Shown here: positions 1-52,019 of the stretch, piece by piece
How positions within the stretch are numbered: position 1 is the first letter of the stretch
How the letters are laid out: the number at the start of each line of letters is the position of its first letter
Source: a virus
Taxonomy: Duplodnaviria; Heunggongvirae; Uroviricota; Caudoviricetes
Virus record (IMG/VR): IMGVR_UViG_2724679140_000011
Location: 1 to 52,019 of that record
DNA: 52,019 bases
Reading direction: 5' to 3' (one strand)
Program-made: the position numbers and the translations under genes
Notes under the pieces: model-generated
The model's input: the letters and a program-made list of their open reading frames with translations, nothing else
The model's database searches: none
Told to the model about the DNA's origin: nothing

Positions 1-727
1 TTATCAGTTACAGGAAAACATAACCAGAGTATTCCGAAAAAGAGAATAATCAATAAAATATTGAAAATACATGGTGCCGGGTGCCTCCCGGTGAATTCTG
101 CAATGACCAGACAGAATCCGCTGCTTGCTACTCTCGCTAATGCAACCCAACCTGACGGTCATTATGCCCCGCCGCTGAGGGGGATTCACCATGCTGGGAC
201 TTTTTAACAAATTGCACTAAAATAACACAACGATTAATCGACAAAATCGTGATTGACTTAACATTTTATTTCTACCCGAAATTATCACTGATGTACTGCA
301 TTATCTTCTGAAAACTCTCAGCTTTCTGTTCAGCGCCCGTCGCACAACTCCCTGACGCCATAACAGCTTTTATGGCTGAGCCTGAACCAATGAAGAAATC
401 CGCTACCAGGTCCACTGAATGACTACCAGCACAAATTACGGATGTTTTTTCACAAGAATACTTACCCGGGTAAAATTGATCTGGCTTATTCGTCCACATA
501 TCAGTGTACGGTAATAACACTATCACACAAAAATACTGGCGCAGACCTTTATATTCACTAAGTCAGTCACTTCTGTGATACATACATGGCCTCGAGCCAG
601 TGGTGTGTTTTTCCCTTTTCTGGTTAACGTAACATACCAATAGCTCTTGTCTAAAAAGCCAGCAAGCTGAAAGACCGGTATTCGAAACCACCAGCGCGTT
701 TAACGTCCTGTGCCGCTTTTTGGGCGC

Positions 728-752
728 AAAAAACCCGCCAGGCGGCGGGTTT
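728..752. terminator. GC-rich hairpin (cccgcc-aggc-ggcggg) flanked by A6 upstream and TTT downstream; possible bidirectional terminator
   Basis: Inverted repeat read directly; the A-run gives a T6 tail on the minus strand. Confidence 0.3.
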
Positions 753-1049
753 AAGCTGTGTGGCGAAGTTACCCCTCTTCACCAAGTATTCGGTAATAAA
801 ATAACTTGTGGTGTTCTCGTTTTTATGCCGATAAAATAAACGGTCCACTTTCAAATGGAGCGATTCATGATTTTTCTCAGAACTGAAAACGGCATCTAGA
901 AACTTGAAAACTGGGAGGAAATTATATCCAGACCAAACTTTGTCACCACTATAGACAAAGGAGTTCAACAACTTGAGGAGATAATTGGTTACTACAAATT
1001 TAAAGAAGAAATCCACTGTGGTTTAACTGGTTGCAACCAACCACATCAA

Positions 1050-1787
1050 ATGGGTTATATTGTAAAAACATCTAGTGGCATTGAAACCAACATCGGAAAT
1101 AAATGTGGTAAAAACGAATTTGGTGTGGAATTTGGTGAAAACGTTCTTAGTTTCAATAAATTTATGCAACTCGAAACCAATCGGGAAATTATTAGTACCG
1201 CAAAAAGTAAATGTGAAGCGTGGCAAAAAAATATTGAAACGATACGAAATATCAAACCCACAATAGATTATCTATCTTCTACCATCGAAAATAGTAAAAA
1301 TTCCAATTACTCCGGAAGACTTGGTGCTACAGAAATTCGTTTTTTGACCAAGAGCCAGATAGGCCTTGTAACCCTTTCTGAAGTGGAAACTGATAAGAAT
1401 ACCAAAACAATTCTGTTCGCAATGAATGAACACATGCGCGAGTCTGGAGAAGCAATAAGTGAATTCTACATAGGAAAAGTATCATTTAGTCATGTTCTTT
1501 TACCAGAAAACAATCTTCGTGATTTTTTTGTTGCGCTCAAAGAAGATCTAAAAAAAATTCAGTGTATTGATCTACAAACAGCCCCAAGCCCAGAAATTTC
1601 TAATGTTGCCAAAATTGCCAGTTCAATCGAAGAACGAATCAAGCGATTAAAAAAACTGAAACATGAAGCCAGTAAATTCCTAACTAAAAAAAATCTGCGT
1701 CCCATCGCAAACAAAATAAAATACTCATCGACAGCGGATGAACTTGAATTCCATAATTTCGAACGCTTTTTAAACGGGCTGAAATGA
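1050..1787 (+). CDS. hypothetical protein, 245 aa, AT-rich isolated gene
   Basis: Long ORF in AT-rich DNA, flanked by hairpin terminators; frame is open upstream to an in-frame TAG at 897-899. Confidence 0.55.
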   Translation: MGYIVKTSSGIETNIGNKCGKNEFGVEFGENVLSFNKFMQLETNREIISTAKSKCEAWQKNIETIRNIKPTIDYLSSTIENSKNSNYSGRLGATEIRFLTKSQIGLVTLSEVETDKNTKTILFAMNEHMRESGEAISEFYIGKVSFSHVLLPENNLRDFFVALKEDLKKIQCIDLQTAPSPEISNVAKIASSIEERIKRLKKLKHEASKFLTKKNLRPIANKIKYSSTADELEFHNFERFLNGLK

Positions 1788-1812
1788 TAAAAGCCCCGAA
1801 AGGGGCTTCTAT
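1788..1812. terminator. rho-independent terminator hairpin (agcccc-gaaa-ggggct)
   Basis: Perfect 6-bp stem with GAAA loop directly after the stop of 1050..1787; A/T runs on both sides. Confidence 0.45.
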
Positions 1813-1901
1813 CAAAATCATTTACGCATTATTCCGCATGCTCAAAAGAATACATGACAGATTAGGACAAAATCAAGTGCAATGTCGCAAAAAGCCTAAG
1901 T

Positions 1902-2732
1902 TTAGTTCACATCATCACCAAAACTTGTCACATTCTGAAAAGCAATATCGGCCTTACGCTCTTCCTGGTGACAAATGTCAACCAGAGAATCAAGAAACGG
2001 CTTCCAATTACGTGTCCATGTCCTGACATGTAGCTCGGGTATCCGCTTCAGTACAACTTTATATACTGTGGTAGACGGTACCGTGGAAAATCCATTTCCG
2101 CTGCAACGTTCGCAGATTTTAAACACTGGCACACCACGCTCGCTTGTGGCTTTGCGGTCCAGTACCTCTCCCTTTCCACCACAACGACACCTGGCACTTA
2201 TCACTCCCTTCCCTTTACATACATCGCAAACGACTGGTACAACTTCCGTTACCTCTGTCCATTTCTCCCAGTCTGACGGTCGAACAGCACGGGAGCGACT
2301 GGCCCAATATGGTGCTTTACCCCATGGGTATGAAACCTTACGAATGACCTGCTTACGGGGTGTTAGTCCGGTACCACTGCAACTATGGCATGTTACGCTG
2401 GTGGCCGCCGATCGGGAATACTCAGCAAAAGCAAACTGAGCCAGTACCAGCATACACCAGCCAAATTCACCACCAGCTGCTTTACGCACATTCTTCGGTG
2501 CAATTTTCATCGCGTGACGCGCCAGCGCCTGGACTGCCATCTGCTCATCAGTCTTGCTGATACCGGCCTTCCCGAAGAAGGCCGCCAGGCCAAACCGCTC
2601 ACGATTGCTGGTGGTACCAATAGCCGCCATAACATCGGTGCCTGTAAGACGTTCCGGAGAGGTTCCTTTCACATCGTCGCCGATATACATTCCCTGAGGA
2701 CTGAAGTATTTTAGCGATACCTCAAGCTTCAT
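1902..2732 (-). CDS. DnaJ-type zinc-finger protein with four CxxCxGxG repeats; possibly a phage late regulator (Q-like position)
   Basis: CHSCSGTG, CDVCKGKG, CRCGGKG, CERCSGNG in translation; last gene of the minus-strand early operon. Confidence 0.6.
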   Translation of the reverse strand: MKLEVSLKYFSPQGMYIGDDVKGTSPERLTGTDVMAAIGTTSNRERFGLAAFFGKAGISKTDEQMAVQALARHAMKIAPKNVRKAAGGEFGWCMLVLAQFAFAEYSRSAATSVTCHSCSGTGLTPRKQVIRKVSYPWGKAPYWASRSRAVRPSDWEKWTEVTEVVPVVCDVCKGKGVISARCRCGGKGEVLDRKATSERGVPVFKICERCSGNGFSTVPSTTVYKVVLKRIPELHVRTWTRNWKPFLDSLVDICHQEERKADIAFQNVTSFGDDVN

Positions 2733-3589
2733 TATTCACACTCCCCAACCAGATTAAGAATAACCGCCTCGCCATTGTCTTTCATATATTCGCCCTTTCC
2801 GCTTGCCAAAAACCAACGACACACCTCCACGGCTTCAGCCCGTGTCACCGGTTTGATGGTCATCAGCAATTTTTCAAGGTAGCGCTCGCGGTCATATACC
2901 GATTCGTGATGCTCAGAGTAACCATACTCATCGCCCTGTTCTTTAGTCGCAGTGTGGCGAACACTGTAGAGCCAGTCCCAGTAAACAAACTCACGAACTA
3001 CATCTGACAATGTATGAGGCTCTGGCAGTACATCACGATAACCATCAACATATGCACGACGCTGATCATCAATTTCATTCATACGGATACCGTCAATGCT
3101 GCCCGCTTTCTTCTCGGCTGCAGTCCAGCCCCAGAGATGATCGTCGATAAATTTCTGGGAAGACTTGATCACTCGCTCGGCTTCCACATCTTCGAGTGCT
3201 GCTTCATAGCTACCAAACATAGCCCTGACTGATGCTGCTTTTTTGATATTCTCCCTGGCGTTTCTGATTGCCTGTGCCGGGTTATCCATGCCGATGGTAC
3301 CGAAAGCAATCTGGAAAGGATCGCCACCATTCGCCAGCAGATAACGCGAATAGCGTTCCTGGGCCTCTTTTGGGGAAATTTTAATTTTCACCAGCGCGGC
3401 CTCAGCAGCATCCAGATGTGCGGGTTCGTTCAGACGGATAACCTCCAGCACCCAAAGATAAGCATCAGTCTGCTTATGCCCGGTGATTCTCCTCTGCTCG
3501 GGCAGGGGCTTGATGTTTGCGAGGGCGGAGCTGTACGCTTCCGTCGGGATGGTGAATAGTACTTTATGTTCGTTGTTATCAGTACGCAT
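2732..3589 (-). CDS. hypothetical phage protein, 285 aa
   Basis: Start overlaps the downstream gene and abuts the primase stop; operon context. Confidence 0.6.
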   Translation of the reverse strand: MRTDNNEHKVLFTIPTEAYSSALANIKPLPEQRRITGHKQTDAYLWVLEVIRLNEPAHLDAAEAALVKIKISPKEAQERYSRYLLANGGDPFQIAFGTIGMDNPAQAIRNARENIKKAASVRAMFGSYEAALEDVEAERVIKSSQKFIDDHLWGWTAAEKKAGSIDGIRMNEIDDQRRAYVDGYRDVLPEPHTLSDVVREFVYWDWLYSVRHTATKEQGDEYGYSEHHESVYDRERYLEKLLMTIKPVTRAEAVEVCRWFLASGKGEYMKDNGEAVILNLVGECE

Positions 3590-4557
3590 TACGCAGCCGC
3601 CTTTTTCTTATGGAAAACCAGCTCTCGAACCTGATCACCGTTCATGAGCATATTGTTGAAATCATCGTGATCCGGCCAGTACACGCTCACGCGCTGCAGG
3701 TCATTCTTCGCCATCAGATTGGCATGAGCACATTCGCAAGCCGCAGCCAGCCCGGTGGCGCTGTTCTCGTCACGGTCGGCAAAAATAATCAGGTGCAGAA
3801 CACCAGCTGGTACGCGGAACTTTTTCATAAAGCCGCTGTTAATGGTTGCCCAGGTGTTCACGTTATAAATCTGGTGCGCTGACAGCGCTGTTTCGATGCC
3901 TTCGGCGATACCCAGAGTGCTGGCGACAGGAAACATGCGGATAGCTACAGAACGAGCGTGATCCAGATAGTTATCTTCCTGCAGGGATTTGAGGCGCTTT
4001 GCACTGCTACCGATATCTGCTTTTTTATCACCATCAAGCAGAGTCTGGTGCAGATAGCACAACTCCCCTTTATCGTCCGTAGCAAGTGAATAAAGAGACT
4101 GGAACACACTCCCGTTGTGTCTCTGCCTGGCATTGAACCGGATCGCCTCAGCAGGAAGACTGAATATTCCACGAGAATTAAGATACGCTGCGCCGGATGT
4201 ACCACGCAGTGCCTCCAGTTTTGAAAACTTGCTCAATACCCGTTTGCGTAAGCTGGTGGCGCTGCTGGTTACCGGGATTTTAACCCGTTGGTAATCATTA
4301 CCGATCAGGCGGTCTATTTCGGTACAAATCTCGTTAAATGGCTTCGCCTGTGTCAGGGTGACAAGTTTCATACCATCGCCACTACCACATACACAGATCC
4401 ACGTTCCTGCACCGTCGCGGTCATCAATTCTGAACTTACCACGTGCACCGCATACCGGGCATTCACCCTTGAAGTGATTTTTTCCGGTTATCGGCGGCAA
4501 GCCGAAGTGCTCTAATATTTCAGGCCAACGGCCTTTCGCTGCATCTGCTGTTTTCAT
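3589..4557 (-). CDS. DNA primase, zinc-ribbon plus TOPRIM domain
   Basis: CPVCGARGKFRIDDRDGAGTWICVCGSGDG zinc ribbon; TOPRIM-like IAEGIETALS and IIFADRDENSATG; N-terminus resembles P4 alpha primase. Confidence 0.8.
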   Translation of the reverse strand: MKTADAAKGRWPEILEHFGLPPITGKNHFKGECPVCGARGKFRIDDRDGAGTWICVCGSGDGMKLVTLTQAKPFNEICTEIDRLIGNDYQRVKIPVTSSATSLRKRVLSKFSKLEALRGTSGAAYLNSRGIFSLPAEAIRFNARQRHNGSVFQSLYSLATDDKGELCYLHQTLLDGDKKADIGSSAKRLKSLQEDNYLDHARSVAIRMFPVASTLGIAEGIETALSAHQIYNVNTWATINSGFMKKFRVPAGVLHLIIFADRDENSATGLAAACECAHANLMAKNDLQRVSVYWPDHDDFNNMLMNGDQVRELVFHKKKAAA

Positions 4558-4558
4558 C

Positions 4559-6217
4559 TTACTGACTCAGACTGTTTATATTTTTCTGGAGTTGTTGCTT
4601 TGCCTGCATAATGCGCCAAGCCTCACTTCCTTCCGGTGGAACATACCGGCCACCAACAACCAGTGGCAGAGAAAGCACTTCGGATGAGTTTTTCGTCATC
4701 CTCCGTGTCCGTTCACGACCTTTAGCAAACCGGATCAGTTTGTGTCTGATGTAGTTACTTACCTCTGGGCTTATTTCCATCGGGAAACTGCTCAACCCAT
4801 CAGGCCATTCACCGAATTTCTCCCTGAAAGTGTGAGCACACCATCCATCACTGACTGGACGCCCCAGCGAAGCACGCTGGCGCTGATAAAATTTGATCTG
4901 ACTCCACCAGGACTGTTTCTCTGCCTTCGTCGACTGATGCTGATTTTTACCCAGCTTATTAAGTTTGCGGCTGGTGTCAGTATCAACGTCTTCACCTCGC
5001 AGCGGCTTGTGTCCACATTTCGGGCAAACATAGACGCCAGCTGGCTTCATGTAGTGGCATTGAGAGCATTCATGTGGCAGTTTTTCGGCCCGTTCCTCAG
5101 CTGCGCGGCGCGCGCTTTCCTCCATGCCGTCAGACTTACCGGGAAGATCGTCGTACTCGATTGAATCCGGATAACCCAGACGGTGCACGGTGCCGCTGTG
5201 ATCGAAGATAAGGCAGGACTCTTTACCCGGTGCGGTGCGCAGTCCACGCCCGAGAGCCTGTAACCAGCGAATTTCGCTTTTTGTTGGCCTGGCGTAGATG
5301 ATGCAACGAACGTCACTATCGAAGCCGGCCACCAGAACGCCCACACTAACAATGATTTTCGTTGCACCGGTTTCAAAGCGGTGAATGATGGTCTGGCGCT
5401 CATCTACCGGAGTGTCTGCGGTCATTACCTCAGCGTTAACACCTGCGAGGTTAAACTGGATTGTCAGGTAATTGGCGTGGGCTACGTTGACGCAGAAAGC
5501 GATGGTAGGTAGATCCCGACCATTCTCCAGCCAGTTCTGTACGATGTCGCCCACCAGCGTAGATCCGCACATGATTTCAGCCAGCTGTGTTTCGTTGTAA
5601 TCGCGGCCGTACTCAAGCGAAGATGTGGTTTTAACACCTTTCAGATCCGGCTTAGTTGGCGCGTAAAATTCGTATTTACTCAGATCGCCACGCTGGATTA
5701 ACTCGCCGATGGTGGTCGGCTTAATCAGTCGGTCATAGTATTTGCCCAGGAACGGAGAAAACGGAGTACCCGACAGGCCAATCACCTTTACGCCTTTGCC
5801 GCGCAGACATTCGATATCCTTCAGGATGCGTTTTTTACGCAGGTGCGCTTCGTCGATAATCAGCAGATCGATATTTTCAGGAAAAACACGACGAATAAGC
5901 GTGTCAGCGCTGGCAATCTGAATTTTCCGGTCCGGATCGTAGTTCGGGTGATCCGCCCAGATATAACCGATTTCATCTCCAGGTAAACCATACTGCACAA
6001 ACCGATTAGCCGTCTGACCAATCAGGATGGTGTACGGAACACAGAACAGAACGCGCATACCACGGCTGACAAAACCAGCAACTATGAAGGCTGCCAGACC
6101 CGTTTTACCGCTACCGGTTGGCGAGTACACCATGAAGGTGTCGTTTGCCTTCCAGTCACGGCGCAACATGTTTAGCGCACGCTCCTGTGCAAAATTCGGC
6201 GTGATTGTCAGCTGCAT
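4559..6217 (-). CDS. SF2 DEAD/DEAH-box helicase, phage replicative helicase
   Basis: Walker A SPTGSGKT, DEAH box IIDEAH, motif VI QALGRGLR, C-terminal CxxC...CxxC zinc ribbon. Confidence 0.8.
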   Translation of the reverse strand: MQLTITPNFAQERALNMLRRDWKANDTFMVYSPTGSGKTGLAAFIVAGFVSRGMRVLFCVPYTILIGQTANRFVQYGLPGDEIGYIWADHPNYDPDRKIQIASADTLIRRVFPENIDLLIIDEAHLRKKRILKDIECLRGKGVKVIGLSGTPFSPFLGKYYDRLIKPTTIGELIQRGDLSKYEFYAPTKPDLKGVKTTSSLEYGRDYNETQLAEIMCGSTLVGDIVQNWLENGRDLPTIAFCVNVAHANYLTIQFNLAGVNAEVMTADTPVDERQTIIHRFETGATKIIVSVGVLVAGFDSDVRCIIYARPTKSEIRWLQALGRGLRTAPGKESCLIFDHSGTVHRLGYPDSIEYDDLPGKSDGMEESARRAAEERAEKLPHECSQCHYMKPAGVYVCPKCGHKPLRGEDVDTDTSRKLNKLGKNQHQSTKAEKQSWWSQIKFYQRQRASLGRPVSDGWCAHTFREKFGEWPDGLSSFPMEISPEVSNYIRHKLIRFAKGRERTRRMTKNSSEVLSLPLVVGGRYVPPEGSEAWRIMQAKQQLQKNINSLSQ

Positions 6218-6328
6218 TGTGCTGCCCCCGCAGTGATGAGATAATAATTTTGTGATGTGGTTTTCATGGATTCCTCCTCACATGGCTGGCGGCCTCCCCA
6301 AAGGCTGCCAGCCCCCTTCCGAATCAAC

Positions 6329-6697
6329 TCACTTAAATTTCGTCGCACGAATAACGTCAATTCCGTTCTCGCTATATCGAAGAGGGTGCTTACCATCCCT
6401 GAGCAGGACAAAACCTGACATCCCCTCAGGTAGCTGAGCCAGCTTCACCAACGAACGGTTGCGGGGAGACTTCTTATCGACCTCAATGGCACACTGCTGG
6501 CCGTCTGATGATGTAACCAGGCAATCAATAAACCCTTTACGACCACCGCTAATGCTGATGCTGAAATTGCGTTGCAGGTGGTATCCCTGAGACTTGATTT
6601 TTTTCTGCATCACATAATCGAAAACAACTTTGTCATCGGAGCGAATGAATCGCTCTTCCATGAGAGTGATTAAATTTTGCTTCAGGTCTTCACTCAT
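6329..6697 (-). CDS. hypothetical protein, 122 aa
   Basis: ORF in early-right operon between Cro-like gene and helicase. Confidence 0.5.
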   Translation of the reverse strand: MSEDLKQNLITLMEERFIRSDDKVVFDYVMQKKIKSQGYHLQRNFSISISGGRKGFIDCLVTSSDGQQCAIEVDKKSPRNRSLVKLAQLPEGMSGFVLLRDGKHPLRYSENGIDVIRATKFK

Positions 6698-6946
6698 ACT
6701 TTTTTATCCATCTTGTACTAGCTTTCTGGTACAACCGTTTTTTCAGGGGTATCCCCCTTTAGATCGAGATCTACCTAACCTATGTACCCGTCTGTTGGAA
6801 AAGCCTGTTCCAGTGCTTCGCACTAACACACGGGCACTCCTCCCCCTCCCCTCCTCTCATTGAATTTTGTGCGCACTCTTTAACTAGTACAAAAATGCAA
6901 TGAGATTTGGGATTCAGCCACCGGACACCTTTAAGCCCGGTACCAA

Positions 6947-7234
6947 TCAGGAGCGCGATTGCGTTCCTGCCAGGGGCGGCTGAGTTGTATACCCCTGTAA
7001 AGCTCTGCCCTGATTTCTCACAAACAGGCGAAGCCTTGTGTTTGCTTCATGCCTTGCCCGGTTCTCCTTGCGGTACGAAACGGGTTCGGCCTCGAACGTC
7101 TCCTGATACACAGCTGCATAACGCTGGATAGCTTTTTGTCGTGTAGTTGGTGTCAGGCTAAGTAACTGCTGCTGAATCCAAGAGGAATCTGCTTGGCTGA
7201 AATCAGAAGGCATTCCCTCAAAACCACCGTTCAT
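6947..7234 (-). CDS. hypothetical protein, 95 aa (cII-position gene)
   Basis: Stop/start abuts the Cro-like gene; position only, no motif recognised. Confidence 0.45.
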   Translation of the reverse strand: MNGGFEGMPSDFSQADSSWIQQQLLSLTPTTRQKAIQRYAAVYQETFEAEPVSYRKENRARHEANTRLRLFVRNQGRALQGYTTQPPLAGTQSRS

Positions 7235-7462
7235 TTAGCTATCGCTACATCTGAAAACTAACTGCTCTTTGGCTATAATTGGCTTTTCGGGAAACGACTT
7301 AGAAGCCGTTTCAATCGCCAGAGCTAAGCGTGGGGAAGCATTTCGATAGCCGTACGCGATGAGATTTAAGTAACCGGAAGATGTACCCGATTTTTCAGCA
7401 AGATCTACCCATTCTTCTTTTGTTGAGGACTTACGCCATGCAAGTAGCTGGTTGTTCATCAT
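7235..7462 (-). CDS. Cro-like XRE-family HTH regulator
   Basis: HTH-like segment LAEKSGTSSGYLNLIAYGYRNASPRLALAI; divergent from CI-like repressor across an operator region. Confidence 0.6.
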   Translation of the reverse strand: MMNNQLLAWRKSSTKEEWVDLAEKSGTSSGYLNLIAYGYRNASPRLALAIETASKSFPEKPIIAKEQLVFRCSDS

Positions 7463-7569
7463 GGTCTCCTATGCAATGAAACAACTTTAGCGATTTGCTA
7501 AATACAATGCAATAATCATTTAGCGTTTTGTGTATTTACCACATTGCTAAATGATGAGAGTATCTTTAC
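7463..7569. promoter_or_regulatory. divergent promoter/operator region (OR-like) with TTAGC...GCTAA dyads
   Basis: ttagcgatttgctaaa, tttagcgttttg...cattgctaaatg between the cro-like and cI-like starts. Confidence 0.55.
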
Positions 7570-8259
7570 ATGGACATAAAAAGCATTCGTAAATCAAACC
7601 TTGAGCGGCTCATAATCGAATATCTCAAGCGAGATGGGCACACAACTAAAGCCTCATTCGCTGAACTGTGTAGGATAAGCCCTGCTCAATTGAGCCAGCT
7701 ATTGGGTCGAAATAGCCACAGAAATGTGGGTGACAAACTGGCAAGAAGGATCGAAGCGGCTATGGAGCGACCTTATGGGTGGCTCGATGGTCTACATGGA
7801 GAAAAGGACGTTAATGAAAATGAATTAGAGTATGTAGGGGCTGTCAGACCGGGGGCAGTTCCAGTGGTAGGAGAGGCTATTCTAGGGATAGACGGAATGA
7901 TAGATATGCTAGAAATCCATGCAGGCTGGTTACAGATCTATAGCGCGGATAAAGACGCCTATGGATTGAAGGTAAAAGGCGATAGCATGTGGCCTAGAAT
8001 CCAGTCCGGAGAATACGTGGTCATAGAGCCAAACACTCCTATCCACCCTGGAGATGAAGTCTTCGTCCGCACAAAGGACGGACATAACATGATAAAGATA
8101 ATGAGTAAAACTCGAGATGGTGATTTTCAATTTTCCAGCGTGAATAGCGAGCATAGGCCTATCACAGTAAGCCCGGATGAAATCGAGAAAATGCACTTTG
8201 TTTCGGCTATTGTTAAACATACCCGTTATGTTGACAATGATGAGATGCCAATCATGTAG
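7570..8259 (+). CDS. CI-like repressor (N-terminal HTH, C-terminal S24 LexA-like peptidase domain)
   Basis: HTH near N-terminus; S24 motifs VKGDSMWP and MIKIMSKTRDG; 229 aa. Confidence 0.85.
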   Translation: MDIKSIRKSNLERLIIEYLKRDGHTTKASFAELCRISPAQLSQLLGRNSHRNVGDKLARRIEAAMERPYGWLDGLHGEKDVNENELEYVGAVRPGAVPVVGEAILGIDGMIDMLEIHAGWLQIYSADKDAYGLKVKGDSMWPRIQSGEYVVIEPNTPIHPGDEVFVRTKDGHNMIKIMSKTRDGDFQFSSVNSEHRPITVSPDEIEKMHFVSAIVKHTRYVDNDEMPIM

Positions 8260-8339
8260 CCTGCCAATTATCCTCACGCAAGCCGACCTCTTGGTCGGTT
8301 TTTTTTATGGGCATCAGCATATCAAATACTCATATTTAT

Positions 8340-8410
8340 CAAAAGCATAAAGAAAAAAGCAAATAATTTAGCATTTTAGTATTGCTCATGATTTACCATT
8401 TTGCTAAATT
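8340..8410. promoter_or_regulatory. second operator-like cluster (OL/PL-like)
   Basis: tttagcattttagtattgctca and ttttgctaaa half-sites resembling the 7463-7569 dyads. Confidence 0.4.
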
Positions 8411-8735
8411 CATTTCATCGGCAACCAACGGAGCCAATGAGATGAACACAAACTCCCAACATAAACCAATTGGCCAGATATTTGATATTCACGCCAAGCT
8501 TAGATCAGCAAATTCGCATTGGTCTTATTGCCATGCTGTGCAGCCTCACGATAAAGGATTTGATTACCAATTTAATACGATATTTGCCGGTGAGATGGAG
8601 TTCGCCGTTTACGAACGCATCGAAAATTATTTTGTATTAGTTGATTTCTTCAAGTCATATGACGAGGCATGTGATGATGCTAAAAAAATCATTGATGAAC
8701 ATCCTGACATAAAAAAAATGCTCTCTACCATTTAA
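8382..8735 (+). CDS. hypothetical early-left protein (likely true start near 8442, MNTNSQ...)
   Basis: First ORF after the OL-like sites; not arginine-rich so not an obvious N analogue. Confidence 0.5.
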   Translation: MLMIYHFAKFISSATNGANEMNTNSQHKPIGQIFDIHAKLRSANSHWSYCHAVQPHDKGFDYQFNTIFAGEMEFAVYERIENYFVLVDFFKSYDEACDDAKKIIDEHPDIKKMLSTI

Positions 8736-9238
8736 CTAAGTAATTAACTCAACTAATCGTCATTAACACCTTTTCGGGTGGGGAAAAACTCACCCTGAGG
8801 AAATGAAAATGCAAAATTCACTTTTTTTAACGAGCCAATTAAAACACCACAAATGCTTTTCGGCTCTGACAATATTAATGATTTTGGAAACAGAGTTAAG
8901 AGTTGCAGGACGGAAGGTGATTCAATGCAGCCGACTATCGAACCCTGCGAGGTTGTTGTTGCTTTCGTTGATTGTGGTGGCCGCGTTCTTACACCCAGCA
9001 TCTATATCTATGTTTTTTACGGGCGATATTTTTGGTCGTAACCACCTGTTTATCAAGAGAATAAAACCCTTGCCGGACGGGTCACTAAAGAATATTTCTG
9101 ACAATCTCCATTACCAAACTTTCGCACTTAATACTGGTGAGCAAAAAGACATCCGTATTCACGGAAGAGTTGTCGCATCTTTAGCTGTGAGGCGCTTCGT
9201 ATGACTTTCATCAAAGATAAATCGGCATATAGATCAGC

Positions 9239-9532
9239 ATGCCTTTATGCGGCCTGCGGTTACGAGGTAATCGCTCGACTTTACCTAAAAAAAACATATG
9301 GACGGTAATTATGAGTATTTTAAAAAGGCAGGATATTCAGGGCGTGAATATCAAAGCAGAACAGTTATCTGGTTTATCGCAAACATTATATGAATATCAC
9401 GACAAGCTCGACAGATTTCAACTTAAAACTATATGTGCTTTGGTTTATGACCTAGCCGCTGAGATTCACGGATGGACCGAAAAGGAGGAGGAAATAGCTA
9501 TGAGTTTGGAGGAAGAACAGCGCAATGGATAA
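9239..9532 (+). CDS. hypothetical protein
   Basis: ORF in same-strand early operon; start uncertain. Confidence 0.4.
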   Translation: MPLCGLRLRGNRSTLPKKNIWTVIMSILKRQDIQGVNIKAEQLSGLSQTLYEYHDKLDRFQLKTICALVYDLAAEIHGWTEKEEEIAMSLEEEQRNG

Positions 9533-9890
9533 ATTAATAGAAATATATCGACGCCGAATACTTAAAGCCGGGTTATTACGCCACCAGCATAAAACCGGAA
9601 GCACCTGCATCATTATTAATATGCCTAAGGGGGGAATAAACACCGTCGAATTAACAGAAATACTGCTTGATGGTCTGTTGAGACGATTCGAAAAGCTGGC
9701 TCTCAGTGAATACGGGAATATTGACGGCGTAAAAGCCATCAGAGGAATTTACAGCAACGCCGTAGATGTGAATGGCAGCGGTGAGTTCCTGACAGAAAGC
9801 GGAAAGGTATTAATCGACGATCTCATTGCTGAGCTGGTCGAGTTTGCCAAGAAACAAAAATCAGTCACAGCGGAGACAAGCCATGAGTGA
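9525..9890 (+). CDS. hypothetical protein, 121 aa
   Basis: ORF overlapping neighbours by a few nt (operon-style coupling). Confidence 0.5.
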   Translation: MDKLIEIYRRRILKAGLLRHQHKTGSTCIIINMPKGGINTVELTEILLDGLLRRFEKLALSEYGNIDGVKAIRGIYSNAVDVNGSGEFLTESGKVLIDDLIAELVEFAKKQKSVTAETSHE

Positions 9891-10095
9891 TCAGACACCA
9901 ATTATCACGCACGAACCAGTAAATATCGTGCTGACAATCGAGAACGGGAAAGTAATCCACGTGCGCCCGGTTCAGAGCGGCGAGGTTACAGCATCGCTGG
10001 AGACTTTTTTATGGATGGCTGAACGCGCCGGTTACACGATCACCCCACCTGCAGGAGAGAAGGACAATGGCCCTGACAGCGATACGAATTCCTGA
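9883..10095 (+). CDS. hypothetical small protein (MSDQTPIIT...)
   Basis: ATGA start/stop overlap with upstream ORF. Confidence 0.4.
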   Translation: MSDQTPIITHEPVNIVLTIENGKVIHVRPVQSGEVTASLETFLWMAERAGYTITPPAGEKDNGPDSDTNS

Positions 10096-10318
10096 GTGGG
10101 TGCACCTGCAGGCGGTCCGTGTTCTCCGCCAGTTCAGAGCCAGACGAATTCATCCCTGTCGTATGCACGGCTCCGGAAACCTGAGTCTGAGGGTTAATCG
10201 CCGCTGGCGGCTGCTGTCCCGAGACGGCGGCCAGAACTGGGAAGTAATGAGCCATGAACGATACAGCAAAGTTAAGGACCGGAAATGAACAATAAACCTT
10301 CAAACCAAAAGGAGAGTA

Positions 10319-10900
10319 TTGATGATTAATTCAACCATTACCCCTGAACCTACATTAACAGGCATCCGTTTTGGTAATCGAATTATTGGTTATTCAACTG
10401 CGGTTCGCCAGATCGACAACGGTAACTATGACAAACGAATTCCGGACGGGCTCGATCTGATAGCTTGCATTATGGAAGGGATTGAAAGCGGCTGGTTTAT
10501 GCCGTGTATTGAAAAACAAATCATCCTATGGCGCTGGCTTGTTGTCGCCGTGTTCATTGCTGAGGAGCAGGAGAAGAACGGGACTGTCGATGTTCAGAAT
10601 GACAAGGGCGGCGTAGATACAGCCGTTGTATACACCGGAAAACCCGGTTCAATCAGCATTTATCCGTGGTCTGAGCGTTTCGCTCTCGCTAACCATATCG
10701 AGGCGGGCGCAATTGAAAAATACGGGCCTGACGTTGGCCAGCAACTGGCGCTGCGTATGTATCAGGACATGGTTGTAACTGACGAAAAATGCGGATTCAG
10801 GCTGTCAGCGATGGGCCGGGAAGGATTCAACATACTGCATGACAGCTTCATTGAACAGATTCAGAAAGAAGGTATGCCAGACATGCCGGTTATGCACTAA
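10319..10900 (+). CDS. hypothetical protein, 193 aa
   Basis: ORF preceded by ggagag SD-like sequence. Confidence 0.55.
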   Translation: MMINSTITPEPTLTGIRFGNRIIGYSTAVRQIDNGNYDKRIPDGLDLIACIMEGIESGWFMPCIEKQIILWRWLVVAVFIAEEQEKNGTVDVQNDKGGVDTAVVYTGKPGSISIYPWSERFALANHIEAGAIEKYGPDVGQQLALRMYQDMVVTDEKCGFRLSAMGREGFNILHDSFIEQIQKEGMPDMPVMH

Positions 10901-10911
10901 GGAGGACGGAA

Positions 10912-11658
10912 ATGAACACAGTAACGATCAATAACAAACAGCTTCCGGCAGTCGAATATCGCGGTCAGCGTGTTGTGACGCTGGCGATGATTGATGAAGT
11001 CCACCAGCGACCGGAAGGAACCGCAAGCGCTGCTTACCTTCGTAACAAAGAGCGTTTTGTTGAAGGAATTGACACGTATCTTATTGAATATTCAGAAAAC
11101 AACGTATTACGTCCTTTCAATGTTGATGTGCCTTTTCGCGGCCTGAGAGTATTTACGGAAACTGGGTACTTGATGCTTACTAAGCCATTCAACGATGATT
11201 TGGCCTGGAAGGTTCAGCGCGACTTAGTTAACGCCTACTTCCGTACTCGCGCACCGCTAACGGAAATCGAGATGATCGCCGCGATGGCCGCCGACGCCGT
11301 TCGTCAACAGAAGCGCCTGAATCATGTGGAAGAGCAGATCGAAACAGTCACAGAAGCGGTGGAAACCATCAAACGCGGAAATATGCGCGCCGGATATGTC
11401 GGTTATCGCCAGGTGGTCGCCAAAAGCGGAATGACTGATGCCAAGTGTCGCAATCTGGTCAATGCCTACAGCATCCCAACCGATACGCACGAATTTATGA
11501 CACCTGATGGTCTTCTTTCGCGCCGGGCTATCGTGGAGCTGGAGCCGTTCATGAAAGCATTTCATCAGATGATGTCAGAGGCAGAGCCACGCGGCACACG
11601 CTGGTATCACCCGAAGATGGGACTTTTCCAGGTGATCGGATGGGAGGATAAAGCATGA
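10912..11658 (+). CDS. ORF6N/antirepressor-like domain protein
   Basis: N-terminal RVVTLAMIDEVHQRPEGTASAAYLRNKERFVEGIDTYLI resembles the ORF6N pattern; aggagg SD upstream. Confidence 0.55.
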   Translation: MNTVTINNKQLPAVEYRGQRVVTLAMIDEVHQRPEGTASAAYLRNKERFVEGIDTYLIEYSENNVLRPFNVDVPFRGLRVFTETGYLMLTKPFNDDLAWKVQRDLVNAYFRTRAPLTEIEMIAAMAADAVRQQKRLNHVEEQIETVTEAVETIKRGNMRAGYVGYRQVVAKSGMTDAKCRNLVNAYSIPTDTHEFMTPDGLLSRRAIVELEPFMKAFHQMMSEAEPRGTRWYHPKMGLFQVIGWEDKA

Positions 11659-12224
11659 TCATCCAGTCAAAACTTATTCGCGCCGCTCTGGTGTGCGCTG
11701 CTAAAAACGACGTTCGTTATTACCTGAACGGTCTTCACATCACGCCAAAACATATTGAGGCAACCAATGGTTTCGTAGCACTGCGCATGACTCACGGCAT
11801 CCGGACGAAGAAAAACATCATTGTCCAGTTCGAAGGTGGCGTCCCGGCCAAAGCCGAAACGACAGAGCTAATTTTCAGTAAAGAGCCGATCGCTGTTCAT
11901 CGCGACCAGTTTCAGCGACGACTGTCCATTACCGGCATTAAATTGGTGGACGGTTGTTTTCCGGATTTGGAACGCATCATTCCGAAAAAGTTTGACCTCT
12001 GTACTCACCCGGTGATCCAGGCTGGTTACCTGAGTTATCCAGAGAAGATGTTTGGTCGTGAGCGTAAATTTATTCCCGTCCAGTTACGTCCCTCCGGTGA
12101 CGGGCAAGCGGTCAGAATTCAGTTTGATTCCATCATCAACTCAATGTATGGCAATCCTGAATTTGTTGTGATGCCTTGTCGTGATCATGACGATTTCAAC
12201 GTAGCTCAGGAGCATCCGGAATGA
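11655..12224 (+). CDS. hypothetical protein, 189 aa
   Basis: Overlapping start with upstream stop. Confidence 0.55.
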   Translation: MIIQSKLIRAALVCAAKNDVRYYLNGLHITPKHIEATNGFVALRMTHGIRTKKNIIVQFEGGVPAKAETTELIFSKEPIAVHRDQFQRRLSITGIKLVDGCFPDLERIIPKKFDLCTHPVIQAGYLSYPEKMFGRERKFIPVQLRPSGDGQAVRIQFDSIINSMYGNPEFVVMPCRDHDDFNVAQEHPE

Positions 12225-12445
12225 AAATCGAATACCAGGACTACGGAGCCGTAGCGAACATCGTGATCACCAGCACTGTGTTCGAATTTCGTAAACATAA
12301 CCGGGTGGTGGATGCTACGTTGCTTTGTTCGCCGGACGTCATTGCAACTCACAGTGGCGTGTTTTTCATGAAGTCGGTTTTATCCGGTAAAACCCGCGAT
12401 ATGTTGCGGGCATATAAAACAGTTCAACAGGAGGCAGGACGATGA
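12221..12445 (+). CDS. hypothetical small protein
   Basis: Translationally coupled ORF. Confidence 0.4.
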   Translation: MKIEYQDYGAVANIVITSTVFEFRKHNRVVDATLLCSPDVIATHSGVFFMKSVLSGKTRDMLRAYKTVQQEAGR

Positions 12446-13074
12446 GTAACAAAATTAAAAACCCGGTTGTGCTTATTCATAAGCGTGAAAACAGCGACAC
12501 CTACGCAGTCGCAATCACCAGCGGTAGCCAGGACTATCACGATGCCGTTCTGATGGCGACCATGGAGCCAGACATGACGGGGGATAGCATCGATACCTGG
12601 AGTAAAACCGGCTATTACATGGCTGAAGAAATCGAGCGACTGAAACAAGCACTGTCCGCTGCGGAAAATAATCTGATTGATTCCGAATGCCTCGTCGCTG
12701 AATTAAGCAAAGCAAAGGATCACGCATATGGGCTGGTCGACACATACGACTGGCAACGTCAGCGTCTCCACACAGCCGCTGAGAAAGTCATCAAATGGTG
12801 CAGACAAGAAGCTGAACACCGTACCGGCGATCCAGAGAAAGCAGAAAACTATGCGTGCGTTAAAGAACTACGCGTCGCATTAACTTTTTGCAAAAGTTCT
12901 GGAGACATCAGGAAGAAAGGTCTGACCATCACCCTGCCCGATATCACATCAAAGGCATTCTGGAGCGGCACTGGAAAAAGCGCAAAATTCCATCCGGAAA
13001 CCTATAAACGCTGGGTGAAAGAAGCTATCAAACGGGATTGTGTTATTGCCGGGATCGGCGTGGAGGTGAAATGA
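12442..13074 (+). CDS. hypothetical protein, 210 aa
   Basis: ORF with aggagg SD upstream. Confidence 0.55.
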   Translation: MSNKIKNPVVLIHKRENSDTYAVAITSGSQDYHDAVLMATMEPDMTGDSIDTWSKTGYYMAEEIERLKQALSAAENNLIDSECLVAELSKAKDHAYGLVDTYDWQRQRLHTAAEKVIKWCRQEAEHRTGDPEKAENYACVKELRVALTFCKSSGDIRKKGLTITLPDITSKAFWSGTGKSAKFHPETYKRWVKEAIKRDCVIAGIGVEVK

Positions 13075-13161
13075 TGAATTGGCCTGAAGCATTCACCGCA
13101 GTAGGAGTTGCAATAGCGGTGGCATTTATTCTGTATTCACTTTTCCGCTGGGGATAAAGGA

Positions 13162-13404
13162 ATGTTCGCTCTGATTCAAAGTGGTCAGATATACACCGAT
13201 AGTGCTGGCTACCCGATAAAAATTATTCGCTGCATAAACAACTCTGTGTTGTACAGAAGAATGGATGGGCGAACACAGTCGGTAAAAATAAACGATTTTA
13301 ATGAACTGTTTGAACGGATCGATCACCAGGAATACCGACAAATTCTGGCAGAAACAGAGCAGGAAGCTCATTTGAAAAAATTACGAGCCATGAAAAGGAA
13401 GTAA
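13162..13404 (+). CDS. hypothetical small protein
   Basis: ORF in operon upstream of xis/int. Confidence 0.45.
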   Translation: MFALIQSGQIYTDSAGYPIKIIRCINNSVLYRRMDGRTQSVKINDFNELFERIDHQEYRQILAETEQEAHLKKLRAMKRK

Positions 13405-13562
13405 AGAATGAATAAAGCGTTTGAGCTATGGGTACACCAGCGTTACGGAAATCGCTATGACCTGACACGAGATGTTGACGGTTTCTACTGTCGTGAAATT
13501 GTGAGGCGAATGTTTGAAGTGTGGTGCCACTGTCGTGGGCTGAATATTGTGTGAGGTGAACT

Positions 13563-13772
13563 GTGGGGCTGGATTGCGTACCTATATCAACCTACTGCCG
13601 CAACGCGGGAGAAACGCTTGATGCCGTTAACAAACGGATACAAAGAGGAATATGGAAAGAAGGGGTACATGTATTAAAAGTCGACGGAGTTAAAGAACGT
13701 TGGGTCGACTTAATGGAGATTACAAAATGGGCAAGAAAGAACAAGGATCATTATCTCTCCCTAGAGGAGTAA
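13563..13772 (+). CDS. excisionase-like (Xis/AlpA-type) small DNA-binding protein
   Basis: 69-aa basic protein immediately upstream of and overlapping the integrase; GTG start with gaggtg SD. Confidence 0.45.
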   Translation: MGLDCVPISTYCRNAGETLDAVNKRIQRGIWKEGVHVLKVDGVKERWVDLMEITKWARKNKDHYLSLEE

Positions 13773-14905
13773 CTATTCGCCAGCATAAAACTGGCAGCAC
13801 CCTGGTTATCACTTTTACATATAAAGGGGTTCTGTGTCGGGAGCCCCTCTCCAGAATGGAAGCAAACGCGCGCGGTGTGAAGTACGCCGAGCGCCTGCTC
13901 GGGGAGATACAAAACCAGATCGTCAGTGGCACCTTTGAATATGCGAAATATTTCCCCAACTCCAAAAAGCTGGAGCTGTTCGGGGTGGTGAAGAAAACCA
14001 AAAACATAAAGTCCTACCTGGACGAGTACCTGAAAATCTGCCAGAACCGCAACCTGTCCCCGTCGACTATAAATGGTTATGAAAAATGCCTGTCGGCACT
14101 GTCAGCTCTGCATAAACTCCACGTGTCAGAACTGACGCCAGCGGTCCTTAAAAACTGGATAGCCAGCCGGAAAACAAAGCTGAAAACGACCAGGAATAAC
14201 CTTTCGTTTCTGCGCAGCGCCATTGATGAAGCTGTTACGGATGGCCTGCTGACCATTAACCCGGTAACCCTCGTCAGCGCCAGCCGGTACCACGTGATCG
14301 ACAGCAGCCCGAGCGCCGACGATTACGAGGTTGACCCGTTCACGCCAGCGGAGACCCTTGCCATTTACCAGAGCTGCAGGTACACGGAATGGGAAAACCT
14401 GTTCCGCTTTGCTTTCAATACAGGTCTGCGGAGCTCAGAACTGTGCGCGCTGCGCTGGGCTGATCTCGACACCATCGCGAACACAGCCCACGTTCAGGCG
14501 GCCAGTGTCGTAGGGATACTTAAAGGCACCAAGACAAAAGCCGGTACCCGTAAGGTGGAGCTGAACAGTGAGGCGCTGGCGGCCCTGCAGGCGCAGAAGC
14601 AATACACCTTTATGAAAAGTGAGTTCATATTCAGCGATCCGAAAACGGGAGAACCCTGGACGAACGCCGACGCTATCCGTAAAAAAGCATGGGTGCCGAC
14701 CCTGAAAAAAGCTGGTGTGCGCTACCGTAACCCGTACCAGACGCGCCACACATTCGCCACCAGACACATTAGCCAAGGTGTAAACCTTTTCTGGCTTGCC
14801 GGGCAGATGGGGCATAAGGGGCCGGAAATGCTGTTCCGCAATTACGGTAAATACCTGGCTGAATACGACGGGAAAACCGCAATGGAAGCTGGAATGAAGA
14901 AGTGA
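13700..14905 (+). CDS. tyrosine integrase, lambda-Int type (probable start 13727)
   Basis: C-terminal catalytic region with ...RHTFATRHISQGVNLFWLAGQMGHKGPEMLFRNYGKY (R...H..R..Y). Confidence 0.85.
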   Translation: MGRLNGDYKMGKKEQGSLSLPRGVTIRQHKTGSTLVITFTYKGVLCREPLSRMEANARGVKYAERLLGEIQNQIVSGTFEYAKYFPNSKKLELFGVVKKTKNIKSYLDEYLKICQNRNLSPSTINGYEKCLSALSALHKLHVSELTPAVLKNWIASRKTKLKTTRNNLSFLRSAIDEAVTDGLLTINPVTLVSASRYHVIDSSPSADDYEVDPFTPAETLAIYQSCRYTEWENLFRFAFNTGLRSSELCALRWADLDTIANTAHVQAASVVGILKGTKTKAGTRKVELNSEALAALQAQKQYTFMKSEFIFSDPKTGEPWTNADAIRKKAWVPTLKKAGVRYRNPYQTRHTFATRHISQGVNLFWLAGQMGHKGPEMLFRNYGKYLAEYDGKTAMEAGMKK

Positions 14906-14911
14906 TTTGAA

Positions 14912-14940
14912 GAAAAAACCCGGTAAATGCCGGGTCTGTT
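14912..14940. terminator. bidirectional rho-independent terminator
   Basis: acccgg-taaatg-ccgggt hairpin with A6 upstream and T-rich downstream, between convergent int and 14947..15714. Confidence 0.5.
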
Positions 14941-14946
14941 TGATGG

Positions 14947-15714
14947 TTATTCTGTCGCGCCACCTATCGAAACATAATCATGAAATTGATCGTCAATGAG
15001 TCGGTCCTTACAGATAACATGTACAATGTGACGACAACAGTTTTCATCATCATACGCACGACCCCAGCGAACAATCTCATCTACAGACAGATCATTCGCA
15101 CTCCATGGCAAAGTACCTGAAACACCACGCGCACCTGGACCAAGTATGTCCATAAATTTCTTCGTGCGTGAATTGTAGATCCGTACCTCGGCAATTCGAA
15201 TGATGCTACTGGCCCAAAGAGCACCACCGGCAATACTTTGAATGTTATCGCAGATGAGAAACTCATGCTTTCGCGCAAGCATTTTATAGATCTCACGCGC
15301 CAAACCTGCTGATTGGAAATCCTGTGCGATAACAGCGCTTTTCACTTGCTTTCCGGTCATCATCTGACCGTTCTCTTCGATAAAATTAAAGTCGTTGAAC
15401 TGTATACGACCTATTCTTATCGTTTTGTTATCGTCTACCATATCAAGACCCAAGAGGGTATTGACCAGATCCTGCATTGGAACCTTCGAATCAAGAAGGT
15501 CACTGCCATAGTCTAAAAAAAAGTCGTCGGTGGAACATCCCAGTTGATACACATCCAAGTAGTACTGAAACTCACCAGAACTGACAATGTACTCATCAGC
15601 CCTCAGTAAGCCAGCCTCGGCAGTGAAAAAATAGAATGACTCAATAAGACGTTTTTCGCCAAATGGCGTGATGTTCAAGTCCTTGTTATATGAAGGTATT
15701 AACGCAGGAGCCAT
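14947..15714 (-). CDS. hypothetical protein, 255 aa (cargo operon gene 2)
   Basis: 12 bp downstream of the 113-aa gene; lies between prophage integrase and the ssrA att copy. Confidence 0.6.
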   Translation of the reverse strand: MAPALIPSYNKDLNITPFGEKRLIESFYFFTAEAGLLRADEYIVSSGEFQYYLDVYQLGCSTDDFFLDYGSDLLDSKVPMQDLVNTLLGLDMVDDNKTIRIGRIQFNDFNFIEENGQMMTGKQVKSAVIAQDFQSAGLAREIYKMLARKHEFLICDNIQSIAGGALWASSIIRIAEVRIYNSRTKKFMDILGPGARGVSGTLPWSANDLSVDEIVRWGRAYDDENCCRHIVHVICKDRLIDDQFHDYVSIGGATE

Positions 15715-15725
15715 TCAGCAACCTT

Positions 15726-16067
15726 TTAATGGTAGTTAATTTCCCTGTAGTTCTTCTGCATGTATAGAGCAATTGCCGCTTCAATTTTCTTCAGCAGATT
15801 ACTGCTTACATACTGAGGATACTGATCTGCTGGCTTCACAACATAGCGCAATTTTTCTTTGTTCATGGCGATCTCAGCGAACGGGATCACGTCACCGTCA
15901 CGAACTTCATTGTTCAATGTCACAATAAACAGCTGACGTGCCGGGGAGACACGATCACTCAGTCTTCTCACGAAGAACTCGTTTGCTGTGTTTGAGTCAA
16001 CAAAAGAACTGACGAGTTGAGTCCGACGCTCAATCGTCTGTATCGATCTTCTCGCTACTGTTCTCAT
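15726..16067 (-). CDS. hypothetical protein, 113 aa (cargo operon gene 1)
   Basis: gaggagac SD before ATG; preceded by two strong palindromes. Confidence 0.6.
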   Translation of the reverse strand: MRTVARRSIQTIERRTQLVSSFVDSNTANEFFVRRLSDRVSPARQLFIVTLNNEVRDGDVIPFAEIAMNKEKLRYVVKPADQYPQYVSSNLLKKIEAAIALYMQKNYREINYH

Positions 16068-16109
16068 GCTAGTCTCCTCAACACTTCACTGGCTGTGCAG
16101 TGAAGGTAC

Positions 16110-16143
16110 AAAAAGCCACTGATGATAACAGCGTCATCAGTGG
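16110..16143 (-). terminator. 10-bp-stem hairpin followed by T5 on the minus strand, in the leader of the cargo operon
   Basis: ccactgatga-taacagcg-tcatcagtgg; a second 8-bp palindrome sits at 16084-16105. Confidence 0.35.
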
Positions 16144-16401
16144 CCCTTGATGGTGATAACCGCGGTTATCTAAATAGTATGATATTACCTTACGGGTAAT
16201 TCTTCAACGATTGCTCTGAATTGAATAGTCTTGAAGTGCTATGAACAGCACAAAACCGTGCTAATCACCGCCCCAGTGGCGCCTAAATATTTCAAAATGT
16301 TGGACAGAATCAGGACGTTAGAGGTACTACGATATGCACGTAAAATGCACGTGAGGTATTTTAAATTAGAAAAATCATTAACATTCAATTGGTTAAGCAT
16401 T

Positions 16402-16437
16402 TTTCGGATACGGGTTCAACTCCCGCCAGCTCCACCA
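16402..16437 (+). repeat. tmRNA (ssrA) 3'-end fragment, attachment-site core copy
   Basis: ggttcaactcccgccagctccacca matches the E. coli ssrA 3' terminus as recalled; upstream flank is not ssrA. Confidence 0.75.
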
Positions 16438-16544
16438 AATAATGATCCGGATACGTCCGGTGAAGTACAGAAAGCCCGCATGGCACAAGCCCTGCGGGCT
16501 TTTTTGTGTTTGTCGTTGTCCGAGAACATCCGGCTAAATCCGAT

Positions 16545-16600
16545 GATTATTGGTATACGTTTCGGTATACGGTAGGATGTATACCTAAAAGCGTATACCA
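16545..16600. promoter_or_regulatory. GGTATAC repeat cluster (2 direct + 2 inverted) upstream of integrase; candidate arm-type sites/operator
   Basis: ttggtatacg...ggtatac...gtatacc...cgtataccaa read directly. Confidence 0.4.
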
Positions 16601-16621
16601 ATTCATGAAGGAGCGGCCACA

Positions 16622-17821
16622 GTGGCACGGACAACACGCCCCCTGACCAACACCGAAGTTCTGCGCGCGAAAGCGTTAGAGAAGGATCTAACGCTGCATG
16701 ATGGCGATGGGCTTTTCCTGATAGTGAAAACTAGCGGCAAGAAACTCTGGCGCTTTCGCTATCAACGCCCAGCAACAAAACAGCGGACTATGATGGGACT
16801 TGGTGCTTTTCCTGCCCTTTCTCTTGCTGATGCCCGAGGGTTAAGAGCAGATTACCTTGCCCTATTAGCCAACGGAATCGACCCGCAAATTCAAGCTGAA
16901 GTTGCAGAGGAACAGCAGCAAATCGCTCTGGACAGTATTTTTTCGACGGTCGCCGCTAACTGGTTCCAGCTCAAAAGCAAAAGCGTTACCCATGATTACG
17001 CTAAAGATATATGGCGTTCACTGGAAAAAGACGTATTCCCCACCATCGGGGAGATCCCTGTCCAGCAAATCAAAGCCCGAACACTGGTTGAAGCCCTTGA
17101 ACCGATCAAAGCTCGTGGGGCGCTGGAGACGGTGCGCCGGTTGGTGCAGCGTGTTAACGAGATAATGATTTATGCCGTAAATACTGGTCTTATTGATGCC
17201 AATCCAGCATCAGGCATTGGAATGGCCTTTGAGAAGCCAAAAAAACAAAATATGCCTACGTTGCGCCCAGAAGAATTGCCTATGCTGATGCGTTCTCTCG
17301 TCATGTCAAATTTGTCTGTTCCGACTCGCTGCCTCATTGAGTGGCAACTCCTGACTCTAGTTCGTCCTTCTGAGGCTTCCGGTGCTAGGTGGGCTGAGCT
17401 CGATCTCGATGCAAAGCTCTGGACTATCCCAGCTGAACGAATGAAGGCTAAGCGGGAACACATAGTCCCTCTATCTCCTCAGGCATTAGAGATTCTTGAT
17501 GTGATGAAGCTAATCAGTGCCCATCGTGAACATGTTTTCCCGAGTCGGAATGACCCAAAGCAACCAATGAATAGCCAGACGGCAAATGCTGCTTTAAAAA
17601 GGATTGGATTTGGTGGTAGATTGGTTGCTCATGGATTGCGTTCAATTGCCAGCACCGCATTAAATGAAGCGGGTTTTAATGCAGATGTAATTGAGGCTGC
17701 TCTTGCACATAGTGATAAAAATGAAGTGCGCAGAGCATATAATCGTTCAACTTACCTTGAGCAACGAATAGGACTTATGAATTGGTGGGGCCAAAAAGTG
17801 TACGAGCGCAATCAATATTAG
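16622..17821 (+). CDS. P4-type tyrosine integrase (CP4-57 IntA-like)
   Basis: N-terminus MARTTRPLT...DGDGLFLIVKTSGKKLWRFRY typical of P4/IntA-like integrases; adjacent to ssrA att copy. Confidence 0.9.
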   Translation: MARTTRPLTNTEVLRAKALEKDLTLHDGDGLFLIVKTSGKKLWRFRYQRPATKQRTMMGLGAFPALSLADARGLRADYLALLANGIDPQIQAEVAEEQQQIALDSIFSTVAANWFQLKSKSVTHDYAKDIWRSLEKDVFPTIGEIPVQQIKARTLVEALEPIKARGALETVRRLVQRVNEIMIYAVNTGLIDANPASGIGMAFEKPKKQNMPTLRPEELPMLMRSLVMSNLSVPTRCLIEWQLLTLVRPSEASGARWAELDLDAKLWTIPAERMKAKREHIVPLSPQALEILDVMKLISAHREHVFPSRNDPKQPMNSQTANAALKRIGFGGRLVAHGLRSIASTALNEAGFNADVIEAALAHSDKNEVRRAYNRSTYLEQRIGLMNWWGQKVYERNQY

Positions 17822-17850
17822 TTAACTTGTTATACATGGAGATATAGTTC

Positions 17851-18309
17851 ATGGAGAATAATCTAGATAATTTATGTTATGAATTCTTTAGAGAGTTTTC
17901 ACGTTATGAATATTGCCTTAAGGCATGTGGACTTCATCATAAAATAAAAGATGCTAAAGCGAACTGGGATGAGTATGCAAAGCAAGTTTCTGAAATCATA
18001 AATAACACAACTGATCCAGAGCTAATTGCTGCTATCACCTACTTTAAAGAACACCCACCCAAAAAACAAATCATAGAAGATGACTCTTTAGTTTGGGATG
18101 ATTCTTTACCACAAGAAAAAGATTTAGCAAAATTTCTTTTTTTGTTAATCCGCCGTGTAAGAAACAATCTTTTTCACGGAGGAAAATTTAACGGGAAATG
18201 GTTTGAACCTGAACGTAGTGAGGCGTTACTGCAACATGGCCTTGTTATTTTGAGGCATTGCGGCACAAGGCATAGTGAAGTAAGCAAAGCCTATTCTGGA
18301 ATAGCCTGA
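17851..18309 (+). CDS. hypothetical protein, 152 aa, AT-rich
   Basis: ORF in AT-rich cargo block, convergent with the helicase gene. Confidence 0.5.
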   Translation: MENNLDNLCYEFFREFSRYEYCLKACGLHHKIKDAKANWDEYAKQVSEIINNTTDPELIAAITYFKEHPPKKQIIEDDSLVWDDSLPQEKDLAKFLFLLIRRVRNNLFHGGKFNGKWFEPERSEALLQHGLVILRHCGTRHSEVSKAYSGIA

Positions 18310-18401
18310 GCGGTGTTATAAAAGAGAAGTTTTTGTTACTGGAAGAATGATAAAATTCAAAAACTTCTCTATTGATTGTTTAAAAAATCGTCTAAATAAG
18401 A

Positions 18402-20984
18402 CTATTGTACCCAAAAGTTACGAAATATATTATGTATTTCGTTTTGAACTAATTGTGGCAGTTCTTCCATGTCAACTTTATTGTCCTTAATCCAATTAAT
18501 GCATTCTTCCTCATCTAAACTATCATTAGGAATAAGCTCTGAAATCATTACAGCAGCAGTTCTTGAAAAGCCAAGCCCTATTAGTGAAATCTGAGTTTTT
18601 AAACTTACACCCAGTTCTAAATAAACACCGATATCTTCAACATCTTTTGCTAAGTCTGTGCGATCTATCGAAAGATAAAAGCTTTTTAATAAATCATTAT
18701 AACATCCTAAAAGCCTTGGAGCTTGATAGCGAGCGATCTCTTCAACATCCTTCATAACCCCTCGTATTAAAGTCGCTTCTTTGAAAACAATATTTTTCTT
18801 TTTGTTATATCTTATTCTATCCGAGATCAATCTTGCTAGGGGATAACCTTTCATCCACTTGGAAACTAACAAGGCCTGTACGTAAGCTCCTTTTGAATTA
18901 TAACCTAGCTTCTTACTCAGAGTATCACTAATTCTAGAGAATGCGGATACATATGAATCTAACGCATCATTACTACCAGGTTCAGAAAGCAGTAATCTCT
19001 CTACAGGTTTGTTTGTATCCCGCGAAAATCTATCCCAAAGGTTTTGCATTAAAAGCGGGCTTATACCAGGATGCCGCACAACCAATTCGTGTGGAAAAGT
19101 TAAAGAATCAAAAACATCAAATATTGCTTCATTTAAAACATCGATATTTTTTATATTGTACTTTTCCATGTAAGGATTATTATCCAAGCCATTATAAAAA
19201 TAAAATGATGAACATAAATAACTAAATAGACTCTGGAGATTAGGATTCCGCTCAGACATACCAAAATGATGCTCTGAAAAAATATAGGAAACCAACTTAT
19301 CCATGTCATGGGAAATAGCATCCGTGGCGCGAGTTATAAATATATTTTTTTTGGTTTTTGGAGGCTCTCCATTCCAAATTTTTTCATTGTCGCTATCGAT
19401 GCAGATGACATTACCTTGGAATTCTTTTCCCCAACGACCAGCTCTGCCAGCAAGATTCCAAAAATCCTCTTCTCGCATCGGGGTTGAATTACCCTTTTTA
19501 GGGCCTCTTATAAAAATATTTTTACAAGCCATGTTTACGCCCTCAACTAAAGTTGAGGTACAAATTAAAAAATCAATCTTACCTTTACTAAACAATCGTT
19601 CAATCTCGCCCTTTATTATTAAAGGCATGTTGCCATAATGAAAAGCGACTCTCTTTTTTAGAGTGCGATTTAATGCGAAATTTTTATGTATAATTGTCTC
19701 ACTAAGCTCAACGAGAGCTAAAATTTCTTCATCCTCAGTCTCATTTTCTATACTTGCAGATATTAGCTTGGAAGTAGATTCTGCTTCAGCGGCTCCATTT
19801 ACGTAAACTACGTTACCAGAAGCCCCCTTACCTAAACAAAGAGCTACAAAAGGCAATCTTTTACTTTCAGGAGATGGTGCATTTTCTAAAGAAAAGTTTC
19901 CTAACTCGCGTTTTTCACCGTTTGCAAAATAATACATCAACCAATCTTTGGTCTTGCGTGGTTTTTGTTCTACCCATATTAAATTTTGATTAACTGTAAC
20001 ATAGTCACTTTTTATAGTTCTTTTGTTTTTTAATATTGGAGCATCACTGAGCAATATTTCAGGATTTAAGGTGAAAGGACTTGCAAAGATAACTTTTGAA
20101 TCAGGGTTATTTAGACAAGTCAGTTCAATTACATGTTGAAGAATAACACCTCTTCCACCATCACCGATCTTGTGTGCTTCATCAACAACTAAGACGTCTA
20201 TCTTTGGAATTTGTGAGAAATGATTGTAGAATAAATTTAATCTTTCCTGTGTAAATATGAAGACATTAGATTTTTCGCTCTGGTATACATTACTCAATGG
20301 TAGTGTCTGAATATTAACTATATTTGTTAAATTAGGATCCAAACGTTTTTGCAACTCAGAATATACTTCTGAAATCAATGCCCTTGTTGGTACGATATAA
20401 ATAACTAAGCAATTCTTATTTCTTTTTACAAACTGCTCCACCCAAGATTCCAGGATAAATGATTTTCCTACAGAGGTAGGAGCAGAGACACTAACCCATG
20501 AGTTTTCTTGTACCGCATCCCAAAACTCTGATTGAAACCTATTAGCATAAATATGCTTATCAGCATCTATTTCAATTGTATATAGAATTTTTCTTTTAGT
20601 TAGTTCTAACTGAGCCTTTAAGGGTAATCTTTCTTCGAAATCAGGGTTAAGATACCCCCTATTTTCAGCAAGTTGTATTGCTGGATTATTAGATAATGAA
20701 TCAAGAATTAATGCAGCACTATCTTTTCTTGCTTCACTTTTTTCATTCAATAAGCAATACTGTGCAATCCTTAAGGCTGCATCTTGGCATTTCTCATCAC
20801 TTGAGAAAGCCAAAGAACTAGCACATGTTAAAAGATAGCCGACATCCTCAGAACTAATCTGTGGGATTACATCTGATTTTAACTCTGGAAATTGATCTTT
20901 TATCGAGTTAGCGACTAATGCCTGATATTTTCTTAAGAATCCTTGATTCTTAATCAACCACCCAGATAAATCTCGCAACGACAT
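18402..20984 (-). CDS. SF2 helicase, 860 aa (Hachiman HamB-like)
   Basis: Walker A APTSVGKS, DEAH box VVDEAH, motif VI LAGRAGRWG; start overlaps upstream gene stop. Confidence 0.8.
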   Translation of the reverse strand: MSLRDLSGWLIKNQGFLRKYQALVANSIKDQFPELKSDVIPQISSEDVGYLLTCASSLAFSSDEKCQDAALRIAQYCLLNEKSEARKDSAALILDSLSNNPAIQLAENRGYLNPDFEERLPLKAQLELTKRKILYTIEIDADKHIYANRFQSEFWDAVQENSWVSVSAPTSVGKSFILESWVEQFVKRNKNCLVIYIVPTRALISEVYSELQKRLDPNLTNIVNIQTLPLSNVYQSEKSNVFIFTQERLNLFYNHFSQIPKIDVLVVDEAHKIGDGGRGVILQHVIELTCLNNPDSKVIFASPFTLNPEILLSDAPILKNKRTIKSDYVTVNQNLIWVEQKPRKTKDWLMYYFANGEKRELGNFSLENAPSPESKRLPFVALCLGKGASGNVVYVNGAAEAESTSKLISASIENETEDEEILALVELSETIIHKNFALNRTLKKRVAFHYGNMPLIIKGEIERLFSKGKIDFLICTSTLVEGVNMACKNIFIRGPKKGNSTPMREEDFWNLAGRAGRWGKEFQGNVICIDSDNEKIWNGEPPKTKKNIFITRATDAISHDMDKLVSYIFSEHHFGMSERNPNLQSLFSYLCSSFYFYNGLDNNPYMEKYNIKNIDVLNEAIFDVFDSLTFPHELVVRHPGISPLLMQNLWDRFSRDTNKPVERLLLSEPGSNDALDSYVSAFSRISDTLSKKLGYNSKGAYVQALLVSKWMKGYPLARLISDRIRYNKKKNIVFKEATLIRGVMKDVEEIARYQAPRLLGCYNDLLKSFYLSIDRTDLAKDVEDIGVYLELGVSLKTQISLIGLGFSRTAAVMISELIPNDSLDEEECINWIKDNKVDMEELPQLVQNEIHNIFRNFWVQ

Positions 20985-20985
20985 T

Positions 20986-21927
20986 TCAACTCTCCAATGC
21001 TTTAATTAAACTAGCCCTAAATGCTTTTACTGAAGGAAAAGGAAGAATAAAAACATGCATAGCAAAGCGATCAAGTTTTTTATTAACTATACCACCTTGC
21101 ACACTAGTTGACCATTTCCCGACTTTAGTATTAATCAAAGCAACTAGTTCACTGATATCAATTGAACTGGGCCCTTGTGGATAATCTTTAAGATCAAACC
21201 CAACTAAGCATATTCCTCTGTATTCCAATTTATTAAAATCCGGGCTATCAGGATCTAAGAATCTTTTCAACGCTTGTTCTAGTTCTATATCATCAACATT
21301 TAAGTGCGACTCCAGCAACTGCATATCACGTGTCTCAGCGCCTTCTATTCCCATAGAACTTTGAAGTAATGGAGCTATACTATCCATACACTCAGAAATA
21401 CCTTTGCTCAGATTGGAATAGAGTTTAGACTCGCCCCAGTATAAACATAATTTTTTATTATCTTTATCTACGCCTATATGTATTCCATCTGCACCATGGT
21501 AATGCATTTGAGAACTCGTTTTCAGGCTCATTTTGCAAATAATTTGTGGAAATCTAAGGAATTGCTCTGCAAATAAAAAAAGAATAAATTCACCGCCTTC
21601 GCCACTATTTGCAAGCCTAGTAAATAATTTTTTTGCTTGATTTGCTAATTTTGTTATTTTCGCTGTTGATTGTGTTTCATTAAAATATTGCACTGCCTCA
21701 TTGATTTTTTTCCTTGGAATAGCATAATCAACTACTTTATCGTTCAAGAATTGGATTAACGCGTCTACCCGAGGACGTCCATTGCCATCAAGATTAAGGC
21801 AATGAAAATGACAAGTTGCATTTGTATTTTCAATCAATGAATTAACTTTAACTTCACTAAAATAACTATTTAGTGTTTGACCATCATCTCTAATCAGATT
21901 TTCAAGCGCGACATGCAGTGCATCCAT
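20986..21927 (-). CDS. putative PD-(D/E)xK-like nuclease partner, 313 aa (Hachiman HamA/DUF1837-like, tentative)
   Basis: Candidate D...ExK motif (GVDKD...WGESK); immediately upstream of and coupled to the helicase. Confidence 0.6.
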   Translation of the reverse strand: MDALHVALENLIRDDGQTLNSYFSEVKVNSLIENTNATCHFHCLNLDGNGRPRVDALIQFLNDKVVDYAIPRKKINEAVQYFNETQSTAKITKLANQAKKLFTRLANSGEGGEFILFLFAEQFLRFPQIICKMSLKTSSQMHYHGADGIHIGVDKDNKKLCLYWGESKLYSNLSKGISECMDSIAPLLQSSMGIEGAETRDMQLLESHLNVDDIELEQALKRFLDPDSPDFNKLEYRGICLVGFDLKDYPQGPSSIDISELVALINTKVGKWSTSVQGGIVNKKLDRFAMHVFILPFPSVKAFRASLIKALES

Positions 21928-22120
21928 GAGTAGGTCCTTGCATATTTTATTTTCCTCATCATTTGCAATATATACTTATTTCAATAGCTTGCAACATTTT
22001 TACTCGACAATGATACTTACACCACACTCGCTGCTTAAAATCATTGTTATCGCTTTAACGTGATAAACGATTCTTTCAATCAGGTACTCATTGAAAGTTA
22101 AAAGTTACTTTGACCATACA

Positions 22121-22156
22121 CAGCGTGCGCTGCCCCGCCCGCCTGCCCGCTTCGCT
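22121..22156. other. cos-like site (P2/P4-type cohesive end region)
   Basis: Reverse complement gggcaggcgggcggggcagcgcac resembles recalled P2/P4 cos GGCGAGGCGGGGAAAGCAC; lies between cargo and delta. Confidence 0.4.
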
Positions 22157-22304
22157 TAACAGACTGGTTTTCATGCACCCCGTAAATCGTCTCAGAAGCC
22201 ACCACACAAGGGCTTTCGCGTCAAAAATGGCGCATGAGACTCATGCGTTTTCATGCGCTATAGATATGCACTCATACGCCTTCAGGCCAGCCAGGGAAAA
22301 GGCG

Positions 22305-22330
22305 TAAAAAATCCCGGTACTGGACCGGGA
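22305..22330 (-). terminator. rho-independent terminator after the delta gene
   Basis: tcccggtactggaccggga hairpin followed by T6 on the minus strand. Confidence 0.5.
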
Positions 22331-22352
22331 CTACGTGGGCGTATTTTGCTAA

Positions 22353-22625
22353 TCAGACAGGAATTAGCTGACGGCTTGACAGCTTTGACGCGGAGCCATA
22401 GCGGTTGAGAGTTTGCTGTTGTTTTTCTGGCATTTGTTCTTTGTCTGATTCCTGTTCATTGCGCCAAGGCTTCATAATTATCGTATCCACGCTTTCCAGA
22501 GCGGTAAATGTGCAGGAACATTCCAGATTCTGGCACTGATACCATGAGCGTTTAACCGATGGAGCTTCATAGGCGCTGGTTCTGGCGTGAGCGACCGTCC
22601 CACATTCAGGACACTTCAGGGCCAT
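22353..22625 (-). CDS. Ogr/Delta-family zinc-finger late transcription activator
   Basis: MALKCPECG...HARTS...YQCQNLECSCTF matches the Ogr/Delta CxxC...CxxC pattern; perfect aaggagg SD before this ATG. Confidence 0.8.
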   Translation of the reverse strand: MALKCPECGTVAHARTSAYEAPSVKRSWYQCQNLECSCTFTALESVDTIIMKPWRNEQESDKEQMPEKQQQTLNRYGSASKLSSRQLIPV

Positions 22626-22626
22626 A

Positions 22627-23181
22627 TCAGTACCCTCCTTTTTCATTAAGTCGGTTAAGGCGGGCCAGGAAAACTTTATGTTGTGCCGGGGTGAAACTGG
22701 TTGAAGCATCAGCGTACATTGATGCATCCACCGTTAATCCGGTTTCGTCGATAATGCTCTTGTATGCTGCTGAAATTACCGGAGTACGCACTTCCGTTTG
22801 TCGGGCTACAGCGGTTCGTAATATTTTCATTGCCGCCTCAAGCCCGTATGGAGCGCAAAGAAAAGGAGCCAGTGCGTCAGTGAGTGCATCACCATGCTCG
22901 CTCATGAAGTTTTCCGTTGCGCTTGTAACACAACTCTCCAGCACAATCTGGTGAGCATAAAGACCATCCCGTGCAGCACAGTTAATCTGCCATTCGAGGA
23001 CAGCAAGACGCTCACGAAGCTCCTCAAGCTGGCTGGCATATGCTGCCGGTTTTTCTTCAGTATTCAGCAGAGCCGCCAGACGAAGCTGGTAGGTACTTTG
23101 CGTATTACGTAGTGTCAGCCAGCTTTTTATCGCCGAGCGGTAATCGTTGAGAGCTTCCTGAGTAATGGTTCCGGCATTCAT
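22627..23181 (-). CDS. psu: Psu-like polarity suppression / capsid decoration protein
   Basis: 184 aa; HG.AL..ALAP and C-terminal FTPAQ..F segments resemble P4 Psu as recalled; adjacent to delta. Confidence 0.6.
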   Translation of the reverse strand: MNAGTITQEALNDYRSAIKSWLTLRNTQSTYQLRLAALLNTEEKPAAYASQLEELRERLAVLEWQINCAARDGLYAHQIVLESCVTSATENFMSEHGDALTDALAPFLCAPYGLEAAMKILRTAVARQTEVRTPVISAAYKSIIDETGLTVDASMYADASTSFTPAQHKVFLARLNRLNEKGGY

Positions 23182-23963
23182 TTCTTCTCGCCCCCTTTAA
23201 CCATGTCACGCTGTTTAAGCATCCGTGAACGCGCTGCAGGGCTGGGGGATTGTCTGGCATCCTGGATGGCTTTATCGTCCGCATAAATGCTGATCCCCGG
23301 CAGGGTAATATCATCCGTTGAAGATACGTTACAGGACAGTACCGGAGTGGTGAGTTGCTCGCTGATAAATTGCTTCAGCACACTTTCGGGGTCGTTTACG
23401 GTATGAACTACACCGATAACAGCAGAAGCGCTTCGGCCCAGAGTCATTTTCAACAGTCCAAGGATCTGAATAAGTTTCTGGCCGTGTTCCTTCATAAACT
23501 CATTCCAGAGCCACACTGCATGAGTTTCAATCAGGCGATTATGTTCGCTGATGTAGTGGTTTGCAGCATCCGCAGTTTTCCAGGGCAGGAATTCATTTTC
23601 TGCCACCTGAGCTGCCAGCAAATCTTCGAACTCATCCAGTGTTTCGCGTCCGAGGGCGATTTCTGCCCGCAGTTTTTTCATGCGTGGTGTCATATTTCCC
23701 TGATTCTCACGAAACAGGTTTCGCCATTCATCATTAAGCGCCTGCGTTTCCGTTTTTGTATCTTCCTGACGTTTACGGATAGTTTCAATCATTGCAGCAG
23801 CTTCAGTTTGTTTTCGCCGTTCTTCCTGCCAGACAGCTTTTGCTGCCTTAACTTTTTCCACCGCTTCGCGAATTTTCGGCGGGAGGGAGGATGTAATGTT
23901 TGCATCAGAGATCTGGTTAACAGTAGTCATGAATGCTCCGGTAGTGTTTTGTTGTCGTGTCAA
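23178..23963 (-). CDS. Sid-like coiled-coil protein (size-determination scaffold), tentative
   Basis: 261 aa, charged coiled-coil-like central region; first gene of the sid/psu/delta-type operon. Confidence 0.4.
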   Translation of the reverse strand: MTRQQNTTGAFMTTVNQISDANITSSLPPKIREAVEKVKAAKAVWQEERRKQTEAAAMIETIRKRQEDTKTETQALNDEWRNLFRENQGNMTPRMKKLRAEIALGRETLDEFEDLLAAQVAENEFLPWKTADAANHYISEHNRLIETHAVWLWNEFMKEHGQKLIQILGLLKMTLGRSASAVIGVVHTVNDPESVLKQFISEQLTTPVLSCNVSSTDDITLPGISIYADDKAIQDARQSPSPAARSRMLKQRDMVKGGEKK

Positions 23964-24089
23964 TTGTGCCGATGCCCATACAAGCGCACTACCGAGGGGG
24001 ATTGTGTCAGTGACAGAACAATGACCTTGTTCTGGCTAGCCAGAGAAATGTGTCATGTCTGATCTTCAACTTTCCTTTAATAAATACTA

Positions 24090-24300
24090 TTCACTACTGT
24101 TCACTTTGATAAAAAAATTGATAATACAGCTAGTTAAGAGGTGAAGGGTTGACAAGGCAGTATTCAGTGACTGTTCATGAGTGTTCATCGGAAGGTAGCG
24201 TGATTTATGATTTTTTTTCATCAAAAGTGAAATTTTTATTCCGAATGATTATTTCATTATTGTTCCTCACAACTATTCACCACTCTTCAGTAGTATTCAA
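24090..24300. repeat. iteron cluster of TGTTCAC-like repeats (P4 ori/crr-type, tentative) within a late promoter region
   Basis: tgttcac, tattcac, tgttcat and gtgaag copies read repeatedly in both orientations. Confidence 0.45.
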
Positions 24301-24843
24301 CAGATGATGAAATAGACGATTTTTCTTTGCCGGGAAATAACATGATTCCCCCCTTTCCCTGGTGTTGCATTTCAATCTGATTTTTATAAAACTAGAACTG
24401 CTCGGTCTTTTATGAATTTATTTGGATATATTTTTAGGTTAAGAATGCGTGGTTATTGATTTTATGCGGTTCTAATTCTTCTGAGCTTGATGCAATTCAT
24501 GAGTATATCCTGAAGTTAGGTTTGCAATGTAAAGCCATATGTAGAAATTGTGCATCCCTGCTGAATGGGTTGCGGTTTCAGTACCATTAAGTTCTATGAC
24601 TTATGGGGTAGTAACCCCTGGATGAAAGTTAGTTCCTATTAATGTCCCTGTATTTATAGTTCGCAGACATAATATCTATCATGCCATTTTATGTGGTTTG
24701 ATATAGTTTTAAATTCCATTAAATCAATATGTGACGCTAAATAAATAATGGGTGCGTAAGCGAGAAATATATACATAATAAGGAACTACCTGAATCCGGG
24801 GGGATTTATCCGGACTGATGAAGGAATTAAAGAGGGTAGATAA

Positions 24844-25104
24844 ATGCATGATATTTCTGTTTCTGCGCCAGCTCCGGCTGCGCCATTATTTCCTGTGCTG
24901 AACCAGCATGAGCGATTTTTACGTCTTCCCGAGGTGATGCATTTATGCGGCTTGTCCCGCTCAACTATATACGACCTGATAAGCCGCGATGCTTTCCCGA
25001 AGCAGATCCCGCTTGGTGGTAAAAATGTTGCCTGGGCACAGTCAGAGGTAAGCGCATGGATGGCGGATCGTATAAGTGCCCGCGGACGGGGATGTGATGC
25101 ATAA
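24844..25104 (+). CDS. AlpA/Vis-family small DNA-binding regulator
   Basis: [48 protein letters not shown] is an AlpA-type HTH. Confidence 0.7.
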
Positions 25105-25655
25105 TGATGCCTGAACGCATTAATCCCCATTTTTCTGGCTTGCATCCTGCAGTCATTTCCAGGTATAGTTTTTCCGCTGCCGCAAAATCGGCAGCCGGAA
25201 TTGGCGTTCCGCGAAACTCAATGGCGACACCAGACGCGCCAAGCGTCTTTTTTTTCGTCGAAGCTCTGGCACACCCATTTTCCAGGCTGTGGTGTTTATG
25301 CGTACACCGTGGTTCTTTCGAGATAATGGCAGTCCGGGCGGGGCAGCCTTCGGGCTGGCCGGTATCCATTGAGGCCGGTTACGCCAACCCCGTTCGGGCT
25401 GCCACCAGTGAAATTGGCGTTTCCGGTGGTAGCAATAACCGCTACTCAATGGAGGCTGCCATCATGGCTACAACCCTCACCCCGTTTTACCCGCAATATG
25501 TCTTTGTGCTTGCCGCAATCCGCCGTGCTGACACTCAACCCCGCATCTGTATGCTTCGCACCGTGGCCTGCGATGAGCGCTTTGCACGCCTTTCGCTGGT
25601 CCGTGATTATGTGCTCTCCCTTTCTGCACGGCTGCCTGCCGGGGAGGTGATGTGA
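25104..25655 (+). CDS. hypothetical protein (P4 early region; start uncertain)
   Basis: ORF in GC-rich region; several overlapping frames, weak call. Confidence 0.3.
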
Positions 25656-25879
25656 TGAATCACGCCGCAATTTCTTATGACGATATTGTCCGCCTCAAGC
25701 ATCTTCGTAACGTGGGGGAATTTGTCACCGGAATGGCTGTTCTTCAGGACTGCTATGAAAAACCTGCAGGTGCTCAATGTGAGCAACTGGTTTCCCTGAT
25801 TTATCTGATGACAGAACAGCTTGATGGCGTGGTACAGCGTTGCCAGGATGACCTGATGAACAAGGAGGTGGTGCAATGA
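25652..25879 (+). CDS. hypothetical small protein
   Basis: Start overlaps upstream stop. Confidence 0.35.
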
Positions 25880-26199
25880 AATCACGCACTCTTCCCCTCT
25901 CACTTCGGCTGGCGTTATATCGCCGCGCGGTTGCCTGCGCCTGGCTGAGTATCTGCCATCAGCACAACCGCCACCTGCAGCTCACTCTGGATGAAATTGA
26001 AACCGCCATTGCCCGTGAGCTTGAAGGTTTTTATCTGCGACAGCACGGGCAAACAAAAGGCATGGAAATCGCCTGCGCCCTGCTTTCAGACCTGATGGAA
26101 TCCGGTCCTCTAATGTCCTGCCCCGCACTCTCCCAGCTCGGAATAGCCGTAATGGATGAGTTATGCGTCCGTCACATTATAAAGCCGGTTTTACACTGA
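25876..26199 (+). CDS. hypothetical small protein
   Basis: Start overlaps upstream stop; precedes alpha. Confidence 0.35.
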
Positions 26200-28547
26200 G
26201 GGAGAACTGCATCATGTCAGGAATGAAAGTCAGTCAGGCCGTGAAGGCTGCCCGCGGTCACTGGGCGCGGATTTTGCCAGCGCTGGGTATGAACATACTG
26301 AAAAATCGCCATCAGCCTTGTCCGGTCTGCGCCGGTAAAGATCGTTTTCGCTTCGACGATCTGGAAGGACGTGGAACATGGTTCTGCAACCAGTGCGGGG
26401 CTGGGGACGGTTTAGCGCTTGTCAGCAAGGTACTGAATGTGGATATCAGTGAAGCAGCAGACAGGATACATGGACTGACACATAGTCTGTCTTCAGCCTC
26501 TTCTGGAGTCTGGACGTCAACCGCAGATACAGATGGCGGGAAACAGGCGGCAGCAGCACTTGCCGCGCGACTACTGCAAGCCTCGCGTGAATCTGCCGGA
26601 AATACTTATCTTACACATAAAGGTTTCCCGGAGCATATTTGCCATGAGCTGACTTCAGGTCATAAAACCGGTGGGGTGATGTTCCACCCCGGTGATTTGA
26701 TCGTCCCGCTCTATAACGCTGACGGGGAACTGGTGAATATTCAGCTTATCAGTGGCAATGGTAGCAAGTGTTTTCTTAAAGGAGGTCAGGTTAAGGAGGC
26801 CTATCATCTGATAGAAGGGGGCGGGAGTTCTGTAAGAAGGATGTGGATTGCGGAAGGTTACGCCACGGCGCTTACCATTCGTCATCTGACAGGAGAAGCC
26901 GTCATGGTGGCATTTTCGTCGGTCAACTTTCTTTCTCTGGCCAGCGTTGCCCATAACAAGTATCCGGGATATCAGTTAATTATTGCAGCGGACCGCGATC
27001 TGAATGGTTCAGGCCAGAACAGGGCTGAAACTGCTGCAAAAGCGTGTCAGTGTGACATTGTGCTGCCACCGGTTTTTGGTGACTGGAATGATGCGCTTAC
27101 CCAATACGGAGAGGAATCCACCCGGAAGGCAATTCTTGAGGCTTTGAAGCCACATAACGCCAGTCCTTTCGACACAATGAGTGAAGCAGAATTCACAGCG
27201 ATGAGTGTCAGCGAAAAAGCTCAGAGGGTTCGGGAGCATTACAGGGATGCACTGGCGGTTGATCCGAACGGGCAGCTTTTATCCCGCTACGAGTCTGGAG
27301 CGTGGAAAGTGATTTCTCAGTCAGATTTTGCCCGAGATGTCGCAGCCCTTTTCCAGCGCCTCGGTGCACCGTTTTCCTCAGGAAAAATTGCTTCACTGGT
27401 GGAAACATTAAAGTTAATTGTTCCGCAGCAGCAAAATCCGGCACGTCATCTGATCGGTTTTCGTAATGGCGTCCTCGATACGCGAACAGGGCTGTTTAGT
27501 CCGCACTGTAAAGAGAACTGGCTGCGTACCCTGTGTGAAGTCGATTTCACGCCACCGGTAGAGGGGGAAACGCTTGAAACTCATGCCCCGGCATTCTGGC
27601 GCTGGCTGGACCGGGCTGCCGGACACAAGCCAGAAAAACGCGACATTATTCTTGCGGCGTTATTTATGGTGCTGGCGAATCGCTATGACTGGCAGCTCTT
27701 TCTGGAAGTGACTGGCCCTGGTGGAAGTGGCAAAAGTATTCTGGCTGAAATTGCGACCATGCTTGCTGGAGAGGATAACGCCACCTCTGCGACCATTGAA
27801 ACGCTGGAGTCCCCGCGAGAACGTGCGGCTCTGATAGGTTTTTCTCTTATTCGCCTGCCTGATCAGGAGAAGTGGAGCGGCGACGGCGCCGGGCTTAAGG
27901 CTATAACTGGTGGCGATGCGGTATCGGTGGACCCCAAATATCAGAATGCTTATTCAACACATATTCCGGCGGTTATCCTGGCCGTAAATAATAATCCTAT
28001 GCGCTTCACTGATCGCAGTGGTGGTGTGTCCCGCAGGAGAGTTATTCTGCATTTTCCTGAGCAGATAGCACCGGAAGAACGCGATCCGCAGCTGAAAGAT
28101 AAAATTGCACGAGAACTGGCTGTGATTGTTCGCCAGCTCATGCAGCGTTTCAGCGATCCGATGAGCGCCAGAACATTGCTTCAGTCGCAGCAGAATTCTG
28201 ATGAGGCTCTCACCATCAAGCGTGATGCTGATCCAGCATTTGATTTTTGTGGCTATCTTGAGGCATTACCTGACACCAACGGCATGTTTATGGGGAACGC
28301 CAATATTGTCCCACGCCAGCCACGTACCTACCTTTACCATGCCTACCTCGTATACATGGAGGCTAATGGATATAAAAACACCCTGAGTCTTACGATGTTT
28401 GGCAAAGGGTTGCCAGTCATGCTGAAGGAGTACGGGCTACATTATGAGAAACGGCGAACTAATCAGGGAATGCAGACTAACCTCACTTTAAAAGAGGAAA
28501 GTAATGCAGACTGGCTACCCAAGTGCGATGAGCCAACAATCAAATAA
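26163..28547 (+). CDS. P4 alpha-like primase-helicase (zinc ribbon + TOPRIM + D5-type helicase); probable start 26214
   Basis: [53 protein letters not shown], Walker A GPGGSGKS. Confidence 0.85.
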
Positions 28548-28565
28548 TTACAACTAACCCGGCTG

Positions 28566-28593
28566 ATGCCGGGTTTTATTTTTGCTGGCACAA
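28566..28593 (+). terminator. rho-independent terminator after alpha
   Basis: cccggctgatgccggg hairpin followed by ttttattttt. Confidence 0.5.
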
Positions 28594-28607
28594 GAATGTA
28601 GAGTTAT

Positions 28608-28690
28608 CTGTTCACTCTTCACCGTACAGTTAACTTCTATTTCCTTGATTTTGAATGGTAAAAATCCAAAGTGAACAGTGTGAACAATTT
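28608..28690. repeat. second TGTTCAC/GTGAACA iteron cluster (crr-like, tentative)
   Basis: tgttcactcttcacc and gtgaacagtgtgaaca. Confidence 0.4.
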
Positions 28691-28764
28691 ATTGAAAAAA
28701 GAGTTTTTTTGAATATAGAAGACCTATTTAGCGTGATTTTTTTAAAGTTCAATAAGTATTGCAC

Positions 28765-28790
28765 CCCGCTATTGGTATACGCTTAGGTAT
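28765..28790. promoter_or_regulatory. GGTATAC direct repeats near right end of the P4-like element (candidate arm-type sites)
   Basis: ttggtatacgcttaggtatac, same 7-mer as at 16545-16600. Confidence 0.3.
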
Positions 28791-28846
28791 ACAAACAAAA
28801 ACAACTTAAATAAATAACCAATTAAAACATAGATATAACATACAAA

Positions 28847-28870
28847 TTCAGACTCCGCCAGCCCCAATCA
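28847..28870 (+). repeat. degenerate ssrA 3'-end-like sequence, candidate distal att remnant
   Basis: ttcagactccgccagccccaatca versus ttcaactcccgccagctccacca. Confidence 0.45.
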
Positions 28871-28995
28871 TGATTGGACGGTATAAGGACAACACCAATA
28901 AAAACAGGAAGTTAGCAGTCTCAGCAGGACACCGACCAGACGGTGAAGAGACATAAAAGGATACGCAAAGGAGCCGCGGCTCCTGGTGACATGAA

Positions 28996-29018
28996 AGCCC
29001 ACAGATGTGGGCTTTTTC
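28996..29018 (+). terminator. hairpin agcccacagatgtgggct followed by T5
   Basis: Read directly; just beyond the autotransporter 3' end. Confidence 0.4.
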
Positions 29019-29026
29019 GTTGATGG

Positions 29027-32000
29027 TCAGAACGACCAGTTCACACCAGCTACCCCGTTCCACGGGGATTCCACACCGGCACCATGGCTATACCCCACCC
29101 CAAGATGCCCGCTTAACGTACTGCTGAATGAGGCTTTAATACCTGCCTGGTATATTCCACGTCTGCCCGACAAATCATTGACGAAATTACCGTCACTATT
29201 CACTTTCACCCGGTTATCATCGACAAATTCTTTGCGCACAGCCGCCTTCAGCCACGGCTCAACTTCCATACCGTTCCCCAGACGCATGTTGTAACTCAGC
29301 GTTGCACCCAGTTCACGATATAAACTGCGGGTATCGACTGATTTCGATTCCATGCCATTGGATAAATGATATTCAGGGTTATCAGCGGTGAACCCCCGTT
29401 AACGATGCATACGGCGTCAGGTTCCAGTTACCATCGGTAAATCGCATCCCGGTTTCAATGTGACCGCCCAGCCCGTTGCTGCGATAACTGCCGTTGGCGG
29501 CTCCACCGCTGCCAACCGTGGAGTCGCGAGCTTCGGTACCTGCTAATACCAATAAATTACCGCCATTTTCCAGCAACATATTGGTCGCTAAATTGCCGGA
29601 AATGGAAAAAGTGCCGTACTGGTGAGTACCGCTGATTTCAATACCGTTAGCCGTGCTCGTCTGGAGAGCGGCACCGCTGTTCTGGACGATATCTGTCGCT
29701 TTGCCATTATCGTTAACTGTCAGCGTACCGCCTTCATTGATCTTTGTTTTTATTGCCTCTCCGTTAGCTGAAACTGTTTGTATTCCGCCGTCGTTAATCG
29801 TTGTCTCATTCGCCACCCCCTCGACGATTTGTTCGCCGCCGGTGAGCGTCGTGCCTGTCGCAGTGGCTTTTGTTTTGACGATCTCCCGTCCGCCCGTATT
29901 GACCTGTGTTTTGTCAGAAGAGGTGTCTGACTCCATGGTTAACACGCCGCCATTTGCCAGCAGGATATTGTTCGCCGCACCCTGCTCGATGCTGAACGCG
30001 ACGCCATCCGCGCGTGTTCCTGTGACCCGCGTCGCCCTGGTGGTTGCAACCAAAGCGTCCTGGCTACTCTGCTGTATCCCCGTTGCGCTGCCTTTCTCCC
30101 GCACATCGAGTGTGCCGCCGTCATTAAGCACCGAGTTTTCAGCCAGACCGCCCTCATTAACTACCTGTGAACACCCATTAATAATGGAACCTTCCGCTGT
30201 CCCGTTTGCCATAATTTGTTGTAGGCCAGAGACGATATCGGTATTGATTGCCTTACCATAATTCTGAACGGTTTGCGTGCCACCATTGATGTGTGTTTTC
30301 TCTGTTGACCCACCATCAACAATTTGTTCACCACTTTCGATATTTGCCTCAGTGGCTAATCCATATACCGTTTGCTTGCCACCTTTGATATTTGCTTTAT
30401 CAGAAGTGGCACTGGCATATATTGTTTGGGTGCCAGCACTATTGAGTACAGTGCCAACATCTTTTCCATAAACATCCATTTTGCCGTTGGCATTAATAAT
30501 CGTATCAACTGCCCGGGAACCAGTGACGACTGTTAATGAGCCAGCGTTTTCCAGCACTACATTTTTAGCTTCTGAATTCCTGATGTAGAAAGCATCACCA
30601 TAACTGTTGGTTCCTTCGATAAGGGTTCCGGAAGTTGTGGAAGCAATTAATGCGCCGCCGGATTGTTGCTCAACATGCTTAGCCTCACCACCGTCCTGAA
30701 CCTCCAGAACGCCACCATTATTAAGTCTGGTGGTATCTGTTTTAGCCTCCTTCTGGACAATCAGCTTACCGCCAGCATCAACGGTAGTATTTTTCGCCGA
30801 GGTTTTAGCCACTACCGTCAGTTCGCCGGTATTTTCCAGCACAACATAATTAGCCTCCCCTCCGGTAATAGTGAAGTGAGAGAGCTTGTTGTATCCTTCA
30901 ATATCAGTCCCTGCGCCCGTGTTGGCAACTAAAGCACTGCCCGTCTCCTGGTTAACCCCATGTGCAATACCACCGGTATAGACAATCAGCGAGCCTCCGG
31001 CGCTAATATTGCTGCCAGTTGCCGTACCATCTTTCTCAACAACCTGCCGGCTCCCGGAGGATATAATTGTCGTGTCAGCTTTCCCGCCGCTCTTGATATT
31101 TTGCGTTCCGCCGTTGATATTGGTACCCGTGGCAATACCATGATTATTAATATTCTGTGTACCACCATTGATTATGGTATTGGTCGCGTTTCCGGTAACA
31201 TCCATTACCCCGCCGTTATCTATTCGGGTCGCATCAGCTTTAGCATTCGTTAAAACTGACATTGTTCCTTTATCTTTAATAATCGTCTTGTTTGCCGAAC
31301 CATATGCGTTTATGTCTAAATGACCACCGTTTTCCAGCAACACATTGTCTGCCACGTGATTGTGGATGGAGAATGCACCTTCACTATTCGTACCGCTCAC
31401 CGTCGTACCGTTAGTGTTTGTTTTTAAAATTGCACCATCGTGCTGGGTAACATTTGTTGCCGTACCACCACTAACATCAAGCACGCCACCGGAATAAACT
31501 TCAATAACATCCGAGGAGCTGGTGTAATCAACAATTTGCGTACCACCAGAATAGATCTGAGTATTTTTGCCGTTGACTTATTATTCAGAGACTGAGTTCC
31601 ACCTTCAATCGTCGTGTCCAGCGCATGGCTTTCATATACTCTTTGCTCACCGCCATTTTTAATGGTGGTTGTTCCTACTGTGCTCTGTTCAACATACTGT
31701 CGTCCACCATTTATGATTGTGTTCGTTGCAATACTTCCTTGCGTGATGTCCTGATAACCGGACTTATTTATCGTTGTACCATCAACATGCCCCTGAGTTG
31801 TTACTTTCTGCCCTCCACCATCAATGATGGTTCCATTCGCAGTCCCCCCACTTATGTGTGAATTACCACCCTTAATTGTCGTTCCATTGCTGATACCACC
31901 TGTATAAACGTCCTGATTGCCACTGTCGATTATCGTACCGGTGGAAATGCCCCCGTCATGAATTGTCTGTCTTCCTCCGTTAATGGTTGTATTATTAGCC

Positions 32001-32293
32001 TGCCCCACAAAATTGTTATGACTTCCTACATCTTGATATCCACCCGATTCAATAAGACTTCCATTAGATACCCCGCCATGAACATTCTGCTGGCCATGGT
32101 TGATAATATGAGTGTTATTTGTTGTACCTCGTTCATCTACTCTTTGGCTGCCATCTACAGTCTCATCGTTTACCACACCAATAACATCAGGAGTGAAGGC
32201 CGTCATCCCAGGCGGGGCATATATCAAGGCAGATATCAATAAGGAAAGTACTGAGCGGCGACAATAATGGGGACTGGTCCTGTTCATAAATTT
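29027..32293 (-). pseudogene. autotransporter adhesin (AIDA/YpjA-like) disrupted into three frames
   Basis: Extended signal peptide MKFMNRTSPHYCRRSVLSLLISALIYA; repetitive GGTQ/T-I-x-GG passenger; C-terminal barrel ending NWSF; frame breaks near 31424-31484 and 29354-29381. Confidence 0.7.
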
Positions 32294-32699
32294 CATCCTC
32301 TGAAAAGTGAATACTGAGTAGCGTTTAAGCGACCTTAGCTCTGCTGCAACATCAGCCCACAGGCACCAGACCAGGGGATTCATCCTGAAGAGACAGCGCA
32401 AGTGTATTGTGTTCACCGCTCATCAAAGACATCATGATGAAATGATGATATTCCACATAAGAAAGAAGCATTTTTTAAACGCAGTGCGCTGAAGTATGGT
32501 TGGATAAAAAAGTCAATCTATTCAGGGAATACGGGGGTATTCTTTTCTTTCGACAATCAGGCCGTCGGCAAAATAAAATGATTTACATAATCGTTTCTGA
32601 TGAATATCTTCTGCTCACATAAAAATAACACAATAACTTTGAGATCGCAGATTCTTTTACTTTTACAGCATTCGTCCCCCCATTGTTGGGCAAATATAG

Positions 32700-32815
32700 A
32701 TTGGGCCAGAGCACGAAAGTTAATACCACGTTTGCACAGCTCCTCCAACAGCACGACAAGATGCCACATACTGCGCCCCAGTCGGTTCGGTTTACAGACT
32801 ACCCGTGCGTCCACC
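32700..32815 (-). pseudogene. Pin/Hin-family serine invertase fragment
   Basis: VVCKPNRLGRSMWHLVVLLEELCKRGINFRALAQSI matches the central resolvase-domain pattern; no N-terminal catalytic region. Confidence 0.5.
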
Positions 32816-32819
32816 GCCG

Positions 32820-32940
32820 ATAATGTCCTGAGCAGTTTTTTCAGTCCGGACCTCCTGCCACGGTTTTACGTTGAAGAGGTAACCCTGAGCACGCAGTTCA
32901 TCAGTCAGGCGTGGTGTACCGTAACCCTATTATTGATGGG
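32820..32940 (-). pseudogene. IS3-family transposase fragment
   Basis: YGTPRLTDELRAQGYLFNVK in another frame, truncated by a stop. Confidence 0.4.
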
Positions 32941-33199
32941 TAAGATCAAAAAAACTTTCAGGCAGCTAAGGAAAGTTGAACCAGACATTAGAATAAATAT
33001 TTCAACCAATTACAGCACCAATTCAGACACCGCCAGCTCAACAAATAAATCAAGGGGTTACGTGAAAGCGTAGCCCCTTTTTCTTTGGTAGTGGCAGCAA
33101 AATGGTTGTAGTGTAAAAAATAATCCCGTTTAATCAATCAATAATACATATTGTTTCAATCTACGTTATTATCTCTTTGTAAAAATAGCCATTTATTAA

Positions 33200-33943
33200 T
33201 CATTGAAAACTGCTTTTAGAACTTGATACAACGGGACTAGTCACAACAGGACTATTCTCAACGGGATCATCCTCAGAGGAACTATCATCAAAGTCATCAT
33301 CCATAAATAAAATATCATCGAATGGTGCCACGCCCGTGATGAGTTTTATTTTATTATTACGATCAGTCAAGACTCCACTTAAACCGTTTTCGCTCACAGG
33401 TTTTAATGATTTTTCATTACTCTTGTTGTAAGCAGGCGCATTAAAAATACACGGAGTATCAAGATCAAACAATGACGTTCCCCAGTTCACATATTGAATA
33501 TCATAGTTACTGAAGTTCTGTCCAGAAAAGAAGCATCCCTTAAAATCCAATCCACCTAAATTATATAAACCATCCTCTTCTTTTTGGAGAGTAATGTTAA
33601 TTTTGGCTATCTCCCGGACATCATCGCCATTTTTATATTTGAATACCGTTTCAAGATTTTCCCCACACAGTTTGACTTCTGGAAATAATTTGAAATCAAA
33701 GCCTATATTATTATGTATCAACGTAGATGAACAAAAGATGGAGAAAGCTTGCAGTGCTGAATTATAGCTTTCGATTTTATCCTGAGGCTGCGCTCTTGGT
33801 AAAAACTCATAGCAACATTCATAAAAATTAAGTAGAAACTCTGAAGACCTTCCATTTTTATCAAATAATATCCCCTTGAACTCATTCACAAACGCATCTT
33901 TTTTTTCTTGAATATCTATGGGGTGTTCCTTTGACTCTGACAA
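33200..33943 (-). CDS. hypothetical protein, 247 aa, AT-rich, acidic/Ser-rich C-terminal tail
   Basis: Downstream gene of a two-gene AT-rich operon. Confidence 0.5.
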   Translation of the reverse strand: MSESKEHPIDIQEKKDAFVNEFKGILFDKNGRSSEFLLNFYECCYEFLPRAQPQDKIESYNSALQAFSIFCSSTLIHNNIGFDFKLFPEVKLCGENLETVFKYKNGDDVREIAKINITLQKEEDGLYNLGGLDFKGCFFSGQNFSNYDIQYVNWGTSLFDLDTPCIFNAPAYNKSNEKSLKPVSENGLSGVLTDRNNKIKLITGVAPFDDILFMDDDFDDSSSEDDPVENSPVVTSPVVSSSKSSFQ

Positions 33944-33957
33944 AGATGAAATCTCAT

Positions 33958-34572
33958 CTATTTTTTTTCATATGAATTACGTGATTCCATACAGACATTT
34001 GGCGGCGTTTCTAAAATAACACTACGCGTACTACTTGGCTTAAGTAAACCAACATGAAAATCACTTTTTCTTATATTATCGAAAAGGTTCTGTTCATTTC
34101 TTTTAACGCATTCAAAAAACTGATCGTCATTATTTTTATTCGATAATTTTTTAGTTTCAGAAAACACATTTTCATTGTTTTCCAGCTTTAGTTTAATGAG
34201 AAGATTTTCCCAGACCTGCTTGCTTAAACATATTACGTCAGGCTCACCAGAACTAACTAACTCGTGATTATTATTAAAGTGTACGTTGAATACCTTTAAG
34301 TTATTTTCACCAACTTCATATTTAATACGTTTTAATTGTTCTCCAACTCCCATAATGACAAAGGCGTTGCCTTCATGATATATACATTCAGACATCATTT
34401 TTTGTAAAGTTTCAAGAGCACCGCGATACGTCTCTGATGCAGCTTCCTTACAAATTAATTTTAAAATACTATGAGCTAGTAGCTCCATGTGTTTAGAAGA
34501 TTTATTTTCATTATAACTTCCACTACCCAAAACTGCGCTAGCGTTAAATCCGTTGCTTTTACTAACTAACAT
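33958..34572 (-). CDS. hypothetical protein, 204 aa, AT-rich
   Basis: Upstream gene of the operon; 14-bp gap to the next gene. Confidence 0.5.
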   Translation of the reverse strand: MLVSKSNGFNASAVLGSGSYNENKSSKHMELLAHSILKLICKEAASETYRGALETLQKMMSECIYHEGNAFVIMGVGEQLKRIKYEVGENNLKVFNVHFNNNHELVSSGEPDVICLSKQVWENLLIKLKLENNENVFSETKKLSNKNNDDQFFECVKRNEQNLFDNIRKSDFHVGLLKPSSTRSVILETPPNVCMESRNSYEKK

Positions 34573-35321
34573 TGTCTATTCCTCAATTAATGTCTACATG
34601 GCTATTTTTAATGTTATTACTGTTTGTCACTATAAAAAAACGCTCATTTGAGAAAATTACTGATATTAACTGCTTCACTTGCTACGCATGGAACTTTTAA
34701 TTAAATTAGCACAGGAATGTTAAATTTAATAAACAAAAGGTTATTTCGCTGTATGATAAAAAAACCGTTATAATTTATTAGTGAAAATCGTTTTTCAAGT
34801 GTTAGAAATTTATATCTCAATAGCGTTGGTTAATGAGCATAGCCACGCTCCTGTAACGCTCACAAAACTCATCTGCCTGCGGCGGGTGTTCTGGTCAGTA
34901 GTAGATGTTTAAGGCGTGGCAGAGACATTTCATCCTTACTCTACGGCATTGTTCTACATACATTGGTTGTGGTACTCACTCATCATCAGTGAGCGAACAG
35001 AGAATAGTTCAGTGATTTGAGTAATTAACCTGATTAAATTAAGGGGTATAATAAATGATAATACTCTGGCTTTATCGTTAATTACTTAATTCCACATGTA
35101 AGCAATTTGCCCGCTTGGCATAGCAGGCATTTTTTCCAGGTACTTTTGAATGAGTACTGATGGATAAATACATTGCAGTGGCGTGCCACGTACCAAAACA
35201 CCAGCCCTCATTCGAAACCACCCACCGCACTTCTTCCTTGAAATGGCGTTAGTCATGAAATATAGACCGCCATCGAGTACCCCTTGTACCCTTAACTCTT
35301 CCTGATACGTAAATAATGATT

Positions 35322-35368
35322 TGGTGGCCCTTGCTGGACTTGAACCAGCGACCAAGCGATTATGAGTC
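35322..35368 (-). repeat. tRNA-Ile (CAU anticodon, ileX/ileY-like) 3' fragment, att-site copy
   Basis: Minus strand reads gactcataatcgcttggtcgctggttcaagtccagcaagggccacca; the 5' half is absent. Confidence 0.7.
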
Positions 35369-35564
35369 ATGAGGCAAGTTCGTTCTATATTGTTTTTGTT
35401 TGTTCGTGATTGTTTTATTAGTTGTTTATAATCAATGAATTATGTAATTTTCTCTGTCTCCGCTTGGTTCCGTTTTTTCTTCATTGTACGATCGTTACCT
35501 GACCCATTACCTGACCCAAAATCACGAGTTATTCTGATTGTTACTGGTTTAGAAAAGAGGTTCT

Positions 35565-36881
35565 ATGGCCGTCAATCTTACTGAAACAGCCATCCGAGCA
35601 TTGAAAGCAAAAAAGACATCGTTCTATGTCTGGAGCAACAGCTCTCAACGTGGCACTGGACGACTTGGTGTCAAAGTTCAGTCTTCTGGCAGCAAGATTT
35701 TCTATTTCCGCTATTATGTGGAAAAAGGGAAAAAAGAAAGATTCATTCAATTGGGTATATGGCCTGAGATGAAACTGGCCACAGCGAATGAACTGGCAAA
35801 AAAGTATGGTGCCTGGCTCATTGAAGGAAAGGATCCCCAGGCAGAACTGGAACGACAACAGTTTGCAGAACAGCAGCGGATACAACTCCATCAATCACAG
35901 GGCTCATTTGAAGCATTGATTCATGGTTATGTTAACAAAATGAAAATTGATAATAAGAGGACATGGCAGGATGTTCTGAAACGCCTTGAAAATGAATGCT
36001 ATACAGTGATCCCCCGTGAAACTAAAGCTAAAGATGTGACTTCCGGACAGATTAAACATATCCTGGCCGGGATCATTCAGCGTGGTGCTGTGGTTCACTC
36101 TAACCGGATCCGTTCTTACCTGATGGCTGCATTTAACTATGGACTGAAAGCAGATAACGATCCGATGAACACAAGTGCAGGGATTACTTTTGGGCTGGAG
36201 GCAAATCCGGTGTCAGTGATACCGAAACAGTCATCTGCTGAAAAAGTCGGTGATACTTGGCTGACACTTGAAGAGTTGCGTTTTCTAATGGAACATTTTG
36301 CTGAAGCAACCAACGTTGGATTATTGATGCAACATTTGATCCGATTCTGTATCTATACCGGAGGGCAACGTCCCTTCGAAATGATCGCCAGTCAGTGGTG
36401 TGATGTTGATTTTCAACAAAAAACGCTGCTGGTGACTGCTGATGTCTCTAAAAATAAACGAGAGCATTTGATACCGTTGACTGAATCAGCATTACAGGAA
36501 TTATCCTGTGTGCAGGAGTTAACAAAAGAAAAATCCAGCCCTTACATTTTTCCACTTTCGACTAATGGTAAGCGTCCGGTTCGTACGGACAGTCTGGCTC
36601 GCGCTATCATGTATTTCCGGGCTTTTAATCCTGACTTTAAAATTTTTACAGCACGTGACTTACGTCGGACCTGTAAAACGTTAATGGGAGAAGCTGGGAT
36701 CAGTAAGGAGATCCGCGATCGTATTCAAAATCATGCGTTGAACGATGTCAGTTCAAAACATTATGATCGATACGATTATTTGCCAGAAAAACGCAGAGCA
36801 CTTGAGATCTGGGAGGACCGGGTTAATAACTATCAACAGCAAACAGGCAATAATGTTGTCAATCTGTTTGGCAGAAGGTGA
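35565..36881 (+). CDS. P4-type tyrosine integrase
   Basis: 438 aa; N-terminus ...TSFYVWSNSSQ...KIFYFRYY typical of the P4-type arm-binding domain; adjacent to the tRNA fragment. Confidence 0.9.
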   Translation: MAVNLTETAIRALKAKKTSFYVWSNSSQRGTGRLGVKVQSSGSKIFYFRYYVEKGKKERFIQLGIWPEMKLATANELAKKYGAWLIEGKDPQAELERQQFAEQQRIQLHQSQGSFEALIHGYVNKMKIDNKRTWQDVLKRLENECYTVIPRETKAKDVTSGQIKHILAGIIQRGAVVHSNRIRSYLMAAFNYGLKADNDPMNTSAGITFGLEANPVSVIPKQSSAEKVGDTWLTLEELRFLMEHFAEATNVGLLMQHLIRFCIYTGGQRPFEMIASQWCDVDFQQKTLLVTADVSKNKREHLIPLTESALQELSCVQELTKEKSSPYIFPLSTNGKRPVRTDSLARAIMYFRAFNPDFKIFTARDLRRTCKTLMGEAGISKEIRDRIQNHALNDVSSKHYDRYDYLPEKRRALEIWEDRVNNYQQQTGNNVVNLFGRR

Positions 36882-36980
36882 GGGAGTTCCTGGTCGCTGT
36901 ACGAATTGTGTACAATTGATGGGTATTGTTGATGCACTTGGTTCTTGTATTGTTTACTATAATTATTGAGGTAAATTTTC

Positions 36981-37607
36981 GTGCCGGTATTACTCAGAGG
37001 GGATTCAAAAATGGCTGTAATTCCAATGTCTTACTCCCCTGCTACTGTAGCTCGTCGTTTTTCGATACTGGATGGAGTAACTATTCAGGGCGTGCTTTAC
37101 CAGATCATCTGGGATCCAAAGACTCCGTTTGCTGCGGTAATCGAAGCTGCACCTTCTGTTATTGATGGTGATGTTCGCCATAAGGTTGTTGCCACTCTGG
37201 AGCTTCAGCGTCGTCCCCGGCTTGAAGGCGTGTTTGTCCAGAAATTCTGGGAAGAACAGGATGTTGCTCAGATTGAAGGGATTGTTGTCGATGGCGCTGT
37301 ACGTGATGTTGGTCTTGCAACGTTTGTTTATGAAACGATAGTCACAAAAGCGGGCGTTGTACTATTAAGTGATAACGAGCAATATGAAGGAGGTAAAGCT
37401 CTCTGGCAGCATATTGCGCGTCGTTCAACGAATCTGAAGGTGTTTATTTTAGATACTGATTCCGCACGGTATTACCCGTTTGATGGCGAACGGATCAGTT
37501 ATGACGGGAAAAGCATCCCGGAATCAGAAATCTGGAGTGAACATCCTGAGCGAAACAGACACGCTGTCGTTCTTGTGGCTGAATCTGTTAATGGCAAAGC
37601 CGCATAA
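36981..37607 (+). CDS. hypothetical protein, about 200 aa
   Basis: ORF downstream of the integrase, convergent with the 534-aa gene. Confidence 0.5.
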   Translation: MPVLLRGDSKMAVIPMSYSPATVARRFSILDGVTIQGVLYQIIWDPKTPFAAVIEAAPSVIDGDVRHKVVATLELQRRPRLEGVFVQKFWEEQDVAQIEGIVVDGAVRDVGLATFVYETIVTKAGVVLLSDNEQYEGGKALWQHIARRSTNLKVFILDTDSARYYPFDGERISYDGKSIPESEIWSEHPERNRHAVVLVAESVNGKAA

Positions 37608-37689
37608 TTTGCCGAGTGTCTCGTTTTTTGAGATCTTGCTGGAAAGTCTCCCTTGGGGATAGCGAACTGCTATCCCCTTTCTCAGTGAG

Positions 37690-39294
37690 TTACTGTTCGA
37701 CCAGACATTTTCCCCATAAAGGTCGTATCGAGTATCTATCTTCGCTATATGGATTTATTTTATTTTTTTCCCTCTGTGCTATCAGCAACGTGTCGATCTC
37801 ATCCTTAATAATGTGTTGAACTGCTTGACGGTAACGGTTAAGCGAAGTGTCACTGATATCTTGTGGAAGTTGTAGACTGCTATCTGCCTTGACGAGTTCA
37901 TTCACACCATCTTTAATTTTGCGTCCCTGACCATCAGGTATACCTTCATTCAGATCATAGCCTTTCAGTCCTGCAAGACGAATATTCACGTCAATCTTTT
38001 CTGTACGTTTCTTTTTGTTACTTACCAACAGAATTTTATTGGCGTTATACCATTTTTCAAATGTTTCCAGTTGTTTCATGATGTTTGTGAAGTTATTCAG
38101 TTCGCTCCTGAATTCAATAGATTTTCTAATTTCACGCTCTTTTGCATCAATGTTTATTCCTGGATAATTTATTTCCCTTTTTAACGGTTCTATGTATGCC
38201 TGTTGCAGGCAACCAGCAAGATTCATTGCTGCATCCTGCAGGGTATTGGTATAAATCAGTTTCAGAAGTTCATCGCGCTGTATAGTGATTTGACAATAGT
38301 CTTTTTCCCATGCGGTGGTGTTTTCAATCGTGTCACTTTCATCGGAAATAATTGTTGTGAATTTCCAGGTGTAACGAATAAAATCATTTCCTTTAAAATA
38401 TTGCACTAATTTATTTAACCATTCATATATTTCCAGAGCATAAAGTTTAACGTATCCATCATATATTATCTTTGTTGCATTTTTGTTGGCTAGCGAAAAC
38501 ATTTTGTCCACGAATTCTGTACGCCCGATTGTTAGCAATTGTTTTCTAAGTTTACTCACATCGTTAGTATCTGGTTTCTCACAATTCCAGGGACTTTTGT
38601 ATTCATTTTCAAAAGGAGAAAGCCATTCAGGAATCTCTGTTTTTGAGTGATAGCAGTTGTTAATAGCCAAACCAAGGGTTCTGGCAAGTATCGCTGATTC
38701 ATCAATTTGATGGTATCGGTTCAGTTGTTCCAGTAATTCTTTAGTACATGAGTGCGCAACAGAAAGATCCTGATGGCAATATCCTTGTCGAACCAGAGCG
38801 GGAAGTGGTGAGCAATGAGCTTTACAATCTGTCAGAATATTGAACAAATCGTTTCTGACGAATTCTTCCATCTCAGGTGTTTTCCAGCCACCACTATTTT
38901 GGCCGACAAATTTTGCTGTTGGTTCCCTGTTCATATCTCCCCAGGTTTTCAGGCTGACGAGTCTGTTATCAAAACCATTGTATAAATGGCACATAACCTG
39001 AAAAGCAGCATACAGCTCTTTAGATAGTGGATTATCGGTCTCACCTATGGAGTAGTCCTCTCTATTTTGCTCTAAAATATTTTGTAGTTTTGTGTTAGCG
39101 CGTAATGCCGAGAGAATCCGATGTTGTTCATCAAACCAGGGACGATATTCTGGATCCAGATACAATCTGCGTGCTTTGAAAATGAGTAGAAGCAACTGTT
39201 CGGAAACAGCTTCATGTATGTGGGGAAACGGCATGGAGGTGCCAGATAAAACACGATAGTACGGGTGGTTTGTTTTTACCTTTTTAGTTACCAT
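37690..39294 (-). CDS. hypothetical protein, 534 aa, AT-rich orphan gene
   Basis: Long ORF in AT-rich DNA with no recognisable motif; integrase-proximal position. Confidence 0.65.
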   Translation of the reverse strand: MVTKKVKTNHPYYRVLSGTSMPFPHIHEAVSEQLLLLIFKARRLYLDPEYRPWFDEQHRILSALRANTKLQNILEQNREDYSIGETDNPLSKELYAAFQVMCHLYNGFDNRLVSLKTWGDMNREPTAKFVGQNSGGWKTPEMEEFVRNDLFNILTDCKAHCSPLPALVRQGYCHQDLSVAHSCTKELLEQLNRYHQIDESAILARTLGLAINNCYHSKTEIPEWLSPFENEYKSPWNCEKPDTNDVSKLRKQLLTIGRTEFVDKMFSLANKNATKIIYDGYVKLYALEIYEWLNKLVQYFKGNDFIRYTWKFTTIISDESDTIENTTAWEKDYCQITIQRDELLKLIYTNTLQDAAMNLAGCLQQAYIEPLKREINYPGINIDAKEREIRKSIEFRSELNNFTNIMKQLETFEKWYNANKILLVSNKKKRTEKIDVNIRLAGLKGYDLNEGIPDGQGRKIKDGVNELVKADSSLQLPQDISDTSLNRYRQAVQHIIKDEIDTLLIAQREKNKINPYSEDRYSIRPLWGKCLVEQ

Positions 39295-40073
39295 AATGTT
39301 AAATTCTTCCGTCTATTGCATAGCTGTTTCCTGTAGAGAAACTTGATACAGTCCTTTGTCAGGACATTGATACAGAGTTAACAGCCTCTACGAAATGGGA
39401 ATCAGTTATGCAGTGGCATTATACGATGCTGAATCTAATACGATATCCTTAGCGTTTATTCCTGATTTTTTTACGAGCATTCCCTTTTGTTGCATATTGC
39501 TCAGGACGTAAATGATTTTACGGTTATAGCCCTCTACAGTCACGTCACTTTCATCTGAAAATATGTATCGTTTTCATTCAATTATTATCTTTTGTCTGCA
39601 CTTTAGCTTTAGCAAGTTGGCAAAAATCAACTCCCTCTTACAAGTTCTATTATCGCTAGAAGATAATTTTGTGAACTTCGTCACGTTTTCAAACTAATGT
39701 TGTGGGGGCTTTTCTGGGGAAAATTTTTGGTCACTACCCCTCCTCTTGATATCATAGATCATAACAAGATTTTTTTTGTTTTTGTCTGCATAAAATAACC
39801 TACGAAGATTATGATTTTGGTTTTTATTTTGTATATTAAAAAGTATTGTTTGAATTATTTTTATATTGTGACTTTCTTTGTTGTTATTGTGTTATAAGAA
39901 GTCAGTTAATTAAATCAATTCTCGCAATTTGATTTCTTTGTTGTGCAAATGTATTGTTTTGCTCGTGAGTTGCTGGTGCTGTTCAGCAGCATACCACTAC
40001 AGATAGATGTAGTGATTTGAGCAGCTCACATGCATATACAATCTGAAAATCATGAATGTATAAGGAGAGCAAT

Positions 40074-40301
40074 ATGTGGAAGCCGTTAAGAGATGAGAAC
40101 CGTTTATCAATTTTGAAGATCTATGGATACACCTGTGACAGACTGGTACGAGAAGAGGAACGTCAGAACATTACGTCTATTTCTCGTTCACAAGCCTGGA
40201 AACTGGAACGTGAAGGAAAATTCCCGCCACGTAAAACTATTGGAAAGAAATCCTGTGGATGGTTATTAAGTGATCTATTGTGGTGGATTAGTCAGTATTA
40301 A
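40074..40301 (+). CDS. AlpA-family DNA-binding regulator
   Basis: aaggag SD then ATG; ISRSQAWKLEREGKFPPRKTIGKKSCGWLLSDLLWWI resembles the AlpA HTH. Confidence 0.6.
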   Translation: MWKPLRDENRLSILKIYGYTCDRLVREEERQNITSISRSQAWKLEREGKFPPRKTIGKKSCGWLLSDLLWWISQY

Positions 40302-40363
40302 CCTTATAGTATCAGAATAATATATATTTCTATATTTTAATTTTATAATTAAAAAGGAGTTTC

Positions 40364-41110
40364 ATGATGAAACGTGTCTCTTTTTCTCTTGCAGAAACAT
40401 ATGAAGCTGATGTAATTAAAAAGTATCAGTATTTAAAAAAATGCTCATTTTCAGCAGCGATTAAAGAGTGTTTAAAGCTAGGGGCTCCTGTTTTAAACAG
40501 GATAAATGAAAATATTGCTGCTATAACTGATATAGAGGATAAGCTACGTCAGTTTTTTAATGAGGAACCATTTGTGCAACGGACAAAGCCTGAAATAACA
40601 AAAGGAGAGTTTTTTCATAGCATTTATAAATCGCATATCAAATATGAATATGATGTTCTCGATAGAAAGATATTTCCTCATGAAAGCACCAGAAATGCTA
40701 TGGGAGTTGCAGAGAAAAAGGGAATTAAAGAGAATGCGACCTTAATGCTGGAATATTATAAAGTTGAGAAGGCAATTTGTATTTACACGAACAGAAAAGT
40801 TTCCCATACCCTGAATTGTGCAGGAGGGTTTTATAAAACCATTCTGATTAAAACCAGTGTTTTTGGGGATTGTTTTTTTGACTTTTGCAATTCAGTTTGC
40901 CTGCCGATAGATGAGTTGATTGAGTATGGTACGAAAGAAACAGTGAGGCGACATCAGATTCGTAGTACAGGATTTTGTACTTTTCATATTCCGATTTTTT
41001 ATATCAACAATAAGGCTGTAATAGTGCCTGTTCTGAGAACAGAGGAAGTTTCACAAAGTTCCAGAACAGGTGGAGATGTTATTATTATTAACCCATTTGA
41101 AGATGAATGA
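40364..41110 (+). CDS. hypothetical protein, 248 aa, N-terminal RHH-like segment
   Basis: aaaggag SD; N-terminal KRVSFSLAETYEADVIKKYQ resembles a ribbon-helix-helix start. Confidence 0.55.
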   Translation: MMKRVSFSLAETYEADVIKKYQYLKKCSFSAAIKECLKLGAPVLNRINENIAAITDIEDKLRQFFNEEPFVQRTKPEITKGEFFHSIYKSHIKYEYDVLDRKIFPHESTRNAMGVAEKKGIKENATLMLEYYKVEKAICIYTNRKVSHTLNCAGGFYKTILIKTSVFGDCFFDFCNSVCLPIDELIEYGTKETVRRHQIRSTGFCTFHIPIFYINNKAVIVPVLRTEEVSQSSRTGGDVIIINPFEDE

Positions 41111-41331
41111 TTATGGCCCGCGTAGATTTATTCATAACCCAGAAATCGTGGTGTAAATGATGAACAGAAACCGCTTTCTGAGGTTAAAGAGAGCAATCAT
41201 TACCCGGGAGTGGCCAACTCTTTTATCGAGTACTTTTCCGATGTATCTGGAGAGTCTCCCTTAGAAAAGAGTAATGCGACTCAGGAAAAAACAGGTTCAA
41301 TAATTAATTCATGACACCAGTTTGAGGCATT

Positions 41332-41892
41332 ATGGCGAGTTTTGCATACATAGACTCTGAAAAATGGTCAAAACTTAATCGCTTAAAATCCATGATTCAG
41401 AGATATTTTAAAGAACCACTATTGCAGTTAACAGGCGAATTGGGTCGCCCGGATTATACTCTGGCAGACAGAAAACGGTTAGTTCGACTCCTGACGCAGG
41501 ATATGCAAAGGGGTGATATTCTGATTACTAAATCGTTAACTTGTTTTGGTAATACGCCGGAAAAAATACAGGAGGTTTTATCTTTAAGTATCAGACAAGG
41601 TATTAATATTTGCTTTTTTATGTCATCAGAGTTGCCGGATGGTGATGATATTCCTGTGGTACTCACCGGGATGATTTTACCTACAGATATTAGAGGAAAA
41701 ATTCCCGACATCAGTATCCGGAAAATTAAAAGAAAACCAGGAAGGAAAGAAGGGAGTATTCATAGTAAAAATATCAGACAGTTGAAATTGCAGGGGTTCA
41801 GTCAGTCACAAACAGCCAGAAAATTAAGCATCAGTTTATCCACTGTAAAAAGACACTGGGATAAAGGTATTGTTGATCTAACTGCAGAGTAA
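41332..41892 (+). CDS. degenerate serine-recombinase-like protein with C-terminal Hin-type HTH
   Basis: Resolvase-like layout with C-terminal SQSQTARKLSISLSTVKRH; the canonical YxRVS catalytic motif is not intact. Confidence 0.5.
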   Translation: MASFAYIDSEKWSKLNRLKSMIQRYFKEPLLQLTGELGRPDYTLADRKRLVRLLTQDMQRGDILITKSLTCFGNTPEKIQEVLSLSIRQGINICFFMSSELPDGDDIPVVLTGMILPTDIRGKIPDISIRKIKRKPGRKEGSIHSKNIRQLKLQGFSQSQTARKLSISLSTVKRHWDKGIVDLTAE

Positions 41893-42280
41893 TATTTTAT
41901 AGTCCTTGTAGCTATTGGCATTGGAGTTATAAATACATGTGTGTTGGATAGGTAATATATATTATATCTGTGATGTATAGTATCTGGTATCTGTGTAATG
42001 ATGGATATGATGTACTAATAGAGCTAATGGTATTCTGATACCAAATAATTAGTTGTGTATAGATCATAACTCTGTTTAATGTTTTAGAACGTTCTAATGT
42101 AACTGTGTAACATCATCCTGTTCTCTAATGTAACAATAGGTAGTAGCGTTTTTCTTAATTGACGCCCAGAGGGTTATATATCCCTCTGGGAAGTACTGAT
42201 ACGAATATTAATATCTGCTTCTGTTGTGTATTGGGTAGGTTAACTATTAGCTTATCCCTGAAAGCAAAAGGAATATTAAC

Positions 42281-42895
42281 ATGATTACGATTGAAACTCT
42301 TTACGGTGAATGCCATGAGGCTCACGGGTTAAAAATAAGAAACCAGGTGGATAACCTTTTCCAGAAACATCCCAGAATAACGGCAATACGGGTGGATCTC
42401 CATTACCCTCCCGTGATTGACAACGGGGATACCATTACCTGTTTTCCTAACCTGAGTCCCGGAGAGATATCTCGTTTCCGTAACTCGCTGAATGCGAAAA
42501 TTAATGCAGATCAACACCGTAAAAAACAACAAGGCAAACGCACCTACGCAACGTCGGTTTGTATTATCTGGGCGAAAGAATATACGCAGTCCTTTAAATG
42601 TCATTATCACGTCTGCCTTTTTTTTAACAAAGACGCTTATTACCACCTGGGAGACTATGAGCGCTCTGACACCCTGAGAGGGTTAATTACCGGAGCCTGG
42701 TACAGTGCCTTAGGGTTAGAACTGGAAGATCACCAGGGACTAGTTCATTTCCCTGCTAATGGACGTTACATCCTGGATATTAACGATCCTGATTTCCCTG
42801 AGCAGTATCAGCGCTTATTGGCACGTCTGGATTATCTGACGAAGCTCGACACTAAAGCATCAGGCCAGCGTAACTTTGGCTACAGCGGTTTTTGA
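42281..42895 (+). CDS. YagK/YfjJ-family (inovirus Gp2-like) protein, tentative
   Basis: CHYHVCLFFNKD segment; family typical of CP4-type islands as recalled. Confidence 0.5.
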   Translation: MITIETLYGECHEAHGLKIRNQVDNLFQKHPRITAIRVDLHYPPVIDNGDTITCFPNLSPGEISRFRNSLNAKINADQHRKKQQGKRTYATSVCIIWAKEYTQSFKCHYHVCLFFNKDAYYHLGDYERSDTLRGLITGAWYSALGLELEDHQGLVHFPANGRYILDINDPDFPEQYQRLLARLDYLTKLDTKASGQRNFGYSGF

Positions 42896-42922
42896 CCTAT
42901 TGTAACTGTAAGGTGATTTATT

Positions 42923-43489
42923 ATGTATACAGAATCAAACGTTAAGCTTTCCTGTAATGCCCTCTGGCAAAAGTGTGTCCTTGCAACTCTGTACCGGGCT
43001 GCAGCTACACATCCTAAAATTAAATTATTACAATTTAAATTAATACCTTACCCTGGTATGAATAAGGCAATTCCATCTCTGATGGCTGATTTTACTGGTG
43101 AACTGCATAGACTAATTTCTGAATATTTGCAGTGTAAGCGACGTAAAGATAAATCTGTTGAGCCCACCCCTTTATATTATCTCTGGAGTAGGGAGGCCAT
43201 GGCTAACGATACCACTCCTTATCTTATGGTACTGCTACTTAATAACGATGTCTGGTGTAAGAGTCGTGAGGTGGTGGTTCTCAGAAATCTGATTGAGCAG
43301 GCGTGGGGAAAAGTATTGGATGAAGATAACTCTGTTACACATCTGGTTGTGTATCCTGAAGTGCTGTCGTTAGTATTTGATGCAGCTAACACATACAACA
43401 CTGAGCTTGGTGTACTGGAACAGACGGCCCAGGCTTACATTGAATCGCATGGTGCCATTGAACGTCATCTTGGGTGTAGTGACTTTTAA
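42923..43489 (+). CDS. paralogue of 42281..42895 (YagK/YfjJ-like)
   Basis: Similar length and shared YLMVLLLNND-type core with the upstream gene. Confidence 0.5.
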   Translation: MYTESNVKLSCNALWQKCVLATLYRAAATHPKIKLLQFKLIPYPGMNKAIPSLMADFTGELHRLISEYLQCKRRKDKSVEPTPLYYLWSREAMANDTTPYLMVLLLNNDVWCKSREVVVLRNLIEQAWGKVLDEDNSVTHLVVYPEVLSLVFDAANTYNTELGVLEQTAQAYIESHGAIERHLGCSDF

Positions 43490-43819
43490 CCTCAGGTGAT
43501 GCATAAGGGCCTTTCGCTGAGAGGCCCTGTTTACACAATTAAATAAATCGAGCCCGACCAGCAATTTTGACGTTGACGGCAGGATTATTGAGGGGCAATC
43601 AATGTGTTATTCGGCAGCGATTACGGTAGTGAACGGACCTGCTGTCTGAATGGTATCGATCCGCAAGCGTATCTGCGCCATATTCTGTGCGTACTACTGA
43701 AATGGCTAATGGCAGTAAAGAGAGACTTTACATATATTTGCATAAAGTAGGATTTTACGACTAGTCAACATTTTTTATAATTCTTCAGGTTCAGAGTATC
43801 TGACATACAGGGTTATGTA

Positions 43820-44536
43820 TTGGGGAGACATTTAATGTTTGGCCATCTGCTACGATACTTTAGTTTCTGTAAAAAAGATTTATTAGTATTTCATCCTGAA
43901 TCTGATTATTCAGATAATTTACGTAAAGCCTTCTCTTTTACAAAAAGGCTGGGATTTAATGAAGAATGGAATGGAGTCACAAAAAACAAAGAATACGATT
44001 ATCAGGATGTATTCAGTCATGTCTGTCTGCAGTCTGGCGTGACAGACTTTTCCGCTTCAGCAGGACAATGCTTAAAGTGGAGTCATTATTTTCAGCCATA
44101 TTTTGAGAATATCCTTGAATGTCGGGTATGGGTTACCGTCGGACAACTCTGGAAACAGGAAAGATTTATTTACAATCCGTCAGTTGCGGATTTTCAGCGC
44201 TGGTCTGAAAAAGGGATTCAGCCTGAGGATTTCAGACATCACTCAGGGTTTAACTTTCATGCGTGGTTGACGACGGAAAATGGTGTGATTGTGGATGTTT
44301 CCTTTATGAGTACGTTATCGCGGCGATTACCTGAACACCTGAGTGAAGTCAGTGGAAGTGTGATTATTGGCCCGCCAGAGACGGTTCTTCCTGAGCATAA
44401 ATATGTTCCCATGATTGTCGGTCAGAGGATTGTTGAGAAAATAGAAAAACGCTCTTTCATTGATTTTCTGGCGCACGACGATATTGATTTATATACAGTG
44501 CCTGCAATCCTGGTTCCGGTATGGAAAGAATGTTAA
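43820..44536 (+). CDS. hypothetical protein, 238 aa
   Basis: ORF upstream of the CDI locus. Confidence 0.5.
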   Translation: MGRHLMFGHLLRYFSFCKKDLLVFHPESDYSDNLRKAFSFTKRLGFNEEWNGVTKNKEYDYQDVFSHVCLQSGVTDFSASAGQCLKWSHYFQPYFENILECRVWVTVGQLWKQERFIYNPSVADFQRWSEKGIQPEDFRHHSGFNFHAWLTTENGVIVDVSFMSTLSRRLPEHLSEVSGSVIIGPPETVLPEHKYVPMIVGQRIVEKIEKRSFIDFLAHDDIDLYTVPAILVPVWKEC

Positions 44537-45338
44537 AGCACGGAATAACACTATGCACTTACCGTTTTCCGGAACTCAGCTTGTTATCTGAGCGGTCAAC
44601 AGAGCAGTCTTTTAGTGTTTGCACCTGGTTGCCACTAAACCGGAGTCATTTATCAGAAGTATATTTTCATGGAAGGATATTGTCAGCGCCAGTGATATAA
44701 GACAGTAATGCGGATAACCGTCCCGCATAAACACCACCCAGATTTCCTCAACACTGGTCACGGTGACAAGCGCACCATGATCATCTCTGTATCGCTGAAT
44801 CAGGAGTCTCAGCCTCCTGATGTGTTTTGTTAATTTCCTGTTTTTACTAAAAATTCCCACTCCTTCTTTCATTGCATTTTGTCGTGCTCTTCCTTCATAT
44901 CCTTCCCGTTTTCCAGAAATCACTTAAATGCTGTTGAATCGTCACGCATTGCAATTTTCAATGACTGAAATCAAAAAATGATATTTTTTTAGCTAACCAA
45001 CTGTATTAAAAGCATTCAGTGGAATAATTTTCTGCACTTTTCCATTAATTATGGTTATAAGTTTTGCGATATGCTGTTTTTGCGATATTCGGCAGAATAA
45101 AGATCTGTTCATTTGTGTTATATCGATCGATAAATCTGTCATATTGCTGTCGCTCAGATCATTATTCTATAATGATCAAAATTAAGTCAATTCTGAACGG
45201 ATTTGTTACTCAGCATTCTGGTACCGGTTGGTGTGGGTAAATACCGGAAGGGCGGTAGCGTACCACTGCAAAACATGGTGGGAGGTATCGTCAGGAGGCT
45301 GGTGATTGTTGGTATGGCATGAATAAAAGGTTTTTCGT

Positions 45339-47078
45339 TTGACTGGAAAATTATGTTGCAGGAACGAGAGGGCTGAGGAACAAAGCGTATTCCGGCGCTG
45401 TCCGTCCTTGCTGTCACTGACACTGATGTCTGTTTTACTATCGCCTTTATCTCTTCAGGCAGCGGATATCCGGCGTAGTGGAGAGGATACATTTATCATT
45501 CAGCAGCAGCGTCAGGAAGCCCTTGAGCAACAACTGACGCCTTCAGCCCCTGATGTTCGCCTTTCTGCACCTGGCTCTTTTGCCCATAAGATTAATTTTC
45601 CTGTTGAAACGCCCTGTTTTCAGATTAAACAGACGGAACTGAAGGGGGCTGATGCGTTACCACACTGGCTGCCTTTACAAAAAATCGCCAACGGGGCGGT
45701 CGGGCATTGCCTGGGGGCGAAAGGAATTAATCTGCTGATGAGTACATTGCAGAACCGTCTGGTCGATCATGGTTATGTCACCACCCGTGTTCTGGCACCT
45801 TCGCAGGATTTAAAAAGCGGTATCCTCCGGCTGGTTATTATTCCCGGTGTTGTGCGACATGTGCGTCTGACACCGGACAGTGATGACTATATTCAGTTGT
45901 ATTCCTCATTCCCGGCACACGAAGGTTCTCTGCTGGATTTACGGGACATTGAGCAGGGGCTGGAGAATATGCAACGACTGCCGGGTGTGCAGGCTGATAT
46001 GGAAATTGTGCCCGGTGAGCAGCCAGGGGAAAGTGATATTCTTATTACCCGTAAACAGGATAAATACTGGCGACTGGGGTTTTCGCTTGATGATTCAGGT
46101 ACCCGCAGCACAGGGCGTTATCTCGGTGGTATAACATTTTCTCTGGATAATCCTTTTTCCCTGAGTGACCTGCTGTATGTTTCTGCCACCCATAATTTTC
46201 CACATTACGGGGGTAAGGGCAGTAAAAACTACACGGCCCATTACTCTGTGCCTTTCGGTTACTGGCAGTTTTCCGTCACCGCCAGTGATTACGATTACCA
46301 TCAGACGGTAGCTGGTGCGGTTGAGGATTACCAGTACAGTGGCGAGAGTCAGAATCTGGGCATGCAGCTGAGCCGGGTACTGCACCGTAACGGGACGCAG
46401 AAAACGGTGCTGACTTACGATGTTCAGGCCCGCAGGTCGCGTAACTACATTAATGATACGGAAATCCAGGTGCAGCGCCGGCAGACAGCGGCCTGGCGAC
46501 TTGGGCTGCAGCACCGTCATTATATTTCTCAGGCCACACTGGATGCTGGTGTCAGCTGGCAACGGGGAACCCGCTGGTTTGGTGCACAGCCGGCACCGGA
46601 GGAAATCTTCGGTGAGGCAACGGCGCTCAGTAAGATCCTGCAGATGAATGCATCCTTTAATCTGCCCTTTACACTGGCAGAGCAGCCCTTCAGTTATTCC
46701 TTCCGGTATCAGCGCCAGCTGAGCAATACCCCGCTGACCCCACAGGAACAGTTTGCCATCGGTAACCGCTGGACGGTTCGTGGTTTTGACGGGGAGCGAA
46801 CGCTGAATGCCAGTAACGGCTGGTATATCCGCAACGACCTGGCCTGGCGTACGCCACTGCCGGAGCAGGAGTTATATCTGGGAATGGATTACGGCGAGGT
46901 GGGGGGAGCCGGCAGTGAATATCTGGTGGGACGTCATCTGGCCGGTGGTGTTGTGGGGCTGAGGGGGCAACTGTTCAGTACGGATTATGACGTTTTCATC
47001 GGTCGTCCGTTTTCAAAGCCGGCGGGTTTTATGACGAGTGATGTGACAGCCGGTTTTAATCTGTTCCGGGATTTCTGA
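45339..47078 (+). CDS. cdiB: two-partner secretion outer-membrane transporter (TpsB; ShlB/FhaC/CdiB family); start uncertain between 45339 and 45426
   Basis: RR-containing signal peptide, POTRA-like region, C-terminus ending GFNLFRDF typical of a beta-barrel. Confidence 0.85.
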
Positions 47079-47087
47079 GAAAGTTTC

Positions 47088-47615
47088 ATGCGTAACGGGA
47101 AATATGACGTTCTGAGTCCCCTGTATTCCGGTGAGCCGGTCAATGAGGCGGAAGTCCTGGGGGCGGCCGTCTGGTTGTGGATGCACTCCCCCCTGCATCG
47201 TGATGCGCCACTGCATACCCTGCCGGACCTGCTGCTGCCGGTGATTAAGCACCGACAGTATGTGGTGGCAACAGAGCAGGGGCGACCGGTTTTCTTCATG
47301 AGCCAGGCCTGGCTCAGCCCGGAGGCAGAGGCGCGTTATCTTACGCAGCCGGCAATTCTCATGCCTCAGTCGGACTGGAACAGCGGCGACCGGATGTGGG
47401 TCTGTGACTGGGTTGCCCCTTTTGGACACACTCCGGATATGAGTCGTCTTGTCCGGCAGGATATTTTTCCCCGTCTGTGCTGGCGTTCGCTGTACCACCG
47501 TGGGCAGCAGACCGGGTTACGGGTGATGAATTTCCGGGGTGCACAGGTCAGTCGTGAAGAGGCGCGCCAGTGGCGTGTGCAGCACCCGCTTGCTGTGGAT
47601 GTGCCGGAGAGATAA
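47088..47615 (+). CDS. cdiC: HlyC-family toxin-activating lysine acyltransferase (CdiC-like)
   Basis: VWLWMHSPLHRD...SGDRMWVCDWVAPFGH closely parallels HlyC VSWLW..SPLHRNW...SGDRKWFIDWIAPFG as recalled. Confidence 0.85.
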   Translation: MRNGKYDVLSPLYSGEPVNEAEVLGAAVWLWMHSPLHRDAPLHTLPDLLLPVIKHRQYVVATEQGRPVFFMSQAWLSPEAEARYLTQPAILMPQSDWNSGDRMWVCDWVAPFGHTPDMSRLVRQDIFPRLCWRSLYHRGQQTGLRVMNFRGAQVSREEARQWRVQHPLAVDVPER

Positions 47616-47630
47616 GTCAGGTTTATCAGA

Positions 47631-50600
47631 ATGAACAGAAATTGTTACCGCATTATTTTTAACAAAGCCCGGGGAATGCTGATGGTGGTGGCAGATATTG
47701 CCCGTTCCGGTCGCGCCGGTACATCACTGTCCTCCCGCACAGGATATCCACACAGGCAACGTATCTGCCGTGTCACGCCGCTTGCATTCTCTTTGTGGCT
47801 GGCTTCGGGGATGGTGCATTCTGTCAATGCTGCAGGCATTGCCGCAGACCATGGCGCACCGGGGCATCAGCAGCCCACGATTACGCAGACGGCCAGCGGC
47901 ATTCCGCAGGTGAATATTCAGACGCCTTCTGCCGGTGGGGTTTCACATAACACATACAGCCAGTTCGACGTCGGTAACAAGGGTGTCATTCTGAATAATG
48001 CCCATAACAATGTGCAGACTCAGCTGGGTGGCATGGTGGCCGGGAACCCGTGGCTGGCGAAGGGAGAGGCCAGAATCATTCTTAATGAAGTGAACAGTCG
48101 CAATCCCAGCCAGTTGAACGGTTTTGTTGAGGTTGCCGGTAAAAAGGCGCAGGTGGTGATTGCGAACCCGGCCGGCATCAGTTGCGACGGGTGCGGTTTT
48201 ATTAATGCGAACCGGGCCACGCTGACCACGGGGCAGCCTCAGATGAAAAACGGCAGTCTGACCGGATTCAGTGTTGAACGTGGTGAGATTCAGATTACGG
48301 GCAAAGGGATGGATGCCTCGCGCACGGATTATACCGATATCATTGCCCGGTCAGTGAAGATTAATGCGGGTATCTGGGCGCAGGACCTGAAAGTGACCAC
48401 CGGACGTAACAATGTGGATATCGCGCACGGGCAGACTGAGAAAAAAGCCGCTGATGCCTCTTCGCAGCCACAGGTGGCGCTGGATGTGTCCAGCCTTGGT
48501 GGAATGTATGCCGGAAAAATTCGCCTTGTCGGTACGGAAACGGGGGTGGGGGTTCGTAACGCCGGTCATATTGGTGCGCAGGCAGGGGCGGTTACCCTGA
48601 CGGCTGACGGACGTATTGAAAACAGTGGCAGTATCAGTGCGAAAACGGATGTGCATCTGGCGACAACCCGGGAGCTGCATAACAGTGGTTCTGTTTATGC
48701 GGGGCAGGATACGCAGATACAGAGTAATGGTGTATTCACCCATACAGGCTCTGTGGCATCACGTCGCAACACCCGGATTCAGACAGCGCGTCTGACCGGC
48801 GGTGAGCGGAGTCTGCTGGCCGCCGGGGTGAAAGATGACGGACGTCTGGCGGCAGCGGGCAACCTGACTGTCAGTACCACCGGCGAACTGGCGGCACACG
48901 GACAGGTTCTGTCCGGTGGGGACATGCAACTGAAGGGGCAGGGGCTGGATTTAAGCAACAGCCGGATACAGGGACAACATACTGAGCTGGATGCAACCAG
49001 TGGAAATCTGTCCACACAGAATGTGCAACTGAGCGCCGGCACGCTTTCCGCCCGGACTGCCGGGCACTTCAGCAATAATGGTGGCACGATAAATGCCGAC
49101 ACACTGCAGATATCGGCACAGAGCCTGTCAAACCACAGGGGTAAACTGATTCAGACGGGAACAGGGGATTTTTCACTGAACCTGCCGGGAGGTGTGGATA
49201 ACCGGGAAGGGCTGCTTGCGGCAAATGGCGCGGTGCGCCTGGATGCACTGAGCCTTGATAATCGCAGGGGGAAAGTGCAGGCGGTGCAGTCAGGCAGTCT
49301 GCAGGTGAAGACAACCGGTGCCGTGGACAACCAGCAGGGAAGTCTCACCGCCAGCCGTGATGTCCGGCTTAACGCTCAGGCGCTGAATAACGACAACGGA
49401 CTGATTTCAGCTGCTGCCGGAACGGGCAGGATAAAAACACAGCAGGCTGTCAGCAATACGGAGGGACGAATGGAGTCCGCCGGCAGGCTGGGTATTTCGG
49501 CAGGGAGTCTGAATAACCACCAGGGTACGGTGGTGTCTGACGGGCTGTCCGTGACGCTGGATGGTGCGCTGGATAATACGTCCGGCAGACTGCTTTCACA
49601 GAAAACGCTGTCTGTGTCAGGCAGCGAACTGGTCTCTGATGATGGTCTGATTCAGTCCGGCAGTGACATGACGCTGGATGTACAGGACGGGGTACTCAGT
49701 AACCGGAACACGAAAACACGGGGTGGTATCAGCAGCGCCGGTACCCTGACAGTACGGGCTGGTATGCTGAATAACCAGCAGGGATTTATAGTGGGTCAGA
49801 AGGATATGACCCTGAACGCCGGAACGCTCGATAACCGTCAGGGCGTGCTGGGGAGTCAGGCGTCATTGCAGATATCGTCAGGTACGCTGATGAACCAGAA
49901 AGGCGCACTGAAGGCCGGGACGGATATGTTGCTGAGTGGTGGTGATGTCAGTAATCAGGAAGGGACGCTTGCCGCCGGCAGAGACCTGAATGCGCACCTG
50001 AATGTGCTGGAAAATCAGCAGGGGGCGGTGGTCAGCAACGGTAACAGCAGGCTTGATGTCACACGGTTTGATAATCAGGGCGGCAGACTGGTGGCACAGC
50101 AGTCACTGACCCTTTCCTCGACGGATATCATCAACGATGCCAGTGGCCTGATACAGAGTGGTGCATCGCTGAATCTCCGTGCTGACACACTGAGTAACCG
50201 TAACAGTGGTGACCGGGGCGGGGTTATCAGTCAGGGCCCGATGACGCTGAATGCCGGCACACTGGACAGCACTGCCGGTGTGCTTTTGTCGGGAGATGCT
50301 CTGTCCTTGACTGCAGGCGTGGTTAACAATACATCCGGTCAGGTGGTGGCAAACGGTCTGCTCGGCTGGAACAGCCAGGCGCTGAACAATCAGTCCGGTC
50401 TTATTCAGGGGAGGGGTATCAGCATTAATACCGCAGGCCAGACGCTGGATAACAGACGCGGTACGCTGAACAGCCTGCAGGAACTGACTGTCAGTACCGG
50501 AGCAATGGATAACCGGGGCGGGACCGTGGGGGCGAAAACGACAGCTGACCTGAGCACCACCTCGCTGGATAACCGTGAGGGGGGCCGGCTGGTCAGTGAA

Positions 50601-52019
50601 GGTGAACTCCGTCTGCATACGGGAGGTCTGCAGAACAGCCACGGACAAATACAGTCTGTGGGCGACATGTTGCTCAACAGTGTACGGGGCGTTGTGGACA
50701 ACGTCTCTGGTCTGATTCGCAGTGGTTCCGCCATTACGCTGAACGCCCTGCAGTTTATCAATCGCCACACGCAGAATACCGGCCAGGGGCTGGAAGCGCA
50801 GACAATACACATCACGACGCAGGACCTTGATAACCAGGAGGGCAGTATTCTGGCAGACAGGGCGCTTACGGTTATGGCAGACAGGACGCTCAGTAATAAT
50901 GACGGCGTCCTATCTTCCGGCGCGACATTGTCTGTCAGTGGCCGTCAGCTGGCGTTTTCGAACCGTGACGGCGTGGTTAAGGCCGGGCAGTCAGTATCTG
51001 TGGATGCCGGTCAGCTCGGTGGTGACGGGAAGCTGCTTTCGCTGGGCAATATGACGCTGAAAAGTAACACAACGTTCAGCAACAGTGGTCAGACTATTGC
51101 GAACGGAAACCTTACGCTTTCCGTTAATGGCGATGTCTCTAATACCGGCAGCCTGCTGGCAGGCAGCCGGCTTGACCTGAACAGCATCCGCCTTGAAAAC
51201 ACAGAGAAAGGTGAAATCAGTGCCGGGCAGACCTGGCTTAACGTGACGGACACACTGCTGAACCGTGGGCTGATTGACGGGAAATATACGCGTCTTCAGG
51301 CGAACACCCTGACGAATTCCGGTACCGGGCGAATCTACGGCGATGCTGTTGGTGTCTGCGCTGCCACATTTAATAATCTGGAAGAAAATGGCGTGGCGGC
51401 GACGCTGGCCGGGCGTGAGCGTGTGGACTTAGGGGTACAGACCCTGAATAACCGGACGCACAGCCTGATTTACAGTGCAGGTGATATGCATACTGGTGGC
51501 ATGCTGGATGCGAATGGTGCCGCCACGGGGAAAGCCGGTGTACTGAATAATCACAGTGCCACTATTGAAGCCGCCGGATATCTGGTACTGAGTGCCGGAC
51601 AAATCAATAACGTCAATGACCATTTCACCACGGAGCGCGTGGTGGTTTCCACGGAAAAGGTGACTGAGTATCAGCTCAGCGGCTCAGATAAACGCTGGAG
51701 CGCCGGTGAACCGGGCGTTTATGTGGATAACGATTCCAGTAACTCACTGAAAAAACTGCATACACCGGAAGGCGCCAGAGATAAATTCACGCAGTACGAT
51801 TACACCCGTACCGTGGAAGAAAACCGGGTAAAAGAATCCGACCCGGGAAAAATTCTGTCCGGTGCCGGCATGACGATTGTGGCAGACAAACTGCTTAATG
51901 ATAAGAGTCAGGTTGTTGCAGGCGGCCTGCTGACCATTCCGTCAGGAAGCGTGGAAAATGTCAGTGTCAGTGGCGAGCGGCATGTTACGGACTCAGGAAC
52001 ATCCACGTATTATTACCGT
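47631..52019 (+). CDS. cdiA: TpsA/CdiA-like filamentous exoprotein, 5' portion (runs off window end)
   Basis: Extended signal peptide MNRNCYRIIFNKARGMLMVVADIARSG; TPS domain with VIANPAGIS; long beta-helical repeats; open frame to position 52019. Confidence 0.9.
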   Translation, partial: MNRNCYRIIFNKARGMLMVVADIARSGRAGTSLSSRTGYPHRQRICRVTPLAFSLWLASGMVHSVNAAGIAADHGAPGHQQPTITQTASGIPQVNIQTPSAGGVSHNTYSQFDVGNKGVILNNAHNNVQTQLGGMVAGNPWLAKGEARIILNEVNSRNPSQLNGFVEVAGKKAQVVIANPAGISCDGCGFINANRATLTTGQPQMKNGSLTGFSVERGEIQITGKGMDASRTDYTDIIARSVKINAGIWAQDLKVTTGRNNVDIAHGQTEKKAADASSQPQVALDVSSLGGMYAGKIRLVGTETGVGVRNAGHIGAQAGAVTLTADGRIENSGSISAKTDVHLATTRELHNSGSVYAGQDTQIQSNGVFTHTGSVASRRNTRIQTARLTGGERSLLAAGVKDDGRLAAAGNLTVSTTGELAAHGQVLSGGDMQLKGQGLDLSNSRIQGQHTELDATSGNLSTQNVQLSAGTLSARTAGHFSNNGGTINADTLQISAQSLSNHRGKLIQTGTGDFSLNLPGGVDNREGLLAANGAVRLDALSLDNRRGKVQAVQSGSLQVKTTGAVDNQQGSLTASRDVRLNAQALNNDNGLISAAAGTGRIKTQQAVSNTEGRMESAGRLGISAGSLNNHQGTVVSDGLSVTLDGALDNTSGRLLSQKTLSVSGSELVSDDGLIQSGSDMTLDVQDGVLSNRNTKTRGGISSAGTLTVRAGMLNNQQGFIVGQKDMTLNAGTLDNRQGVLGSQASLQISSGTLMNQKGALKAGTDMLLSGGDVSNQEGTLAAGRDLNAHLNVLENQQGAVVSNGNSRLDVTRFDNQGGRLVAQQSLTLSSTDIINDASGLIQSGASLNLRADTLSNRNSGDRGGVISQGPMTLNAGTLDSTAGVLLSGDALSLTAGVVNNTSGQVVANGLLGWNSQALNNQSGLIQGRGISINTAGQTLDNRRGTLNSLQELTVSTGAMDNRGGTVGAKTTADLSTTSLDNREGGRLVSEGELRLHTGGLQNSHGQIQSVGDMLLNSVRGVVDNVSGLIRSGSAITLNALQFINRHTQNTGQGLEAQTIHITTQDLDNQEGSILADRALTVMADRTLSNNDGVLSSGATLSVSGRQLAFSNRDGVVKAGQSVSVDAGQLGGDGKLLSLGNMTLKSNTTFSNSGQTIANGNLTLSVNGDVSNTGSLLAGSRLDLNSIRLENTEKGEISAGQTWLNVTDTLLNRGLIDGKYTRLQANTLTNSGTGRIYGDAVGVCAATFNNLEENGVAATLAGRERVDLGVQTLNNRTHSLIYSAGDMHTGGMLDANGAATGKAGVLNNHSATIEAAGYLVLSAGQINNVNDHFTTERVVVSTEKVTEYQLSGSDKRWSAGEPGVYVDNDSSNSLKKLHTPEGARDKFTQYDYTRTVEENRVKESDPGKILSGAGMTIVADKLLNDKSQVVAGGLLTIPSGSVENVSVSGERHVTDSGTSTYYYR

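Follow-up and report, generated by a model that had tools for sequence, protein, structure and literature searches.

A 47-nt piece of a tRNA gene within the 52,019-nt stretch of DNA analysed here (the window) is, judged from its sequence, almost certainly the original 3' end of the Escherichia coli gene ileY, displaced by an integrative island of ~53 kb that recombined into the gene by means of its own tyrosine integrase. The window is E. coli DNA, and its sequence from position 28847 onward matches the chromosome of the O22:H8 strain RM10809-3 at 99.9% identity. An equation of the whole window with that chromosome was ruled out; left of 28847 the window, in which no intact ssrA is present, contains two extra elements. 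The island's left 16.7 kb lies inside the window, and since the intact ileY, like the island's right end, lies beyond position 52019, both were read from RM10809-3, the nearest complete genome. The coordinates of all features are collected in Table 1.

The minus-strand sequence of the fragment, GACTCATAATCGCTTGGTCGCTGGTTCAAGTCCAGCAAGGGCCACCA, is identical at 47 of 47 positions to nucleotides 30–76 of ileY from E. coli K-12, a gene annotated as tRNA-Ile(CAU), and constitutes the sole significant match to ileY within the window (blastn-short, E = 2e-22). It opens with the 2 nt that complete the 5' strand of the anticodon stem and runs on across the anticodon loop, the variable loop and the T-arm to the 3' strand of the acceptor stem and the CCA end. 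In an alignment with K-12 the identity ends sharply at 35368/35369, and from 35369 onward, on the 5' side of the fragment, alignment with K-12 ileY revealed no similarity to the 5' half of the tRNA. ARAGORN detected no tRNA anywhere in the 52,019 nt, and Rfam found none in the window either at the gathering threshold or at E<=10. A preliminary description, made from the letters alone, had called this a minus-strand 3' piece of ~47 nt from a CAU tRNA-Ile joined to an unrelated 5' half, and both parts of that reading were borne out: we found neither a complete, foldable tRNA here nor a match to a different tRNA. The shortness of the element is the one point that favours chance similarity to a tRNA; set against the 47/47 identity, the E value of 2e-22 and an identical flank of 120 nt, we regard that possibility as negligible. 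Permissive Rfam searches of 35100–35600 additionally returned a Plastid-ycf2 match (19.8 bits versus a gathering score of 65.7), which mirrors the tRNA-like sequence, and a miRNA match, both of which we rejected as chance.

The fragment carries a base in its acceptor strand that reveals its source. This base is of the ileY type (AAGGGCC) in the window, whereas the equivalent fragment at the ileX locus reads AGGGGCC; because the base is locus-specific in both places, the window fragment reads as chromosomal rather than island-borne. Native chromosomal sequence also continues on the ypjC side of the fragment. One might argue instead that the 47-nt piece is an island-borne copy derived from attP and that the island extends to the left, over ypjC–ypjA, rather than to the right, as ypjA–ypjC, with its autotransporter, pseudogenes and piece of a recombinase, resembles DNA acquired horizontally long ago, and the interval between ssrA and ileY has been labelled an 'ileY-associated phage' (PMC4313913). 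We consider this highly improbable, given the locus-specific base of the fragment, the island-type T-arm of the regenerated tRNA at the opposite end (see below), and the contiguity of the left flank with ileY in island-free K-12. Moreover, of 5426 complete E. coli genomes, 5420 gave a match to a 2.5-kb query (34300–36800) spanning the ypjC-side flank.

RefSeq annotates a 94-aa 'hypothetical protein', WP_001347906.1, on the minus strand at window positions 35086–35370. Its ATG is made by the junction of island and chromosome, its frame reads through the tRNA fragment, and it has no match in Pfam; it is probably a spurious gene call.

With the fragment assigned to the chromosome, the rest of the gene is found at the other end of the island. 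In RM10809-3 an intact tRNA-Ile gene lies on the minus strand (record positions 3156264–3156339) ~52.8 kb to the right of the fragment; the two share one orientation, and the 3' fragment lies downstream of the intact copy. A three-way alignment revealed that K-12 sequence resumes inside this tRNA, at the right end of the island, and runs on through the 5' half and the upstream flank. The intact ileY of RM10809-3 is a hybrid: its 5' half comes from the chromosome, and the island supplies the T-arm and the 3' strand of the acceptor stem. It differs from native ileY at 5 positions, all in the last 27 nt: in the T-stem GCTGG/CCAGC is replaced by GTTGG/CCAAC, two changes that compensate each other; the T-loop reads TTCAAAC instead of TTCAAGT; and the acceptor strand reads AGGGGCC instead of AAGGGCC, the last of these swaps giving rise to a U6-G67 wobble. 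A terminator-like hairpin is situated 8 nt past the CCA end of the island-borne tRNA part. In K-12 MG1655 the corresponding site is empty, with ypjC, ileY and ygaQ directly adjacent, which amounts to the left flank, the tRNA and the right flank of the occupied site; ygaQ, glaH and gabDTP lie beside the intact tRNA-Ile in RM10809-3 as they do in K-12. This relationship between empty and occupied layouts is the signature of site-specific insertion. The preliminary description had looked to island-free strains for comparison and to an intact tRNA with a distal attachment site elsewhere, and K-12 and RM10809-3 (52.8 kb to the right) agree with its predictions. To that description we would add two refinements, namely that the fragment is the tRNA-distal, displaced copy, with the integrase at the end of the island far from the intact tRNA, and that this intact tRNA falls outside the window.

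The two tRNA copies at the island ends share 42 of 47 positions, yet they have just one block of perfect identity, 20 bp in length at tRNA positions 30–49, which covers the anticodon loop and the 3' strand of the anticodon stem. As no other perfect identity exists between the island ends, strand exchange would have to fall inside 35349–35368, and since the block spans the anticodon loop, the tRNA attachment site of the element belongs to the anticodon-centred class. Integration then most likely proceeded as follows. The attachment site of the island would bring its own copy of the last 47 nt of the tRNA, followed by the terminator hairpin, and the island integrase (Int) would recombine this site with the anticodon-loop region of ileY, probably after assembling, in the manner of phage P4, on 12-bp arm sites arranged in tandem to either side of the core. 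Strands would be exchanged within the 20-bp identical block, the precise cleavage positions being inferred. The 5' half of chromosomal ileY would thereby join the island's 3' copy, making the tRNA gene whole again as a hybrid at the island's far (right) end, and the native 3' part would stay behind as a dead fragment at the near (left) end, beside int.

The enzyme that would carry out this reaction is encoded on the opposite strand from the fragment and starts 196 nt to its right. It matches the PHROG_1 integrases (1.5e-45), and in Pfam it contains an N-terminal Arm-DNA-bind_3 (DUF4102) domain (4.4e-15) and a C-terminal Phage_integrase domain (1.8e-10), with a weak central match to Phage_int_M. 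Residues R269, R367, H390 and Y400 occupy the catalytic positions in an alignment. Tyrosine recombinases usually carry H-x-x-R at box II. In Int the box II His is replaced by Arg (RDLRRT, residues 364–369, window ~36654–36671), as it is in 76 of the 78 relatives that we retrieved, in which the motif reads R-D-[LIV]-R-R-T; since the Arg is conserved family-wide, it is unlikely to be a defect. The preliminary description had spoken of a P4-type integrase about 200 bp away on the other strand. The domain architecture, the distance and the strand agree with this, while the label 'P4-type' holds only in a broad sense because Int is just 21% identical to P4 Int (BLASTP, 412 columns, E 1e-15), making it a distant relative, and it is 26% identical to the integrase of a P4-like satellite in the same window.

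A promoter scan identified no consensus sigma-70 promoter between the fragment and int. This interval does contain two tandem 12-mers, and a second pair with the identical motif lies at the opposite island end (L002 10183–10206), 57–80 bp past the 3' end of the tRNA. The pairs at the two island ends are the only occurrences in ~150 kb, and the motif is kept at the same position in genera in which Int is >=74% identical. As the annotated attP of P4 follows the same plan, we read the 12-mers as candidate arm-type binding sites for Int. Downstream of int the island also specifies a small protein of the AlpA family that is a candidate excisionase or directionality factor.

Could the fragment be a remnant of ileY left by an unrelated deletion or insertion sequence (IS) event, with the integrase nearby by coincidence? 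Loss of the tRNA upstream of ypjC through IS elements is documented in E. coli W and B (PMC3032704), and IS elements interrupt the junction in some genomes (H10, H23, H24). Nevertheless, there is very little to recommend this explanation, as no IS end adjoins the fragment in the window, ileY is regenerated at the other end of the island in RM10809-3, and the break always falls at tRNA position 29/30, at ileY, at ileX and in ~40 other species, always 186–198 bp from an integrase of the same family. The ileX case is exemplified by strain RM10042, which contains the same island in ileX beside nfeF; its Int protein does not differ from that of the window, and from precisely window position 35322 onward the DNA matches at 99.9%. 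The RM10042 fragment has the ileX-specific acceptor base, one base off the window fragment, and is followed by the same sequence that begins at 35369 in the window. The island family thus uses both copies of the tRNA-Ile2 gene, ileX and ileY. Among 5426 complete E. coli genomes, the int region is carried by 459; the ypjC-fragment-int junction diagnostic of ileY is present in 96 and the nfeF-fragment-int junction of ileX in 360, and 2914 have an uninterrupted ileY locus of the K-12 type.

We surveyed other genera with one genome per species from GTDB. At 44 loci from ~40 species of Enterobacterales, including Escherichia albertii and members of Yersinia, Serratia, Erwinia, Pantoea, Photorhabdus, Sodalis and Providencia, the fragment starts at tRNA position 30 and lies on the opposite strand 186–198 bp upstream of an int whose product is 57–99% identical to Int of the window. 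The full 47 nt are present at 42 loci and only a shorter, 29-nt match at two (L027, L048). The T-arm of the fragment varies with the host across these loci. In none of the 44 does an intact tRNA lie next to the fragment and int; at a Sodalis locus (L028) fragment, int and an intact tRNA(cat) occur within 3.9 kb. Because it recurs at 44 loci from ~40 species, the arrangement of an antisense fragment and int is characteristic of the family and no accident.

Displacement of ileY by a site-specific island follows a well-known mechanism in the ordinary way, and the family to which the island belongs has already been described. That a tDNA is regenerated and a fragment displaced is the textbook principle of the islands catalogued by Islander, in which anticodon-centred attP sites account for 2083 of 3919 islands (Hudson, Lau and Williams 2015, PMC4383910); the class is also treated for Klebsiella in bioRxiv 2020.11.02.365908. 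Like those islands, the island described here has a regenerated tDNA at its other end (in RM10809-3), a matching 3' fragment displaced downstream in the same orientation, an integrase inside and an empty site in another strain. The fragment length fits the anticodon-centred class, from which we see no essential difference and of which the window island is an instance.

The closest described relative is TRI-2, the ileX-associated tellurite resistance island of STEC O145:H28 strain RM13514, also reported from O145:H25 and O121:H19 (Carter et al. 2022; PMC9144400, PMC9729726). Tellurite resistance islands downstream of ileX in STEC O145 and O121 are reported to measure 52–71 kb and to have 12-bp direct repeats (PMC9144400, PMC9729726). 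The integrase of RM13514 TRI-2 is identical to Int at 431 of 438 residues, and the attachment module is the same: a fragment-int arrangement (there beside nfeF), the island-type T-arm on the regenerated tRNA, the terminator at the right end and the pair of 12-mers. The RM10809-3 copy, at ~52.8 kb, is of comparable size and has the same classes of cargo (a ter operon, Ag43 and a CbtA/CbeA module). Unlike TRI-2, which resides in ileX, the window island is inserted in the paralogous ileY, between ypjC and ygaQ, and has a cdiBCA locus near the integrase, and its int-proximal 4 kb are only ~85% identical to RM13514 at the DNA level. In place of the 12-bp direct repeats reported for TRI-2, our alignment gives an imperfect repeat of 47 nt (42/47), within which a block of 20 bp is perfect. 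Our literature search found no paper on this island at ileY, none linking ileY with tellurite islands and none describing the ileY locus of RM10809-3.

Comparison with phage P4 suggests that the element works like P4 while the organisation of its attachment site differs. Int is an arm-domain integrase in that it combines Arm-DNA-bind_3 and Phage_integrase domains with full-length homology to P4 Int, and it is almost the same length (438 aa versus 439 aa). In both elements tandem arm repeats of 12 bp flank the core to left and right, with one of the pairs a short way upstream of int; both encode a small protein of the AlpA/Vis type (in the P4 record the 88-aa ORF88 is annotated 'excisionase and transcriptional regulator'); and both target the 3' part of a tRNA gene, leuX for P4, and regenerate it. 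The element departs from the P4 site in orientation, core length and position of the identity block. The core of P4 comprises the last 20 bp of leuX, from the T-loop side to CCA, whereas here there are 47 nt with a crossover region around the anticodon loop. The P4 core reads in the same direction as int, such that P4 int adjoins the intact tRNA; in the window element the tRNA part is antisense to int, and therefore int lies beside the displaced fragment with the intact tRNA at the far end. The P4-like satellite in the window has the P4 polarity at ssrA, as does its counterpart in strain 789.

Table 1. Positions of features in the window, with strand and the matches or observations on which each rests.
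Feature	Position	Strand	Match or observation
P4-like satellite	16438-28866		psu/sid/delta homologues
P4-like satellite int	16622-17821		
Hachiman HamB-like helicase, P4-like satellite	~18402-20957	-	
Hachiman HamA, P4-like satellite	~20986-21927	-	
isrK	25176-25253		Rfam match
C4-type RNA	25322-25409		Rfam match
P4-like satellite alpha primase	~26214-28547		
ypjC-side native flank, downstream of ileY; chromosomal, outside the island	35202..35321	-	120/120 identical to K-12
Displaced ileY 3' fragment (positions 30-76), tRNA-distal island junction, attR-type	35322..35368	-	47/47 vs K-12
20-bp block CGACCAAGCGATTATGAGTC, contains anticodon loop	35349..35368	.	sole perfect identity between island ends
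Island left end: AT-rich att arm and integrase upstream region	35369..35564	+	K-12 similarity stops at 35368/35369
Two tandem 12-mers TTACCTGACCCA, candidate arm-type integrase binding sites	35495-35518	+	46 bp before int start codon
Tyrosine integrase, 438 aa, identical to WP_000290292.1	35565..36881	+	Pfam, PHROG_1
208-aa ORF	36981-37607	+	
534-aa ORF	37690-39294	-	
AlpA-family small DNA-binding protein, 81 aa	40056..40301	+	Pfam Phage_AlpA 7.9e-14
248-aa ORF	40364-41110	+	
Two adjacent YagK/YfjJ (inovirus Gp2-like) genes	42281-42895, 42923-43489	+	
238-aa ORF	43820-44536	+	
CdiB-like gene	45339-47078	+	Pfam ShlB/POTRA
HlyC/CdiC-like lysine acyltransferase, between cdiB and cdiA	47088-47615	+	Pfam HlyC
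cdiA, reading frame open to window end	47631-52019	+	1463 codons without stop
Island-type 3' part of hybrid ileY, beyond the end of the window: …GGTCGTTGGTTCAAACCCAACAGGGGCCACCA			

The preliminary description had placed a CDI locus in the island to the right of the integrase, and cdiB, a cdiC-like gene and cdiA are indeed found there (45339–52019). The gene order of RM10809-3 begins with ssrA, ypjA, ypjC, the fragment, the integrase (WP_000290292.1), unknown genes, the AlpA-like gene and the YagK/YfjJ genes; continues with cdiB-cdiC-cdiA-cdiI, IS66 copies, the ter operon, Ag43 and an antirestriction/CbtA-CbeA module; and ends with the intact tRNA-Ile on the minus strand, followed by ygaQ, glaH, lhgO and gabDTP. 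The CDI immunity gene after cdiA is annotated by RefSeq in RM10809-3, and the ter genes are present in that copy of the island to the right of the window's end. In RM10809-3 cdiA, which is 99.9% identical, is annotated as three broken pieces, a discrepancy that reflects either a real difference or frameshift errors in the RM10809-3 assembly. Four ORFs of the island near int (208, 534, 248 and 238 aa) have no match in Pfam or PADLOC. E. coli islands, CP4-57 and CP4-6 among them, commonly contain the YagK/YfjJ module.

This island was counted as the third in the window by the preliminary description, and rightly so, as the window also holds the end of a lambdoid prophage and a P4-like satellite, in tandem at fragments of ssrA. 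The first ssrA 3' fragment (16402–16437, plus strand) consists of 36 nt with 94% identity and ends the lambdoid prophage (int 13700–14905). The second, at ~28845–28866 on the plus strand, is degenerate, having small deletions, and leads into the native downstream flank of ssrA. The two fragments mark a tandem array at ssrA composed of the lambdoid prophage end and then the P4-like satellite. In APEC strain 789 intact ssrA is followed by an element that matches the satellite at 100% identity. Rfam also reports an STnc100 sRNA match (96 bits) at 16–224 on the minus strand, inside the late region of the lambdoid prophage.

The T-arm variant borne by the island, GTTGG TTCAAAC CCAAC (L002 10264–10310), is the native type in the fragments beside related integrases in Atlantibacter and Chimaeribacter and nearly so in Brenneria (loci L013, L036 and L011), and may be a trace of an earlier host lineage of the island. 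With each integration, the gene for the AUA-decoding tRNA-Ile2 would have its T-arm, acceptor 3' strand and terminator replaced by a foreign version. We think it unlikely, though conceivable, that this swap in the polarity-flipped family has a functional consequence such as an altered level, processing or TilS/IleRS handling of the rare tRNA.

The importance of these observations is limited, and nothing in them will surprise a specialist. What they add is small: the precise anatomy of the attachment site and a polarity that is inverted relative to P4. They also correct a likely mis-annotation, the 'hypothetical protein' whose start codon is made by the junction. The details of the site, comprising a 47-nt imperfect repeat, a 20-bp block, 12-mers and a tRNA-distal int, refine the published description based on 12-bp direct repeats, and would help automated island callers that expect the integrase beside the intact tRNA. 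For E. coli itself, they fix to the base the left boundary of an island that carries CDI and probably tellurite resistance.

Follow-up and report, generated by a model that had tools for sequence, protein, structure and literature searches.

Two open reading frames at the centre of this locus, 40364–41110 (248 aa) and 41332–41892 (186 aa), were confirmed as real genes. The ATG at 40364 is preceded at a distance of 5 nt by the Shine-Dalgarno sequence AGGAG, and the ATG at 41332 at the same distance by GAGG. RefSeq calls both as coding sequences (WP_001373360.1 and WP_000135717.1). The window, which is the whole analysed stretch of 52,019 nucleotides, contains the following features of the surrounding island.

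35565..36881, plus strand: tyrosine integrase of the island, 438 aa (RefSeq 'tyrosine-type recombinase/integrase', WP_000290292.1; 809 bits against an integrase profile made in this analysis)
40056..40301, plus strand: AlpA-family HTH protein, 81-aa ORF (Pfam Phage_AlpA PF05930, E 7.9e-14; RefSeq annotation, which puts the start at 40075)
40364..41110, plus strand: YagM-family protein, 248 aa (K-12 YagM homology; RefSeq 'YagM family protein')
40364..40507, plus strand: RHH-like N-terminal segment of the YagM-like protein, aa 1–48 (profile match to CopG)
40601..41107, plus strand: family-specific C-terminal alpha/beta domain of the YagM-like protein, aa 80–248
41332..41892, plus strand: YagL-family pseudo-recombinase, 186 aa (K-12 YagL homology; family alignment)
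41332..41667, plus strand: resolvase-fold N-domain of the YagL-like protein, predicted to be catalytically dead, aa 1–112
41728..41865, plus strand: GR minor-groove arm and HTH_7-type helix-turn-helix of the YagL-like protein, aa 133–178
42165..42190, no strand: perfect 9-bp palindrome CCCAGAGGG-N8-CCCTCTGGG, 91 nt upstream of yagK
42281..42895, plus strand: YagK/YfjJ-family ('inovirus Gp2 family') protein, 204 aa (Pfam YagK_YfjJ_C, E 4e-55)
42923..43489, plus strand: second, degenerate YagK-like paralogue, 188 aa (Pfam YagK_YfjJ_C, E 1.3e-10)

Judged by homology, the two proteins are new members of known but uncharacterised families. The 248-aa protein is 30% identical to E. coli K-12 YagM over 248 aa (E 5e-31). 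Its homology to the YagM family (PF27701/UCP007319) is full-length and includes the conserved C-terminal domain, the assignment being precomputed on a 98%-identical cluster and not scanned directly on the protein. The 186-aa protein is 35% identical to K-12 YagL (E 2e-25). This homology and the motifs of its C-terminus, together with a position between yagM and yagK in an integrase-borne island, place it in the YagL family. In K-12, yagM, yagL and yagK are still uncharacterised y-ome genes (PMC11551758).

A sequence-only reading of this DNA had described the start of the 248-aa protein as ribbon-helix-helix (RHH)-like, which was supported with moderate strength. When a profile of YagM-family N-termini was compared with the PDB, CopG ranked first (E 0.012, residues 1–38 against 1–37), and hhalign aligned the N-terminus with CopG in register from residue 1 with a probability of 95.4%. 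NikR and the Rv0298 antitoxin, both of which have RHH N-termini, were among ten weak PDB matches (E about 1) of the same profile. In Pfam, the N-terminus was below every gathering threshold of the RHH-type families; the models found under the cut-off were RHH_1, RHH_5, HicB_lk_antitox, RepB-RCR_reg, MatP_C, DUF6364 and DUF6290. The strand-helix-helix pattern of the RHH (CopG/Arc/MetJ) superfamily is present in the sequence profile. The monomer model has residues 1–13 disordered and helices at 14–25 and 29–67. The RHH-like segment is found as a stand-alone 67-aa ORF in Yersinia and Photorhabdus. No solved fold was matched by the C-terminal domain, and no YagM homologue was found in 50,697 phage records. 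That the YagM-like protein consists of an N-terminal RHH DNA-binding module and a family-specific C-terminal domain is well supported.

The same reading had given the 186-aa protein a resolvase-like layout with a C-terminal HTH and no intact catalytic serine motif, and both statements were borne out. The N-domain has the fold of a resolvase catalytic domain, and from residue 1 on the protein is collinear in its layout with gamma-delta and Tn3 resolvase. An HMM of the YagL-family N-domain alone, made without the 186-aa sequence itself, matched 18 intact small serine recombinases with 25–50 bits. A PHROG 'DNA invertase' profile was matched with E 4e-6, and Pfam HTH_7 was found on residues 146–178 with 24.2 bits (cut-off 23.8). 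The C-terminus could be aligned to the corresponding parts of gamma-delta resolvase, its GRK arm and HTH. These DNA-binding parts are the most conserved of YagL, and family members show little or no variation in 'GRKEGS' and 'ISLSTVKRHW'. On the other hand, the active site is replaced. The Y6-A-R8-V-S10-T segment of gamma-delta resolvase corresponds to Y6-I-D-S-E-K, and L-D67-R68-L-G-R71 corresponds to L-T-C-F-G-N, so that R8, D67, R68 and R71 have become D, T, C and N. The S10 column of the family varies among S, I, C, T, P, L, A, V, H, Q and K, and the family consensus at the D67–R71 segment is L-S-C-L-G-R or L-N-S-L-G-E. The result showed that the YagL-like protein descends from a small serine recombinase, of which it has kept the HTH, the GR arm for the minor groove and the fold of the catalytic domain. 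Because the fold and the DNA-binding C-terminus are kept while every catalytic residue is lost, it can be called a domesticated recombinase, as had been proposed. The alignment predicts that it cannot cut or rejoin DNA in the way of a resolvase or an invertase.

Fold, GR arm and C-terminal HTH are thus common to the YagL-like protein and the small serine recombinases (gamma-delta/Tn3, Hin, Gin, Sin and plasmid PinR-like proteins), and its closest intact relatives share the ...TVKRHW ending. In contrast to them, it lacks the nucleophile motif as well as the four other residues, helix E is not predicted, no recombination sites were found, and the resolvase-like N-domain is wholly absent from YagL in some genera. 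A mini-YagL of 58 aa with only the arm and HTH occurs in Kluyvera, Serratia, Buttiauxella, Scandinavium and an uncultured Enterobacteriaceae MAG. The YagL-like protein would be expected to do the work of a resolvase's DNA-binding half and not that of a recombinase. No precedent was found in the literature on inactive serine recombinases. In a three-gene Providencia plasmid, a yagM homologue lies directly upstream of an intact recombinase ending in ...ATVKRHW. Elsewhere, YagM was beside an intact recombinase in 0 of 30 loci, and none was found with 79%-identical plasmid resolvases. The idea from this plasmid that YagM is a plasmid replication protein was rejected because 510 bp of it are 90–94% identical to a segment common to more than 300 small plasmids. 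These include p3M-2A, typed as replicon Col3M, a ColE1-like origin.

The pair forms the middle of a conserved four-gene module composed of an AlpA/YkgV-type HTH gene, yagM, yagL and yagK. Among 19 Enterobacterales loci with a YagL-family gene, yagK is next downstream of the yagL homologue in all 19 and yagM next upstream in 18. An integrase and an AlpA/YkgV-type gene are also present in most of them, usually ahead of yagM. The gene order is the same in the loci of Pectobacterium and Yersinia, where defence cargo (restriction-modification or Qat) comes next. Across genera, yagM, yagL and yagK remain neighbours and have diverged jointly. Gene order and orientation are the same in the K-12 island CP4-6 (yagM, yagL, yagK with ykgV and intF), of which the module described here is a divergent branch. 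Here the upstream HTH is of the AlpA type instead of the YkgV type, a second, degenerate yagK copy is present, and the chromosomal site is different. The YagL copy of the window differs from K-12 YagL in that the loop following strand 1 is shorter, helix E is not predicted and a local stretch resembles HPRT. The island is mobile, since two strains carry the same int-to-yagK block at different sites, one beside nfeF and the other in the ssrA/ypjA region. The island also holds pseudogenes. No island protein was matched by PADLOC, the invertase HTH was the sole match in the PHROGs search, and Rfam gave no match within the module.

CP4-57 (alpA, yfjI, yfjJ) has the same architecture of integrase, cargo, AlpA, a variable slot and a YagK/YfjJ-family gene. 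In CP4-57, a gene for a DUF3987 protein (yfjI) occupies the slot that separates alpA from the Gp2-like gene, whereas YagM and YagL are encoded there in the window. The architecture recurs in tmRNA islands of Pseudomonas, in which IntY and AlpA accompany an inovirus Gp2-like gene (10.1101/2024.08.29.610337). Both the CP4-57-like and the Pseudomonas islands often carry defence cargo.

The YagK-like protein of 204 aa is 58% identical to K-12 YagK and carries H-Y-H and Y-L-T-K motifs. None of the nine aligned sequences from separate loci deviates from these motifs in the form H-[YF]-H and Y-L-x-K. A match to REP_ORF2-G2P (PF23343) was sub-threshold, and no match was found among PDB sequences. PF11726 has been used as a model of Inoviridae/Microviridae replication proteins (10.1101/555375). 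YagK is a putative HUH nuclease or Rep-like protein on its motifs and naming only. The second YagK-like paralogue (188 aa) lacks the HUH and YxxK motifs. The palindrome at 42165–42190 is a candidate operator or origin element. In other loci, a different small hairpin, TACGGTC...GACCGTA, lies about 30–55 nt upstream of yagK. A k-mer search for an operator motif shared across loci returned only AT-rich, -10-like words and was uninformative.

The best explanation, to which we give about an even chance, is that the yagM-like and yagL-like genes belong to the backbone module of a CP4-6-type island and encode DNA-binding proteins serving the island, likeliest via YagK. The earlier suggestion of a regulatory pair is plausible. 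In this explanation, the island would integrate by its tyrosine integrase, and the YagM-like and YagL-like proteins would be sequence-specific DNA binders for the life cycle of the island itself. They would most likely repress, activate or help assemble the HUH-motif YagK on island DNA, at a step which may be the initiation of replication or transfer of the excised circle. The dead resolvase domain of YagL may be a scaffold for oligomerisation or partner binding, which would be dispensable in the lineages with the 58-aa YagL. In the rolling-circle plasmid pMV158, the RHH repressor CopG (RepA) is encoded upstream of the HUH initiator RepB, and relaxosomes contain RHH accessory proteins. The proposed logic would resemble these systems, as a gene for a small RHH module lies just upstream of one for an HUH-motif protein both here and in pMV158. 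However, YagM has an extra 170-aa domain compared with CopG, a second DNA-binding protein, YagL, is encoded between YagM and the HUH-like gene, and the module is in an integrated island, not in a plasmid.

A bolder form of this explanation is unlikely. YagM (RHH), YagL (pseudo-resolvase HTH) and YagK (HUH-motif) might constitute a so far undescribed initiation module by which non-conjugative defence islands of enterobacteria replicate or are transferred. The domesticated serine recombinase would then be a non-catalytic origin-binding or architectural subunit which recruits or licenses the HUH nickase. The ancestral arrangement would be the one seen in the Providencia plasmid, where yagM adjoins an intact recombinase.

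It is somewhat improbable that both proteins are instead ordinary transcription factors for island excision, immunity or cargo expression, with no mechanistic tie to YagK. They could, for instance, act with AlpA on the integrase gene or silence the cargo. Both proteins have classical DNA-binding modules, and the pair lies directly behind an AlpA-family gene. Moreover, YagK-family genes are widespread without yagM and yagL; part of yagK was matched in 1047 genomes against 255 for the full block. Therefore, YagK does not need YagM or YagL, which also speaks against the best explanation. However, the place of yagK immediately 3' of yagL in all of the 19 loci and the joint divergence of the three genes across genera speak for a tie with YagK. 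In addition, a conserved C-terminal domain of 170 aa in YagM and a dead resolvase domain under selection in YagL exceed the needs of a simple repressor.

A main role of the YagL-like protein as a general RNA chaperone is quite improbable. K-12 YagL was reported to bind single- and double-stranded RNA in vitro by its HTH and to make ribozyme refolding faster (PMC11587861). However, this activity was non-specific and was seen in vitro with a 232-aa construct, a version of K-12 YagL whose start is probably 43 codons too early. It leaves the strict island synteny unexplained, and the window copy shares just the 35% identity with K-12 YagL given above.

The view that the two genes are decaying remnants without function is very improbable, and selection was analysed with diverged homologues of the module. 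The dN/dS values were 0.09–0.34 for the dead N-domain of YagL, indicating purifying selection, 0.06–0.13 for its arm and HTH, 0.11–0.27 for yagM and 0.06–0.23 for yagK. In these homologues, purifying selection acts on the yagM-like as well as the yagL-like gene. The evidence comes only from other branches of both families because the window's own variants within E. coli differ too little (two synonymous and seven non-synonymous changes in yagM, three and three in yagL), so that selection on the window copy itself is not visible. This small variation, the pseudogenes in the island and the existence of shortened variants (42 of 676 YagL-like and about 200 of 1500 YagM-like sequences) would suit decay. 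On the other hand, dN/dS is 0.08–0.27 between diverged loci, and most of the 257 E. coli genomes with the genes, as well as at least eight genera, have intact reading frames.

There is next to no probability that the 186-aa protein works as a DNA invertase or resolvase. The collinear layout and a serine, S9, adjoining the nucleophile position would favour it. However, R8, D67, R68 and R71 are replaced and the serine column varies in the family. Pfam Resolvase (PF00239) did not match the protein at E up to 1; K-12 YagL reached 20.1 bits, under the cut-off of 23.3. No helix was predicted between residues 112 and 144, in the region of the long helix E by which small serine recombinases build their dimer and tetramer interface, where the model is of low confidence (pLDDT below 50 at 115–140), and this linker contains five prolines. 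The sequence-only reading had named an intact motif with flanking inverted repeats as the mark of a functional invertase, and neither was found. In the search for paired recombination sites, the best inverted repeat in 35–46 kb had 27 of 34 matches, compared with 24–28 in 12 shuffles, which is chance level. A functional invertase was rejected on the replaced active site and these chance-level repeats.

Equally negligible is a type I phosphoribosyltransferase, the RefSeq name of the 186-aa protein in several genomes. Single-sequence phmmer against the PDB placed HPRT first (E 1e-4, residues 46–119), with a match spanning the PRPP-loop region and the next two strands. However, the PRPP motif [DE]-D...[ST]-G-x-T is not present, as I-L-I-T-K-S-L-T-C-F-G-N-T has K-S for E-D and C-F for D-S, and the protein does not show the PRTase fold. 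The HPRT score is 22–25 bits in the 186-aa protein against –0.6 to 12 in the other 24 family members, and the YagL-family HMM gave 10–14 bits against HPRT.

In E. coli K-12, yagM, yagL and yagK have long gone uncharacterised. Their module also forms the backbone of integrase-borne islands across Enterobacterales, which carry restriction-modification, Qat and other cargo. YagL-type proteins are, by their replaced residues, catalytically dead yet selected, which corrects the assumption of YagL as a DNA recombinase (PMC11587861) and also the RefSeq label 'type I phosphoribosyltransferase'. The conserved order of RHH, pseudo-resolvase and HUH-like genes offers a concrete and testable hypothesis of how these islands may replicate or move.

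The 248-aa and 186-aa ORFs, which the sequence-only reading had presented as a pair, were both confirmed on the same strand at 40364-41110 and 41332-41892. A Shine-Dalgarno sequence lies 5 nt before the start of each, and both are annotated in RefSeq. The 248-aa protein shares 30% identity with K-12 YagM (E 5e-31) and the 186-aa protein 35% with K-12 YagL (E 2e-25), and the product of the gene after the 186-aa ORF is 58% identical to K-12 YagK. The gene order matches that of the cryptic prophage CP4-6 of K-12 (intF, yagN, ykgV, yagM, yagL, yagK). The two genes are divergent representatives of families already known but uncharacterised, in an island of known type, and do not form a new kind of system. 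K-12 YagM and YagL are among the genes listed as uncharacterised (PMC11551758). Function has been reported only for K-12 YagL, which acted as an RNA chaperone in vitro and was studied as a 27.2 kDa form (PMC11587861). The annotated product of K-12 yagL (4221-4919 of its locus, L002) has 232 aa, and its relatives, including the window protein, all begin at an internal M-R-S-F-F-Y. On this comparison, the annotated start is probably 43 codons too early. The genes of the island are as follows.

Island genes in the window
35565-36881, tyrosine integrase
36981-37607, + strand, 208-aa cargo ORF matching phrog_7522 (E 2e-129; function unknown)
37690-39294, - strand, 534-aa cargo ORF between the integrase and the AlpA-family gene
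40056-40301, AlpA-family HTH gene
40364-41110, + strand, YagM-like gene, 248 aa
41332-41892, + strand, YagL-like gene, 186 aa
42281-42895, YagK/YfjJ 'inovirus Gp2 family' gene
42923-43489, second YagK-like ORF, directly after yagK

The 534-aa ORF had no match in Pfam, NCBIfam, PHROGs or PADLOC. The position of the two cargo ORFs, between integrase and alpA, is typical for defence cargo. Downstream of the island backbone, from 45339-47615 onward, there is a two-partner secretion/CDI locus with genes for a ShlB/FhaC-type transporter, a toxin-activating acyltransferase and a haemagglutinin-repeat protein; related strains carry it in a partly pseudogenised form. Rfam matches in the window are STnc100 sRNA (16-224, -), isrK Hfq-binding RNA (25176-25253, +) and C4 antisense RNA (25322-25409, +); isrK and C4 are suggestive of an immunity region of a prophage in another part of the window.

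A 2-kb segment with both ORFs was found at ≥95% identity in 257 of 5426 complete E. coli genomes, chromosomal in all cases and single-copy in nearly all. The block from int to yagK adjoins nfeF in strain UC4224, and its place in the window and in strain RM10809-3 is the end of the ssrA/ypjA (CP4-57) region. Therefore, the element has moved. The same island follows aer/nfeR/nfeF-like chromosomal genes on L061, a linear 11.7-kb Salmonella enterica 'plasmid' (pIndS102_4, CP101363.1), with a 98.8%-identical YagM-like protein. This record is probably a contig of the chromosome that was deposited as a plasmid. If its organism label is right, the island is present in Salmonella too.

The loss of its catalytic residues shows the 186-aa protein to be a dead resolvase. 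Pfam HTH_7 falls on residues 146-178, barely passing the threshold. An N-domain HMM, built only from the N-domains of the 24 other YagL-family members, matched 18 intact small serine recombinases at 25-50 bits, all with Y-x-R-V-S-T and L-D-R-L-G-R. The resolvase-like layout with a C-terminal HTH proposed earlier is thus confirmed, and so is the absence of an intact catalytic serine motif: Y6-A-R8-V-S10-T of gamma-delta resolvase reads Y6-I-D-S-E-K here, and L-D67-R68-L-G-R71 reads L-T-C-F-G-N. S9 adjoins the nucleophile position; it is without arginine partners and is not conserved. Family members have S, I, C, T, P, L, A, V, H, Q or K at the position of the catalytic serine. Residues 115-140, where helix E would lie, include five prolines and were modelled, at low confidence, without a helix. 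The best inverted repeat in 35-46 kb had 27/34 matches against 24-28 in 12 composition-preserving shuffles. Since the catalytic residues are gone and this repeat is within shuffle range, the functional invertase with intact motif and flanking repeats, which the sequence-only reading had set against its own proposal, falls away.

The 186-aa protein is named 'type I phosphoribosyltransferase' in several RefSeq genomes; WP_000135717.1 is a 'hypothetical protein' in others, and the same-position protein of a near-identical GenBank locus is a 'DNA-binding protein'. The first name comes from a local similarity of residues 46-119 (window 41467-41688) to HPRT, the first PDB match in a single-sequence phmmer search (E 1e-4). 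By a rough hand count, these residues are slightly closer to HPRT than to K-12 YagL. The identity was rejected: in the PRPP motif, K-S stands in place of the acidic pair, and no PRTase is among the best structural matches. Moreover, for each of the other 24 YagL-family members, recombinases give the better score (14-38 bits, against at most 12 bits for HPRT), and the N-domain HMM gives HPRT just 10-14 bits. The resemblance is peculiar to the divergent copy of the window and absent in the other 24 members. Convergence in an equivalent strand-loop-helix-strand unit, the sole explanation offered, may account for it.

The RHH-like start attributed to the 248-aa protein gained moderate support from profile comparison. 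With a profile of 17 diverse YagM N-termini, CopG was the best PDB match (E 0.012, residues 1-38 vs 1-37), and hhalign gave it 95.4% probability. NikR and the Rv0298 antitoxin, whose N-termini we take to be RHH, were among ten weak PDB matches (E ~1). Pfam RHH_1, RHH_5, HicB_lk_antitox, RepB-RCR_reg, MatP_C, DUF6364 and DUF6290 matched the N-terminus only below threshold. In the monomer model, residues 1-13 are disordered and two helices follow, as expected of a lone RHH chain lacking the strand of its partner. Two separate ORFs encode YagM in Photorhabdus and Yersinia, an RHH-like one of 67 aa and one of 155-161 aa with the C-domain only (4996-5199 and 5212-5679 in locus L008; 5782-5985 and 6001-6486 in locus L066). 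The Yersinia C-domain protein occurs on 11 contigs, and the two checked both have the split. Therefore, the N-terminal segment is an independent module. The family is very small, with 49 representatives at E ≤1e-3 among 1.84 billion proteins, and was not found in a collection of 50,697 phage records. All 13 weak PDB sequence matches of its profile were dynein light chain LC8 (E 0.19-0.8), at aa 113-181 (window 40700-40906). This is probably chance because hhalign gave just 24% probability and the predicted secondary structure disagrees.

Selection was estimated between diverged homologous loci of other genera, the copy of the window not being among them; its variants within E. coli differ too little for dN/dS inference. 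The dN/dS values were 0.08-0.26 for whole yagL, 0.09-0.34 for its dead N-domain, 0.06-0.13 for arm plus HTH, 0.11-0.27 for yagM and 0.06-0.23 for yagK. The domesticated recombinase envisaged earlier thus gains support from the dead active site and from purifying selection in diverged homologues, by which YagL is judged domesticated rather than decaying. In Kluyvera, Serratia grimesii, Buttiauxella, Scandinavium and an uncultured Enterobacteriaceae MAG (loci L018, L022, L023, L024, L030 and L031), YagL consists of 58 aa, with GR arm and HTH alone. Just ~80 nt separate it from yagM, too little to encode a resolvase-like domain, which is therefore missing and not frameshifted. Therefore, the DNA-binding part is the indispensable part.

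With the YagL alignment, 51 loci were recovered and scanned with our own profiles. In the 19 Enterobacterales loci, yagK directly follows the YagL-family gene in all and yagM directly precedes it in 18, and in most an integrase gene and an HTH gene of YkgV or AlpA type lie upstream. In the ~30 remaining loci, the recombinases are ordinary intact ones and the module is absent. The order recurs in Pectobacterium and Yersinia, where genes for type I restriction-modification or for Qat defence come next. CP4-57 shares the architecture, except that a DUF3987 gene (yfjI) stands where YagM and YagL are found here. YagK-family genes are several times commoner than YagM/YagL. The YagK motifs H-[YF]-H and Y-L-x-K are invariant, and the match to the Rep ORF2/G2P family is below threshold; the Pfam family of YagK has been used as an Inoviridae/Microviridae replication-protein model (10.1101/555375). 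H-x-H and Y-x-x-K have been lost from the second YagK-like ORF, which marks it as a degenerate paralogue of this Rep-like gene. At 42165-42190, 91 nt before yagK, lies a perfect 9-bp palindrome, CCCAGAGGG-N8-CCCTCTGGG. Other loci (L002, L010, L012, L014, L022 and L030) carry a different, small hairpin in the equivalent place, ~30-55 nt before the yagK start, as TACGGTC..GACCGTA, TACGGCT..AGCCGTA or GGGTAGCG..CGCTACCC, with changes on both arms. A k-mer search across loci found no operator for the pair; palindrome and hairpin are possible candidates for an operator, 5'-UTR structure or nick site.

A possible ancestral state is found on the 4136-bp Providencia plasmid NZ_CP114799 (L060), where a full-length yagM homologue is directly upstream of a catalytically intact serine recombinase (Y-C-R-C-S, L-D-R-L-G-R-D, ending ...ATVKRHW). 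The only other gene is a lipoprotein-like ORF. This is the sole case found of yagM adjoining an intact recombinase. Recombinases 79% identical to it occur on other plasmids without yagM; therefore, the pairing is a single observation. Positions 194-704 (~510 bp) are 90-94% identical to a segment common to >300 small plasmids, one of them typed as replicon Col3M, which we take to be ColE1-like with an RNA-primed origin. YagM is thus not needed as the replication protein, and this role was rejected. An Rfam search of the plasmid did not find RNAI.

What is established is the homology, the loss of the active site, the retention of arm and HTH, the purifying selection on diverged homologues and the strict yagM-yagL-yagK adjacency. 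The plainer reading, that the YagM-like and YagL-like proteins are transcription factors unrelated to YagK, is regarded as unlikely. About an even chance is given to the proposal that each of the two recognises specific sequences of island DNA and that they act on YagK or together with it. In pMV158, the RHH repressor CopG controls the HUH initiator RepB, and the pair could control the yagK operon in this fashion. Alternatively, it could assist the assembly of YagK at a nick site, in the manner of the RHH accessory proteins of relaxosomes. In this model, the dead resolvase domain would serve as a scaffold for oligomerisation or partner binding.

Follow-up and report, generated by a model that had tools for sequence, protein, structure and literature searches.

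Three consecutive genes on the + strand, cdiB, cdiC and the 5′ part of cdiA, occupy positions 45339–52019 of the 52,019-nucleotide stretch of DNA analysed here (the window). They raise the question of whether this is the front of a class IV CdiA system, as originally predicted from the sequence, or whether a two-partner haemolysin or adhesin, or a decayed copy of the cdi locus, would explain the genes as well. We conclude, at a probability of around 90%, that the region is the 5′ half to two-thirds of a class IV contact-dependent growth inhibition (CDI) operon, cdiB–cdiC–cdiA(–cdiI), of Escherichia coli. The part present is, in essence, the allele of cdiBCAI-STEC4, a system studied by experiment. 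The locus is already known: a near-identical system was characterised experimentally in 2021 (Halvorsen et al., PMC8510554). For comparison we fetched 12 related loci, which represent 11 distinct places in 10 genomes and have DNA identities of 96.8–99.9% over the aligned stretch; some are referred to below by number (L001 and so on).

Three genes on one strand

The predicted order of transporter, acyltransferase and exoprotein was borne out. Open reading frames lie at the expected positions, separated by 9 nt (cdiB–cdiC) and 15 nt (cdiC–cdiA), and their products match ShlB, HlyC and TPS/FHA domains, respectively, with Pfam scores that are far beyond chance. The first gene, cdiB (45339–47078, + strand), is a full open reading frame of 579 amino acids (aa). 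As had been proposed, it encodes an outer-membrane transporter of the Omp85/TpsB type (ShlB, 8.4e-110; POTRA_2, 2.4e-22; POTRA_3, 1.4e-17). The protein differs at two residues from its counterparts in L007 and L008. NCBIfam searches with CdiB and CdiC returned only a sub-threshold BamA match.

For cdiB, the earliest available start codon is the TTG at 45339, as an in-frame TAA is located at 45324. The UUG proposed as the start of STEC4 cdiB corresponds to the TTG at window position 45408 and gives a protein of 556 aa (PMC8510554); the annotated ATG is 18 nt downstream of this, at 45426 (550 aa). Across diverged copies, the 5′ extension carries one substitution (V17L), which is uninformative on the start codon. 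Translation may begin at TTG 45339 instead of at the UUG of the literature, in which case the signal peptide would have 42 residues and an n-region with Arg-Arg.

Upstream of cdiB is a conserved, non-coding leader (44900–45338, + strand) with a single difference from L008 (at 45091). The cdi promoter is presumed to be in this leader. A consensus promoter scan upstream of cdiB found no sigma-70 site on the + strand, and sites in total were no more numerous than in shuffled sequence. In the STEC4 work, a cloned fragment beginning at primer ZR258 (window positions 44800–44822) was self-expressing.

The middle gene, cdiC (47088–47615, + strand), encodes a 175-aa protein that is, by profile and motif, an acyltransferase of the HlyC/TAAT family (a toxin-activating lysine acyltransferase) with both catalytic residues. 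CdiC matches the Pfam HlyC profile (PF02794) over positions 1–127 of 127 (6.3e-32; 110.6 bits compared with a cut-off of 25). Its sole relative in the PDB is ApxC (4WHN; E = 5e-27, aligned over residues 14–160), with which it has the SPLHR and DW.APFG motifs in common. Alignment to the HlyC/CdiC catalytic residues agrees with the family assignment in the original prediction: His37 is present within SPLHRD and Asp107 within VCDWVAPFG, the two residues reported as catalytic in CdiC (PMC8510554). The assembly collection lists this exact CdiC protein in 13,717 blocks.

The third gene, cdiA (47631–52019, + strand), remains open to the last base of the window, ending at Arg1463, and thus supplies the N-terminal 1463 codons of about 2940–3050. 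All of its recognisable domains are on the + strand. An extended signal peptide region (ESPR; residues 1–37, 47631–47741; PF13018, 1.2e-9) precedes the TPS secretion domain, which is recognised by CdiB (residues 68–330, 47832–48620; PF05860, 1e-57; TIGR01901, 2.9e-22). The FHA-1 β-helical repeat filament follows (residues 331–1327, 48621–51611); the repeats of CdiA match Fil_haemagg in 5 stretches (2.5e-42) and TIGR01731 in 9 stretches (1.4e-66). The N-terminal half of the class IV receptor-binding domain (Val1328–Arg1463, 51612–52019) completes the window. The boundaries of FHA-1 and of the receptor-binding domain were taken from the STEC4 study, in which the latter extends from Val1328 to Pro1589 and is acylated at Lys1467 (PMC8510554); the window stops 4 residues short of this lysine. 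An ESPR, a TPS domain and Fil_haemagg repeats in one open frame are what the proposed TpsA/CdiA-like exoprotein should have. Neither a stop nor a frameshift was found in cdiB, cdiC or the 4.4 kb of cdiA. Profile searches of CdiB, CdiC and the CdiA part identified no RTX, haemolysin or T1SS domains, and cdiC has a TpsB and a TpsA gene as neighbours, which is not the arrangement of an RTX haemolysin operon of the hlyCABD type.

Match to cdiBCAI-STEC4

An acyltransferase gene between transporter and exoprotein had been read as the layout of a lipidated, class IV effector, and layout and sequence together do point to a class IV CdiA system. The window contains perfect matches to six STEC4 primers that are not mutagenic: CH4087, CH4088 and ZR253 in cdiC, together with CH4802, CH4991 and CH4358 (STEC4-V1328; 51613–51636). 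The mutagenic primers are off by 1 (D107A), 3 (H37A) and 1 (C1243S) bases, as expected for single-codon changes; as the C1243S primer has 1 mismatch to the window and 2 to strains with Ser1243, the window has the wild-type Cys codon. STEC4, from E. coli STEC_O31 (Halvorsen et al., mBio 2021, PMC8510554), has the same gene order, the same H37 and D107, and the same CdiA numbering at C1243, V1269 and V1328.

Among the relatives, L008 is of the STEC4 type: its ends and cdiI match primers ZR258, ZR259 and CH4869 exactly, and it has an Ntox25 tip, as published. Across 44900–52019, the window and L008 have only 11 nucleotide differences. There are 28 differences in 44789–44899, and no similarity further upstream. 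The flank of STEC_O31 differs from that of the window, in which ZR258 has 4 mismatches; above approximately 44900, the flank of the window is of the RM10809-3/L007 type. The window is therefore not from STEC_O31 itself. At loci sharing this flank, the tip is of another kind and comes with a CdiI_ImmP immunity protein, whereas the tip of STEC4 is Ntox25. Over residues 1–1463, the CdiA of the window has 4 amino-acid differences from that of L007 and L008; in the half of the receptor-binding domain that is present (residues 1328–1463), it differs from STEC4-type L008 at one position, 1398. The CdiA allele of the window (N1140, C1243 and N1398) is identical to none of the 12 sampled loci.

By its sequence, the cdi region of the window is E. 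coli DNA. At least 80% of the region is present in 180 of 5,426 complete E. coli genomes; the best match is 99.9% identical, differing by 5 substitutions and without indels. The window as a whole is matched by no complete E. coli genome; coverage reached at most 68% for 21000–45338 and 69% for 1–24000. At the ssrA (tmRNA) gene, mobile elements stand in a tandem array, and the island that carries the locus lies within it; this island is a mosaic and includes pseudogenes, such as a split ypjA.

Beyond the window

Because the window stops short of the acylated lysine, the VENN boundary, the toxin and cdiI, we infer the completeness of its copy from the relatives. In all 12, cdiA is uninterrupted (2939–3050 aa) and reads on into a PT-VENN domain (4.2e-20 in L001; the motif is VENN in 11 loci and IENN in L008) and a variable tip, which places the toxin tip and immunity gene beyond the window, as first suggested. 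The relatives also have FHA-2 repeats (Fil_haemagg_2, 3.4e-51). Past the YYR at which the window ends, the protein continues as IRKKGKDK, including Lys1467, in L001, L005 and L007–L009, and the numbering of R1465, K1466, K1467, G1468, K1469, R1535, P1589 and S2159 is kept in L005 and L007–L009. The genome of the window presumably carries an intact 3′ half of this kind, with a toxin that may or may not be one of those in these loci.

The CdiA sequences are almost identical up to about residue 2600–2760 and diverge completely thereafter, which is the signature of a polymorphic toxin; the 12 loci have at least five different tips. A small open reading frame follows cdiA in four of five tip types, and none was called after the fifth (L009). 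These frames encode a 124-aa CdiI_ImmP protein (Pfam, 5.5e-34; one tip type, five loci) and proteins of 78, 84 and 158 aa. The last of these follows the Ntox25 tip and is very hydrophobic; the STEC4 cdiI primer is exact in L008. Counted at 80% or more of the query, C-terminal (CT) modules of the ImmP type occur in 96 genomes and those of the glycine-zipper type in 50, and the STEC4 Ntox25 module occurs at 99% identity or more in 6 genomes; as the counts cover any scaffold, not just class IV, they provide only a rough prior for the tip of the window. There is a small chance that the 3′ end of cdiA in the window's genome encodes a toxin/immunity pair outside the five sampled types, or that the locus is a recombinant of an STEC4-like Cys1243 allele and the RM10809-3-type flank. 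In both cases, the class IV effector deployed by the strain would be one that has not been described.

Decay of the locus does occur, as shown by remnants of 130–969 bp, which are all that some 1,100 complete E. coli genomes (O157:H7 and CFT073 among them) retain, and by a few full-length copies (matches H7, H8 and H20) that are split in two by IS66 or ISVsa5. With pseudogenes in the surrounding mosaic as well, the copy studied here could be non-functional: past the end of the window, its cdiA might be truncated, frameshifted or interrupted by an IS element, and no toxin would be delivered. We consider this improbable, because the frames in the window are free of lesions and 12 of 12 full-length relatives read through to the toxin tip. 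RefSeq 'pseudo' flags on cdiB and cdiA were considered as a sign of a decayed locus and rejected, because the frames of L001 and L002 run without interruption and align to the window without indels; the labels here are annotation artefacts, not lesions.

A second alternative takes CdiC to be a catalytically dead or redundant passenger, with CdiA working unlipidated. Class IV loci without cdiC or with a frameshifted cdiC exist, and unmodified CdiA-STEC4 keeps significant activity (PMC8510554). However, CdiC is full length here, spans the whole HlyC profile with both catalytic residues and matches the STEC4 cdiC primers, and the target Lys1467 is kept in the relatives; a passenger role is therefore very unlikely.

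It is scarcely credible that the locus encodes a two-partner-secretion haemolysin or adhesin (ShlA/HpmA- or FHA-like) with an HlyC-type enzyme as its activator and no polymorphic toxin or immunity gene: the TpsB transporter, acyltransferase and TPS/FHA N terminus seen in the window are features common to haemolysin and adhesin TpsA proteins, and the RefSeq names ('hemolysin secretion/activation protein' and 'filamentous hemagglutinin') are of the same kind, but the relatives all continue into FHA-2, PT-VENN and variable tips, mostly followed by a small open reading frame, with no RTX-like, haemolysin-like or adhesin-only gene downstream in the loci available, and the sequence matches that of a system shown to kill other bacteria in a cdiI-reversible manner (PMC8510554).

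Proposed mechanism and known systems

For the class IV operon that we favour, the steps of action can be taken from the STEC4 work (PMC8510554). CdiB would export CdiA across the outer membrane, and the FHA-1 repeats would build a filament tipped by the receptor-binding domain. CdiC, via His37 and Asp107, would put 3-hydroxydecanoate on Lys1467 of this domain, which in its lipidated form would bind the phosphorylated heptose inner core of the lipopolysaccharide (LPS) of a neighbouring cell. The C-terminal toxin would then be delivered, with sibling cells protected by CdiI.

The value of the finding is mainly one of correct annotation, as the locus is a textbook polymorphic-toxin delivery system. 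Its unusual trait, an RTX acyltransferase co-opted to lipidate a receptor-binding domain, was established by the 2021 experiments on almost identical DNA. Because RefSeq splits an intact locus into 'pseudogene' fragments with haemolysin and haemagglutinin names, class IV CDI will be under-counted by keyword surveys. The mobile islands that carry the locus also hold anti-phage defence cargo adjacent to it, which provides a context for the joint travel of competition and defence genes in E. coli.

Apart from STEC4, the four-gene order in which cdiC separates cdiB from cdiA also occurs in the cdiBCAI locus of Xenorhabdus doucetiae FRM16 (Ogier et al., PLoS One 2016, PMC5131962). The genes of that locus were shown to be co-transcribed, E. 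coli strains with the same locus type were noted and no role was found for CdiC (PMC5131962). Compared by description, the FRM16 system differs in that it belongs to another genus and has a CdiA of about 4,400 aa with a DNase tip (PMC5131962). The RTX acyltransferases (HlyC, CyaC and ApxIC; PF02794; 4WHN) share with CdiC the whole family profile and the conserved His and Asp motifs; unlike them, CdiC has the receptor-binding domain of a TpsA/CdiA protein as its substrate, and its gene is part of a type Vb operon and not of hlyCABD; for STEC4, the acyl group is reported to be 3-hydroxydecanoate. The class I–III CdiA proteins of E. coli, exemplified by EC93 with BamA, EC536 with OmpC–OmpF and STEC3 with Tsx (PMC8510554), have in common with the present locus the CdiB/CdiA two-partner architecture, a VENN-delimited polymorphic toxin and an immunity gene. 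They are set apart, by description, by other receptor-binding domains that recognise protein receptors, by a diverged FHA-1 and by having no cdiC (PMC8510554).

Genes and identity of the cdi locus

The three genes lie consecutively on the forward strand, as the original prediction had it, each with domains that match its assignment. cdiB (45339–47078, +) is an open reading frame (ORF) of 579 amino acids with Pfam matches to ShlB (8.4e-110), POTRA_2 and POTRA_3; cdiC (47088–47615, +) encodes a 175-amino-acid protein of the HlyC (RTX toxin acyltransferase) family (6.3e-32) that covers the whole Pfam profile at 110.6 bits against a cut-off of 25. The N-terminal part of cdiA (47631–52019, +) follows, its frame open through 1,463 codons to the very end of the window, and its product carries ESPR, a TPS secretion domain (1e-57) and haemagglutinin repeats in Pfam; NCBIfam models for the FHA 20-amino-acid repeat and the N-terminal FHA domain also match. 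Gaps of 9 and 15 nt between the genes fit with a single operon. The window includes the signal region, the TPS domain, the complete FHA-1 and the first 136 of 262 residues of the receptor-binding domain of CdiA, and ends four codons before the lipidation site.

The cdiB start has three candidates, at 45339 (the earliest start codon that the ORF allows), 45408 and 45426, among which the cdiB sequence variation at hand does not discriminate. The literature proposes a UUG equivalent to 45408 (PMC8510554), and existing annotations use an ATG at 45426; the TTG at 45339 would yield a predicted signal peptide of 42 residues, with Arg-Arg in its n-region and cleavage at LQA/AD.

Class IV CdiA proteins are defined by a diverged FHA-1/receptor-binding region and by the presence of cdiC, an additional cistron lying between cdiB and cdiA (PMC8510554). 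The predicted class IV layout, with the acyltransferase between transporter and exoprotein, is borne out by the domains, by the catalytic residues and by primers for cdiBCAI-STEC4 (hereafter STEC4), the system of Escherichia coli STEC_O31 characterised by Halvorsen et al. 2021 (PMC8510554). Alignment of the 175-amino-acid protein with HlyC/CdiC catalytic residues, which had been proposed as a check, places His37 and Asp107 at the published numbers; the SPLHR (His) and DW.APFG (Asp) motifs are conserved with the solved acyltransferase ApxC (4WHN; E = 5e-27). CdiA residues Cys1243 and Val1328 also keep the published numbers, as do Arg1465, Lys1466, Lys1467, Gly1468, Lys1469, Arg1535, Pro1589 and Ser2159 past the window end in near-identical relatives.

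We mapped STEC_O31 sequence pieces, taken from the oligonucleotide table of PMC8510554, onto the window. All six in-window non-mutagenic primers (CH4087, CH4088, ZR253, CH4802, CH4991 and CH4358) match exactly, and the mutagenic primers D107A, H37A and C1243S show 1, 3 and 1 mismatches, which is what single-codon changes should give. The C1243S primer has two mismatches with strains encoding Ser1243, so the window codon is the wild-type Cys. By this comparison the window carries what is effectively the STEC4 allele of the cdi module. Primer ZR258, used for cloning the 5′ end, has four mismatches, however (window 44800–44822), so the source strain is probably other than STEC_O31 itself. The second class IV locus of E. 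coli strain W24 (L008) is an exact match to ZR258, ZR259 and the cdiI primer, has an Ntox25 toxin tip, as reported for STEC4 (PMC8510554), and is thus usable as its full-length stand-in. The window differs from it at 11 positions over 44900–52019, at 28 over 44789–44899, and shares no similarity with it upstream of 44789; the conserved module starts near 44900.

The cdi DNA is that of E. coli. Among 5,426 complete genomes, 1,285 have some match to the cdi region and 180 match at least 80% of it, the top matches at 99.9% identity; strain FORC_041 differs by 5 substitutions and no indels over 6,681 bases.

Toxin and immunity ends, and integrity of the locus

The original prediction placed a polymorphic toxin and an immunity gene downstream of the window, and this pattern is present in the related loci. 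We fetched 12 loci (11 distinct places in 10 genomes, since L001 and L010 are one and the same FORC_041 locus), in all of which cdiA is uninterrupted, at 2939, 2978, 2983, 3021, 3037 or 3050 amino acids. In Pfam these CdiA proteins match FHA-2 repeats (3.4e-51) as well as PT-VENN (4.2e-20 in L001), the pre-toxin motif reading IENN in L008 and VENN in the other eleven. Two that were compared end to end are almost identical to around residue 2600 and unrelated thereafter. Across the 12 loci the class IV scaffold carries at least five different C-terminal domains, and four of the five tip types are followed by a small ORF: in five loci a 124-amino-acid CdiI_ImmP protein (Pfam, 5.5e-34), after the Ntox25 tip a very hydrophobic protein of 158 amino acids, and in others an ORF of 78 or 84 amino acids. 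Gene calling gave no ORF after cdiA in L009.

Loci that share the upstream flank of the window, RM10809-3 and the other W24 locus (L007), both 99.9% identical, carry the ImmP-type module. This is the commonest of three modules counted in complete genomes (ImmP type, 96; glycine-zipper type, 50; STEC4 type at ≥99% identity, 6), the counts covering any scaffold, class IV or other. None of the sampled loci, however, shares the CdiA allele of the window (N1140, C1243, N1398). The two class IV loci of W24 (CP141591.1) have identical CdiC and different toxin/immunity ends (ImmP and Ntox25 types); in L008, an orphan Ntox25-like C-terminal fragment of 173 amino acids follows cdiI.

The sole serious alternative, that the window holds a decayed cdi copy, is very improbable. 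Decay does occur: a few full-length copies are broken by IS elements, and around 1,100 complete E. coli genomes, O157:H7 and CFT073 included, retain only remnants of 130–969 bp. Against it, the 6.7 kb of cdi sequence in the window shows no damage, and all full-length relatives inspected are intact.

The remnants (L014 4001–4969 of O157:H7 strain 3384; matches H32–H65) are of cdiB, with a segment from within cdiA added in the 969-bp version. The O157:H7 remnant has the same island neighbours, DUF4222 on its upstream side and the AAA-domain and PAPS reductase genes on its downstream side; in other genomes the remnant adjoins the T6SS gene VasL. RefSeq (PGAP) presents the intact cdiB and cdiA as several ‘pseudo/incomplete’ fragments under haemolysin/haemagglutinin names, as read in the annotation tables of FORC_041 (L001 14088–25406) and RM10809-3 (L002 21565–32835), and the paired feature names recur in other best matches. 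We rejected the decay that these labels suggest: the pieces share one frame without stops and GenBank calls each gene as single, so the labels, on sequence grounds, are annotation artefacts.

A haemolysin or adhesin-only TPS system is excluded, being contradicted by the architecture of the relatives and by near-identity to STEC4, for which immunity-reversible bacterial killing has been demonstrated (PMC8510554).

Surrounding mobile elements

Mobile elements inserted in tandem at ssrA (tmRNA) make up the window; the tmRNA gene itself is absent from it. The junctions are marked by two copies of the ssrA 3′ end, an exact one of 25 nt (16413–16437) and a degenerate one near 28850. The first element is a prophage early region (1–16412) with an antiterminator, a toprim protein, a DEAD/DEAH helicase, two S24 repressor-like proteins, an excisionase and an integrase; every one of its best matches (99.7–99.9%) is to a mouse isolate of E. 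coli. The second (16622–28547) looks like a P4-like satellite with defence cargo: between a P4-type integrase (16622–17821) and a P4-alpha-like primase/helicase (26163–28547), a low-GC block holds a complete Hachiman anti-phage pair (18402–21927, −), comprising HamB (18402–20984, −; PADLOC HamB1, 1135 bits) and HamA (20986–21927, −; 450 bits; Pfam HamA 2.9e-61).

After around 28850 comes an island with a split ypjA autotransporter, another integrase, YagK/YfjJ-family genes and, last, the cdi module. The ypjA/EhaD-type AIDA-repeat autotransporter (29382–32416, −) consists of two overlapping ORFs (29382–31484 and 31424–32416) and carries a frameshift annotation in RM10809-3 too. Three island ORFs of 534 (37690–39294, −), 248 (40364–41110, +) and 238 amino acids (43820–44536, +) have no Pfam or PADLOC matches and are conserved in RM10809-3 as ‘hypothetical protein’.

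In other strains the module follows a Zorya system or is part of an island of the FORC_041 type, and these differing neighbourhoods indicate that it moves between contexts. The Zorya type I set (ZorA-like, MotB-like and EH_Signature proteins and an SNF2 helicase) is directly upstream of cdi at positions 1–6949 of L003, L004 and L011, a more diverged lineage that is ~97% identical.

Comparison with STEC4

In STEC4, CdiB exports CdiA, the FHA-1 repeats of which form an extracellular filament tipped by the receptor-binding domain; CdiC adds 3-hydroxydecanoate to Lys1467 of this domain, and CdiC loss, H37A or D107A lowers killing about 100-fold with export unaffected (PMC8510554). Class IV CdiA uses the LPS inner core as its receptor, after which the C-terminal toxin is delivered; CdiI neutralises this toxin in sibling cells (PMC8510554). 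The same steps of export, lipidation, LPS-core binding, toxin delivery and CdiI protection would apply to the window locus, which is a member, and essentially the type allele, of the already known class IV cdiBCAI family.
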